A stretch of 64,000 nucleotides of DNA from Raillietiella orientalis (taxonomy: Eukaryota), in contig JAYWIR010000030.1 in NCBI GenBank assembly GCA_036172245.1, positions 1,798,001 through 1,862,000 on the forward strand, read 5' to 3'. Shown piece by piece: positions 1 through 64,000 of the stretch (position 1 is the stretch's first letter; each line of letters opens with the position of its first letter). The notes beneath the pieces are model-generated. The model saw nothing but the letters and a program-made list of their open reading frames with translations. It was not told where the DNA came from and searched no databases. The position numbers and the translations under genes are program-made.

Positions 1-469
1 CGCTATCTAGCGGCTGAGCTGAAAACTTTGGTAGTATCGTGGTTCGGCGAGACGGACGCTGCTGCATCCAGAAAGAGATTTTGAGTTTGCGCTCCTTGAC
101 TCAAAGGAGGACATCCTGCGCTTCCCAAACGGCTGATCCTCGATCCTCATTTGCAGGTCGGCGCAATTCACCACCAAAGTGCAATTCCGTCCTGCGGACG
201 AGCGAGTGACTCGCTGAGGACAAAGATCGTTCCCTTTGCGGCTGCGCGGTTTGACAAACAAATTCACACACGCAGAAGCGACTGCAAACCCCATCAACCC
301 CACCAGATTGCTATGGTTGCAGCTTGCAGATTTCACGGACCGAGAGAGCTGATAGGGAGGAAATAAGTAGCTAGTTGAACGACGCAGGTAATCGGTATAA
401 AGAATGAATAATTACAGAGGGCCATGACCAAACCACTCTGTCTCAAGTGGCAATACTTTATGGATGTAT

Positions 470-2770
470 CGGAGATTTTTCTGTGTTTCCCCGAAGGACG
501 TTCTTGACTTGCATCCGCTTGAAAGAACTCCCGGAGGCCACGCTACTTCAACGACTCGTGCACCCGCCGCGATCCGATTGCTGGACCTTTCTCAGAGTTT
601 CGTGAGGGTCGGATCTTGTACCCACTTCCAATGTGCATACGGAAGCACAGATCGGAGTGAGCACAGCATTCACGCGGCGGAGAGGAAAGAATGCACGAGA
701 AAAATCCCATCCCTCATCCTGAACATCGATTCCAAGTCAGGCCCCATTCCCTGCATGCCGCGCCATCTATCCTCAGGTTTATACACTCCAAGTACTCCAT
801 CTACAAGAGCGCGACCTCCGCTCGCACCCCACGAGAGGAAAGCACACACATCTCGCTAATCCGTTTCGCACTTCCGTCTCCGCGAAAAATCAGTTGCACA
901 TGCCGGAGATTCACAAGGATCCTCAGAGATACTTGGGAAACTGCATTTGCAAGGATCGCTTTGCCCGAGAGGATCGCTCTTATGTGCGAGAATTTGACAC
1001 GTCGAACCTGCCAGAGTGGCTTCTGCTTCTTGAGCACCTTCCCGGAGAAGCAGCATGCAGCGCCGGTCTCGCCTCGCAGTGGACGGTTGCAAGGAGGACC
1101 TCACCATCTCTGCAGTGCCATTGACCACCGAGATGCGTGTCTCCTTACTTGGAGCGGGTCAGCGCGAGGTTTCGTGAATCCGTCTCCAGATCGCGCGGTC
1201 GGGATCCGAATGAGGGAGGGTTTGAAAAGAGCTCTTAGAGAAACTCCTGTGGGCGGCTTCGATGAAGGAAGTTCCGATCTGGATAGAGTCATCAGCAAGC
1301 ATCTTACTGGCTCCAGACCAGAGGCAAGATCATTGAAAACAAGCACCCGGGGATCAGGGGATCTGCATGATGGAAATTCTTTTGGATCCTTCTGCTTTCG
1401 CTGCTTTCCCTCCCAGCTTCCCCCCCCCCCTTTTTTTTTTGGTTCCCTAAGTGTTGAAGAACCGCTCGCCTCCCCAGGGACAGCTCACTTAACTCTTTGG
1501 CAAACCTCGGGTGGCTGTTCACGCCACCCGAGGGTGCATGCAGTGACTCTCCAAGTTAGGAGGTTACTCCGGGGGGACCATACTGTGAATTCAGGAGGCT
1601 CCGGAGGGAAGAGTCCGTTCCTCCCACGCTTGGGGCAGGGAACCAGATGGAAACCACCTCTTCCTTCGCTTTCTCTTCCTTCTCTGGTCTTCGGAAGGAG
1701 TCCCTGGAAGGAGCAACGCGCTTGTTGCACTCGGAAGAGGCAACCCCCCGAGCGAGGGTATCAACCAGCTCTATGGTACGCAATGGAGGGTCTCCCCGAG
1801 AGGGGAAGGACGAGCCCATTTTCACAGCCGGAGGGAAACCCCAAAGGGAACCGGTTACTTGATTCCTGGAAGGACCCTGGAGGGTCAGCTTCCGGTCGGT
1901 CAACGGGGACATCCAGTTTCCACCAGTGCGCCACTCCGCGAACGGTAGTGCCTGGCTGCAGGGAACCGCTCGAATGTGGACGAGGATCCAATAGCCAAGA
2001 GCAAAACAGGTGCGACGTTTCCTGTACGCGCGCAACCACAACTGCACGCTCCGGGAGATCCTGGAAGATCCCATGGAGAGTGAGTGGGCAAGCAGAACAT
2101 CCCTCGCCGCCGCCCTGCCCTCCCTCAAGAAGCACATGGACAGCAGTCTCACGGCCAGATTGGAGGCTACTGTGGATATCTCCGAAAGGAAAAAAGGACT
2201 GGGAGAGTGGACTCCGGGTCAGCTCACCTATGCTGCGACCCCGACTGTTCGACCTCGTGGACTTTTGCGCTGGGGCGTGCTACTTGGTATTCCGTAGCAA
2301 GACCTGCAGTGGCCTCCGGTGCTAATGAACACCCGAACCCTCCCCTTAAAATGGCATGGGTCGGCGTTAATGGTGCTGCACAAAGGTCTCCCGTGCAACG
2401 CCCACTGGCATCACTGGACACGGGGGGAGGGGTGGATCCAAACTGTGCAAGGTAATCAGGGGAACGGGAATCCTTCCCGCACCTCCTAGTGGACTGCGCT
2501 GCTCTTCATCTCCTTTGGGAACTCTGTGCTGCGACTCAAGCAGCCTCCGGCAGCAACGCCATTTCTTTTTTGACTGTGTTTTTTGTTTTATTTTTTTCCT
2601 TTTTGTTTGTCTCCCCTTCCCTCGTGCTGCCGAGGCGAACCCCACTGGCTTGCGTGCCAGATCTCGGCAGGTTACTTCCCGTAGTTATAAGTAACGTGGC
2701 AGGATCAAACGTCCTGTTCCAGAATGTAGGTTTATTTTTTATAAATAAACGCCCCAGAGTGACCGGGTGT
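470..2770 (+). mobile_element. Decayed, internally deleted L1/Tx1-like non-LTR retrotransposon (EN end, linker, RT core, C-terminus, 3' UTR)
   Basis: Degenerate RT reading 'AVTLQVRRLLRGDHTVNSGG..SPFLP' (~1540-1630). C-terminal family motif 'TLREILEDPMESEWASRTSLAAALPSLKK' (2010-2297) is shared with the copies at 14680 and 28080. The T-rich 3' UTR ends in AATAAACGCCCC..CCGGGTG (2744-2769). Confidence 0.7.
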
Positions 2771-5250
2771 CAACCGGTGTCACACCTCGAAGCTTACGGG
2801 CCAACCAGCGTCATCCTGACGGGGGAGGGACTCGACACCTACGACGCACCCCCCGTTCTCGGCGCCGATCCTCTACATCCTCCAATTCGAGCCCGCAGAG
2901 CTCGTCGCCGCGAGCGGAGGCCGCTGCAGCCGTCGCCGTGGGCAACCAGAATGGGAGAGAGCGTTCGTTTCACGCGTGTAAATGGGTAAGCAGAGAGAAA
3001 GAGGCGGCGATGCATTTTTCTGGTGGAACTCTGTCCCAGTACCCGGTTCCAAAAGCTTGTGCATACGAAGAAGATACATTCCGGAAGATTCCGCACTTTT
3101 CAAGTCTCGCAGATGACACGAGCAGCTGGCATTGGAGACCACCCTCTCGAGGACGGCTCGTGCGGAACCTGCTGAAGGCATCCCGTAAACAAGACGTGCG
3201 CCGCTCGAAAGGGATGTGCAGAGCCACCCCCGAACCTCGAAAGGAAGGGTTCGCAGCAGTGGGTCTGGCGGCAGGTTCTGACAGGGTGGTCAGGGGTGGG
3301 CTTTGGACAGGAATCATATCGAAACGGCAAGTGGACTGAGAACCGAAAGATGTGCAAGGAGACGGAAACCACCTCGTCGAGATCTCGAGCCGAGGACTTC
3401 CCGGTTCGGGAGCGATGCGCGAAAACGCAGTCTCCTGCGAGGATGTGGAGGCGGAAGTGCTCCGGAGTAAGGGCATGGTGGAGGAGCGACCCGCCATTCG
3501 ATGAGGAAGCTGAGTGGATCTGACTCTCGAGTGGCAGTTCCTGATGTCAGGATTTTCCCCACGAGCCGTCTGGCCCTCTCTGATGGACCGTCTCTTCCAA
3601 TCAGCTGCCTGCATCTGCAGAGGCTCCTTCTCAGGTAAACTGAAGTCCCAGAAGAAGAGGAGCCTTCAGAGGAAACTGCAGCTTCTAGAAGCTGACGCAG
3701 GGAGGATGGAATCAAACCGGCCAGCGCGCCCGGTGCTCTAGAGAGTCTGGGTCGGGTCATCCTGCTCCATGCTGCCTGCCCGTGGGAGAACTCCGTGGCG
3801 GTGCTGGGGAAAGCGCGGCAAAGCAAAGAGGTCAAACGACGAGGTTTTTCTCCTCTCTCATGAGGGAGGATCCCAGGAGAGGTGTCCCGAAGAACGACGA
3901 GAAGTCGAGGTCATCTCCGAGAAGGTGGAAGGCAGGAAGCGGCGCACGGCGCGAGCCAGTTCACGGCACGTTCAGGAGACCACCTGGACCAACATCGGCT
4001 GGGATGAACGATGTGGTTGCATCATCGCCATTGGTGATAGGGATTCCCACCTGGCGTTTATTTTAGGTGGCAAGAACTTTGAATAAACTCTGGCCGGAAG
4101 TCGGACTGCTGACTCCTCCCGCCCACCTGACATCACCTCTGAGGAAGAATCAGACCGCTCTTTCGCGCGCGTCCAGCTGCTCCTCTGATGGGGAATCGCT
4201 CTGTTGACCGCGCAAGAAAGCCCACAGACAGTCTCCGCGCGGTCTCCAGGCAGGAAGTGGATGCCAAGGCCGGGGGAGCACGGGCGGAGCACGAGGTCGG
4301 ACTAGCCGGTGAACCTCTGAGGAAGGGGAAGGGTGAGGGAGGAGGAAGAAGAAAGGGGAAGACAGATATGTCAGACAGATGTCTTCTTCCTCCCTGCTTG
4401 AATTCCGGTTTTCCTCATGCCATCAAGGATCTTCGGCGTTGGTCAGTGCAGCTACAGGCACCTCGAAGCACGCGACCTCGCGCGAAGACCAGAGGCCACT
4501 CTGAGACAGTTATCGATTCCTCCTAGTCTTCGCCTCTACCCAGTATTCCTTTTCCCCCAGCCAGTAGCGTCCTGCGGACAAAAAGTCGCTGTCTGAGGGA
4601 AGCAGGGGCGAGTGGGAGGTCCTCCACGGTGACCCTTCCCTCCCTTCAAGGGGTGCTCTAAGAAGCCTTTGAAAAGCAGAAGTTGGAGGGGAGGGGAAGG
4701 AAGGGACTACGCGGTGAGCGCATCTTCCCCTTCCCGGAAGGAAGAGGCAATGTGCTCGACAGCCCGATCCCTGCCTGAGCGCCGGTTCCCTCCCTTTCCT
4801 CGCCTGCGTGATCATCTCAAGGGCTATCCGGAGGGTGTCTATGGTGAGGAAGTGGAGCCGCTGCCGAGACGAGGCTGTTGTCCGTCTCGTCGTCACGTGC
4901 TGCCTCGAAGACCGTTCCCGAAGCGCGGCAGTCTTCCACGGTCTCTTGGTAAGAATAGCGACGGGGACGAAGCCATGCAAACTCCAAGCGACGCCTCCCC
5001 TAGTTACCACCATGAAGCATGGGTTGCATCCCGGAGTCTTGTGGGGAAATGTGATCTACCGCGGAAGCGTCGCCGCTCCTCTCCGAGAGGGACGGCGGCG
5101 ACCTCACCACATCGGCATCTCCTGTAGCTGCCTCGTGGGAGCTGCGAGTTTCCGGATCCCCGAAGGAAGACACTGGAGACTGTTCTCCTAAAAAAAGCGA
5201 GCGAGAGCCTTCCCCCCTCTCTCGAGCACAGGCGCTCCTTGGAAGACATT
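2770..5250 (+). mobile_element. Very degenerate L1-type ORF2 fragments (RT domain-7 piece, EN end, RT start, post-RT)
   Basis: 2770-2930 is homologous to 57020-57170. Weak motifs elsewhere: 'LQLLEADAGRMESNRPARPV' (ISLLN.D.K-like), 'HLPLP...PDP' and 'VLWGN'. Confidence 0.4.
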
Positions 5251-5299
5251 CAGGGAAAGAAGGAAAGATTGGGAGGCGTGGCGGGAGAAGAAGGAGGTT

Positions 5300-5830
5300 C
5301 GTGAATCTGCCGCTAGAGGACAGAAGGAGAAGTCACGAAATTTGGGTCTCTGAGCCGCGGATGAGCAGTGTAGTTAGTGCCAGGAGAGCCAAAGGGTGGT
5401 AGTTGGGAGAGGGGGATCAATTCTAGGAGATTCGCTGGAACCAAAAATCGGAGAAAAAGTCCGGGAAGAGCGAGAGGGAAGCGGAGCGAAGCGAGGGGAG
5501 ACCGGAAGCAGTGCCGCTCTTCCTCGGCCACTTGGTTCACCGAAAGGAGATCAGCAATGACCAGATCCACAGAACATCCACAGATCTCCGACACACTTTT
5601 TGAGAAAACTCCTGCAGCCGAGCCCGCGAGACCCCGAGGCAAAGCGGTATCCAAAGAAGGGATGCACCTCCTTCGTCCACCAGCGCGCCCCCTCTCTGCG
5701 GCCTTTCCAGAGCCATGTTCGCTGGATGCAGAGCTCACATTCATGAAGTCCCTGGAAGTTTCTTCGTTGCCTTTCTTCGCGCCCTTCCTGCGCTTCCATC
5801 CAGCCTCGCTTGTTGCAGACACCTAGCACG
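5300..5830 (-). mobile_element. L1-type ORF2 linker/RT-start fragment
   Basis: 'EETSRDF', 'VAEEERHCFRSPL' and 'ESPRIDPPLP' resemble the E..S.FF and PL...E...KSPG.DGLP motifs. Confidence 0.4.
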
Positions 5831-6540
5831 ATCTGGGTGACATGACCGACACTCCTGAGATCACGTCCGCAGGGGAGCAGTCAATGGGACAAAACGCGAC
5901 TGGGATCGCGGAGAGAACTCCCGGCGAACACGCCACTGGATGCAAAGAAACGACGCCGCTTCAAGACGGCGGGAACGCTGGAAGAGCAGAACGTGGGAGA
6001 CTGGCGCCCGTGGTGCGCGCATGCACGTTCCTTTCGCAACGAGATCGCTCCCAGCCCACTTCCGGGATCTTCCCTCGCGCCCGGCAGCAGCACTGTCCCG
6101 AGATCGTTCCGTTCCCTAACAAGCATTTCTGGTGGAATCCCCGATCCTCCCAAGGGTTCCGGACGCGATCACCAAGGGCAACTGAGGACATCTGTGTTTA
6201 AGTCAGGCAATTCGGTTGCTCCTGCCGTTCGACAAGCAGCGGGCTGTCTTCGAGGAAGGAAGGAGGGAAAAAAAAAAAAAAAAGAGAAGAAAGGAAGGAA
6301 AGAGAAAAAAAAGGGGAGGGAGGAAAACATTGACGACTCCCCAAAGCACCACGGAACGCCACCGTATCTGCGGCTCTTTGGCCAGTGTATTGCCTGCAAA
6401 AGATGCTAACTATCCACTGCCGTTTTGTATCGATGGTGTACAACACGGTCGAAGTCTGCCGTCAGATGTTCAGGGTCCAAATCGCCGCTGTGACTCCATC
6501 ATGAGATTCCCACCTTTACGGGTTCGACAAATGCATAGCA

Positions 6541-6651
6541 CATCCCCAATGCAGTAGTTGGCAGAATGAAACACAGATGGCAAACCAATCACAACTAGTT
6601 GGGATTGAAGGACTCGCAGCAGCACAGCAGAAGAAAGGTGACCCTTGGAGG
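6541..6651 (+). repeat. ~110-bp direct repeat, copy 1 (PBS-like sequence plus short ATG-initiated ORF start)
   Basis: Matches 7645-7755, with an identical 33-nt core GCAGTAGTTGGCAGAATGAAACACAGATGGCAA. Confidence 0.9.
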
Positions 6652-7300
6652 ACACCTCGCTCTCCTCCAAAGAGGGTAAACACGCGCTCCTGTCTTGCCG
6701 GGAGGGCATCCCGCAAAGCGCAGGGATCCGATCACACGACCTGCCCCATTCTGCGGGATGGAGGCGAAGAGAGCCGAGAGTGCTTGAAGAGTGGCGGGCA
6801 AGACGATCGTGCCATCTTGAGACACCTGAGAGAGCGTCCATCTCACGCGAGAGCCACATCAACGAATGATTCCTTCTGCACCAATCGGCCATGCGCGCCA
6901 GCTAGAGACTCGACTGGTGCTTGTTCCATCGCGGACAGCACTGCTGCGGTTGCCGTTGGCAATTCACCTCTTGTGGTAGACCTCAGCAGGGCAAACACGT
7001 GATGGGAATAACGATGCGGCACGAAAACTTGTTTCGGATGCTCCCAGATGTCCCGCCACCGCAAGCGGCCGCGTCCGACGTACCGCACAGCTGACTGGCG
7101 ACTCAGAACAGTCTTTCTGCAGCCCAGGGCACCCGCAAGCCTGGGAGCTACTCTTGCGTTGCAACCGCATCCGGCTGCCATCGTCGAGTCAGGAAACCGC
7201 CCAGCCGAATGAGATCCTTCAGGGTGACAGTGGAGTTCAAGATACGAGAAATCGCGTCTTCTTGTCCCGAACCGGAAACGCGTTGTTGGTGCAACTCGGG
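6577..7300 (+). mobile_element. Possible Ty3/Gypsy gag remnant
   Basis: Follows a tRNA-Ser PBS-like sequence. Weak gag-like motifs 'PILRDGGEESRECL' and 'WELLLRCNRIRLPSSSQE'. Confidence 0.3.
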
Positions 7301-7644
7301 AAGACATGGCTCGCTTTCCTTCCGTGTATCTTCCAAGCCGAAGCTGAATCGATCACCAGACAGGATTTTGGGATGGGAGGGGGGAGGGTTGACGGATTCG
7401 TGTTTTCGTGTCTTTAGCGGGAGCTCAGCTACCACGTTGGACTCCTCAGGTTCCCAGCACCTGGAAGCTTTCCGGCGGACTAACCGACCAGCGACCTCAG
7501 CCGGACTTCTCCACGAGTCGAAACTCTCGACGAGCCTCCGGAGCAGGAAGCACCGCTCGCATTTACGGCCCCCATCGGATTGCATGCAGCGCCCTCGAGG
7601 GTGGATCTCAATCGAACGCAGCTGAGACTAACGTTAGCACGAGA

Positions 7645-7755
7645 CATTCCCAACGCAGTAGTTGGCAGAATGAAACACAGATGGCAACCCAATCGCAAAT
7701 AGCTGAGATTGAAGGACTCGAAACAGCACAGCAGAAGGGAGGTGACCATTGGAGG
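7645..7755 (+). repeat. ~110-bp direct repeat, copy 2
   Basis: Encodes MATQSQIAEIEGLETAQQKG, against MANQSQLVGIEGLAAAQQKK in copy 1. Confidence 0.9.
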
Positions 7756-8099
7756 GGAACGGAAATCCGTGACCCCGTGCGTTGAAACCAAAACAGTTCA
7801 CGGTAATGAAGACACGCCCACCTCAACCACCCACGCGCAAATATACACGCGTACATCCGCAGAGGTGGGACAGCCCGCATAGATATAGACATCTGTGTAC
7901 GCACACATTCGTCGGATAATGCGGTCTTCAAGCGGGCAAGGGTTGATAACCGATGACAGCAAAAGAGAAGCGCAGCGCGAGTCGAGGCGGTTGCTGTGCG
8001 ACGTGTCTTCGGCTCACATGCTGGAGCTGATGGGACCGTAAGGCAGGCAGCAGAGGCCATAATTCCCAGGGCAGAAAAAAAAAAAGGCACAATTCCAGG

Positions 8100-8900
8100 C
8101 AATCACGAGGTTCTCTTTCCTGCATTTCCATGAGGACGATCGGGAACGCGAAGCGGTCACTAGAAGCGGCTCCTGTCTCCGCGCCCGGTCCCTCTTCGCT
8201 GCGATCGTCCTGTGTGTCTCGGATTCTCGGAAGGTCGAACCGCGGAATCCGGGGCAACGGATGCCAAGGGCACCCGCGCCCAGTCTTGGCATTCAGGGCG
8301 AGGTCTTCCTCAGCTAAGAGATTCTTATCTCGCCAAGGTCCCGCTGAAAAGTTCGCTTGCGTTGGCGGAGGCTGGCAGGACCACGGCAGACTGCGGAGAC
8401 GGGGTGCACGGTACCCCAATCAGGGATGAGCGCGGCTTTTTTTTCAGCTGCTCGCATCGCCTCCGGGTTCGGCGATGCTTCGAAGCGCGTCTCCCCGATC
8501 GCCGGCCGCGCTCCGGCGGGGCGGCAAAGACCGGGGAGGCAAACCTCGACGAAGAAAGCGGGGTAGGCGGGACGAGGAAAGAAGGGAACAAGAGCCTGGC
8601 GGGAGGAGTTGCTGCCTCTCTCTTCCTTCGAAGAGCGCACCGGAAACCGCACCGGCTCCGGGCGAATGCAAAAGTCCGGGCGGCCGCTGGGCTGGAAGGT
8701 GCTCCCGCACACCTCCCGCTCGCCGCGGCGGTTCAAGGTGAGCTGTGACCAGCCGCGTGCCAGTCGCTCCTGTGATGGGAGGTGGGGCAGAGGAGGAAAA
8801 GGCCGCCCGTGCGTGGCCCGCGGTCCCTTCCGCGCGAGCAAGCGAGGCGGGAGAGTTCTGCTTCGGCGAGGGACGGAGCGTCGGTGGAAGGGGTGAGCGC
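8100..8900 (-). mobile_element. L1-type APE endonuclease C-terminal half plus linker, decayed
   Basis: 'GRPDFCI' resembles GGDFNC. 'GPWRDKNLLAEEDL' resembles G.WKLN.SLL.DE. Confidence 0.5.
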
Positions 8901-8989
8901 CCTTCCTTCGTCCGGACGGAGGACTCCGCCGAAGAGCAGCTATGCGCTACGCATCTCGCAGAGGTCGCCGAAGGGTGTCCTGTGTGTCT

Positions 8990-9660
8990 AGTTCTTCTGC
9001 TCCCCTCCCCTCCTCTCTGTCCCGACGTGGACATCCCTGGTTGCGGTTTTCCCCTTGGTGGTGTTCCCGGAACCTGATAGGGTCTACTATTTTTTGTAAG
9101 TTCATTGCAGCCTCCCTCGAGAGGCCCCAGGCTCCGTCCGAGTGCGAGACCACACCCTCGATAGGGATGCCGGATTGCCCCGGGCGCAAAGGAACGAGGC
9201 GCCAACCTGCTTTTTCTTCTTCCTCCTCCATTCCTCCTCCTCCTATCCGCTTCCCTTCTCTTGCGAATGGAAGGAGAGCTCCACGTGACGCGAGGATCGA
9301 TCCTCTTGTTCCCATACCTTGGGAGGGGGGACTTTCCGGGAGGTGGAAGGCACCTTCTCTGCCTCAGTTCGCCCCCCAAGCCGTGGATCGTCATCCCGGA
9401 GACGGGAAACCGCACCCGTCCCTCATCTCCGGTGCTCCTGGGTCCACTGATTCCTCGACCTGCCCAGGCCCCATCTCTGTCCGCGAACAGAGGGGACGCG
9501 GTCCCTTCCCGCTCAAGAGGGACGCCACGCTCTCTCCTGAACTACCTCTCTGCCGACTGGGGTCGCCGCCCCACGGTCCCACTCGAGGTGATGGAGGAGG
9601 GTCAGAGGGGGTTCGTCCGGATGCACCCGGCTCCGGGGAGGTCTTCCTGGAGCACGCCTA
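8990..9660 (+). mobile_element. Degenerate RT fragment
   Basis: 'GHPWLRF...FCKFIAASL' followed by 'KGTRRQPAFS' resembles V.H.WL..VL..F...I..L / G.RQG.PLS. Confidence 0.4.
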
Positions 9661-9699
9661 GAGCCGGATGAGGGAGCAGCTGCCGCTTCGTCCGCGCCT

Positions 9700-11100
9700 C
9701 GGGCCGCTGCCGGGCACGGAGTGAGAGGGAGCGCCCCCGCGGGGAGTGGACGGAGCAGTGCAGTCGGCGCTTTCCGGGAGTCGCCTGAAGGATCTGCCTG
9801 CGGGGAAGCGGAACGTCCGGCAAGAGGTCAGCGGGGGGTCTCTTTCCTTCCCTCTGTCCCCTCCCCTCCAAGAAACCCAGAGAAAGACGGGGGTACTCAC
9901 ATGACGTCTCCCAGCTTCATCCTGCTGTGGACCAGGGCGCAGGACTTGATGTCCACCGAGCCGACGGCCCTCCTCCTGCGGTATCTCCCGGTGTACCCCA
10001 TGGGCGTTGCTCCTCCCCCGGTCGGCGGGGGGACCCGGAGCGTCTCCGGCGCAGAGGCGGCCTCGCAGGAGGCGCGCCGCGGGGAGGCACTTCTCCCGCG
10101 CTCCCCTCCTTCTGCGGGGGGCACGCGAAGAGAGCTGCCGCCGCCGTCGGGCGCGGTCATGGAGCCTCCGGGGGAGAGGGGGGGGGGGGAGGGCGCTGAG
10201 ATATCGGTCCACTCGGGGGGCGTAGGAAGGGGACGGGGGCGGGGGGTCTGAGGCTGCTTTACTGTGCTGCTGCTCCCGGGGCCCGCTGGCGGCACGCGGC
10301 GAGGCGTTCCCGGAAGAGCCGGCGACGGCGAGTCCCGGCGGCCGGAGCGCACATGCCGAATGAGGGAGCCGGAGGAATCGGGAAGTGGGGAGAGGGGGAG
10401 GAGGAGGGGGGAGGGGGCGGAGCGCGCCGCACATGCGCGTCATCGGCGGCGGCGCCCTCGTGGGGGAGGACACGCGCGCCATCCCGAGGCGCTCTCGTCG
10501 TCTCCCCCTGGAAGCGGGAGCGCCTGGAGACGGCGCACCGTTCGCGGGGCAGGAGGGCAGATCCCCCCTGCCCCCGGGAAAAAAAGACTGATGGGGCTCG
10601 AGGGAGGCTCCGCCTCCCGGGTAACTTTGCGTAGGATGCGGGTCATCAGGAAAGCCCAGGGAGGAAGCTCAGTCCTTGCTGCTCCTCGTCCCCCTCCCTC
10701 GGAAAGATCCAAGTGGGCTCACCCCCGCGCAGGAGCTGGAAGGAGCGTTCCGCTGCGGCGTCGGGCCCTTTCCTGAAGCTCAGAGGGGAGGAGGAAGGGG
10801 GGATTCCCTCCAGGGTCACGCGCCCCCCCTCTTCCCGCATAGTCCCGAGGCTCACCTCTCAGGCGTTCCGAGCCGAAAGGCGGGGAGACTCCACCCATGC
10901 ACGCTCTCCTCCTCCCCCCCCCCTCGCCGGTTCCGGGCTCCCCTTTTATCCAGCAGTGGCCGCCTCCTCCTGCAGGATCTCCCTCCGACGCTACCGCGTG
11001 CTGCCCGCCCTCTGGACACCGCCGGCTGCGTCACGAGGCCGCCCGTACGACGAGTCGCGTGGCCTCCAAGGGGCACATCCTCCCAGCGTCGTTTCCCTGA
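9700..11100 (-). mobile_element. Very GC-rich degenerate L1-type RT fragment
   Basis: 'SLGTMREEGGRVTLEGIP', 'FLMTRILRKV' and 'KAASDPPPPSP' are colinear with RT motifs. Many G/C homopolymer runs. Confidence 0.4.
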
Positions 11101-12719
11101 GCTGACAACGAACCCTTCCTCTCGTCCACCCCTCCCTACCTCCCTCCCATCCTTGGCGCGGCCTCTCTTGCTCCTGTAGCCCGGCTCCTCGTTACTAGGT
11201 GACCGGGAAGCACAGACAGGGAAGCGGCAGGCTGCGAGTGGTGTCGGTGGGCGCCCAACGAACAGAGAGGTCGCTCAGCTCCCCCGTCCAGGGACCATGG
11301 GGGGCCGCAAGGATTCGGAAATCCCGCGGACGGGGACTGCGAGCGCGCTTGGGATGGCGCGCTAGATCCTGGGAGCAGCGTCCCCGAATCCCAGTGAGCG
11401 AGATCCCGGTCGGCTGAAGTTTTCACACGGCTCGACGATGAGATTTCCCGGGAAAGCACCCGGCGCGTCCAAATTGAACATTCCAGGAGGCTGGAAAGTT
11501 GTTTTCCTTGCTTCCATCGCCGAAAATCCTCCCCCTTTGCCCGAAGAATGCGCATCACGCAGCGCATTTTCCTTTAAAACCTGGACTTCTCCTCTCTTGA
11601 GGCTGCATCCGCCGAAGAGAACGGAATTTCCATTCGAGCTTTCAGGTATTCTGTGCAGATAGGAGGAGCAAGAGTGCAGCATTAAGGCGGCACCATTAAT
11701 GGCAGCATCATCAGACCACCATCTTTCGCCGGATCCCTCGCGCGATCTTCTGTAAAAAATAAAACAATATTTTTCGTCAGGATGATATTATTTTATGATA
11801 GTATTGTTATTAATGCTAGCCATCACCGAAGACGGTCCTGAAGCTACCCTCGAAAACGGTAGGGCGGAGGAGAATCTGCAAACTTTTGTTTTGGCGAAAG
11901 TTGCACTTGGAGTGCCTGCCCGTCGACATGCAGCATACGAAATGAAGCGCATATTGCGCACCGCGTTCCCGTGATTGGGCAAAGATGAGCTCCTGGAGGG
12001 GAAACTCTGAAGGGGGAATGGATTGCGCCTGGAAGCAGGGCTGCCACTTCGGATGATTCACACGTGCTTTCCAGAATTTATCAGATGACATTCAGTTCCT
12101 GTGGATACAAATTGGCGTTATTTATTTTCCACACAGTCCAGTGTGAGAACAGAAATTTTCAGCGTTGTAAAGCGGAAGTTTATTGCAGGAGCAGTTTATT
12201 ACTTGAGGATTTCATTTTTCATTTAGCTAATTAGGCGTCACCATTGGCGTTCGCGTTTGCCACCACCATCGTGATCCATGGGAAGCTGCTTTTTTTTTTT
12301 TTTTTGTCGAGAAATAAGCAAAAACTGCTACACAAAACATGATCGCTCAGATGTCTTGATACCTGTCTCGGTAGGAATGGAACATTGCTCAAATGCTTAT
12401 TTCCGAATGTTCTTGTAGCAGCAAAATATCAGTTGTCCGAGTGATGGATGCAATGATGGAGCAGCCTTCGACACAGTGTAGGCGGCATTCGAAAGCAAAG
12501 CACAAACACAGCCCCAAAGTATTAAGGCTAGGATCATTGAAGGAGAAGAAAACACGGAATAACTTTCTTTTTCCATTTTATGTATCCAAAATGGGATCAA
12601 CCTCCGACTCTGCACGCTGCATGGCGAGGGATAAGAACTTCTGCTTGGCACTGGAGCAGCTCTTTGCAGGGATCGAGCCTTCAAGCGCTCCAGCACAGCT
12701 ATCCAAATGCCAGTGAAGG

Positions 12720-14500
12720 TGTCAATTCGGGATCCTTTCCGCTGCAATCTCATCTTGGTCGAGAAGAGACAAATCCGGCGAGCGCAGCGGATGGTCCAAC
12801 GTCGTTTTTTTTTTGCTCTTTTTTTGCGCCCGAAACTCGCGTTGGCTTTGCTCTCGTGAGGCGGAGTGCGCGACAAATCGTGAGCGCAGTTTTTCGCTTC
12901 TTTGAATCTTTGCGCAGCACCGCAGTTTCCGGCATGCCCAGAGTCCCAACCGTCGTTCGGGAGGCCAGCCGGCGATTCTCTTTGAGCACTTCTGCCACAG
13001 AGGCGATGTCATTCTTGGTCCCCGTTGCTACCGGGCGACCGCAGCGTTCCTCGTCTTCCGCCAATTGCCTTCCATCTCGGAGGCCGCGCGCGGCACCGAA
13101 GAATGTCGGAACGGTTCGTGGTTTCGTCCTCACAGGCCTTCGAAACCAGTGGCGCTGGGGCCGCTTTGGCGGCCACGTGGCTGCGGTCTCTTTGAGTGGA
13201 GCCATGCGCTACGGGTTCTAATCCCCGAGTGGAAGATGGACGCCAAAATAAGGAGGGGAAAGGGAGGGTTGTCTTGAGCTTCCCGTCCATCCCGCAAGAT
13301 GACGCTGATTGGGCCCATTCGGGTGCGGTACTGGTGGAAACCGGAAACCGGATGCCTTTGTTGAGTGCCCGGGATTTGTAATCGACCCTCTGGGGTCAGT
13401 TCCAGGAATCAAGGAGTCCTGGTTCCCTTTGGTGCTTCCCTTTGGTTGGGAAAATCGAACAGTATCATGAAGCTCGTTGATATCACCCCCATGCAGGTGC
13501 CTCTCCAGAGTGCAAAAAATACTCTGCTTCCTCCAGGGAACACCTTTCAGAGAAATTTGGAGACGTCCTTCGGGGTACTCTTCAGAGGAGGAAACAAGGA
13601 CCGGTCCCTCGCGGGTTCCCTCCGGAAATCCCCTCCTCCGAGGGGTCCCTACGGAGGGAATAAGGAAGTGGTTCCTTTTAGGTTTCCTTCGGAGACAACC
13701 ATCATAGAGTTCCCTTCGGTGTTCTCTTTCAAGCACAAGAGGAGCTCTTTCCTCCGGAGCCTTTCTGGGTTCATAGGGTGATCCCTCCGAGGTTACTTCC
13801 TAACATGAAGTTAAAGGCATCCTCGGGTGTCGTGGGGCTAGTGCGAAAGAGCTTCGTGAGTACTTCCCCTGAGGAGGCGGACGGTTCTTCAGTACTTTGC
13901 GAACCAGTGGCAACCAGTCCGCAGCCTCTGTACCACCTTCCTTCAGATCTATACAGAGATTTTGATAGAGAGACAAAAAAGCGAGCTGCGCGAAACGTCT
14001 TTCCTTGACAGCGACTAAGCGCACAGTCATGCCGCTCTGTGTACCATTCAAGGAAGGTACATGGTGCAAGGTACATTGTACGTCCCGCTGCGCGAGGGTA
14101 CACAGCGCGACCGGTGCAGCCGTGTAAAGTTCAGTCCTAAAACTCCATGGACCTCGCTCTGTGGAACATTCTTGTACTCCTAAGTCCGTAAGGGCTGAAG
14201 TGCAGAACTTTAGCCCAAGGGAAACAAAAATTTCCCATGGAATCTGACAGAATCCTCATGCAAGAACTCCCTGAAGAACTTTTTCCTTCTGGCAACCAAT
14301 GCTTTCTTCGTGCGAAAGGAAAGAAAGCAAACGGGAAAATGCAGCACCAGCGGTTGGGTTAACGAGTGGTCCATATCAGAAACGACATCAAGACAAAGAG
14401 ACTCGCCCTTGCGTCCAAACTGCGGACCACACCTTGGTGCGCTCCGGCACGAGTCCTCTCCAAGAAAGCAACCGACTTCGGTCGTCATGGTCACCGAGAG
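12720..14500 (-). mobile_element. L1/Tx1 RT domain and post-RT region, decayed
   Basis: 'LTQPL..KKALVARRKKFFREF', 'LCIDLKEGGTEAADWLPLVRKVLKN' (LD.EKAFD.V.W..L..VL-like), YADD-derived 'EYPE(G)DVSKFL' at ~13560-13580, and 'GTLGMPE' (GGLG.PD-like). Confidence 0.7.
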
Positions 14501-14539
14501 AAGTGTGAGTCATCTTAGCTCCTAGCTTTGACAATTGGT

Positions 14540-15660
14540 TGCCTTGGAGCGAAGGAATCCCTGGAACTCCGTCTTCCCTGCGAACTGGGCTGTCTGACTG
14601 CGGGAGTCAGCTTCCTCATGGGGTAAAGTCGAGGGGCACGAGTGAGGCAGAGTGCATCTGCCTAAGGAACAGCAGATACTTTCGTCAGTCGATGAGGGAG
14701 ATCCTGGAGAACTCTAGAAATCTACTGTGGACTTTGCTCACCTCCCTTGCCTCAGTGCTGCCTTCCCTACGGGAAGCAAAGGACAGCAACCTCCCAGCAA
14801 GGTGGGAATGACGTGCGCCATTGACAATAAAAAGAAACATCTGGATGCGTGGACAACTCGGGAGCTTACGACTCTGAGACTCCGAGTGTCCCACCCAAAG
14901 GAGTGCTACGCTGGGGAGAGCTTTTACAAACTCCTCCGGAGGAGGTGAAGTGCCCCCTAGCGGGCTGGGGCAGTGCAGCCCTTCCCATAAAGTGGCAGGA
15001 TTCGGCGATCCTGCTGTTGCATTGTAGCCACCCGTGCAACGCCCATCGACGACACTGGACCCGGTGGAGTGTGAGCTCAAACTGCAGCAGGTGCGGAGAA
15101 AGAGAGTCCTTCTCGCACTTGCTTGTGGATCGTGTTGCTCACTATCCCCTGTGGGAACGCTTTGTCACGTCCTGAGGATTCCCGAAGGTAACTTAAGAGA
15201 CATTTGAAAGCGGTTCTTCCCGCACGACACCCTCACACCGACCCCGTCCCTAGCAGCACTTTGCTGCTGCCTACGCAGCGAGATCGTGGCTGCATGAAGC
15301 AACGCCAGAGGAGGACAGAAGGACAAGGACGCCATCTATTTTGCTGTCCTCTTCATGAGGACAACAAAAAAGATGCGTCAAGATGGCCTCATCTGGGGAT
15401 AATGAAACCGGAACTTGCCGGCATCCTGCAAAGGATGCAGAGGACGCCCTCCAGCACCCGGTGATTCCATCCCGTCCCTTCCTAATTTTTGTTTCATATA
15501 TATGTATTTTGTTTTATTTTCCTTTCTGTTTGCCCCTCTCTCTCTCTGCTGCGGAGGCGAACCTCGCCGGCCTAAGCGCCTGTTCTATGCAGGTTCCCAT
15601 GGTAGCATATGTAACGTGGCAGCACCAATAGCCCTGCCACCGGGCTGAAAGTTTATTTTT
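14540..15660 (+). mobile_element. L1/Tx1 3' end (C-terminal domain, zf-RVT, 3' UTR)
   Basis: 'CNAHRRHWTRWSVSSNCSRCGERESFSHLLVD' CCHC zinc finger, family motif 'RWPHL', and a T-rich 3' UTR. Confidence 0.8.
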
Positions 15661-15669
15661 ACGTGCAAT

Positions 15670-16200
15670 CAAAACGCACGTGAAAGAGGGACCGGATGAC
15701 TGGCGTATGTACGAAACCGGCCTTGCGCTGCCCCCCACCGGCAAATTTCCGAAACTTTTAGACGAGGAGGAATCAGCTCGTGCAGGGAGCAGGACATCCG
15801 TCCGCCAAGGCACCAGTGCTGTCGAAAGGACCTTCGGGGAAAGCGGGCTCGAGCGCTTTTCGGAGACCCCGTCCCGACAAGGAGGAGGAGGAGTCTTTCA
15901 GTCCAGCCTTCCCTGAATCTATGCGCCCCCGTTTGGTTTCCCCTCTTCTTCGTCATGTCCCCTCCTCGTGCCTCGGTCTTTCCAGCATCGCAGAGTCAGG
16001 CTGATTCCCGGAGTGTTCTTTGCGCCGGAACGCTCGAACAGCAGGAAGGACCAGATGGCCGCTGCTGCGCGTGGTGCGCGTCGTTCGCCGGTTCAAAAGA
16101 GCGGCGCAGTCTCTGCGCAGATGGAGATTTCCTCCCTCCCTTCCCTGACTCTTGCAGCAATACGTCACAACACGCTCCTTTGCTTTGCTCTTCTCCTTCT
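15670..16200 (+). mobile_element. RT N-terminal fragment
   Basis: 'EGPDD', 'TSVRQGTSAVE..GE', 'FAPERS' and 'LTLAAIRHNTL' are colinear with RT subdomains 0-3. Confidence 0.45.
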
Positions 16201-17149
16201 GTTTGTTTTCTTACGGCCCGGACCAGGCTGCAGCGACGCCGGCATGGCAGTGGTTTGCATGAGCGCTCCTACCTGACACGCTGTTGTGTCCCCACCCCTT
16301 CCCCAAACAAGAAGACCGCCACGCCCCCTCGTTTGTCGGTCGAATATGCACTGTGGTCCGTTGCTGCGCGCCTGAAGATGCTCCGCACCGCCAATTCCTC
16401 GTCCCCATAGAGACCGCGGTGGCCAGATCCCAGCGCACAGCTCACTCGAACAGGGGACTCTGCACCTCCCGCCTCACCTCTCGCCTGGTGGTCTCCGTGA
16501 CGGAAAGCACACCAACCTTCAGCTCATCTGCAACAGTGATCTCGAGTCCCCAAATCATGGATCGTGGCAATTTAAGAATCTGGGATCAATAAGGCAATTT
16601 ACCTGGGACGCTTTCAGACGACTAAGCTCCCCTAATCTCCCCTCATCGTGCAGTCGATGATTTTTTTCCCCCCCGAGCTCCAGGAGCGAGAGAGACGCGT
16701 CGCAGCAGCAACAAGATCGCTCGTCAGCGTTCTCTCGAGCGTGTCCTGGAAACAAGGACGCAGTTCCTTGAAAGAGTGCCGCGCTCGGTTGCACAAAAGG
16801 CCGCACCTCCTCGTCCGTCATGGCACCGTCCTGGCGAGGCTCGATTTTCCAGCTTCATCCCCTTGAAATTTCTCAACGGAAAAGGAGGAAGGGAGGAGGC
16901 GAAGGGGGAGAGTTCAGGGATCAGTGGAGGCCGCTGCTGAATTTTTGATGCGCTACCGTAGGGATTTCTTTGCAGTCGTCCGTTCGTCCGTATGTGCTTC
17001 TTCCAGCGTCTCCGTTGCAAGAGGGGAGACAGATTATGCGACAAACCTAGAATCGCCCGGAGGCAATGCCTTCATGGACGCAGGAATCTGATGACTCGTC
17101 CAAAATTCGGCTAGATCGAGGAACGGTCCTCCGTAACGAGCAGCTTCAC

Positions 17150-17950
17150 AGTACCGAAGTCAGGTGAAGAAGAGATCCTCTGAAGAGAGCATTTGCTCCC
17201 GTTTTCGGGTCTGGAAGAAGGAAACGGAAAGGGGAGGTTTCTGGAAGCACCGAGCGGAGAGTTCTTTTCTGCCGGTCATCGGCATTTGCCAACCTCCTGG
17301 CCGGACTCGCAAAGCAGGTAGGACAAACGTCAGAGAGCACCGGAGATGCAGCAGCGCCAAAACAAAAAAAAAAAAAGAGCGACAGGGGAATGTCCCAAGA
17401 TGCCCGCTGCAGCCGCCGTCCCACTCGAAAGTGCGATCTTCTCCCGAGACAGGGTTTCTGGTTCTTTCTTTCTGAAGAGAGGTTTTCGATGCGCAGTACC
17501 GGAAAGTGCGCAGTAAGGGCACGAGTGCTCGGTGAAAGAACGGACCTCCAGGCTCCCTTAACCCTGGGCAAAACCTGATCTAAGGTCAACTGCTCTCGAG
17601 ACCGGAGGAGTGTGGCTCTTAGGGGTACTTTCTTGAGCTCAACAGCTGCAGCCTGGGTTCCAACCTTCACTTTCAAATTAGTCATCATGCACACCAGAGA
17701 GCTCTCTCCTCTTCTAATGGAGATTCCTTGTTTTCTATTCCCGAATGGGAAACCGAGATCGTCCCAAGAATAAAGAAGAAAACGGAGTTTCATCCTTCTT
17801 TTCTCCTTTATCTTCGTTTATGTTTCGGCTTATTCCCCCCTTGTTGCCGGGAGAAACACTGCAGAAGTTTGGAGCTTTGACCTCAAACAGGTTGTAGCCA
17901 GGCTGAGGCCCTCCCGACGAAAGAGTTGCCCAATCCCATGGGAACGAGGG
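17150..17950 (-). mobile_element. RT core fragment
   Basis: 'LRFLLYSWDDLGF..ISI....NLKVKVG' and 'RLANADD' (YADD-like) in ORF 17146..17793. Confidence 0.6.
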
Positions 17951-18759
17951 TCGTGTCGTCATCGAGACGCACAAAGAGAACCATCGGAGAGCGCGTCTTC
18001 CGTACAGTACAGATCGGGTATAACGCGTGTCCCCGACTTTGAAGCCAGCACGATCGAGACAAGGATGTCCTCTTCTCTTGGTCGCAAGCAACACGGGCTT
18101 CCAAGAAAATGCCACCGCGTCCACGTAAAACGCGTGTGTGCATTTACAAACACACACACATACGTACGTGTGGATGTGTCTGTATAGAGGCGGTTGAATT
18201 TATGTTCCTGATGGCCGAAAAGAGCTCCGTGGCATCCTGGCAGCATCTTGCCCCAGATGCAGCGACAACACGTAATCGTCATGCACGTCAGTGCCTCGTC
18301 TTGGAGGGACGCCCGTGGGGCAGGCAGACACGAAGCAGTGGAACAGCTCGCTGCGATTCTAAATTTTCCTCCATTGAATCTCGGGAATTTTTCGTGGGGA
18401 GCCGCTGGAGAGAGGAACGCTTGCTGGCACCTCGAAGAATCAGCTCGGAGTTCTAAGGAGCTGATGAAGACGCAAAATTGAAAGCCCGCGTTGCTATTGG
18501 ATGATGAGAAGTCGGCAAGCCGACGACGCACTTTCGTAAATTTCCATATTGCGGATGCTTACGATCGGTAGCAATCTGCCGTCCGCTGGCCACAGGCTGC
18601 TGCAGCGAAAGGGTTGCCCGTTGTTGCTCTAAATTGTGTGAGGAAGCATGCAGCGGAAACTACGCGAGCAGTTTCCTGGTCTCGGCGAAATTTGATCGGC
18701 GCGAAATATTAGCCCTTCGAGGATGGTGCGGTTCGTGCTTCATGGTCACTTTCCGGTGA

Positions 18760-19365
18760 AGAGCGCTTCCTAAAGGAAAATTTCCTCATGCACTGCATAT
18801 GAAAGGGGAAGGGTGAGTGATTGGTGGAGCAATTCCATGACTTCTTGAGGAAACCTTATCTGAAGGATCCCGGTTCTCTTTTGCTTATCAGTTTTCTTGC
18901 AGCCGAAATCTCTTATAACATACTATGCTCCACTGGTGATGATGTGACAAGGAGACAATCTGAAAAGACTTAGCCGCTGCTGTCATCCCTGGTGGCTTGA
19001 TAAAGGAGCTGTTACATCTGCTGTCCTCTTGATATCTCTGCTGATAAAGCTTTCGGATCAGATTGTGAGATGCGCAGGAGCAACAAAATTTTCGAAACTC
19101 TTCCAAGGAAAGCTGCATAGCCCGAAGAATTGAACAACTCTGCTAGAAGCATCTTTTGAATGGGGCCTCGAGAAAGTTTGCTGAGTTCTGAGGAAAGGGA
19201 TGTACAAGCAACAGATTCTAGGAGAGTGGGGTTGAAGACTGACGAAGAATTTGGACCGGAAGTCTCCAAGTAGCGCTCGTTCTCTGTAGCTAGGGAGGCA
19301 GTCAAGAGCAACCTGGAGAGTTTCTGGGAACTCGTTGATTCGTATGACGATTTGGAAGGTTTCGG
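18760..19365 (+). mobile_element. pogo/Tigger-like DDE transposase remnant
   Basis: Across frameshifts: 'LPKGKFP', 'EQFHDFLRK', 'AVIPGGLIKELL..PLDISADKAF' (IPGGLT..LQPLD.S.NK.F-like) and an acidic C-terminus 'FWELVDSYDDLEGF'. Confidence 0.6.
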
Positions 19366-19619
19366 GGGTGTGCTGATCATCTTCAGCGGATCGTCCTCCT
19401 GTTCGCTTCGAGAAATACAGCTTCCTTTCAGCTTCAGGAAGGCGCTTTTGATCCTGATGCTTCATCCTTTACTTACTGGGCAGCAATTTGACTTTTTCAG
19501 CTCCACCTCCAGTACCGCTCACCATTTCATCGCTGCACTGTGTTCTTTTTAGACCGAATCTCGTGCTCATACAGAGCCGTAGCGAGGTGGCCATCAGAGG
19601 CTTACTCTAGCCACCACGC

Positions 19620-20620
19620 GTCGTAAGGAGAAATGTCGGTGACGATCATCAGCAATTGTGATCAGCAGCATGCCTTCAGTGCAGGGGAAAGTGTCCAGAA
19701 GACAGCAGGAAGATCTGAAGCCTGAAGGAGCCTTTGTGGCACTGTCCGCGTCAAGAACAAAGTACCAGGAATGCCAAGGAAGGAAGACTCTTTGCTAGCG
19801 GTGTGCCCTGGTCAGATGAAGGCGAAAGGAAAGTTGTCCGGCGTTGGCGGCGCGGTCATCGAGCGCTCCAACGCCAGGAAGTGCCTAAGCCGCAGTCGAA
19901 GGTCGTTTTCAAGGAGGAGTGCCCACTGGACTTCGAGCCTCGTTGCGCACTGTCGGCACGACATTCCATAACAACCATCCATGCTCCGAGAGAATGATGT
20001 TCTCTATTGACTCCGGATGTTCACTCGGCGGAACTGAGTAGAGGTGGAGTCCACTCCTGAGATTGTCTCACGCTTGGCGCGCGTCCATCGCTGGCGAGTC
20101 TCGCTCTTCCTTCAAGGAGGCTGAGATGGACCGAAGAGGATGGATTAACGCAGCAGGCTCAAGAAACTCGGCGGGTAGGATGCGAACGGCGAGATCGTTC
20201 TGCAAGAGGCAGCGGAGCCTCTTCTCGCCTCCAGCATTCTACTGATTCTCGCGAACATCCGGACCAGAACCTCTGCTTTTAAGGAATGGAAGTCCTCAAG
20301 GAACCGGGACGTACGCAGGGACTTTTGAAGCCGCCTCCTCAAACATGGGAGAAGGTTGCAGCAGTTGGCACAGGAACCCTCATCGATCGACCGGAAGTCC
20401 AGAGCTGCATTCCGAATGCTTGTCTCCGGAAAATCTGGGGCGCACTCCGAAGGAGAACAGAAAGGATGTCGAAGGTCATCGGGGTTTGCTGCCATGTAAA
20501 CGCGACTTCCCGTTTCGGGAGCTGGACAAGGTTAACGCGAAAGTACTTCGAAAAACCTCCATCAGAGGGTTGGAAATTGGTGGGGGAGGAGGCTTAGCCA
20601 CCTCTAGTTTGGTGCTGGTG
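19620..20620 (+). mobile_element. Degenerate L1-type RT fragment
   Basis: 'RSFSRRSAHWTSSL' (KAFD.V.W..L-like) and 'QRVGNWWGRRLS' (W..R.LS post-RT motif). Confidence 0.4.
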
Positions 20621-20799
20621 GTTCATTGCCAGGAATGGGACTGGTGCATCTTCCCTCTTTTCCCCCCAGCCAAAGAATGAGGGACAGACACAGGAAAATC
20701 AAGCAAGAAATTCGGATGGCGCGCACAGCCAGCGCATTCTGCCGGGCGCTTCCTGCACCTGGTGGGCACTCTAAGGGTGCAGTGCCTTAGCTCAGTCGA

Positions 20800-23050
20800 T
20801 CATGCCACCCTGCATGGAAAACGACCCTCGTCCGAGGGCAGGATGAGAGGAGGGTGCGGAACACGGCACGCGTTCCGTTTGGTATCGCCTAAAGGTGCCG
20901 ACTGGCGTCCCACGGATTGATGGCTGCCAATCCGGAGGCGGATGAAGCAGCAGGGGGGCTGAGTCGCCTGAGAGCAAGCGTCTCCAGCCTCCGGAAGGGG
21001 TTTAATTCAGAGGAGCAGCTGGAAGCACCGCACGACGAGGAGAGAGATGAAGCTGGGAGAGGTAGGAAGCGGCTCGGGGAACTCCGGAAGGCTTCTAGCA
21101 CTCCCTGAGTCAGAGTCCCTTCTCTGCCGTAAGGGCAGGGAGCCGATGCCAGGCAGGAGGCAGTCATGCCGCTCTCAGCCAGTGGAATGAATGCCACTGA
21201 TGAGGAGACGGACGGAGCGTGCAAAGAGGGAGGGAACGCTCTTTTCTGCATGGCAGGTGAGGACGAATGTTCGCTACAGCAGGGATTCCTCTGCCGCTTC
21301 CTTCCAGCTCCCGCACCCCAGCTTCCCTGCACACGTCTCGTAAAAATTCCGGTTCCCATGAGAGCAGGGGATACGACGGTAACGACCGTGCTGGGGATGA
21401 GACAAGGATCGTGGTGATGACTGTAATGACGATAAGGAGATACAGGAGCTTCTGGCAGCTGGAGAGAGGAGCCAGAAAACGAACGCTCCTGCAGCTGCCA
21501 ACGTAACGTCCAAGACAAGGAAATTTTTCAGGGACTGTGGGTCGACCCTGGGAGCAGTGTTGCCGGTCGAGGGGACTCCCGAATTTGTCCTGCGCTCCAG
21601 GGCCGCTCCGCGGAGGAGCTGGCTGATACCGCTGACTGCCAGGGTCTGCCCAGAGCGTTCTCACCCAGGGGCCGCTGCTGTGAGCGACACAGGCCGTGGT
21701 CCGACTGCTGTCTTTTGGAGGGAGGGACGCCGGTGGTGGATGCAGGGAATAGGTTTCTTCTGCTCCTCCCGGAAAGGAACGACGCTCGTGCGCGGACTGG
21801 CCCGGCACCTCGGAGAGCCCGTGCGCGATCCGAAGCGTCTCCCGGGAGACGGGCAGCGTTTCCTCCTTGGCGTCATCCCCTCCGAGCCTCGAAGTCCTCC
21901 ATCAATTAAGATCCCGATTGTGTCCTTCCCCTCCCTCTGCCTCCACTACAGGCACGCGAGAAGCGGCCGATGCTGCAGGATTCGTGATCGAATTATCGGC
22001 CTTCGAGGAGGTTGGCCAAAGCTCTCTGTTCCCGGGATAGAGCGAGAACGAAGGGAGAAGGTAAATGGAGAAGCAGGAATGGAGGGAATGAGGGAAAGAG
22101 AGCCCAGGTGCTCCGCTGGAGTCATCGATCCTCCTGGATCGTCCATCCCCAAAGCTCTAGGGGCGCAGAGGAGGAATCAGAGTCGAGGGAAACGTCCGAT
22201 GCCCTCCCTCTCCCTGGATCTCACCCAGATCTTGTCAACTAACCTGACCACCATTTTTTCGGACAGCAGAAGACGAGGGTGGAACCCCCACTGTCCTTGT
22301 TCCGCATCGATGCACTTCGCTCTTCTTTTCCTCTATGCTGCTGAGCGTCATGCACAGAACGGGAGGTCGGAGATTCCACACTTGCGCTCTTCCCTGCGAG
22401 GCAAAGGAGGAGGGAAGGAAAAAAGACTTGCCAATTCTGGCGATGGCGATGATAATGATGACGATGGTGGTAAGGAGGAGGAGGAGGAGGAGAGAAAGGA
22501 TTCCAGCGTAGTCGTAGAAGCGTTGGTAGTAGTTGACGATATGGGGCTGGAGGTGAAAGAGATGAGGATAAGGAAGATGCTGAAGTTGCTGCTTCTAATG
22601 AAAAAGAAGGAAAGAATTCCGGTGCAGTGGTGGCAGCAGCGGCAGAAGAAAAAAACAAGCAGCTTCTCCCCCTGCTGCTGCGGCTGCTCCTACTGACGGT
22701 GATGACGACGACAGCGACGTAAACATTAATGGGAACGACATAAAGCCGGCAGAATGCACACCTGAGTTGGCAAGGCAGAGCTCTGAGGACGCCATGGAAG
22801 CAAACTGTTCGAGTGCAGAAGTTCAAGGCGATGAGCGTGGCCTGCCTTACCAATAGACGCACCCCTGACGGAACGGCACTCAGAGCAAGCAAAAGCCGTG
22901 GGAGCTCCGCCTCTCGCAAGATGGAGTCGGCTGCTGCCAGGCCCTTAATCCTTCCCCATCTTCTGCATTCCAAAGCGCGTCGCTGCCCCGGCAGTCTTCG
23001 GTCCCTTCGGGGGAAACAGATCAGCAGAGCTCAAAGCCGCGTAGTCGAGC
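20800..23050 (-). mobile_element. 5' part of an L1/Tx1 element: ORF1 knuckle, low-complexity tail, APE endonuclease
   Basis: 'SGVRLLV...CQLRCAFCR' is ORF1-like. P/H/S-rich repeats at 22420-22720, 'DDPGG' (D..GR-like), 'RDLN' (GDFN-like) at ~21900, and 'TAVGPRPVS' (SRLDR..VS-like). Confidence 0.5.
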
Positions 23051-23079
23051 CCGGGTCGATTAGTCTCTGGACTATGAGG

Positions 23080-24400
23080 GGGTCATGAGGAAGAGGCCCA
23101 CCGGGAAGAGCTTTCGGTATGAGCTTTTCGGAGCTCCTTACCCTGCCAGGGGCGAGGCTTTCGTTTCATGAGCGAACATGAGCTGGAAGAAGGGTCGTGA
23201 GTCCTGACCGAAGACCACCACAGCTTCCGTGCCTCTCTTCCTCTCCCTCCAGCAGGGAAGAAAGGAAACCGAGGTCCATTGCCTATTCCGGACGATGGAC
23301 CTTGGTTCCTTTGCGTCTCCTCTCGAGCCTGCTGTTGGCGCCGCCGCAGCATCTCTTCGGAGCGGACGAAAGTCGACTGGCTCCTCCCTCGATGATCACA
23401 GATCTTCGGGGCGCTCCGTTTGAAGATGGAATATGCAAATTGAGCTTTCTTCCATCCCGTTCAGGGCGAAGATCTTTGAGCCTGGAGATGAGAGTCGCCT
23501 CCCTCTTTCTTCTTCTTCCTCCCTCCTTTCCTTTTTTTCCTTCTATTTCTCTTCCGAATTCAATCACTGATTCCTGTCTTTCATCGTCCCCGCTTTGCGG
23601 AGCTCGTACGATCGAACGCCACTGCGCTTCCGAAAGAAAGTTCCCCCGTTATTAAAAAAAGGGCATCCATCTCTAAGGATGCTGCCCTTTCCTCTCCTCA
23701 CAGGAAGAAAGTGAAGAAAATTTCGCGCCAATTCCATTTTCCCCCTCCCCTCCCCTTCCTTGAAGGAGGACATTTCGGGAATGTTTCTGGGCACTCTGAC
23801 GGAGGAGGATTCCTGAGGGAAAGACTCCAGAATCCTCTTTCTCCAGAAGCAAATAAGGTGCGGGCCGTCCTGAGACTCGTTCTCAGAGATGCCTACCAGA
23901 GGCACTGAGGGCAGCCCAACACACAGAAGCTCCTGCTATTACTCTCAGTGGTCTCTTCCGCCCAAACTGTAGCAGATGGCGAATGCCTCCTCAGAACCAT
24001 TACAGCCATCATGTTCTTCGCCCTCCTTCTCCTCCCTTCCACCCTTCCTCCTCCTCTTCCTCCTCCTAGTCTCCCTCCTGGACTCTTTATCATGAGAGGG
24101 GGCAAGTGGGGTCGAGGATGCACTGTCGGGAAAGCGGAGGCTTGCAGAGACTCCTCCGATGCTCCTGTTCTCTTTGAACACCACCCTTCTCCGCTCTTTG
24201 TTAAGCTTCCGTCTTCTTCGCACGTGCAAAGAGGAAAGGAAGGGAATGCGCTTCCCAACGGGCCCATCGGACCCACTTTCTCTGCACTCGCTCGGGACTC
24301 AGCAGCCAATTAGAAATCTCTGCCCCTCCTCCAGCTTTATGCTTCCTTTAGCAGTCCAGGAGCTTCCTGAATGAGGTTCTTCCATCTCCCAGACCTCCTT
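23080..24400 (-). mobile_element. Two EN-end/linker fragments of L1-type ORF2
   Basis: 'RGGGKWNW' (G.G.WK.N-like), a K/R-rich linker, and 'AAESRAS'. Confidence 0.4.
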
Positions 24401-24429
24401 CCCCTCCAGCCAGTGCAATCACGATTAGC

Positions 24430-25000
24430 TGCAAGGAGCAGCCTACGGCATGAAAATAAGCTCGCGAAGCGCAGCATCCATCTACCATCATGGTGAGAGG
24501 TAACGCAGGGTAGTCCAGAGAGTTCGCAATTCATTCCTCCGCTCCAAGAGCGACGAATTGGACTTGGACTGGACCCCCACTCATCGCATCTTCCGGATGG
24601 CACCCCTCTGGGTGCTCCGAGACAGTATGCGATGAAAAAGGCTGTGCCTGAGGAAGATTCGAGATCCCGGATGTGCTTGCAGGCCGAGACCGGAGGCGCA
24701 TTTCCAAACGGACTCAACGTCGGCGCTTCCACCTTGTTCGCTGGACTTCCCGTGAGAGCAGCAGCAGCAGGAGCAGAGGCACGGATCTCAGACGCATCCT
24801 TTCCAGTGCTGGGAACGAAAAGCAGCCGGGTATGCTTCCGGTTGCGGATTTTGGACGCTGGTGAAGCATCTGCGGAAGCGAAGCTCGCAGACATACTGGA
24901 AAATGAGACCAGGAGGTCAAGGAAAGAACCTCTTAAAGACCCACTCTACAGGAACGGAGATGTCCTCAGCGAATGAATTCTTCCAGGAAGTCAGCATGCG
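24430..25000 (+). mobile_element. Post-RT L1 fragment
   Basis: 'RSRMCLQAETGGAFPN' (SR..L..P...GGL-like) and 'EPLKDPLYRN'. Confidence 0.4.
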
Positions 25001-25559
25001 GCTCCTTTGAGAAGGCACCTTCCATCGCCATCTCCAGGAAGCACCTCGGTCGCCCGCGTGGGCGTCTCTATGGCGCTGGGCAATAGAAACCCTTCTCTTT
25101 GCCTAATGGAGCATAGGAGTATTTCCGAAGACTCTTCCTAGGGAAATACTCCTATGCTTGCGAAGTTAGCACAAGAGTCCTCGTAATCGGGAGGGAATCC
25201 TTCTTGATTCCCCTGGGAAGGAGGAGAATTAAGAAGAAACTTGCCAGCGTCTCCACAGAGATACGGAGGCTGCAAGCGAATGACTGGAGGCTCACTTGCT
25301 TCCAGAGTAGCTTTTTTTCGCGTTTGTTTTTCTGTGTCCTCTCTGCTGAGGACATCGTGGGCGGCAAACTTGCTAGTCGGCGATCATCCTTGGACTTTTG
25401 AGATAATGCAGGACTCATCTTCCAGCTTGGTTTCTTTTCTTTGCTCCTTCGTTGCATTTCTTCCATTGCAGCAACACACGGGCATGGCCTTGTTATTCTG
25501 GCATGCAGGGTCATTTATCTGAAATAAAAAAAAAAAATGCAATTGACGACAAGGAAGTG

Positions 25560-27100
25560 TCAAATACCATAACTCTCATCAGGGACTCAACTTGGGATGG
25601 AGGAAAGATAAATAAAGGGAACCATTAACAAAACAAACAAAAAGTGCACGCACTGGACTGCGGTGGCGAACATGATTCCTCAGGGTCTGCGTAGGGCTGG
25701 GACAAAATAAAGGATAGAATGAGGTGCTGCCATGAATGGCTTGAAATATAGTCTGTGCGCAGCTGCTCAGAGGCTTCCTTACATGCACCGTTTGGTTTGG
25801 TCCATTTCCACAAGAGGCAGCGAAAGACTCCCTTGCAAAGCGGATGCACCTGCCTTCCATCTTGGCTAGTGCCGCTGCTTGCAGGTGGCAAATGAGGCCA
25901 GCAAGCAGGCAATTGGCAAGCTTTGAGAGGTGAACCTCCTCTCGAACAGGCGTTGAGGAGCGGCTGGCGCAACCGAGGAGAAATACTCACATAGGTCGTC
26001 CACACTATTTGGCAATGCGTGCATTTCCTTAAAGATCCTGACCAAGGGACTTGATCTGACGTCTCTCGTCTATAGAGATACCGGTGCATCCGCCAGTAAA
26101 AGCGAACTGAAGCAACTGTCCTTCTCGACTGCAGTATCCATCCTCAAGGGGATCTGAATTTTCCACGAAGCGAGTTTCTTCTCCTCTCAGCGGGAAGGAG
26201 AGAGCACATCCGATGCATTCGACCAGAAGAGAATTCTCAGGAGTGCTCGGTGCAGGGATGGCGATAGGGCCTTTCTGAGTTCGGGTGCTTCTTCTCCAGC
26301 CTGTCGCTTTTACGGGCTCTTCTCTGGCATTCGGCTAGCCGGCCCTGAGGCAATTCTCCAAAGTCGAAACCTCTGTACGAGCTCTGGATGTGGGTTCTCT
26401 GCGATCTTAGGATGATAAGAGCGAAAGATTTCTGCGGGAGTTGAGATTCCCTTAGATGTACCGCGGAACCGATGAGCTATCTCACCGTCTCGGCCATCAC
26501 AAAACAGCTCAAGGGCATTCGCCAGACCCAACTGCTGGGTCTGACAAAGCGCTGTTGCAGCTCCCAAACTCTGAAAGTGAGAGAAAGTTCATTGGTAGGC
26601 GTTGCTGATGTCTCTGGCGTAGGATGAATGATCGTCTCTGCTTCTCTAAGCAGGTCAAGAAGCAGATCATCTGGATCGTTCCAGATTCCTCACTCGTCGC
26701 TTCATCCCTCGTAATCTCCTTTTTCCTTTGCATTACAACTTTGCCCTCCATCTGAGCTTCACATCTGTCACGCCTCTTGTCTAATAGTCAGCATGCTGAG
26801 CTACTTTCTGGCTTAGTGTTTTCTTCTCTCTTGTCGCGAGTTCATCAGCAGTTGCAGCACCTCCAGCATCAGCACACCCCTTTTTTCCAGCATATAGACC
26901 GCCAGGCGATACCAAAGCGAGAAAAGCGTCTTCCTAGACGATTGCTTGCAGGCAAGTAGGTGAAAATAAGCGGGAGTGGACTCGGTCCACCGGTGCGCGA
27001 GCGGCAGAGAAGTCACCCAAAGCAGATTAGCCAGCGTGATCGGCAACAGCACGCTCTGGGAGATTTTTCACAAGTTCTAGGCACCTGAGGGAGAAGCCCT
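25560..27100 (-). mobile_element. L1-type post-RT and C-terminal remnant
   Basis: 'KTLFSLWYRLAVY', 'EGKVVMQRKKEI..EESG', and a cysteine-containing C-terminus followed by a T-rich tail. Confidence 0.5.
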
Positions 27101-27124
27101 TCGCTCACTGTCACCCTTTGCGAG

Positions 27125-28950
27125 ATGACATCGAAGATGCCTGCGCCTTCTTTGAGCCCGACGGAGTCACCTCTCTCGCTCGCGGAAGATAAGAAAGAGA
27201 GGTTGCTGGAGCAGTCGAAGGATTGCCTCGCCCGGCGACCTCTGGAGGAGCTGGGATTGCATCTAGAGACTCATCAGAGCTCCCCGGTGCGCCTGTTGGA
27301 GTTTAGCGTACTTTTCTGCAGAAAGGTTCTGTCAGTGATGATAATGCCTAAGGATGGAACAGTCTTCGACAGGACCACAGTGAGGCGTGGGAAGGGCAGC
27401 AGGACTGGATCCGCTTGGGGATCCCCACGGTACGGTACTTCAAGTACCTCGATGTACCATTTGGGGATTATCTCCCTGCGGATGCATGGTCCAGCTGCCT
27501 CCAGAAGGTACAGACGGCGATCGGCCCGTTCCAAGACGGCAGGGTCTTCCTGCAGGGCCGCGGTGTGGAACGCATTTGCGGCCCACCTCCTTCGACCCCT
27601 TGCTTTTTGTTTGCCCCCTCTCAGCGGAGTTGTAAATGAGGACGAAGGACCTTCTGAGGATCGCCCTTTGGGGCAGAGGGAGGTCCCGAGTCCGTCTTGT
27701 GGACTTGTGCGCTCCGCGTCGGGACGGCAGTCTTGGCCTCCTGACGCTGGAGCGGCTGGAGCTTCAGCTCCAGTTTAGAGTACTTGCCTTTATGGCGAAG
27801 AACTGGTGCACCCCCTGGTGCGGTCCTGCACGTCTCCTCGTCGAGCAGGCCACCGGCAACGTGGGACTTTCGTCCTACCTTGCACTCCGAAGCCCCATCT
27901 GCCACTGCGTACTTCAGCTTCGGAGGGAGGCCAAGCTCGTCAAGACCAACATGGGACTGATCTTCGTACGCCCCGCGAACGGACTGCCTGGCTTCAGGAA
28001 ACCGTTCGCACGTGGGCGATGACTCAGGAGCAAAGCTCGCAACACGAGCGAATAGCTCTGTTCGGGCCGCGCGCCCACCGCACGCTCCGAGAAATCGTCG
28101 AAGATCCCCGAAGAAGAGCGTGGGCAGGAAGAACCTCCCATGCTGCGGTACTGCCTACCCTCCGGGAGCATCTAGGCAGAGACGACGCGGCAGAATGGGA
28201 AGCTACGATTAAGAGCTCCGGTACGGAGCGAAGGATAGGGGAATGGAGAACGGGTCAGATGACCAACGCTGCGACCCCGAGTACCACCCCGTATGGAATC
28301 TTGCGCTGGGCAAGCTACTGGATGTTCCGGAGGAACATCTCAAGTGGCCCCTGGTGCTCATGGACTGTCGTACCCTCCCCATGGAGTGGCAACAGTCGGC
28401 ACTGCTTTTACACCCGGGTGCGCCGGGGCGTTTATTTTTTAGTAAAAACAAAGAAGCAAGTGTAGGGCTATTGCCCCTACAGCGCCCTAACCGCGAGGGA
28501 CTTGATGCGCCGCTTCTTCACGCCAGGCGGCCTGTCTTTGGGTGCTGTCGTTGCAACCGTGTGTTGCACTCGCGCCATCGACAAGGCCCACCGAGAGTTG
28601 AAGCTGGCCATCCTTCGCCAGCCCACCGGATTAGCCAGCGCAAGCATGTCGTCGGCTGCCGAGTGGGCCCATCTGCCACAGGACGTAAGGAGAGAGATCG
28701 CCGGCATCCATCGCCGGTTTTGAAAGGAAGGAACGGACTCACCAAAGACCCCTGTCCCCTGCCCACCATATTTTTATTTTTATTTTTTATAGTAGTGTAT
28801 TTGTGGTCCCCTCCCTCTCGTTCCAGACTTTCGGCATACCGACCTGCGTGTCGGGGATCCCGCCCCCTTCGTATCTTGTTTTCCCCTTTGTCCAGGAACT
28901 CTGTTCCCGGATAGTTTTTAATGAACGCCCCGGCGCACCCGGGTGATAAA
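27125..28950 (+). mobile_element. Best-preserved L1/Tx1 3' half of the dominant family (zinc-finger region replaced by a small inverted 3'-end insert)
   Basis: 'FKYLDVPFG..W..CLQKVQ..VFLQGR', 'LWGRGRSRVRLVDLCAPRRDGSLGL', 'TLREIVEDP..WAGRTSHAAVLP', 'EWAHLPQDVRREIAGIHRRF*', then 3' UTR and terminal motif at 28920-28945. Confidence 0.85.
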
Positions 28951-28959
28951 CAGCGTCCT

Positions 28960-29090
28960 AAAAAAATGTTCTAATAAAGAGTCTGAGATTGCCGAGTAGC
29001 AAGCACGCAGGCTGGCGAGTTCGACTCGGCAGCGGGGGAGGAAAGGACAAATAAAAACAAAAAGAAAACACTATTTACAAAAGTAGGGAG
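28960..29090 (-). mobile_element. 3' UTR fragment of the same family, tail-to-tail
   Basis: The reverse complement matches 2575-2670, including the TGCCGAG...CTCGGCA stem. Confidence 0.7.
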
Positions 29091-29745
29091 GAGTTGGGGA
29101 CTGCTGGTATTGCATTGGGGTCTCCCTTGCAACGCCCGCCGACACCACTGGACGCGGGGGGTATCAACCCCAATTGTGTCAGGTGCAGGAGAGGGAATGC
29201 CTCCCTCACCTGTTAGTGGATTGTGTTGCCCTCCGGCCACTATGGAAACGCTTTGCCGCGGCCCTGGGAATCCTCGGAGGCAACCCCAGAGACGCTTCAA
29301 GACCCCTCTTCGTTCGAGACGCTCTGCCGCCAGCGGCCTCGCTTGCAGCCCTGTGCTGCCTACGTGGGATCGTCGCGGCATGGAGCAATGCGACGGGAGG
29401 ATCCAGCGACAGGGATGCCACCGTATACGCCGTCCGCTTCCTGAGGATGGCGACGCGATGGCCCCATCTAAAAACAGATACTTAGCAACAGCTTGCCGGC
29501 ATCCTCCAGAGGATGACGGACCCTCCCAGCAGACAGTGATTCCTTCCCGTTCCCTCCCCTGTTTGGTTTTGTTTGGTTTTCTTTTTGTTTCGTGCCCCCT
29601 CCTCTCTGTTGCCGAGGTCGACCGCTCCGGTCTGCGCACCGGAGACCCAGCAGGCTGCCGATTTCTAGGGCGTGGCTGGACTACCCGGTCCAGTCACAGG
29701 TTATAAACAGGTTTGTTCGTAAGAATAAACGTCCCGGCGCAACCA
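29090..29745 (+). mobile_element. L1/Tx1 3' end (zf-RVT and 3' UTR)
   Basis: 'HWGLPCNARRHHWT', 'CQVQERECLPHLLVDC', 'RWPHL', and AATAAACGTCCCGGCGC at 29724. Confidence 0.85.
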
Positions 29746-30350
29746 GTTTTCAATCGACAGGACCACATAATACGGGTCCAGGTCACCACTACTGCCGCTC
29801 GTGGGGAGGCAGCAGATGTTCTTGAAGAATGGAGAACGATCGTCTGAGTGGAACTCTCTCCTTCCTGAGATTTGTGAGGCACGCCAATCAGTCGCAGTCA
29901 CCTTCATTCTCTGCTCCGGGAGAAAGTCCGAAACAGGACAAAAAGCATGCCCGAATTCGCAGCACCTTGGTAGATCCCTCCCCCACTGTAGAGCATCTAC
30001 GTATCTCGACTCCAGTTCAGTGTGCATCGCCAATCTCCTTCCTGTTCGTGGAGCATCGGGAGAAAGCAGCCTGCGGCCCGCTAGTGCAGACACTGCCTGG
30101 TGTGGGAGAAAAAGCTGCCGAGAGTCTTAGACGATTGCCTTCAGCGCTCTGGTAAAAACAGCATGAAACGATCTCTCTCCGATGCTCCATAGTCCCAGAC
30201 CTTGTCTCTTGTTTTCTCCTCTTCCCTTTCCGACATAAGCGCCTGCTAAACCGCCCTTGGCGTTACCTTAGCGATGCTTCCACTTCGCTTTTTCGTGACG
30301 TCTTCCGGCTCGCCTAGAGGGGGCTGGGCTCCTACGCACAGCGCGACACA
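29745..30350 (-). mobile_element. APE endonuclease C-terminal fragment
   Basis: 'ESRYVD' (SRLD-like) and 'CPVSDF' (P.SDH-like) in ORF 29701..30093. Confidence 0.55.
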
Positions 30351-30539
30351 TCCTCATGAGATCCCTCCAACCAGTTTTGCCTCATTAGGATGCCGGGACT
30401 GTTGAAAATTTCTAAATGACAATTTTTTCCTCCGGGAATTCTGGAATCAATCGAAGTGCAGATGAATTGATCCGCATCTAATAAGATTATCTGAAATCGT
30501 GTCTTTTATTTACTCTGCAGATTAGGATGAAAATTTTCT

Positions 30540-31400
30540 GGATCTCTTTCACAGCCGACAAACGGAAGGATCTTTTAAAACTTGCAAGATTCGAGCGTTT
30601 GGGGAGCACGAGCTGTGCTCTTTGTACGGGTTCTGAGAAACGATCGTTGCGTTCTTCAGCGTCCCTCCACAAGGGCAGCTGAAGGGAGGTTCGGTACAGG
30701 AGGAAGAGACACACCTGCAGCCGGAGAAAGGGATGAGGACGGAGTTCCATTCTCCTCCGTTCCTACTGCGCATCAACTCCTCTCCCGGAAGCCCGGACGA
30801 GCCCGGACATATCTCGAGCGTTTCCTCTGCGCTACATCACGCAAGGGACAGCTTCTTGGGATCGGAAACACACCATGGTCAACACTCGCACAAGACGATC
30901 TGAGATTTCAGGGTTGGACGCAGCAGGACTGCACTACACGCTCTCGGTGGTTCCCCCTCGGCTTGTGCCGCTGCGAAGGGGAGAGCGTCGCAGCTCCAAA
31001 ATCCTGTCTCAAGACCGGTGTTCTTTCTGGAAGCATCCAGAAGCACAGCGAAAATATTGCGGATGCGAGAGAGGACGATTTTCTAATCCCTGCGCTTACG
31101 AAAGAAGTGCTGGTTATGTGACCGATGACCAAGAGATTTGCGGACCGTCTTCACTATCTGCATATCCTCTTCATGCTATCCTCCAATCCAGGTTGGAGTA
31201 TCGAAAAGGCATTTTCTTGTCGGCTCGTAGACCAGCCTATGATTCCAGCATTCCTGAAGCAGAGTGTGCTGGAGCACATCACTTCCTTTCTGATGCACTC
31301 CATACCAAGCGTTCTGCAGTACTGCTCGAACAGAGTTCTCCGTCTCATCGGATATCGCTGGGGTTTTTGCTACTACCACCAAGACCTGAGTCGGCGGAGG
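30540..31400 (+). mobile_element. Mutator (MULE)-like transposase remnant
   Basis: Colinear degenerate motifs 'IADAREDDFLIPAL..VLV' (DGTF..P..F.QL-like), 'HILFMLSS...EKAF' and 'GFCYYH' (GC.FH-like), with a possible FLYWCH-like start. Confidence 0.4.
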
Positions 31401-31419
31401 CTGCGGTTCGGATCAAGGC

Positions 31420-32300
31420 GAACTCTCTCCCGGACCCCCTAAGAGCACCATCGCGGTCCTTCTCCTGGTCGCTGGGATCCAGGAACAAGCCTCCCCCTTC
31501 CAACGGAACTCCGAATGTCATGAGCAGCTCCATCCCGGTGTTGCTTTTATGCATGAGCGCCACCCATCTCCAGGGACGGTTTGCTTTGAGGCAGGCGAGC
31601 CGCTGTGCACTCCTCTGCACATCCCATCTTCTATGGCTGCCGTCATCCCAATCCAGCAAGAGAGGAGAGAACCTGAGAACCACTCTTCCTTCCTTCCGAT
31701 CTGAGGGGCTCAAGAGTCAGTTCATGGGAACCTCGTCAGGTTATTAGAGTCCTGGAATGGAGACGGTGATGTCTGAGAAGAGCTGGAAATTCAAGCAGGA
31801 AGCTGCTGCTGCTGCTGAGCAGCCACCAGATAAGGACGCCTACTGAGTGCATCGGCTAGCGAGCTCTGATCCACGTAGTCGAGTAGGGGTGGAGCAAGGT
31901 CAGCAGCCTTCCTCTCTACTGGGATGCGGAGCTTGAACAAGTGGTCTCGTCCGGACGATGGGAACGTCCGATGCTGAAAGGAATGAAGAGGGCAGGAGCC
32001 CAGAGGCAGAGATGTCCTCTCAGAAAGAAGCCTCATTTCGGCAAGGCCCCAACGGTTCAGCTGACTGCAAACCATCTCAAAGGTAACCAGCGACTGCTAC
32101 CGTGCTTGTGTCCGGCAGAGGTCGATCGAGATCACGCGAAGGTGCTCGCGGAGGAAGCAGAACCCTGGTAGAAGAGTGCCTTCCAGGCCACCTCCCACGG
32201 CGACCGGTGCTGCCACGCCGCGGCTAATGAAATGCATGATCGAGGCAGCATCTCTAAGCGGCCGAGAGCATCGCATGCCAAGGAAACGATTTCTTCCTAA
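31420..32300 (-). mobile_element. RT core fragment
   Basis: 'LNRWGL..TSLPLGSCPLHSF' (NG..QG.PL.P.LF-like) and 'LLDYVDQ' (YADD-like). Confidence 0.5.
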
Positions 32301-32879
32301 AATGCCAAAAACAGTCGGCAAAGAACAGCAACGGCAAAACCTAATCGGATGCTCAATTGCAAACTTTTGGAAAATACATCGGGAGAAGAAAAAAAAAGTT
32401 TCTACTTTCTGTGCAAGAAAAATGCAAATTTTTGCAAATGAAAGAACCGGAAATTAAGAAGCCTTTTGACCCATTTGGCTCCTTTCGATGTGTTCTTCCA
32501 CTCTTTCAATCTCGCGACTAATCTCCTAGCTAAGGGACACGACTTCGTTTTCTCGAGGCTCGTCAAGGAAACCATCCCTTAAGATGGCCCCTAATTATTC
32601 AGAAGAATTTGAAAGTTGGAACCTCCCCAGAGCTCCAGGAAAACTTCAGGCTGCTCGTCGTTCTAATGGGATACTCGGAGGGAAACTTTGTTCATTCCAA
32701 ACAAGGGGTGAGAAAACTTGCGTTTCTCCACATATTATTCCCTTGGCTACAAAGTGTGCTTTCTGGAAGGTAATCCCATTAGGAACCTGGCGTGGAAGGC
32801 CAAAAAAAAAAAAAATGCCACAGAAAGGAAGAAACTTCATCCTTCCAAACTTCATCCTTCCGGATCGGTGGCGAGGACG

Positions 32880-33400
32880 AGGTGGTAAAGAAAGGAGATG
32901 TCGGGATCCTCCTGCCACCAAAGAGCCAAAGAGCGTCCAAAGAGCAGCAACCAAACCAACTCACCTTCAGCTTTCTTTCATCAGAGACGTCGCTGAAGAA
33001 GAAGGGGCGAAATGCACACCAGACCCTCGTCTCTGTTTCTGCATTGATCAGAAGCTGCAGCAGCATCTTCCACTTCGACTTGTAAGTTTTCTGTAGGACA
33101 GCCACCGGTCCTGTTCCTGTGAGGACGGCAAGCAACCTGCTTGATCAGGACTGTCTCCTGACACTGCACAAGGCCGTTGGATTCCGTCGCGCTTTGGAAG
33201 CGCCTACGTTTCTTTTCGTGGCGTGGGTGGTAAATCAGAGAAGACATGCCGCTGCAGAGAGGGAAGCGGCACTCAAAACATACGCCGAAACCACAAGGAG
33301 AGTCATCAGCTCTCTCCAAGAACCACAGCCTCGATAGGACGAGATGAAGAGACCAGAAGGATGCGGAGAAGAAGGCATTCATCATCCGCATTCGTAAGGG
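32880..33400 (+). mobile_element. EN C-terminus/linker fragment
   Basis: 'KGDVGIL' and 'TGPVPVRTASNLLDQD' (G.G.W..N..LL.D-like). Confidence 0.35.
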
Positions 33401-34149
33401 ATAAATGATCAGCAGAGCTGAGCTGTCCTCTGATGGGCAGGAAGAGGCCTCATGATGCCATCCGAAGCAGGGCGCGACCATCCCCTGATCTGGACGCCTC
33501 TCCACGCAAGAGAAAGCCATGTGGCCCCGCGCTGCACCGCACGTAAGCTGCAGGTCCTCCTTTTCGCAGCGAAAAGAGGAGCAGCTGCCTCTTCCCGCTG
33601 ATGACAGCGGCAGAGTCCAATTCGGCTGCGGAGAAGCGTCGGCTCCAGTGAAAGCACTCGCTGGAACCAGCGGAATCCCTGGTTGCTCCTTGCTCGAAGT
33701 TCCAAAGCGTCTTTATGCGACCGGACATCAGCCTGATGGACATCTGTCCCATGTGCTCCTTACAGCGCTTGGACTTTTCGGCTGCTTTAGCGGGCACGGA
33801 TCCTCTCTCCCCCATCCCCACACTCACACAAGGGTCCACCCCAGGGGAGAGACGGAAGTTTTTTGAGACCCTCGCCATGCAAAGCCGTCGTCGAGGCAGA
33901 CTTCAGAACAGTCCCGTATCCGGCCATGGCTGAGGCTTAAAGCCTTCGTCAGTGGTGAGTTCCTTCATCTTCATTCGAAACAAATTCATTTTGATGATCT
34001 GATGAACTTGGCAAACATTCCCAGCCTGCAAGCATCAAACCAATTCGTGTTGTCGAAATGATCCTCTTGCAGACAGCAATGAATAACGAACGTCCTTGGC
34101 ATCACAACGTGAACGCAGACGCGCACTGAAGTGTCTCAAAAAACTGATG

Positions 34150-34560
34150 TGGTTACTAGAAAAAAAAAAAAAAGAATGTTCTGAAAATGCATGTTTTCCT
34201 CGATTCTTTTAAGCACTCCTGAAGAACCAGGTACCACTGAAGAATATACCAGTTGTGAAAATCACTTTTGAAGGGATTGCTGTTTTTCCAATTAGTGGTC
34301 TTACTTGCCATCCTGTTTGGTAGTTCAGGCATGTCTCGAGCAACTGACGTCGTCAAGAAGGCCTAACCCATCTTCCTAAATGCGCCAAGCCACCGGGGCT
34401 GTCAAAGACTGGGAAAGCCATAGCTCCACCGGACCCGCAAAGGATTCATTTCAATTGTTCGGAACTTCTGGAAGAAAGCTGCGCGTCTGCAAGTGCTTTG
34501 AGGAATGGGAGATTCCGCCCATGAAAGGAGATGGATTTGAAATAATCGGAGGAGACCTCC
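34150..34560 (+). mobile_element. Jockey/I-type ORF1 (gag, CCHC knuckles) remnant
   Basis: 'VVKITFEG..CHPVW*FRHVSS' and 'FQLFGTSG...CKCFEEWEIPPMK' resemble the knuckle series and the C..++EE.EI..K tail. Confidence 0.4.
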
Positions 34561-34619
34561 TTGAGTGAAATGCTTATCTAACCTGGAGGCGATCTTGAGG
34601 TTAGAAGGCACGAGGTCAG

Positions 34620-35420
34620 TCTGCAACCTCGACTATGAAAAGGGCTACCGATTATACAGAAGAAGGAACATACAGTCACACCCATGGTGGGGTGTCGGAC
34701 ACATCTGCCTCTCCTCGTGGAGGTAATTGGTCTGCCGACTATGGCAACCTTGCGCACGTCTTACGCAGCACTGCTGGCTGCAACTCCAACGATGGCACCG
34801 GCTGGCAATGTGGTGGGAGCAACGCAAACCACTAAGGGAACTTCAGGTAAGTCGGAAGTTTTGGTAATCCAACGGGAGTAACGTTCCCATGATAGAAGTA
34901 GGCCCTGAGGTCTAGACGGTGACCTTCAAGAGCAGTGATGTCACGGAAATATACCTTGCTCTATGCAAGTCAACTTCGATGGGATCCAAGCAATCATTCC
35001 ATGTTCCAACAGATTCTCAATGTGCACAGAATGTGAACAGCTGACCAAAGCAGCAGTCAAACAAGAGGATGGAATTCTTCTGGTTTTTTCTGTTTTCGCT
35101 GCTATCCTTCCAGTATTCTTTTTGATTCTCTAAGTGCTGAAGAACCGTTTGCCTCCCTAGGTGGGGATCGCAAAGCTCTTTGACGCTGTCCATGCTAATG
35201 AGAGTGCGTGTAACTCTTCGAGTTGTAGGAGGTGACCCCGTAGGGACCACCTTATGAATCCAGGAAGGTTCCGTAGGAAGGATTCTGTTCTTCTTACGTT
35301 TGGTAGGGAATCTTAAAGAAAATTTCTTATTTATTCTTTTCGGAGGGAGCAGTGTGCTTTCTACAATCTGAAAAGGCAACTCCCTGAGGGGATATCAACC
35401 AGCTCTATGGTACGCAATCT
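34620..35420 (+). mobile_element. RT fragment of the dominant family
   Basis: 'VIGLP', 'RSRP*GLDGD' and 'DGILL..VLKNRLPP'. TATCAACCAGCTCTATGGTACGCAAT is identical to the sequence at ~1759-1784. Confidence 0.65.
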
Positions 35421-35429
35421 CAAGGGTCT

Positions 35430-38400
35430 GTGCGTGGAATTGACGAATTCGCCACCACAAATGTATATGGCAGGGATTAACGCCCACACCATCCGGAAGA
35501 CAGCATGGGATGACCTGTCCTAATACGGAGAATCAAAGCATGTGAAATTCAGAGACTCCATTGGCAAGGTCTTCTCATAGGAAGGTATCACACAAATGAA
35601 AATGGATGAAGATGCCAAGGTCCCAGAACGCTCCCAGGAAGTACTGATAAAACGTCAGTAACCAGTGCTTTTCATTGGTTGCTCCTTCCCAGGATACGAC
35701 GCTGCCGGTATGACCAGCAAGGTCATGCACGCAGCCGCAGCTGTGTTACTTCTGCAGACTATCAAGCCATAAAAGAGGAAGTGTGGAAGGTATGCCAACT
35801 GGCGTGAAATGCAGAGTTTTCCTTCTATATACATGGGAGGAAAATTCTTCAAGAGGATCCAGCAGGAGGAAGGCCAGCAAAAAAAAGCCTCTTCATGATT
35901 CACGATTTTGCGTGTCGTCGTTGAGCAGAGGCCATGCTAATCTCCTCTGTGTCGTTCCAATTTACAGCTAAAATTGGAAGCAGTGGAATTCAAAAGAAAG
36001 GAAAACGAAAGCACAGACTAGGAGGTACAAAAACCCTCCAAAGCACAGCCAAGAAGTGTCGTGGCTAGTAAGGAGCTGGCCGAAATAGAGGAGTGCTAAC
36101 AGCAGATCAGAGAAAGCTGGAGAGGAAGTGCGACCGGGTATAAGAAGTGAGAAACAGGCCAACTCTGCCCAGTAGGGGAAATCATCTTTCAGGAAGTTTA
36201 TAACGATGAATATTGCCTCCAGCTAGAGAACAAGTGCTCAGAGTAGAGCAACCTTTTTCTGGGAGCAGTGATGTGCTCATTTCACCGCTCCCAGAAGAGA
36301 GGATGGAATACGAAGGCCACCCTGTCACAGATACCAAGGACCTTGTGAAAACCGAAAGAGACCTAGGGGAAGAACGCGACACTGCTAAGAGTCCATAGCT
36401 GTATCTTAAGCAGAGGCACAAGAGCACGGAGCCTCCTTCCCCCCGATGGCCAGAAACATCAGTGGAACTAAGACTCGAGGAGACGCTTTACGTGGACCGT
36501 CAAGAGTGACCACATCGTGTACCTACCTCCCACATCATAGGTCACAAGATCGGATATGAACTCGAGAGACGAATGAAAGCCCAGCTGTTTATCAGCACGA
36601 GTGAAAAGCAGACGGAAGGGGTGCGATTCTCGTGAAAAACGAGATCGCACACCCTATCCTCAACCTGGCCGGGTCATCAGAGTCCGAATTTCCTGGTCAT
36701 GGAGAACGTGTACGGGCCACACAAAGACAAACAGGGGATGTGCGGATGTAGTGCCGGCTCCTGCGCAACGAGGCCTCACCCAAAGACACTGTGGTCGTCG
36801 TGGATGACCCATCATGCTCGAGACCATCACTCTGTCCAACGATTCCCGAGAGAGGATGGTGTATCGTCATTTTTTCGAATTCGGACTGCTAAGGCTAAGA
36901 CTGAGTCACAAACCGATAGACTACATGCTCCACAGAATAGACATAAGCAACCGTTTACAGGGGTTCTGGGAACGCAGGTTCTGCTCTCGGATCATGCGTT
37001 ACTGAGGTTCATCGTGGAAACCGAGAACCTATGGAAGAAGAATGGTGCCACGAAAGCGCTCATCTGCATTCTCGCCTTGTTTGAGATGCTACCAAGCCAC
37101 CAAGGTGTCATCCACGCGATTCTGCAAAACACAAGCATCCACAGACTGGCACAGGATGAGACAAACGGTCCATCTGTTCTGCAACCTACAATACGGCGAC
37201 AAAAAAATGAGAAAGGAAGCGTCCAGGACCACGGATCACTTCCACTCGAAGTACTAGGACTCGTACAAGAGGAGGTACAAACTGTGAAGGAAGAACCGGC
37301 ATGCTGGAAAAGAACATCTACACCGGTACCTTCTGTATCCAGTGTAATGATCACGTTCGCCAAACGTTCGAAGAAATCGTGGTGGCCTTTAAGCATTGTC
37401 ACACACATGACATCCGCGCTTCGATCTGTACCCTGCTCAACAGCAAGCCATTCTGAGCAACCTGCATAAAAACCTGAGTGTACAACAAAAAGACAAACTT
37501 GAAACCTCCATAGATAAGGTGGAGAGTGTGTTGACGAAATTACCAAGAATGCGTGGTTGACCCTAATAGTGAGACCATCTCCCATCTCCTCCATCATATC
37601 AGCAGTACCCGCACGCTTACCTGAGTCTGTTCCATGAACTCACGCTGCAAATCCAAAAGGAACACAAGTTACCAGCGTCGTTCCACGAAAGAAGGATACC
37701 ACTGCTGCACAAGGGAGGTTAGATGACCAGTCACTCAGTCGGGGACAGATGATTAGCGAAGATCCAGGCCGACCGCTTAAGGATGACTATGTCATTGGTG
37801 ACTACTCCAAGGCCGACGTCTCGTGAGTAGTTCCCAGAAGTTGCACGCCTGCGAGTGTGAAGTGCACCAGGCCATCATCGGTTACAGCCGATACGTCAGA
37901 GACTGATGCTGGGATTCATGTGGATACGGAGAGCGATTTCGACAAAGTAAACCACAGCACGCTGCTGAAGGTGTCAAGGAAGCTGGGCTTCAGCCACTAC
38001 GTGAAAAGAGTACTCGAAGAGCAACACTCCAACATTCGACATAAATGCACAGGATACAGATGGAGAGGGCAGCCCGTCAGGGAAACGCCCTCAATCCAAT
38101 GTCGTCTGTGATTTCGATGGAGGCTGTGTCAGCATCAGTTCACCGAAGATGGCGCCTCCAAGGAATTACAGATGGATGATGACGGGTTGATTCGTCTGAA
38201 GTATGCGAGCGGTCTCCTCTTCCTGCAGCATGAGGGAACAGCATGCGTTCCTGGATGTAGGCAGATCTACGAAAATGGCACTGGGCTTCAAGAAGTCTCA
38301 ACTCGTGCCCAACGTAATCCTAAACCTCTCCACACGAACAGAAAAGGAATGTGGTCGATGAAATCGAGCACCTAAGAGTCCGCATCGGTGAAGCCTCGGC

Positions 38401-39450
38401 TTCGCAGACTTTGTTGCAGGGAATCCTGGTGTAGGCGAGGGAGGAAGCAGCAAATTTCACCCGAGTGGATTTCAGCACGAAGCAGAGGGAACGGCTACCT
38501 CTCGAGGTGCCCAATGGAGCGGCCTTCTGTCGAATGGGCGCGGATGGAAAGCAGAACGGCCACAACGAAAACTTCTACGGGAGGAGTACGAGCCGCAGTG
38601 GGAGACTCAAACTGCTGTCCCGGCTTCGAAAAACGGCGGGAACGGAATGAATTCGCTCAAGGGGAAATAACGAGGGTAAGGCGACTCCCGGATCTCGCCA
38701 GCGATTAGGGCAAGTGTATGTTCGAGGCTCATAGAGCCTACTCGAATCTGAACAACTCTAGAGGACTGAGGTCATCCCTACTGAGCAAACCATGAGAGCG
38801 GCAATGGTTGCACCAAAGACCCATTCGAGGCTGCGAGCAGTTGGCTGCCAGTAGCAGGTGCCACAAAATGCGACTCTTGACTCCGGGAAAATTCTCACAG
38901 AGCACGCAGAATCCGGGAAAATAACCAAGAAGAACACAGGATTCGGCGAAAAGATGGAGACCACGACATCCTATCCATAGCTGCCAGCCGATAAGGGAAC
39001 CTGCGAACGGTTTGGAAGACGGTCAGGTGGAAAGGACCCTCAACCGGACACTCATGACCATGCGTTTTCCACGGAGGAGGAATCCTGAGTAGATCGAGGA
39101 CCGGGCATCGAGCAGGCAACGTCGAAGACGAGCTGTGCGTGGCACGTGGGGCCAAGGAAACGCGGCTCCACGTGCTCGCCTGTCCGCCGCTGCCCCCACA
39201 CCGGACAGTGCTGGAGGCGGTGACGGACCTGCAGAGCGGAGCGAGAACGGAAATGGGATTGTTCGAAAGGAACGGCAATTTTCCCTGTAATGATCCTGTG
39301 GTGCGAACCACAATTAGCCTCTTCGCCGCAAGCATTGAGACCAGAAGGGCCAAAATGAAAAGCAACGCCTGCCATCGAAATCCCGAGGGGAATTGGCATC
39401 AGGAACGGCGGCAGAATCCCAGACTGAACATATCTCCACGTATAAAAAAG
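35430..39450 (+). mobile_element. Near full-length but decayed L1/Tx1 element (ORF1, EN, RT, zf-RVT)
   Basis: Motifs in order: ORF1 'LS*YG...QPQLCYFC..SHKR'; EN 'PGRVIRV..ENVYGP', 'PIDYML', 'LLSDHALL..LWKKN'; linker 'WHRMRQTVHLFC..YG'; RT 'VDTESDFDKVNHSTLLKVSRKLGF', 'LKYASG..IYENGTG'; zinc finger 'LCVARGAKETRLHVLACP'. Confidence 0.8.
35899..35963 (-). pseudogene. U6: U6 snRNA fragment (approx. nt 27-91)
   Basis: Reverse complement AAATTGGAACGACACAGAGGAGATTAGCATGGCCTCTGCTCAACGACGACACGCAAAATCGTGAA matches the U6 core. The ACAGAGA box reads ACAGAGG, and the 5' stem is absent. Confidence 0.9.
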
Positions 39451-40059
39451 AAGATTGCGTGGATTTTTTCGAGTGCGCGGAGTGAGAAATCCAATAACCC
39501 CAATTGATGAGATTCTAAAGATAAAAGAATAATAAACTCGGAAAAGTGAATCTTTGTGCAAATGTGTCGGGCGCTTCGTGTAGTCATTTTTTTTGTATGT
39601 GAGTTGTCTTTAATAAATTCGCCCTACCTCCTTTCAGAACGTGGAGGATTTCGAATAAAGATAATAAAGATAGCCTTCCGATGGGCTTTTCTCATCGGAA
39701 GGTTGCAGGGACCTCGAGAGGGAGTGTTGAGAAGGTGTCCGCTGTTCTGAAGTCCTCGACTGTTCTGGGAGTACGCAGCAGCTGCGTGCGTAGCAGCATA
39801 GCAGCGTGAGTACCACCGTGTGCTCGGAAACAACTGCAGATGCGGGCTGCAGGAGACAGCCGTGTTCCCAAGTTACGGTCTCCTGATTGAGCTCCATGAT
39901 GGAACAGAGAGTTTTTCCATCCGTTACTCCTGGAAATCGAAGCTCCAGAGTAGAATTCAAATGTCCCGGACCGACGTCGAAAACTTGAAGAACCGTCTCT
40001 CTTTGAAGAGCTCAGTTTAGCCGTCGCGTTCAATCCTTGGAACGTTGCTGCCTTCCCAA

Positions 40060-42360
40060 GAACTTACCGTCGTTTTTTGCCACGTTTCGTGCTCTTTCGT
40101 GCTTGATAATTCTCGCTGAGATCATAAACAGACTGCTTGAGCGCAGCTCCTCTCCGATTTATTGGTTTCCTGAAATGAGTGACGGCCGTTTTAGTTTGAT
40201 CATGTGCTCTGCGATGGACACAATAAACCTGGAATGGTCGTCCCACTCCTTTCAAGTTCAGTCCAGTTGAGGCACCAACTGCACTGAACCTGTTCTGTGG
40301 CCAGTGAAGAACAGAGACGAGTGGCCACTTCTGCGAGCGGGACTTGGCCTAGCCGACCATCAGCAGGATGGTTTTCGACCGACTGTTATCCACACGGATG
40401 CATTCATTGCACGGAAAGCACTGGTGCATCTGCCTGCTCGCATCCCACACAAGTGCCAAGATACACATTCAAGAGGTTCTTGAGGGGATGCTCGGTGAAG
40501 GCCAGCTGCATCAACGCAGTTTCGGCATCGACTCTGCGACTGAAACACTGTAGGACCACGCAAGCACGGGGGCAGAACGGAACTTTCGCTCTCGAAGGGA
40601 AAACAGGAAGCGTCCCTGTGGGTCGTTCTTGGAACGAGCTCATCAAAATAGAATAACCGTTTTTAAGTCGAGCTCACTCCCGCTTAGTGAGCGCGAAGGA
40701 ACCGCAGAGAATGATTGCCAGATCTTCCTCTGTGCCAAAGGGGTGAGAGCATCGGTGAGTCGAACCTGAAATTTTGGGAAGAAAGCTGAACAATCATGAG
40801 GACGGCATACTCTTCCTGTTTTTCTATGGAAATTTCTTTGGCCACGGAAGCTAACGGCAATCTTAGCTTCCGTGACCAAAGAGAGCGTTTTGGGGTCGAC
40901 GGATGGAAGGGGAGGCAGAGGGAAGCAACGTCGCGAGTGTGCTGCAGAAGCAAACTCCAGCAGTAAGCAACAAAGTTCCCGAAACAGAAGCGGAAACTCT
41001 TACAGAAGCAGGATATCCACTCCACCGACAGGAAAGAATAACGCTCTGAAGAAAGAATTTCGATTCATCTGTGATGAAGCATGCTCCGTCCTTCCCAGCA
41101 TGAATGGCGCCTTTGATTAAGTGAAGGCAGCGCTCAAGCACTTTACGTCATTGCAATTAGTGAGGAATCTCATGCATTTAGAAGTCCTACCGTCATCTAC
41201 AGAGGAAAATCTGAACTGTCTCTACCGGTACCGAAATGACTACATCCCTTATGTCATCGCGCTTGCCGCTGCTCGACACAGAACCATACGACATTGTCTT
41301 TTGGAAATCGAAAGGAAAGCAAAAGGCAACGGCCCAAAGTTCAACTCGGGGAAACTTGGAAGCTCGGTAACTGACGGAGATCGGAGGAAGGAAGCGCAGG
41401 GTCCAGTTGAGTCCGTTTAGGATGGCGGAAGCGCTTCCAAGCACCAGCGAGAGGTGGGTACAGAGAACAATCAGTGCACGGATGAAGTGATTGTTCGCAG
41501 AGCTTTTTATGATCGCCATTTATGATTGTCCTTCTGGTGTGCAGACAAATGGTCAGAACGAACCTACATAACGGTGTGCTCGCACACGCAGGTTCGTTGA
41601 TGACGTATTCATACGTGTTAGAATGCTGCAATTTAAACACGTCGTCGCTTCTGCCATGATGGAGGGAAGGGGCAGCGAAGAGTTCACTAGCTGGAGTGTC
41701 TTGCAGAACAGTTAGTCCAGGGCAGTTTGCTCTGGACTTAGCTACAAGAATGACAAGCCAAATTCCTGTCCTTTAGAGTTCCCGTTTCCATTTCCCCTCT
41801 CCATGTGGCAGTGGCACAGATGTGTTCTAGAAGCCAGCTGCCACATTAGCGCTTCATTCTCCCCACTTTCGGTCCTCAGGATAGAAGGAGGTCCTGCCTC
41901 GGTGCGTGTTCCCTCGGAAACGCAGGGGATCCTCCAAGACAAGGCGAGCGCGGGTTGGAATTCTACAAAATGCTGGGTGCTGTAATGGTGTGGAGCGACT
42001 ACCTTGATCGACTTATTGTCAACATTGGCATCCCATTAGTAGAGGCTGCTTTCGATCTATTCTCTGTGCGGAACCAAAGCGCCAGGTGAAATTATAGAGG
42101 GGTAATTCCTTGCTGCGCTAGTCAGCGCTCCTTTCTCCAGTTTACCGACTATACGCCGTGGAGAACTGCAAGAAAGTCATATTGATCGGATCCAGTAGTT
42201 CTTATGAGCACACCAGACTTTCTGAAGTTGCTATGTAAGGTGATCTTGTAAGTGAAAGAAGGAAGATTTTCCCACTGTACTTCGTCCGTGCGATGTGCAG
42301 CAGCATGGGATTCAAAAGAGTTGTCGTCGTTGTCGTTGGCAGCATCGCTCGGCATCGCGT
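40060..42360 (-). mobile_element. piggyBac-like transposase remnants (probably two pieces)
   Basis: N-terminal 'WFRTENRSKAA..MLTI', 'WKRF..LRF', 'CFITDESKFFL..IL', 'KNRKSMP', and 'KTAVTHF..RGAALKQSV..RKSTKRGKK' (KP..I..YN..GGVD..DQ..R.+.+W.KK-like). Confidence 0.45.
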
Positions 42361-43999
42361 TGCTACCGCTCTGGATGCGGAACTTTGTGAAAAGTGATCT
42401 TCTCTACAGAGAGAAACTTCATTTGAGATTTCCTACTTCAGATGAAAGAAGACATATTAGAACCGAATGGAGCTCACGCAGGTTTCGACGTATTTATCAT
42501 TTGCAGAAGATCACTCTGTGCCATAAAAATGGATCGACATCCGTGTGTTTTTTGACTGGGTTCGACTATTTAGGCATCAGCAAATTTGCATTAGGGGAGC
42601 AATCAAGATACGAAGCTACCATTTTTAGAGGAAAGCCATGAGGCGTGTAGAATCAACCTAGAGACAAAAGCATAAGCATAAAGGCTTTGTAAGTAAAGGG
42701 AACTCGTGAAAAATGAATGCACTCATTTTATCCCACAGAAACGTAAGAACTGTTGAATACAACATGGAATGATAATATGTTGGTGCACATTAATATGTGG
42801 GAGTCGTAGGGAAGGGTCGTCGTTCTGCGAGAGTAATGGATGTCGGAGAAACACCAATTAAAGTGAACCTACTTTAATGAGAGGACCAAAACCCGTGAGA
42901 AATAATGAATCTGACTGGTACTTCGGCACAGTGAGCGGTAAGCGGAACCATCGAGCAGGTCGAGCATCCATCCGCGGCATGCCTCAGCATGGCCGACACG
43001 CACAGGGCCTGTGACACAGTGACAGCCCTCTTGCGGACGTCGACGAGGTAGACCCATCTCGGAAATCGAGTGCCAGGAAATCGTACGCAGGTGGCAGAAC
43101 AGCTTGCCTCTGGGAGGGTGACTTCTTCCCCCTTCATCACGATGGAGCGCAACCATTTTATTTATTCATTTATCCACACCTTTTACCACTGTAGCTCCGC
43201 CTAAGCGTATAGTGGAGCTGGGCGGTCGCAACGTCCCGTAGGGAGAGTTGATGTGGGGTCCAGTCCTTCGTTTCCTGTGAGTTTCTTTGCACATAAACGC
43301 CAGGAGGCAGCAGGATGAAAACATACGTTCCCTATGGCAGCCGATCTTTAATTCCTCAATCTCGCGTGAGAGGTAACTGGAAACACCAGGACAACAAGAC
43401 GCGACGGAGGAGACGGACTGTCATTTTACCACCACAACAACGAGGCTCACCGTATTCATTCACGAATCAATGTGATGCGAGCCTCACGGTTTCCAAGGAA
43501 CATCCCCATGCAGAACCGTCGCAACACACCGCTGCAACACTGCAGTGCAGTCTTCATACAGCATCGATGAGCAGTGTTCGCATTCCATGTCGGTGTACAG
43601 CATGTAGCATTTTCTCGGAGCTGCTCCATAGTACCCAGGTAATATTGATGCAATATTCATCCTCTTCCCCAATATCCCTATATTACCTCCCTCTGCAATG
43701 TCCTTCTTTCTATCCTCCAGCTCTCATCAAAAATCCTGAACCAGAACACCTGTCGTGGCCTATCTGGAGGTGCAAAAGCGAATCCACTTAGCGCGCCGAA
43801 AAAAGTGGAGGATAGAGAGAATTGGTTCCTACTCGAAAGTCGCTCTCCAGGACACTTATATATTCCTTTCGTCAATGAAGAAGCAGGAAATCCGCCCCCA
43901 CCTAAACTTCAAATTCAACAGGATGAGAGGGGATCCATCGCTTAGAGGACCCGCACGCTGCCAACGTGATGGCGGTAAGGGGTAAGAGAGAATGAATAA

Positions 44000-46431
44000 T
44001 CAAAGGTTATAAATAGGTAATAGGGTAAAGATCTCTGTCTGATCACGTCGCTTCTCCCGCAGCCAGTGCGCGATGCAGGCATCGCCCTTCTTCGCCTCTT
44101 GCTGCAGCGGGTGAGAACATCTGGTCACCCTCTTCGCTGTGCAGGGGCTTTTCGCCTTCGCAGGCTCGGCCCGACGCTCAGCGGGCGGTCGCCATCCTCT
44201 GGAGCAACACGGCGTGCCGCCGGGGCGTCCGCAGCAGGCAAAAGTCCGTCGAGAGCGAAACGCCGTCGCAGCAGCTCCTTGGGAGCGCCTTCGCAGACGG
44301 AACGGGACATTGCCGGTAGGCGTTGCCGACTGCTGCGGAGGACGGGGAGCAAGAGAGCAGGCGTTTCGGCTGCCGGCGAATCTGCGAGGGACTCCTGCGC
44401 TCGTCCAGGCACACGGGAACACAGGACTCACCAGCTCCACCGGTGGATTTGCACGGAAGTGGCGGGAGCTCCTCAAGGGCGCTGGGAGTCGCAGCTCAGC
44501 CTGCTGGACACTCGACAAGCCGTCTAGACTCGGCTACTCCTGAGAGTCAGCGGTGGGACGGGTGGTCCAGACCAGGCACGGAAGAAGCCGGACCATCCGC
44601 TTGACACTGGAGGAACCGTTGCAAGGCAAACACCTCCTTCCTTTCCCCGTCCATCGCTCCTGGAACGAGCGCTTGAGCTTTTCCTCGCATTGGTGTGTCA
44701 GTTGCGACCCTTGTCCTCCCCTCGCGCCGAATTCCCGAGCAGCGCCGCGTCTGGACCGTGACTTCCTCCTCGCTGGAAGAGGGGGCACTGCGTATGCTGA
44801 TCCCAGAGAGACGTATTCCATGGCGTGTGCTTAAGTACGAACATGCCTGCGAGGCTTGACACCTGCGTCGTACGTGCGACCCGGTACCCCGTCGTACGTG
44901 CGAACACAGTTCGGAAATCCTGTTGGTCAGTTCCGTTGCTCCCCTCCCCTCCCCTCGTATCTTCTCGAATAGACATGGCTTTCTTCCTCCGGGGATCCCG
45001 GAGGCGCTGCGGAGGCCCGCGAGCGGGTGAGGCGTTTCGACTGCCGGTAGATCTGCGAGGGGCGCTCGGGCGCTCATTCAGGGATGTCGGCGCTCGTTCA
45101 GAGGAAAATCCCAGTGCCAGAAGGAGAACGTCGCGCGCAACCACCCAAAGGGAAACACGGAGCCGTTCGGGTTCATGGGGGTGGTGGGGTGTGCTCTGAT
45201 GGACCGTTCGAAGGTGGGGGAGCTTCCGAGCCTCAGAGTGGTTGTCGTTCGAGGGTACTACGAGTTGCGGCATCGTCCAGCTGAGAAACAGTCTAAGAGT
45301 TTATTCGTCCGCGTTTCCCGAGGAATTATCATTTTTCCGGTGTTGAAGTGTAAGAGTGATATGGATCCATTTCTTCAGACTCTGAATGGTGAGTCTTCCG
45401 AAATGCCAGAATTGATGAACCCGAGAAAAGAGCACCCCGAGAAAGAGGAGGAAAGGTAGGTCGGAGGTGGGTAAAAGGGGAAAAGAATGGGTTACAAGTC
45501 TCCGGATGCCATCAAGACTCGTGAAGGAGTCCCCTTTGAATAGCACAAACGGAAAAGCACCTCAGGAGGAGGTCAGAAGCATTAAAGAGGGAACTTGTTG
45601 ATCCTCGTCCTAGATCAGGATTGTGGCAGGGAAGTTTCGGACCTCGGTTGAGGCGGAGCAGGAAAGAAGCGGTCACACGAAAGCTGATCAGTTGAGGACA
45701 TCAGAGCTAGAAGAGAGGGGAGGAACCTGAAAGTGCGAAGGTTGGTCGACAACGAGAACATCAGAGAATAATGTAGGATGCGGCGGAAAGAGGTGCTGTC
45801 ACCACCGCTGCAGTCGGAAATTCTCACAGATCTGAGGAGAGCTGAAAGATTCAAAATCTCCTGTGAGGCATTTCGCTCTCTCACCTCACTCCTCTCTTTG
45901 CTTCATGGAACCGAGCAGACTTGATCTTTGCAACGATACCTCCTCATTCCCTGGACACCGACCAGTCCCTTTGATGAAACGACGGAAGCTGCTAGCACTT
46001 CAACTCAGAGAGCGCTCTGGTTTCCTTTCTTTCTTTCAGAACGCCAACCCAGGCTCCAGGCTGCTTTGTGCGACTCCAACAAATCCAGCCACCTTGCGAA
46101 AATCGCATCCTTCGCTCCCTCAAGAGACTGGGTTCCTGCATCTTATTGAACGCGCGAAGATGCCGCTCGGCATATTCGTCCGCCAGCCTTCTTTCCGGTT
46201 TCTTTTTTTTAGTCCGCTGAGTGCTGAAGAACCGTTCTCCACCTTAGGGTTACACTCATAGAGAGCTTTTTGACACTATTCAAGCTACCCGAAAGTGAGT
46301 GTAACTCTTCAAGCTATAGGACACAACCCCGTAGGGACCACCCTATGGATCCAGGAAGGCTCCGTAGGAAGGAGTCCGTTCCGCTTACGCTTGGAAATGA
46401 GCCCCAAAGGATACCCCTGTCCTGGTTGTCT
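44000..46431 (+). mobile_element. L1/Tx1 EN-end, linker and RT fragment, interrupted at 46431 and resuming at 47588
   Basis: 'VSSRIDMAFF', 'EKQSKSLF', 'HRPVPLMKRRKLLALQLRER', and the family RT block GTGCTGAAGAACC at ~46221. Confidence 0.6.
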
Positions 46432-47061
46432 TCTATTTCCACCAGACAGACCGTGGCTTTTCTTAAAATTCAAAATAACCTCATACATTGTGGTGGGACA
46501 CGTGGTCCATCACGCTCCGCTTGTGCATGGACCTGCAGGGTCGCCGGTGCGCACACCGGCGGGGCTGACTGACAGCGAAGGGGGAGGGGAGAGAACAGAA
46601 AGTAAAAAGAGAAAGTAAATAAAACTCTTTGCGAGGATCAGGAAGAAATCACTGTTTGCTATGGGGAGTCTGCATCCTTTGCAGGATGTCAGCTAGGCAG
46701 TCCTAAGTCCAGTATTTCGTCCGAACAGGTTCCAAGTGGGGCCATCATCTCTAAGGGGGGTTCCAAGTGGCCGCAATCCGCTAAAAGTAATCTACGAACT
46801 GGACGGCGTCCCTCTCGCTTCTTCCTCTGTCGGCTTCGCTCCAGGCTGCCACAATCCTGTGGATGCAGCAAAGCGCTTCAGGGAGTGCGGCTGGCTGCAG
46901 TACGTCCCGCACAAAGTGGAGCTGTAAGAAGTCCCTAGGGGTGCCAACTGGAGTCCGTAAGGTCGTTCCGAAAGCTTCTCACAGGAACTGGAGGGCAAGA
47001 TATCCCACAAGCAGATGCGACAGGGATTCGCGTTCCCTGAATCTTCGACAGTCCGAGCTCA
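46387..47061 (+). repeat. 675-bp near-identical duplication, copy 1
   Basis: Matches 63270-63944 with two mismatches seen by eye. Identical ORF translations appear in the track. Confidence 0.97.
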
Positions 47062-47587
47062 CCCTCCGCAGCGTCCAGTGGTGCCGGCGTGCGTTGCAGA
47101 AAAGATTCCAGCAAAACAGTAAAAGTGCTGGCTGCTGCCCCTTCAAGGGGAGGTTGCTGCTGTTCTTGAGCACTGGGGATCACTGCAGTCTTGGCTAAAA
47201 ATACCGGGTAGCTCGCTTTAGCACTGTGGTCCTCGTGGAAGGGCACTCGGAGTCACTCAGTCATTTGCCGCCTTGCCGTTTGGCTGCTGCCAAGTGCCCT
47301 TCTCAGAAAAGGCATTGCTGCAGCGAGGAGGGTCCGCCCCACTCACGCGCTTACTCTTGGAATCTCAAGGATCTTCCGCAGTGAGCAGCGGATGCTGATG
47401 TCGAGTCGCAGGCAGTTCCTCTCTTCAGAGCTCAGCTCGTCGATCTTCGCCCACATGCTTACTGTTCTTTCTAGCCAGGCGCTAGAGTTGGTGGGGCAAC
47501 AGGCCATCCAGTCGTTCTCATTCGCTAAGGTGGCCATGCGTCCGAGGAGGAGACCGCATCTTCTCATCTTTCGGCCAGAGTACAAAA
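46432..47587 (-). mobile_element. 5'-truncated L1/Tx1 3' end nested inside the RT of another copy
   Basis: 'RCSLRKILE', 'CNARRHHWTL..SSDCRRFRERESLSHLLV', 'WPHL' and a 3' UTR hairpin. Flanked by GGTTGTCT and GGCTGTCT. Confidence 0.8.
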
Positions 47588-47930
47588 GGCTGTCTCCGAA
47601 GGGAACCTCTTCCTCATTATTTAAGGAGGAACCTCCCGGAAAGAATCAGCTCCTTGTTACTCCTTTGAAGAGAAGCTCTAAGGGATGCTTCCAGATTTCT
47701 ATGAAGGGCGCTCCCTGAAGGGAGCAGCGCACTTACATTCTGAAGAGTATCAATCAAAAAGCTCCATGGTATGCGATGGAGGGTCCCTCGATGGGTGGAC
47801 GGCTCCATCTTCAGAACTGGAGCAAACTCCTAAGGGGACTGACTTCTTGGTTACTGGAACGACCCTGGGGAGTCAGCTTCCAATCTCGGCCTCTCAATGG
47901 GGCATCCGATTCCTAGCTTTCACCAGTGCC
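47588..47930 (+). mobile_element. Continuation of the interrupted RT
   Basis: Colinear with 56600-57035 immediately after the CCTGGTTGTCT breakpoint. Confidence 0.65.
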
Positions 47931-48589
47931 TCATGTACAGTTCGCAAACGTGTATGCATACGTGGATTATACGCTGTACCGTCAGTAGTTACTGCATTAG
48001 AAAAAAGGAGGGAAAACTAAGAAGGATGCTGGGATCTTGTAATTTTCTTTCGTTCCGAGGACCACTTCGCGAGGATGCTGGCGAATCGAGCTCTGTGAGT
48101 CTATGCCTCACGTCATCTGGACCCAAGTTTTTTTCCTGTGACCCCGATTTTTCGACTCCCTTCTCGTCGTCGGCGAAACCTTATCAGGGAAGAGCCTTGT
48201 GGAGCCGAGATCTTCTGTCAGATCTGCATCGGACTTCCAGGAAAACGGGAGACCACTTTCCCTTGGTCTGGAGAACAAGGGTGGAATATTTCAGAAGCAT
48301 CTAGGATGTACATTTTGGTGCATGCCCATATATATGTACTCCATCCTGTCTACTTACACATGTATGTATAGGAAGCGCGCTCCATTCCTTCTTATTCATT
48401 CGTGGATGGTCATCTCTGAGAAGGGAGGAAGCTGTGATGCGCGCAACAGAGCACCAACTGCTCTTGAGAGGATTCCAAGGTCACCCGAGCAAGCAATCCG
48501 GACACTTCAGGGATTTCCAGGGTGTGAGCAGGCTGGACAAAGTCTCCTATGGTTCATGGGGGTGCAAAGGGTTTCATGCCAGCTCGCTT

Positions 48590-49550
48590 GCATGTGTGAA
48601 GCTCGTTGAGGAGGGTCAGAGGACCATTCAGAGAAAAGAACTTTTCGGATACCTCCAGGAAACGAGAGAGAGGAGCCGTCATCTTTGAAAGAATGGTCCT
48701 AGTGGCTTGCTCAGAGAAACGCGGTCTGAAGGAATGCGCTCGGGGTTTTGAAAAGGATCAAAAGGGAAAAAAAGCAGTTTGAAAAATATCATCCACACTC
48801 TATTTGGTTTCATGTAAATAGGTTTAGGGTGTCCTCTAGGTTCAGGAAGACCTTTACTGGACGCTCCCATCTGCTAGGAAGGGTACTGCAGTCCAACAGT
48901 AGCGGATGAGGAACAGGTTCCACCTTCCGCACTGGACGCAGTCCCTATACTTTGGATTGCACATTTCTAAAGTCTTCTTCGTCATTAGAGGAACTGGAAT
49001 TTTTCTGTAGCATGCCTACGGTCAAGACCCTTTCCATCGAGACATAGAAATGATGTCATAGATACTTCCCGAGAAGAAAAGTTCCACATTGAAGACACCT
49101 GAAGAACTCTAAGGGACTCATCAAGCCAACGCCTGTCTGAAAGGCTGACATCCTCGGCAGAGCTCCAGAAGCTGCCGCCACCTGCACCACGTGGCGTCAT
49201 CCAGGTGCTTGTGCGCAAAAGCAGCGTCGCACTCGATGCTGCCGAAAGACACGACGACCCCTGGAGCTGGCTTGAAGAAGAAAGCTTTGACGCATGCAGA
49301 CAGGCGCCATTCCACGGACCTGGCGGCCAACTGCAGGAAAGCGTGCACGCGGTTCCTCCGTCTCGAGGTGCTTCCGCCGCTCGTCGTCCGGAAGAAGAAG
49401 AGACAGTGGCCGAGTGCGGCAATGGAGCCGAAAGTGGCAGCTCCAAAGCGAGAAAATGCACTCGATGGTGGGGTGATCAGGCAATCATCTGCCAGCGAGA
49501 GGCGGAAGAAAACCTTGCTGGTACCTTGCACGGAGAATAGGAGCGGTGGT
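48590..49550 (+). mobile_element. pogo/CENP-B-like (HTH plus DDE_1) transposase remnant
   Basis: Psq-HTH-like 'CVKLVEEGQRTIQRKELFGYLQETRER', 'PSRHRNDVIDT..RLTSSAE' (P..I.N.DETG..TS.E-like), and 'SWLEEESF' (GW...E.F-like). Confidence 0.5.
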
Positions 49551-49675
49551 ACGTACCCGGAGATGAGCCACCATGGAGGCACGCTGCAACAAAAATGTCC
49601 TACCACATCAGTAGGCTTTCTGTGTAAAAAACCACGGTGACCAAATACATGAGATCACAGTGTTAACAGAAATCA

Positions 49676-49750
49676 CCTAACCTAACCTAACCTAACCTGC
49701 CTAAGCAGTTCCACCCTGCTCCTACCTAACTTAACCTAAACTGCCTAAGG
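49676..49750 (-). repeat. Short interstitial (TTAGG)n-type run
   Basis: (CCTAA)4CCT at 49676-49698 plus degenerate units to 49750. Confidence 0.75.
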
Positions 49751-51062
49751 TGACCTACCCCGAAAAGAAGGAAATTTCTAAGAAAGCCGGACTCACATCC
49801 AAAAGGCAAAACGCGCGCAAAAGGAAACTCTGGCAACAACGTGGATTTCATCTCGAGCTACAGGAAGTGAGGAAGTTTACAGTTTAAGAGCCTCCATAGC
49901 GGGAATGCAGCATCCGTCAGCGGTCGAGGCAGCAATCCAAATATAACTTACTCTTATAGGTTCAGATTGCTCACGCAGTGATCAGTATCAAGCCATGTCA
50001 CATGCTGTGGTATGCGTACCTGGTATAGTATTCTTGAATAAATGCATACAGCATAGTATTCTCAGATGCAATGTAGTATCTATACATAGCACCGCCATGG
50101 CATTAAGAACAGAACAGCATGGCTACATGGCGCTACGTACGCATTTCCTTCATACACAGATTGTTTCTTCCGAGAGGGAAGTGAACTGGGGTTCTGGAAC
50201 GTCAGTGGAAATGAGCGAGGAGGAGGTGTGAGCACGGAAAGCAGATCTTTAGCGGGCTACCAAAATATGGAGCAAAATATGGTACATTCAGAGGAGGAGC
50301 AAGAGAGAAGAAATGACAAGGGGTGGGGTTATTAGCTCTCGGAAGAAAGGAAACAGGTTATTACAGTACAGGATTCAGATGCATGCAAAGGGGAATCTTT
50401 CCTGATAGTCACGAGATGCGGAGAAAGAGAGAACAGTTTGTAAACAGTCACCCGGGAGATAGGATTCGTGTCAAAACAGGCGGCTGGGACTGACGTAACG
50501 GATGCTGTGGATCAAAGTCACCACTATGTCTTTCGATCCGGGGAATTCAATAGCCGATGGAATGTCTTGCGATTTACACGCAAAGGTCAGGGGGCTCAGT
50601 TCAGGGATGAACCACGTTTCCTTAGGGAGAGCCATCTTTCGGATGCCAAGTGCGGATAGAGCCAATCGAACTATCTGAGGTGGTTCAACCTGCAGGATGA
50701 ACCGCTGGCGAAGTAGCTGCACTCGTGCGGCTTGCATCCTTGCGCTCTAGAAAAAGTCCTGAAGATTTTTGAGAAGAGACGACTGCGTCTGCATTGGCGG
50801 GGCGTGCGAAAGACAGGAATAGACTAAAGACGCTGCCCGGGAACTCCGAAATTGCATCACTGGATCCCAGCCAGTCAAAGAATACTTTATTTAGAAGATG
50901 GGCCATGTCCTGTATGGATCAAGGAGGGTCCTCATGCCGCGCATGAGCAGAGAGCAGGTGCTCCAGTTTCCCTCGAAAAGCCACATCTGCCGCACTTTTC
51001 TGAGAACCTGCCGATCACTCCTACGCCTCGTTCAAAACCAACTGGTTTAGCTAGATGCGGGC

Positions 51063-51178
51063 GCACACACACATCTGTGTGTGTGTGCCTGTCTGAAACA
51101 ATACGTACAATCAATATATCCATTTCCTATCTATATCTATATCTATCTATCTATATATTTAGATAGATATGGATATAC
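51063..51178. repeat. (CA)n/(TG)n palindrome and (TATC)/(GATA) microsatellite
   Basis: GCACACACACA-TC-TGTGTGTGTGTGC, followed by CTATCTATATCTAT...AGATAGATA. Confidence 0.8.
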
Positions 51179-51340
51179 TGGCGGCCATCATCTTACACTG
51201 CTTTTTGGTAGTGGACGGGATGCTTGGAGGCCGGTTCATTCACAGGGCAGCAAACTCCTTCAGCAAACCACTCTTCCGGGAGAGCACGGAGAGTGAATCT
51301 TACTTTGCATCTATGTAGCGGACCTCCCGTAAAGGGGAAC

Positions 51341-51490
51341 AGTAGATCGATCCGGGAGGTACAGCAATACCGAGTCAACCCGCGACAGGACAGGAGCAAG
51401 CTCCAAGCATCATATCCACTTCCAAAAAGTGGTTTAATATACTAACCACCAAATGAGTGGCGTATCAGATATCAAGCTGATACGAGCGGA
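51341..51490 (-). ncRNA. U2: U2 snRNA 3' portion (approx. nt 39 to end), disrupted gene/pseudogene
   Basis: Reverse complement TCCGCTCGTATCAGCTTGATATCTGATACG..TATATTAAA..CTTTTTGG..GGAGCTTGCTCC..GGTATTGCTGTACCTCC matches U2 stems IIa to IV. The 5' ~38 nt, including the GUAGUA branch-recognition sequence, are missing. The Sm site reads ACUUUUUG. Confidence 0.93.
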
Positions 51491-52590
51491 TTTTATTATC
51501 ATTAAGAAAATGTAAATAAAATTCGAAGGGGATGACTCTCATCTGTTTACACACGAACTTTGGTATTTGTTAAAGAGTTCTTCAGTCTTCGTGTTCATGC
51601 AACTGCTGCCACAACTTTCCTCTTTGACGAGATATTCCCGCACTTCATCGTCCAGAGGATGACCGAGCCCATGCGTTCAATACACATCTCGGCTGTGATA
51701 CTGACACAGAAGACAACCGTCAGTTCTGTCATCATGATGGAATACAGCTTGGGGATCTCGAAAAACTCCATCATTTGGGGGATCTCATGCCCGCAAGAGA
51801 TCCTACAATGATAGCCTTCACTTGAAGACCTTTCTGAGCGAGGCGAGAGGCGTTTTCCTGGTATTTTTCCTCTTTCCTCTTCCTTGCATTGTCGAATGCT
51901 TCCTCCCCGTTCTCAAACAGACACGCAACGTCCACTAAAACCATTTTGTTGCCCTTGGATAAGATCGGGTCTGGACGAGGATTCGATTCCGTGCCGGGGT
52001 CACGTTGGTTGCTTGCAACCACCTTCCATCGCGCAGTAGAGGTGACCGCATTTCTGAGTTTCTTGGCACATGCATCGTGTGCATGGCCGTGTACATGGCC
52101 GAGTGCCTCATGCCATGATTTAGGATAAGAGGTGAGGTTTCGTCCCAAGCCACACAGCGACGACAAGAGCGGTCCGCTTCCCTGCTTCGTTGCACTCCTT
52201 AAATGGGTCGTATGCTGAGCCTTGCTGCACGTGTATCAATTGATAGTCGTCCTCCGATGTTAAGAAATAGTTTGATGTTTTGTGAAGTGCTTTTCCCGAA
52301 AGCAGGCGATTCCTTCCTCGCTCCCTACCCATTTGTCCCCATGATTAGAGTAACAGCAAAAGCAGCCTCTGGATCGTCCGAGTCATCGGGTTATTCACTT
52401 CCGTGCAGCAGTGCAACAGTCGATGGTCATCGGCAGCTGGCAGCCAGGACCAGTTGCGCAAGAACTCTAGTCGGATGCACAACTTTTGAAGGCTCTCTGG
52501 AACTGTCATGATTTCTGACGGGCTTCCATGTTTCCTCCGGAACAAGGACTTTCAATAATGCAGTTCTTGCGGAGCGTTATTTCGAGGAGA
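51491..52590 (-). mobile_element. 3' end of a Utopia-like (R2/NeSL group) RLE non-LTR retrotransposon
   Basis: 'HKTSNYFL..QLIH', CCHC-like 'CRRCVAWDETSPLILNHG..H', RLE 'RPDPIL..VLVDVACLFENGEEAFDNARKRKEEKY..IIVGSL', and 'AEMCIERMG' (R..Y.EH-like). A short 3' UTR ends TAATAAAA directly against U2. Confidence 0.88.
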
Positions 52591-52599
52591 TTTCAGGAT

Positions 52600-53950
52600 G
52601 GCAGCCCGGAAGCCAAATAACAAAAAAAAAGAAACGCACGGCTACGAATCATCTCCTGCATCAGAGTGCAGACAAGGCGATGCATTGAGCGTTTACGGAA
52701 CCTTTCAGGAAAAGCTTCAAGAACCCTCCTGGAAGGCAGGGAGGAAGACCCCGCATTTCCGTCCCGAGGGCTGCGAGACGCTGCCGCCCGACCGGTCGGA
52801 AAGGAGGAGCGGCGAGACATCGGTCTGGCGATGAAGCTCCAGAAGATGGTGACCTCCGGCTACTCTTCTGGCTGACAAGCGCGTCCCTCCCCCTGCTTTC
52901 GCCTTCCTCCGTCCCCAACGAGCGCCAGAGGCGACTCAGGAGCTAGTCGCAGAGCTCCTCCGGATGGGAATAGCCCCACTTCTGCCTGACGCAGGGCGTT
53001 TTCTGCCGCCGCCCCGCAGGTCGCCATGATGGAACGCCTCCCCCTCGCCCTTCTCTCCCCTTCCTTCGCCCTTCCCTCGTCGTGGGGAGTGCCCGAGTTG
53101 CCGAGTCAGGAGATTCGCACTGCCGCACGCCAAGTGCCCGGCGCGAATCGTTGGGCAGGGAAGAATCTCCAGAGAAGGGAAGTGCAGCGACGTTCGAACC
53201 AGCATTCGCCTCAAGAGATTTGAGAAATCCGGGACGTGGAGGAAACAGGGGCTTAAGCGCGGCGATTCTAGTGCTTCCGGGAGTGTCCTCGGAGGACGGA
53301 CTCTACTTTGGCACCTGCATGAGGCCAGGAACCTCCGACACATAGGGAGGGGCACCTCTTGTGACTCCTGTTTATCTAGCCATTCATCTCCTGTCCATTC
53401 ATGGAATGGGTGAGGTCCATGCTGCGCAGTGAGGCACGTCCGCCACGTCTTCGTGGTCTTCGTTGGGTTGATACGGAGGTGCCCACCCTACCCACCTCTA
53501 GGGAGGTGGCAAGAATTCCATTTTGTCACGAGTCGTGGGGAGGGTGTGGTACGACGACATGGTTGCGGAAAGCCATGGAGGGCATGAGGCAAGTGGGGAA
53601 GATGCTGTCCGTGTTGCCAGGGGGCCCGGGATCTTATTCAGATGCTTCTTTCCGTCTGATATGCTTTAGTGGCGTTTGCAGCGCGCCTCCCTGATAGGAG
53701 AACCTCTTTTTCTAAACTCCCCAAAAGAGAGCCCTTTCCGTTCCTATTCCTTCATGCCCATCGGAGACGCATCACTTTTCCTGGATCCCTGAACGTCGTC
53801 TTTTACGTGGCCCCACATTTGCAGAGCTTGCTCCGGTCCGAGTCCACACAGCAACCAGCCGCTCTGTCTTCGCTCACAGGCCTCGCATCTCGGGCCACGC
53901 TGTGGTCCCTCGATTTGACTCTTCCCCTAGGAGAGCATTCTGCAAACAGA
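52600..53950. mobile_element. Degenerate L1 fragments (RT on the minus strand, C-terminus on the plus strand)
   Basis: Minus strand 'LESPRLSPCF'; plus strand 'REVARIPFCHE..SYSDASF'. Confidence 0.3.
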
Positions 53951-54349
53951 GTGGGAAGGAACTTCCAAGAGGTCACTGCTGCTGCCTGAGATCAGCTCCT
54001 GCTCTTCGACGATGGCACCCCCTTTCCAACGCTCACTGAATGCGGGGAGGCGGCCCGGACGGCAACTAGTCTGTTCTCCGGTCCTGCGCATGTGTGCGTG
54101 ATTTCCCGTGCGGAGCAGCCTGTGGAAACGAAGTAACGCAGCAAAAGGAAAACGATCATGGACTTCATGCCTCAAGGGGACCAGGAGGAGGAGGAAGGAG
54201 GGAAATGGGAAAAGAAATAAGCAGACGTTCTGAAACAGGGATCTACAGCATCCCCACTGAAGAAACAAAAAAACTCCGTGAAAAACATCTCGTCTCTTCT
54301 TTCACTTTCTATCTGATTAGCTAAGCGAAGCTGACAGAAAACACAATGG

Positions 54350-54505
54350 ATCTATCTATCCATCATTGTTCCATCTATATCTATCCACCCACCTATGTAC
54401 CAGTGCATCCGTTTATCTACCCATTTACCAATCTATCGGTGTATCCATCTTTTGTGCATCTACCCACGTATGTGTCGCTCTCGGTTTTTGTATGTGTGTG
54501 TGTAC
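54350..54505. repeat. Degenerate (TATC/CATC) and (TG) simple repeats
   Basis: Direct inspection of the sequence. Confidence 0.7.
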
Positions 54506-55449
54506 AGTTCTATTCCAGATTCTGAGGAAGGGAGAGGAGGGAAGGAATTTACTTCCGTCGTACCCTTTTCGCCTCTCACTTGATCGATCATCTGGATCCG
54601 AATGCTGAGTTGCTCCGAAATGCCATATGATTTTCGCTTTGCCTCCTCTGAGAGAAGAGCACGAAAGAGTGCTGCGCTCCGAAGTTTCTCTGACGGTTCT
54701 GCCGCCGCTCGCCTGGCTCTCCACCTGGTTCTGGTTCCCAGAACCGAGCGACCCAAGGCCTCACGTTTCCTTCGCACCCGGGAGAGGATATTTTGATCTT
54801 ACCAGGATTTCCTTTCCGAGTCTCCTGCAGACCTCTCGAAGAATGGCCTCTGGACCATTGCTGGAGTTGAGTGCTTGCTTCGATTGTTCTTCTCAGTTTC
54901 CTTAAGTGTCTTTTAATGCACTCCGGTGATTTCGGATCGCTCTGTGCAATCACGGTAAGAACTCACTGAAGGAATTACCCTTCTTCTTGCTGGGAGGTTC
55001 GGTTTTATTCGCTGTTATTTTGCTTTTTTTTTGGCTTTCCGCTTTCAATGCAGGAGCAGGAAAAAAAGAATTCCATCCGGGAGACAAACATCACCCCCTA
55101 CCAAGGGGACTGTGATTTGTGATACGTTTCCAAGGAGACACTCACGGAAGGAGAGCTGCTGCTAGTGCACGTTCACTTGATTCCAGCTCAATCTCCAAGT
55201 AATGGCGGCCGACACGCAAACATCCAATGGGAATAATTGCCTATTGGCATCTGTGGTACAGATTAGAATCTGTGGTAATGGTAATGCATTCATTTACCGA
55301 ATGGCAAATGGGAATGATGATGGTGAGTTTTGACGGGAATCAGCCTCTCTGTCAGATAAGAACGAGATCGATGCAGAGCGGGAGGCCGCTACTGAGAGCA
55401 TCCGTGCGAACCCTATTCTTTTCTTGCATCTTTTTCCTCACCTCAGTGA

Positions 55450-56370
55450 CCTCCTTGACTAAAACCTTCGAATTTGTTTTCCTCTTTGCAGAAGATTCGT
55501 CTCCAACAAGCCAGAGAGCGAATATCGCGCCCAACGAGAACTTCTCACCGCAGGTGCCGCTCTGAACTCTGGGGTGGAGTTGCTGAGGGCTCCTTGCTTC
55601 ACTGCCGACCTTTGCAGATCGAGCGCCAACAGGCATTTCTCCCCCACGCCTTGTGGACGGCACACCTTGAGGGGCAAGCGGAGTTGCTCAGGCTCTTGTG
55701 CCGCTTAAGAGCCTCATCGAACCTTCTTCCTTCTAAGATGGAGTTTGGTTGCATTCTTGCTTTCCTCTCTGCGAAATTTTGGACTGTCGAAAAATCTTCT
55801 TGGACCGGTGATGCGCCGATCACAGTGCGGATCCTCAGGGAGCACTGCCATCAGCTCTACCGTGCTCTTACCGTCTTCTTCCATTTCCCCCTGGCAATGG
55901 ACAGAAATGACCACTTAGTCTACAGACTTAAAACTTTCGTGCGGCCGGAGGGCCTCAAGAGCATCGTGACGGACACCTGACACCTTAGCAGATTTGAGAG
56001 TCCTCTCTATCGAAGCTGCAGCTGCTGTTGCTGCTTCCCTTGCTGAATGGCAATGGATGAGGATAAGATCAAATCGATGCGGTGCGTGAAAGAGGGAATT
56101 TTTGGCTCAGTAGAGTTGACCAGCTAATCCTCCCGGGTCTCCTTCCTTTTCCTTGCACATAGCAGCAATCGCAAATCAGCTTTTTGTGCCTCGCAGAGTT
56201 CGCAGGGAATCTGCTTTTCGTCCACAGATCCGAGAGGAGGCTCGCCTCCGTGACTGGAACATGGAGTGCAGTCCACACGTGACCTGGACCGGGGGAGTTC
56301 GCTCCCGAGAAGACCCAACACAGCCAGGACGCCTACCGAACACTTTCGAAGAGATCGAGCCCAGATCTAT
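55450..56370 (-). mobile_element. Gypsy-like integrase remnant
   Basis: Zinc-binding-like 'KQIPCELCEAQK', 'STLLSQKFP' (VDYYS.FP-like), 'SNSSCSFDREDSQIC*GV' (DNG..F.S.EF-like) and a C-terminal 'SPQQLHPRVQSGTCGEK' (PRSY..G...RN-like). Confidence 0.45.
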
Positions 56371-56389
56371 CTGATCCACTCTTCGGGTT

Positions 56390-57296
56390 CTCTTTTGGTT
56401 GGTTGAGTGCCGAAGAACTGTCGTTCGCCTAAGGACTCACGAAACTCTTTGACACTGTCCACGCCACTCTCGAGGGTGCGTGCAGTAACTCTTCAAGTTA
56501 GGGGGTACTGGGAAGGAAAGGACCACCTTATGAACCCAGGAAGTCATCCAGAGAAAGGAGTCTGTTCTTCTCGCACCTGGAAGGGGACACACCCTCGCCC
56601 TGGTTGTCTCCGAAGGAAAACCGAGGGGAACCTTTTCCTCATTCTCTCCAGTGAAACCTCCAGGAGAAAATGCACTCCTCATTTCTACTCCAAAGGGAAT
56701 GCAAAAAGGATCCGCTCCTGGATTTCTTTTTCGGGAGAGAAGACTCAAGGGAATCGCTCCTTGCTCTGGAGAGAACACCGAAGGGACGCTTCCAAATTTG
56801 CTGGGAATGGTCGCTCCCGAAGAGAGCAGAGCGCTTCTTCACACTTTGGAGAGGTATGGATCCACCAGCTCCATGGTACTCGATGGAGAGGGGGGGGGGA
56901 ACGGAGGAAGACAACGGCTTCATTTGCACAACCAAAGGGGAACCCAGAAGGACTCCTTGATTCCTAAAAGGACCCTGGAGGGTCAGCTTTCAATCCCGGT
57001 CACTTTACGGGGTCATCCGATTTTCACCAGTGCCAACCAGCCTCATCTTGAGGAGGGCACTCGAAACCCACAGCGCGCCCCCGTTCTCGGCGTCGATCCT
57101 CCAAGCGGGGATTCGAACCCACAACGCTTTGGTACGACACGTGAGCAGACCGCAGGCACACGAGCCCTAGCGCGCGCCAGTCTCCGGAGGGAAGCTGCGC
57201 CACGCTGAGGATCCAGCAAGAAGACTTGGAGCAGTGGCGGAAGCCTCTGACGTCGAGCGAGCCGTTGGCGGTGGTTCGAACCACATGGGTGGAGAA
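56390..57296 (+). mobile_element. RT core fragment of the dominant family
   Basis: 'RVRAVTLQVRG', 'ESRALLHTLERYGSTSSMV' and 'PVLGVD'. Homologous to the blocks at 1440, 13300, 35120, 46200 and 60430. Confidence 0.7.
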
Positions 57297-58250
57297 GTTT
57301 TAACCCGTTCACGCCGGGAACGTTTATTTCGTTAAAAAAACAAAACAAAGCAAACTACAAGTTTTGGAGGAGACATATCCCCAGGAAAAAACGAGCAAAG
57401 CTATTTAAAAAAAGATCATCCCGGATGACCACCGGCACGCAGGCCGGCTTCCAAAAAGAAGGAAGGGAGGGAGGGAGCAATAAATAAATTTTAAAAAAAA
57501 AAAGGGAAGGGTGGCGACAGGGGTCTTGGGTATGTGACATTCCATCCTCTTTAAAAGCGGCCGTGGATGGTGGCGACCTGCATGGCGACTCCTTCTGGCA
57601 GGTGAGGCCACCTTGCTGCTGCCATGCTGGTGGCCTCTCTTCGCTGCAAACCTGACTCCAACACGTGAGAGCTGTCACGATGACGCGGATGCGACAGGTT
57701 GTTCCGATCACAGCTCCTTTCTCCAGTCCAACTTCGGTGAAGAAGCCCCGTAGCAGGTCGGTAGCAGTGTGCTGGCGTTGACGGAGTGCCGTGGCGAGTC
57801 TCCGCCACAACTCCTGCAAGTCACTGCACTTTAACAAGAGGTGCGGAAGCGATTCCATCGTCCCGTACCTAAGACAGTTTAGGGAGGCACCTCCCCTGGA
57901 AACCAGTTGTCGGAGCTGACTGCACTGAAATTTCCAGCGTGGGAACAGCAGAACATCCTGTTTCCAGCGTAGCGGGAACATGGAGGTATCCACGCAGAGG
58001 GAAGGGACCACGAGTTCTTCGGGGATCAAACCAAGAAGCTCGTTCCACCGGAGGAGTCCATTCGCCCGGAAACGAGGAAGCTTTCACAACTCGCTCGTCT
58101 TGCAGCCGTTCAGGAGTTTTTCGACTCCTGCAGTGTTTCAGGAGAACTCCCATCCTGCCGGTTGGCTGCTGTCATTGCTTGCCCTGAGAGCAGACAGCGC
58201 TGCAGCAAGGGGTGAGACAGCTAACCGAAACCGTTGCTATCAATGCTAAA
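57297..58250 (-). mobile_element. L1/Tx1 3' end, tail-to-tail with the preceding RT piece
   Basis: 'NCLRYGTMESLPHLLLKCSDLQELW', 'ARWPHLP..IHGRF*', hairpin at 57431-57448, and terminal AATAAACGTTCCCGGCG. Confidence 0.8.
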
Positions 58251-58449
58251 TGAGGTCTCCCAGTGGTTTGCGTAAGAGACCCTGCAACCGTCGCAGTACC
58301 TCTGGGTGCACTTCCAATGTGGAAGTCCACATGGGTGGTGAGAGAGGCAAAAGTGAGACCTTACTGCGTCCTTTCCTCCGTTGCTGCATCTTCTACTCGA
58401 CTGCTTATTTGGTACGCAACACTACTTTGCCCTTCGCTCATTGGATGCA

Positions 58450-59120
58450 AATGTGATGCCGGGAGCCCGGCAAATCCGGGATGCTCCACAGAAACGCCCT
58501 CCGGGGAAAGACTCTGTCCGCGCAGGATCGCTCGGGAGAACGGGATGGGGAGACTGGGACGAAGCGTTGGGGAGGTGCCGCACGGGCGAGAATGGAATTG
58601 ACCGCGTGCATGGGTGCGTGCTGCCTAAGTTCCATGCTTCCGGTTTATCGGGAGGTTTCAACCCAAAGAGATTCTCCAAGTCGCCGTTCCAGTAGCCGAA
58701 GTAGGGCCATTTGCTCAAGCTTCGTGGCCTCGGGTCGCCTTCCCGCTTTTTCCAAGGGCTTCCCCACTCATCATCGGGACCGGGAGAAGCTTTCCGCGAT
58801 GCACGCCTGGCCACGCAGCAGCGCATGGCCTCCGGGTGCCTACTGAGCAAGGCCGTCAGCTCGATTACCTTCAAGACGGATGATTCCGTCAGGAGCAGAA
58901 GGCCACGCGGGGAAGGCGCGGAAACTGCCCCTTGGCTTTTCGGACGCCTCCCTCGTGAGCGCTCGCGCCGCGCTCCCCGGAAAAGCATCCAGGATCTCGG
59001 ATTAACAAGTCCATCTCCCTTCGTGGCAGCCGGAAAGAGCGCGGAATCAATGTCGGAACGTCCTGCCCGAATTTCTCAGGCATGCGTGCTCTTAGCGCAC
59101 GGGAGGACTGCCCGAAATTC
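58450..59120 (-). mobile_element. L1/Tx1 C-terminal fragment
   Basis: 58734-58890 is homologous to 60146-60285. Confidence 0.5.
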
Positions 59121-59764
59121 ATAATCTCAGTGTATTAAACTTTCTTCTTTTTCGGGAAAAGAAATCGCCCTTCAATCAATCGCTCGTCCGAATACATAAA
59201 TAAGTCTTAATAATAAGGGAACAACACGAAGATGGACGGGAAGGCAAACTCCGCGTGTGCATGCGCACGTGAATGATTTTCTCACGCCAACTTTCCCAAT
59301 TAAGGATCCCTGCGAAGGAATTTTCAGGAATATGCAATCCTTTAAATGTCCCGCAGCCTGCATACATTGATGTAGTGTTCCCATTAACGCAATTAATGCA
59401 CATGGTGCGTTTCTTTAATGGAACACTGCCCAAATTGCGTTTTCGCTAATCTCGCAGCGATCGCGTGATCAGATGTGATGAAAGATTCTGGGCTGTCTTG
59501 CGGGAGGTAAACCTGCGGTAATTTCATTACGCCGTGGCAGCGGCAGCGCCCCGCACGCGTCCTGTCTGCCCTTCGCGGAGAAAAGAGCGGGTTCTTGGGG
59601 CGACGGCTCTTCGCCTCGAGGAGACGGGGCTGGTGGAAGCCTGCGGGCTGCCGGGGAGGAAGAAGCGGCGGGGATCAACTTCGTGCCCGGCACCATCGTC
59701 GAGCGAGGAGGCGGACGTTCCTGCCCGCGGAGAGGAAGGTTCCCTCTTTACCTCGGGTGCAAGT

Positions 59765-60420
59765 GGTTTATCGCACCATTGCGGCCAGAGCGTTTATTCA
59801 GGAAACCCGAACAAACCATCTGGGAACCAAGTTCCCAGGCAAAGGGAAAGGAAGTCCCCCTCCCCCTCTGAAAGCCCGGAACGGGAGGGAGGGGACCACA
59901 GATAGATATTAAACAATACAAAAAAGATATGAGAGAGGGAGAGGACAGGGGTCTTTGGCTTCGGCCGCTTCATCGTTTCAGACCGGCGTTGAATGCCGGA
60001 GATCTCCTTCCTCACTTTTTCCTTGGGATGAGGCCACCTGGCAGCCGCCCTCATGTTATCGTCGCGGCCTTTCAGATTATCTCTTGGGAGGTGTGGAGGT
60101 TCCAGTGACCGAGGTAGGGTCACCTGCTAGAGTCTTGTGACCCCTGGTCGCCTTCCCGATTTTCCAAGGGTTTCCTCACTCATCGCCGGGACCGAGAGCA
60201 GATTCCCACGATGCCTCGCGTGGTCACGTGGCATGTGGCCAGCAGCTCACCTTCGGCGCGCTTCAAGACGGACGATCCCGTCGGGTGCAGTGACTGCCTC
60301 GCAGGGACTCGAACCTACTGCTCTCTTGCTTTCTCACTCTCCGCATGCCCTCCTCTCCCGCCGCCGATATACTCATCCTCGTTTCCCAATCGCAGGGACG
60401 ACTAAGGATGCACCTGATGA
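59765..60420 (-). mobile_element. L1/Tx1 3' end
   Basis: 'AAARWPHPKEKVRKEISGIQRR'. The 3' UTR closely matches 28742-28950, with AATAAACG at 59791-59798. Confidence 0.75.
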
Positions 60421-60429
60421 TTCAAGTGC

Positions 60430-61060
60430 ATCTTTAGTCGCGCCGGAGGCCGTGTGGTTGCAGTTTCCACGCTTGGCACCAAGCGTCGCAGGTTCGAATC
60501 CCACCAGGAAGAATCAAAGCTGAGAAAATGGGTGAGTCGTGGGCTCGAGTTTCTCCTGTAAGATGACGCTGATCAGCCTACATTCACTCGGGTGTGGCAC
60601 TGGTGGGGGGTTCAAACCGGATGCCCCTAATGAGGGACGGGACAATGAGAATTAACCTTCGGGTTCTTCCAGGAATCGAGGAGTGGGAGTTCTCCTGCGG
60701 TTGTGAAGGAGCGGACCTCCCTTCGAGGGGGAGAACTCTCTGCGTCGTACCATGGAGTAGGTGTACCTTCACCTCTCCAGAGAGCGGAGGAGGAAGTGTG
60801 CCGCTTCCTTCGGGAGCGCCCTTCTAAGAAATTTCGGAAGCGTCCCTTCGGGGTTCTCTTTAGAGGAGTAAACAGGAGCGGTTCCTTCGGAGGAGAAGGA
60901 ATAAAGCGGCTTCCACCGACCGGGGATCCCTCTGGAGAGAGTAAGGAAGAAGTTCCCTTCGAGGTTCCCTGCCCATGAGTGAGAGTAACGGACTTCGGGC
61001 CCTTCCTGGATTCATAGGTATCCCATTTCTCCACGAGGTATCCCCTATCTTGAAAAAGAT
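60430..61060 (-). mobile_element. RT core fragment of the dominant family
   Basis: Reverse complement is colinear with 56530-57180. Confidence 0.65.
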
Positions 61061-61929
61061 CTAAGGAGGAACCCCTGAAGATTCAGAGATGTGAGATTCA
61101 ACTCCCCGAGCCAGAACACTTTCGGTCCTAGGAGCAGCAATGATGCTGATGACGGTAATGATGCGTTATACCTGTTTGTTCAGGCTGTCGGAAGCACTTG
61201 GTGAATGATTGGTGCGTGAAATGCATTCTAGGCGGGACGCCTCGCCTGCTGATGCGTTTGCATGAGGACGCGAGACTCGTCAGAAGCTTGTACCTGCTGG
61301 AACACTGGTCAGCACCTGCAATGTCGAAATGTCCACTTGTATCCGGTACCAGCAACACGCGTTCGGAAACATCTCCGTGAGCTCCGCCATCTGGTCGAGC
61401 TACTCGGAAGTCACCCTTTGACTTTGGGAAGGGTGCAGGCCGAAGCGCCAGAGTTAATATCTCAGGAAACGCTTGAGGAGTGCAAACCTACGTCTTCCGG
61501 TTAGACCTTAGGAATGCCCCGAATGGATGAAGAGCGCAACTACCATACATCCTGGGCCTCCGACCCTCCGTGAGAAGTGAGACGAAGCGGTTCATACTGG
61601 AAAGTGCAATAAAGAAGAAACTCAGGGGAATTACGGGAAGATTAAGATGCAGCTACTGAACTTCCCTTTCCATATTCGCTCCATGCAACTTTCTGGAAAT
61701 CATGATCACCTCCATAGGGAGTTCCCTGGGCTAATCCATCCTATCCTTAGGGTGGTTTATCTCACCTTCATTCATTTATTCATTCACTGGGTCCCTTTCT
61801 CTTCACCCTCCTTTTCCTCCCTCTAGTTTATATCCCTAGTCTGGTTCGGACCCTTTCGTTTCTCGAGCCAGAATATGACTAACCTTTTCCTATGGTGAAT
61901 TTGTATTCATTTATTTGAAATAAAAGACC

Positions 61930-62930
61930 TGGCTTGCCGGAATGAGAAGGTCAGCTCTCTTGCAGGACTTTAAGAGGTGAGTTTTGTAGGTCGGCAAAGA
62001 AAATCTTCGCTGGGATCGACAGAGGAGATCATAGAGTCTGTAGCTATCAAAGATATGCAGAGGGCACTCACACGCCATGCACTTGGAAGTTCTTGTAAGA
62101 GATCGCACATCTCGGGTCAAGTGCATGCACTCCCCTGGCGTCTTTATGCTATCGGGAGCGAATTTGAGAGATCCACATTGTTTCCGCCAATGGGCCCCTG
62201 TAAATAATCAGTGAATCATTATGGATCGCAGAAGGCAGTTGTTCAAGAAAGCATGCATGATCACGAGAAGATTCTAGATTAGTGTTCCAAAAGATACGGA
62301 AGCTCCCCGAATCCAAGATTCTTTTGCGATTCAGAGAGCACTGCAATCTGGGAATCCTCTTCTCTTTTGATCCAAATGAACAGATAAAGAGGGCAGCTCA
62401 TCACACCGGTGAGTTTGCCCGTAGATCATGTATTCCCAAGGATGGCTTCTCGCGCCAGTTTTTAATTTGATTTGTCTTCAGGGAGTCTTATTTCCCTTAT
62501 TGGTTGCCATTCAGATGTGAATACGATTGCGTACATGAGAGAATCGTTTTGGGTTTCTCCAGGAATCGGCCAATATTTGCGGGCGCAGTTGTTTGGAACG
62601 CTGGAGGTCTCTGCTTCGTGGTTCGGAAATCCTCAAGGTTGAAAGTGTCTAAACAAAGGGAGACGTTGATGGAAGAATAGGCTGCCCCCGAGTTGACGTG
62701 CCTTACGTGAGAAACGAACTCTGGGAATCAGACCGTGGGCGTGATGAAGCGCACCTAATTCAAAAGAGATAGAAAAGCGTTTGACTTGCAGCCTCCGGGT
62801 GCTTGAGAGAAGATCCAAAGGTCCCTTTTGTTCGTGCAAGATTACAAGGTACTTTTGTGAAGACGATTCCATTTCTCTCTGAGTCCCATTTGATTTCCTT
62901 GATTTTATCGTTCTGGCTGAAATTTGGCAC
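61930..62930 (-). mobile_element. Possible Tc1/mariner transposase remnant
   Basis: Weak colinear motifs 'AIVFTSE' (++F+DE-like), 'SWIRGASVSFGTL' and 'FAPD' (F.QD-like). Confidence 0.3.
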
Positions 62931-63059
62931 ATAGCTGACTGTCAGCAGTGGTCACCAAGGAGACAAGTCCAAATGCCTGCTAAACTGTAAAAAGCAACAA
63001 CCACCGCATTGGTTGGTGTCCCACCTTGAGCGCTGCTGGTTGTCCTCCCAACAACAGCT

Positions 63060-64000
63060 GCTATCCCTGCTTTCGCTTTTTTGCTTCCAGTTTTTTCTTC
63101 ATGGCTTCCTTGTTTTTTTCGGTTTTCCAAGTGCTGAAGAACCTCCTGCCTCCCTAGGAGAGGCTCACGAAGCTCTTCATCACTGTTTACTCTACTCGAT
63201 GGGGCGTGTAACTCTTCGAGTTATAGGGAATAACCCCAGAAGGACCAAACTATAAATACAGGTAGGCTCACGCTTGGAAATGAGCCCCAAAGGATACCCC
63301 TGTCCTGGTTGTCTTCTATTTCCACCAGAAAGACCGTGGCTTTTCTTAATATTCAAAATAACCTCATACATTGTGGTGGGACACGTGGTCCATCACGCTC
63401 CGCTTGTGCATGGACCTGCAGGGTCGCCGGTGCGCACACCGGCGGGGCTGACTGACAGCGAAGGGGGAGGGGAGAGAACAGAAAGTAAAAAGAGAAAGTA
63501 AATAAAACTCTTTGCGAGGATCAGGAAGAAATCACTGTTTGCTATGGGGAGTCTGCATCCTTTGCAGGATGTCAGCTAGGCAGTCCTAAGTCCAGTATTT
63601 CGTCCGAACAGGTTCCAAGTGGGGCCATCATCTCTAAGGGGGGTTCCAAGTGGCCGCAATCCGCTAAAAGTAATCTACGAACTGGACGGCGTCCCTCTCG
63701 CTTCTTCCTCTGTCGGCTTCGCTCCAGGCTGCCACAATCCTGTGGATGCAGCAAAGCGCTTCAGGGAGTGCGGCTGGCTGCAGTACGTCCCGCACAAAGT
63801 GGAGCTGTAAGAAGTCCCTAGGGGTGCCAACTGGAGTCCGTAAGGTCGTTCCGAAAGCTTCTCACAGGAACTGGAGGGCAAGATATCCCACAAGCAGATG
63901 CGACAGGGATTCGCGTTCCCTGAATCTTCGACAGTCCGAGCTCAGTGTCCAGTGGTTTCGGCTGCGTCGTAGAGAAGACCCCTAGACAGTTCTTGCCCAA
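63060..64000. mobile_element. Composite of a plus-strand RT block (to ~63314) and a minus-strand 3' end, with the same junction as 46431
   Basis: GTGCTGAAGAACC block at 63131, followed by the duplicated junction and a minus-strand zf/3' UTR. Confidence 0.75.
63270..63944 (+). repeat. 675-bp near-identical duplication, copy 2
   Basis: Matches 46387-47061 at an offset of 16,883 bp. Confidence 0.97.

Follow-up and report, generated by a model that had tools for sequence, protein, structure and literature searches.

Utopia retrotransposons encode a restriction-like endonuclease (RLE) and are followed downstream by U2 small nuclear RNA (snRNA) sequence that starts at nucleotide (nt) 39 (Kojima and Jurka, 2015; PMC4640811). 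In the survey sections of that paper, U2 is the 3' flank in 44 of 65 Utopia families and the 5' flank in only 11, and Phytophthora insertions are described without the 5' 38 nt of U2 upstream. Its S1 Fig shows the ends of Acanthamoeba and Phytophthora elements abutting TCTGTTCT without poly(A). Low copy number and decayed copies are likewise described, and a tandem insertion is noted for Utopia-1_NVit (PMC4640811). As presented there, the group is broad, its support is weak (a bootstrap of 60% together with NeSL and YURE), and some of its families are weakly specific. The hosts named are Amoebozoa, oomycetes, arthropods, nematodes, reptiles and echinoderms (PMC4640811), to which other accounts add more oomycetes (PMC5348765) and sponges (PMC13580325). 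Among target-specific non-LTR lineages, Utopia has been claimed to have the widest distribution, and any further host with a junction at nt 38/39 puts the claim of an ancient origin to the test.

Several other systems bear on the same question. Keno, an APE-type element, is reported to have reached the identical U2 site in parallel with Utopia and has the same 3' flank (PMC4640811). NeSL-1, YURE and R5-LIN have as targets, variously, spliced-leader genes, U2-derived satellites, and rRNA or tRNA genes, and a Ulp1-like protease is known from nematode NeSL and from Utopia-1_TSP, according to the same source (PMC4640811). For the endonuclease itself, the cleavage motifs given for R2Bm are RH, PD, D/E, K..KY and RG.W (PMC4838377). 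Here we describe a locus in a 64-kb stretch of DNA (the window, meaning the whole stretch analysed) in which the decayed end of an RLE-encoding element meets U2 sequence at this position.

A U2 fragment that starts at nucleotide 39

Scanning the whole window against Rfam at gathering thresholds returned a U2 match (RF00004) at 51337-51521 on the minus strand, with 86.2 bits and an E-value of 1.2e-15. In the printed alignment, true U2 similarity of high posterior probability is limited to model positions ~39-192. Because the first ~30 aligned bases are A/T-rich, non-U2 sequence that forms no stem I and is forced onto the model with seven model positions deleted, the U2 part is 51337-51490 and begins with the U of UCUGUUCU at model nt 39. 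Across the junction the minus strand reads ..CTTAATGATAATAAAA (51506-51491), then TCCGCTCGTATCAGC.. from 51490 downwards, or, at greater length, TCCGCTCGTATCAGCTTGATATCTGATA... There is no long poly(A) at the element end, and the final A could equally be U2 nt 38. Element and U2 share one orientation, with the RLE lying ~300 nt upstream of the junction.

At its 3' side the U2 piece is complete to model position 192, the normal end, and neither an A-run nor a second junction follows 51337. Three of its first eight bases differ from an otherwise near-universal sequence, a difference in which decay and host variation are indistinguishable, and its stem-loop sequences differ from the Rfam consensus. 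The stretch TCCGCTCG of the U2 part may reflect either host variation or decay. An Rfam search of 44000-64000 in E-value mode recovered the same single U2 and no second one. The 64 kb contain no intact U2 gene and no U2 array. A search for a 20-nt motif from the 5' part of U2, allowing up to three mismatches, drew no match in the window, and the copy has no recognised 5' junction with U2 and no target-site duplication. The 5' 38 nt of U2 comprise its branch-site and U6-pairing sequences. As these are missing, the piece is a dead copy of U2.

Homology of the endonuclease frame

Adjoining the U2 part is a 154-residue frame that runs from stop to stop at 51774-52235 on the minus strand. It contains no Pfam family, and a word-index search found no longer relatives, which exhaustive phmmer did find. 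The phmmer search, against 1.84 billion representatives (a library with roughly 15 billion proteins behind it), gave 185 matches at E ≤ 1e-3 and 11 at E ≤ 1e-10. The best ordinary matches are P0002 (7.2e-14) through P0005; the top score, that of P0001 (1.7e-45), is due to four tandem copies of the matched RLE segment. Identity to the nearest relatives in the database does not exceed 49% over ~80-100 residues, and there is thus no close family member in the roughly 15 billion proteins. No relatives were present in viral and prokaryote-genome collections. Closest in the Atlas are unnamed clusters of RLE fragments, dominated by arthropods, to which the name 'PO24 protein' was given automatically.

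The long relatives place this frame at the end of a reverse transcriptase (RT) protein: 24 of the 25 long phmmer matches scanned have RVT_1 upstream of the matched part, the exception being P0001. One of them, P0103, has a Ulp1-type protease besides RVT_1, and none of the 25 has RNase H. P0001, a predicted database protein of 1107 residues, lacks an RT and contains four exact tandem repeats of a ~122-residue RLE segment; either a gene model that runs across 5'-truncated element copies in tandem or an assembly error may account for it. Another match, P0010 (E = 4.2e-11, in six stretches), was set aside as a repetitive non-RT protein that is probably a spurious hit.

Structural homologues were found through a profile (A1) built from 23 short relatives including the window frame. 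Searched against the PDB, A1 matched R2Tg 9dou_A (2.8e-16), 9nl3_A (6.1e-16), 9nl2_A (2.4e-14) and R2Bm 8gh6_A (5.7e-6), in every case within the C-terminal RLE of the R2 protein. The single frame reached R2 structures at an E-value of 0.57 only (9nl2_A).

Anatomy and decay of the element

A second profile, made from the last 480 residues of 20 phmmer matches, was run over all 2373 six-frame pieces of the window. Only two pieces were significant, an RLE core and, upstream of it in another frame, the remnant of a CCHC zinc knuckle. A further CCHC-like piece downstream of U2, at 50935-51126 on the minus strand, scored an E-value of 0.17 among the 2373, which is chance level. The features of the locus are listed below.

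Table. Features of the U2-joined element, in order along the forward strand
Feature	Position	Strand	Basis
U2 snRNA gene, 3' part, model ~39-192, starting TCCGCTCGTATCAG	51337..51490	-	Rfam RF00004, 86.2 bits, E 1.2e-15, and sequence
Presumed element 3' UTR, ~165 nt, A/T-rich, ending ..AATGATAATAAAA	51491..51655	-	position between last protein-similar piece and junction; carries no similarity statistics of its own
Decayed ORF C-terminal tail, out of frame with RLE core	51656..51791	-	last ~15 residues of three relatives, collinear; not significant alone
PD-(D/E)XK restriction-like endonuclease core	51792..52085	-	profile positions 324-422, E 2.8e-28 over whole window
CCHC zinc knuckle remnant, upstream of RLE, other frame	52064..52195	-	profile positions 288-331, E 1.9e-7 over whole window
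Possible linker remains upstream of CCHC, and approximate 5' truncation point	52196..52315	-	weak collinear tblastn pieces
Stretch added by the first-pass annotation, membership in element unsupported	52316..52590		no profile or relative match

The RLE core keeps the RPD, the second D (VDV), FEN and K..KY motifs, and the R of its RH motif is replaced (AHD). In the CCHC remnant CRRC is kept, and the His and last Cys ligands are replaced (CRRC..ET..LNHG; ..ETSPLILNHG..). A frameshift near 52064-52090 separates the CCHC remnant from the RLE core. The core frame ends in a stop at 51771-51773, the very point at which relatives go on to G.W and a further ~50 residues. Beyond it, a tail motif at 51656-51706, in a third frame, matches the ends of P0093 (1063-1075), P0012 (814-826) and P0116 (1154-1169). 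Since the last ~15 residues of these three relatives fall there, the ORF probably ended near 51650, which would give a 3' UTR of ~160 nt. Altogether the copy has suffered at least two frameshifts and one stop, and has lost two zinc ligands and the R of RH.

Upstream of the CCHC remnant, tblastn with individual relatives gave collinear pieces that may be remains of a linker: P0093 865-911 at 52284-52174 (within a summed E-value of 1.5e-13), P0081 746-817 at 52267-52061 (E = 0.001) and P0121 802-834 at 52314-52231 (E = 6.6). Significant similarity to the element thus spans 51792-52195, with weak collinear pieces reaching ~52284-52315 on one side and the C-terminal tail motif on the other. Between 52316 and 52590 neither the profile nor any of 18 relatives matches significantly or collinearly, and there is no Pfam family. 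Positions 52350-52551 are identical to a lone 202-nt contig of X1, the one public DNA run sharing 5% of sampled window words (no RNA run is listed), an identity that is uninformative on the nature of the stretch. Because likeness to the element stops at 52284-52315 and tblastn is blank outside 51756-52267, we conclude that the copy is the 5'-truncated 3' end of an element, ~0.8 kb long and consisting of linker remnant, CCHC, RLE and 3' UTR. The N-terminal zinc fingers are absent from the copy, which is truncated near 52315, and the window contains no second copy.

These results bear out the core of the first-pass annotation, which had proposed a decayed RLE/CCHC element whose 3' end abuts U2 on the minus strand: the profile E-values (2.8e-28 and 1.9e-7) identify the RLE and CCHC remnants and the Rfam score (86.2 bits) the U2 part, the Infernal-type check with the U2 model puts the true match from nt 39, the frameshifts, stop and lost zinc and RH residues document the decay, and the resumption of U2 at nt 39 is that of the canonical Utopia target as published (PMC4640811). 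The extent that had been assigned, 51341..52590, needs correction at both ends, with U2 bounded at 51337-51490 and element likeness ending near 52315. Nor was the U2 gene, as had been suggested, split: its 5' part is absent from the window, and the gene is truncated. For annotation, the U2 match is best labelled a truncated pseudogene and the 154-residue ORF transposon debris rather than a gene.

Surroundings of the locus

Neither RVT_1, nor an endonuclease, nor any other Pfam family scored above threshold in 638 ORFs of the window (127 + 148 + 63 + 150 + 150, besides a first scan of eight ORFs in the region). The cut-offs were ≥60 residues in 1-44000, ≥80 residues in 44000-64000 and 40-79 residues in 52300-58600; two ORFs, 43740-43982 (plus) and 43945-44124 (minus), were left out. 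The only rows, both below threshold, were zf-ANAPC11 (E = 0.12) and DUF3772 (16.1 bits, cutoff 25). When 30 long RT-RLE proteins served as queries, tblastn matched the window only within 51756-52267. The suggestion that L1 debris had displaced the 5' part of the element and of U2 therefore finds no support, there being no RT, endonuclease or other Pfam family in the 638 ORFs and no RT-RLE similarity outside that interval. No intra-window repeats were detected in 50000-56000.

Other observations concern the window at large. It has no tRNA genes and one trivial tandem repeat. On the same strand as the U2 fragment and 15 kb from it lies a U6 snRNA-like gene (35884-35990, minus; Rfam 63.4 bits) with a T-run at its end. 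In place of ACAGAGA this gene has ACAGAGG, and several positions of the conserved stretch that follows depart from the Rfam consensus; the gene could be either a divergent U6 or a pseudogene. Both strands contain very long stop-free frames (554 residues at 661-2322; 431 residues at 21401-22693; overlapping frames in the 64% G+C region 8000-12000), and the 431-residue frame has no homologue. The DNA of the window (about 53% G+C) has few stop codons but no visible sign of coding. Taken with the lack of Pfam families in ORFs of ≥60 residues and the divergent U2 stem-loops, this gives a bare impression of a protist host, perhaps a coccidian-like one. Self-comparison of the window revealed an old dispersed repeat family, unrelated to the element, with copies 68-75% identical at 56442-57034, 35173-35294, 47643-47930, 1760-1929 and 60747-60885. 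About 160 nt past the 3' end of the U2 fragment, 51060-51180 is an imperfect palindromic microsatellite (CA/TG runs, then TATC/GATA-type repeats). A miRNA-model match there, at 24.8 bits against a gathering threshold of 84, is surely spurious.

Metagenomic relatives with and without U2 flanks

Scanning metagenome contigs with a six-sequence alignment (A2) gave 19 loci that encode relatives. Just one of the 19, L010, was U2-positive by Rfam at E ≤ 0.01 (75.3 bits, with U2 cut by the contig end). It consists of the end of an intact RLE ORF, a 136-nt UTR and then U2 from nt 39, ..AAATCTAA|TCTGTTCTTATCAG... A motif scan added a second, L004, in which a 1070-residue RT-RLE ORF and a ~420-nt UTR are followed by an exact 18-nt U2 piece from nt 39 and then by unrelated sequence. 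The short U2 piece of L004 resembles a fragment noted for one Utopia-1_PS copy in the published account (PMC4640811). When 3' flanks were aligned locally to the U2 start of L010, the observed score was reached in 0 of 300 shuffles for L010 and 1 of 300 for L004. The junctions of the window, L010 and L004 align base for base, and the element ends of L010 and L004 are likewise A/T-rich. Of the 15 relatives for which the 3' flank exceeds 200 nt, 13 have no U2-like flank; in the other four loci the flank is too short for a verdict.

The 3' UTR ends of the window (51491-51530, minus) and of L004 (4300-4335) have in common a 12-13-nt stretch, ACATTTTCT(T)AAT, ~10-20 nt before the junction; it could be an A/T-rich chance or a conserved 3' recognition element. 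Eight other loci, all from one metagenome (L002, L006, L008, L009, L012, L014, L015 and L016), form an RT-RLE family with a common 3' end, ..GAAAGTGCTGAAAATAAA.., followed by a short A-run and varied flanks. Four of the flanks of this family share a short similar motif, hinting at another preferred target, and alignment with shuffle controls brought out no likeness to U2 in the family. The 3' flanks of the Ga0194135 family had looked U2-like by eye, a likeness that was unsupported in local alignment to the L010 U2 with 300 shuffles. The RLE relatives of the window copy clearly include elements with other or weak targets.

We also placed the window among its relatives with a FastTree phylogeny (LG+gamma) of 137 sequences (the window, 126 phmmer matches and 10 loci) over the 99 profile columns covered by the window ORF; rows that did not span profile positions 340-398 or had ≥30 gaps were excluded. 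In this weak tree P0012, P0016, P0009, P0006 and others form a group with the window (SH-like support 0.73-0.85), itself part of a wider, poorly supported group (0.47) of 56 members that includes L001, L002, L007, L008, L009 and L016, which are not U2-linked. L010 and L004 fall in another clade of 35 members together with P0103. The clustering of the RLE, on which the first-pass annotation had let its Utopia assignment depend in part, puts the window apart from the two U2-linked loci. Because the tree has 99 columns and low deep support (0.0-0.86), it cannot separate clades; it is no evidence for a separate clade, nor does it support the assignment hoped for.

Origin of the junction

The most probable reading, to which we give a probability of about 80%, is that the locus is the fossil of one insertion by a U2-site-specific, RLE-type non-LTR retrotransposon with Utopia-type behaviour. 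To the anatomy, homology and exact junction observed here, a mechanism and an order of events can be fitted by analogy with the R2 and Utopia literature. The bottom strand of a U2 gene would have been nicked by the endonuclease of the element, between nt 38 and nt 39, and the 3' end so released would have served as primer for copying the element RNA into DNA (target-primed reverse transcription). The outcome would be a precise 3' junction, in which the element tail is followed by U2 from nt 39 to its end. The remainder of the element may never have been copied (5' truncation) or may have been deleted later, and U2 nt 1-38 would have been lost along with it, a loss also described for Utopia insertions in oomycetes. 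Element and U2 gene are both dead today, the former with a frameshifted ORF, lost zinc ligands and RH arginine and no RT, the latter without its functional 5' end. One copy of the family, in the 64-kb window, was examined, and from a single copy target specificity is not inferable for the family as a whole.

The copy likely belongs to the Utopia clade, which is defined by RT phylogeny and target, the copy itself having no RT. An RLE element from outside that clade, elsewhere in the R2/NeSL/HERO-like radiation, could instead have evolved the same U2 site independently. The parallel arrival of Keno and Utopia at this site is a precedent for such convergence (PMC4640811), the tree does not join the window to the U2-linked L010 and L004, and the nearest Atlas clusters are the unnamed arthropod-dominated fragments. 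We nevertheless regard an independent origin as unlikely: a tree of 99 columns and low deep support has no power to separate clades, the published Utopia is itself broad, weakly supported and inclusive of weakly specific families (PMC4640811), and the relatives include P0103 with its NeSL/Utopia-type Ulp1 protease.

Two further explanations concern how the element end and U2 came to be neighbours. That the U2 piece was carried rather than targeted, with 3'-flank read-through, recombination or segmental duplication bringing element end and U2 together to a U2-less locus, would suit the lack of an intact U2, U2 array or U2 5' part in 64 kb and of a recognisable junction on the 5' side of the copy. 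It is made improbable by a U2 piece that extends to model position 192 with neither A-tail nor second junction after it, and by the lack of repeat or duplication boundaries around 50000-56000; moreover, oomycete insertions too lack the 5' U2, an absence that is therefore expected in situ (PMC4640811). Because only 11 of the 65 families described have a 5' U2 flank, its absence does not disqualify a single copy (PMC4640811). Very improbable, in our judgement, is a chance meeting of an unrelated 5'-truncated U2 pseudogene with an unrelated RLE fragment. Both parts are indeed decayed and single-copy in the window, but they lie on the same strand in direct abutment, the break is at the nt 38/39 used by Utopia and Keno, and the same join recurs in L010 and L004.

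The site-specific insertion favoured here makes the copy a real but ordinary genomic fossil of a known kind of event. In itself it is of little importance, a textbook-style trace of a site-specific retrotransposon that disabled one U2 gene copy; L010 and L004 add the same junction in further unsampled organisms. Conceivably, though we doubt it, an uncatalogued Utopia lineage has left its last trace here, in a group of eukaryotes not yet reported to contain Utopia. Were this so, the known range (Amoebozoa, oomycetes, and animals including sponges) would be widened and more weight given to U2 targeting that dates to early eukaryotes.

Comparison with known systems

LINE-mediated snRNA retropseudogenes start at nt 1, are often 3'-truncated, and carry an A-tail and/or a target-site duplication. 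The window U2 starts at nt 39, runs to its normal 3' end and has no A-run after 51337, and such an origin was rejected. Template-switch chimaeras of the L1/U6 type have a complete snRNA 5' of the LINE piece; the layout in the window is the reverse, and they too were rejected.

Among elements that target U2, Keno has the same 3' flanking U2 and uses an apurinic/apyrimidinic-like endonuclease (PMC4640811), whereas the window element has a PD-(D/E)XK RLE, and Pfam scans found no member of the APE or endonuclease/exonuclease/phosphatase family in the flanks. The NeSL clade (NeSL-1, YURE, R5-LIN) is linked to the window element through the Ulp1-like protease of relative P0103. Unlike the targets described for these elements (PMC4640811), the window flank is a genuine U2 3' part.

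R2, which is specific for 28S rDNA, has a homologous CCHC-RLE C-terminus with PD..D..K..KY (structures 9dou, 9nl2-4, 8gh6, 8ibw) and shares with the window element a presumed mechanism of target-primed reverse transcription. Unlike R2, the window element is joined to U2 and not to 28S, the Rfam gathering scan of the window giving U2 and U6 and no rRNA match, and its ORF matches R2 at an E-value of 0.57 as against 7e-14 for unnamed RT-RLE proteins.

The closest correspondence is with Utopia. The window copy differs from a full Utopia element in having no RT and no N-terminal fingers, and from oomycete Utopia in that no RNase H occurs in its 25 scanned long relatives. It has the RLE after a CCHC finger at the C-terminus, both as decayed remnants, it has no long poly(A), and the 5' part of U2 is missing as in the oomycete copies described (PMC4640811). 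Like the elements figured in that account, it is joined to U2 at nt 39 (TCTGTTCT..), at the same base, in the same orientation and with the same kind of tail (PMC4640811).
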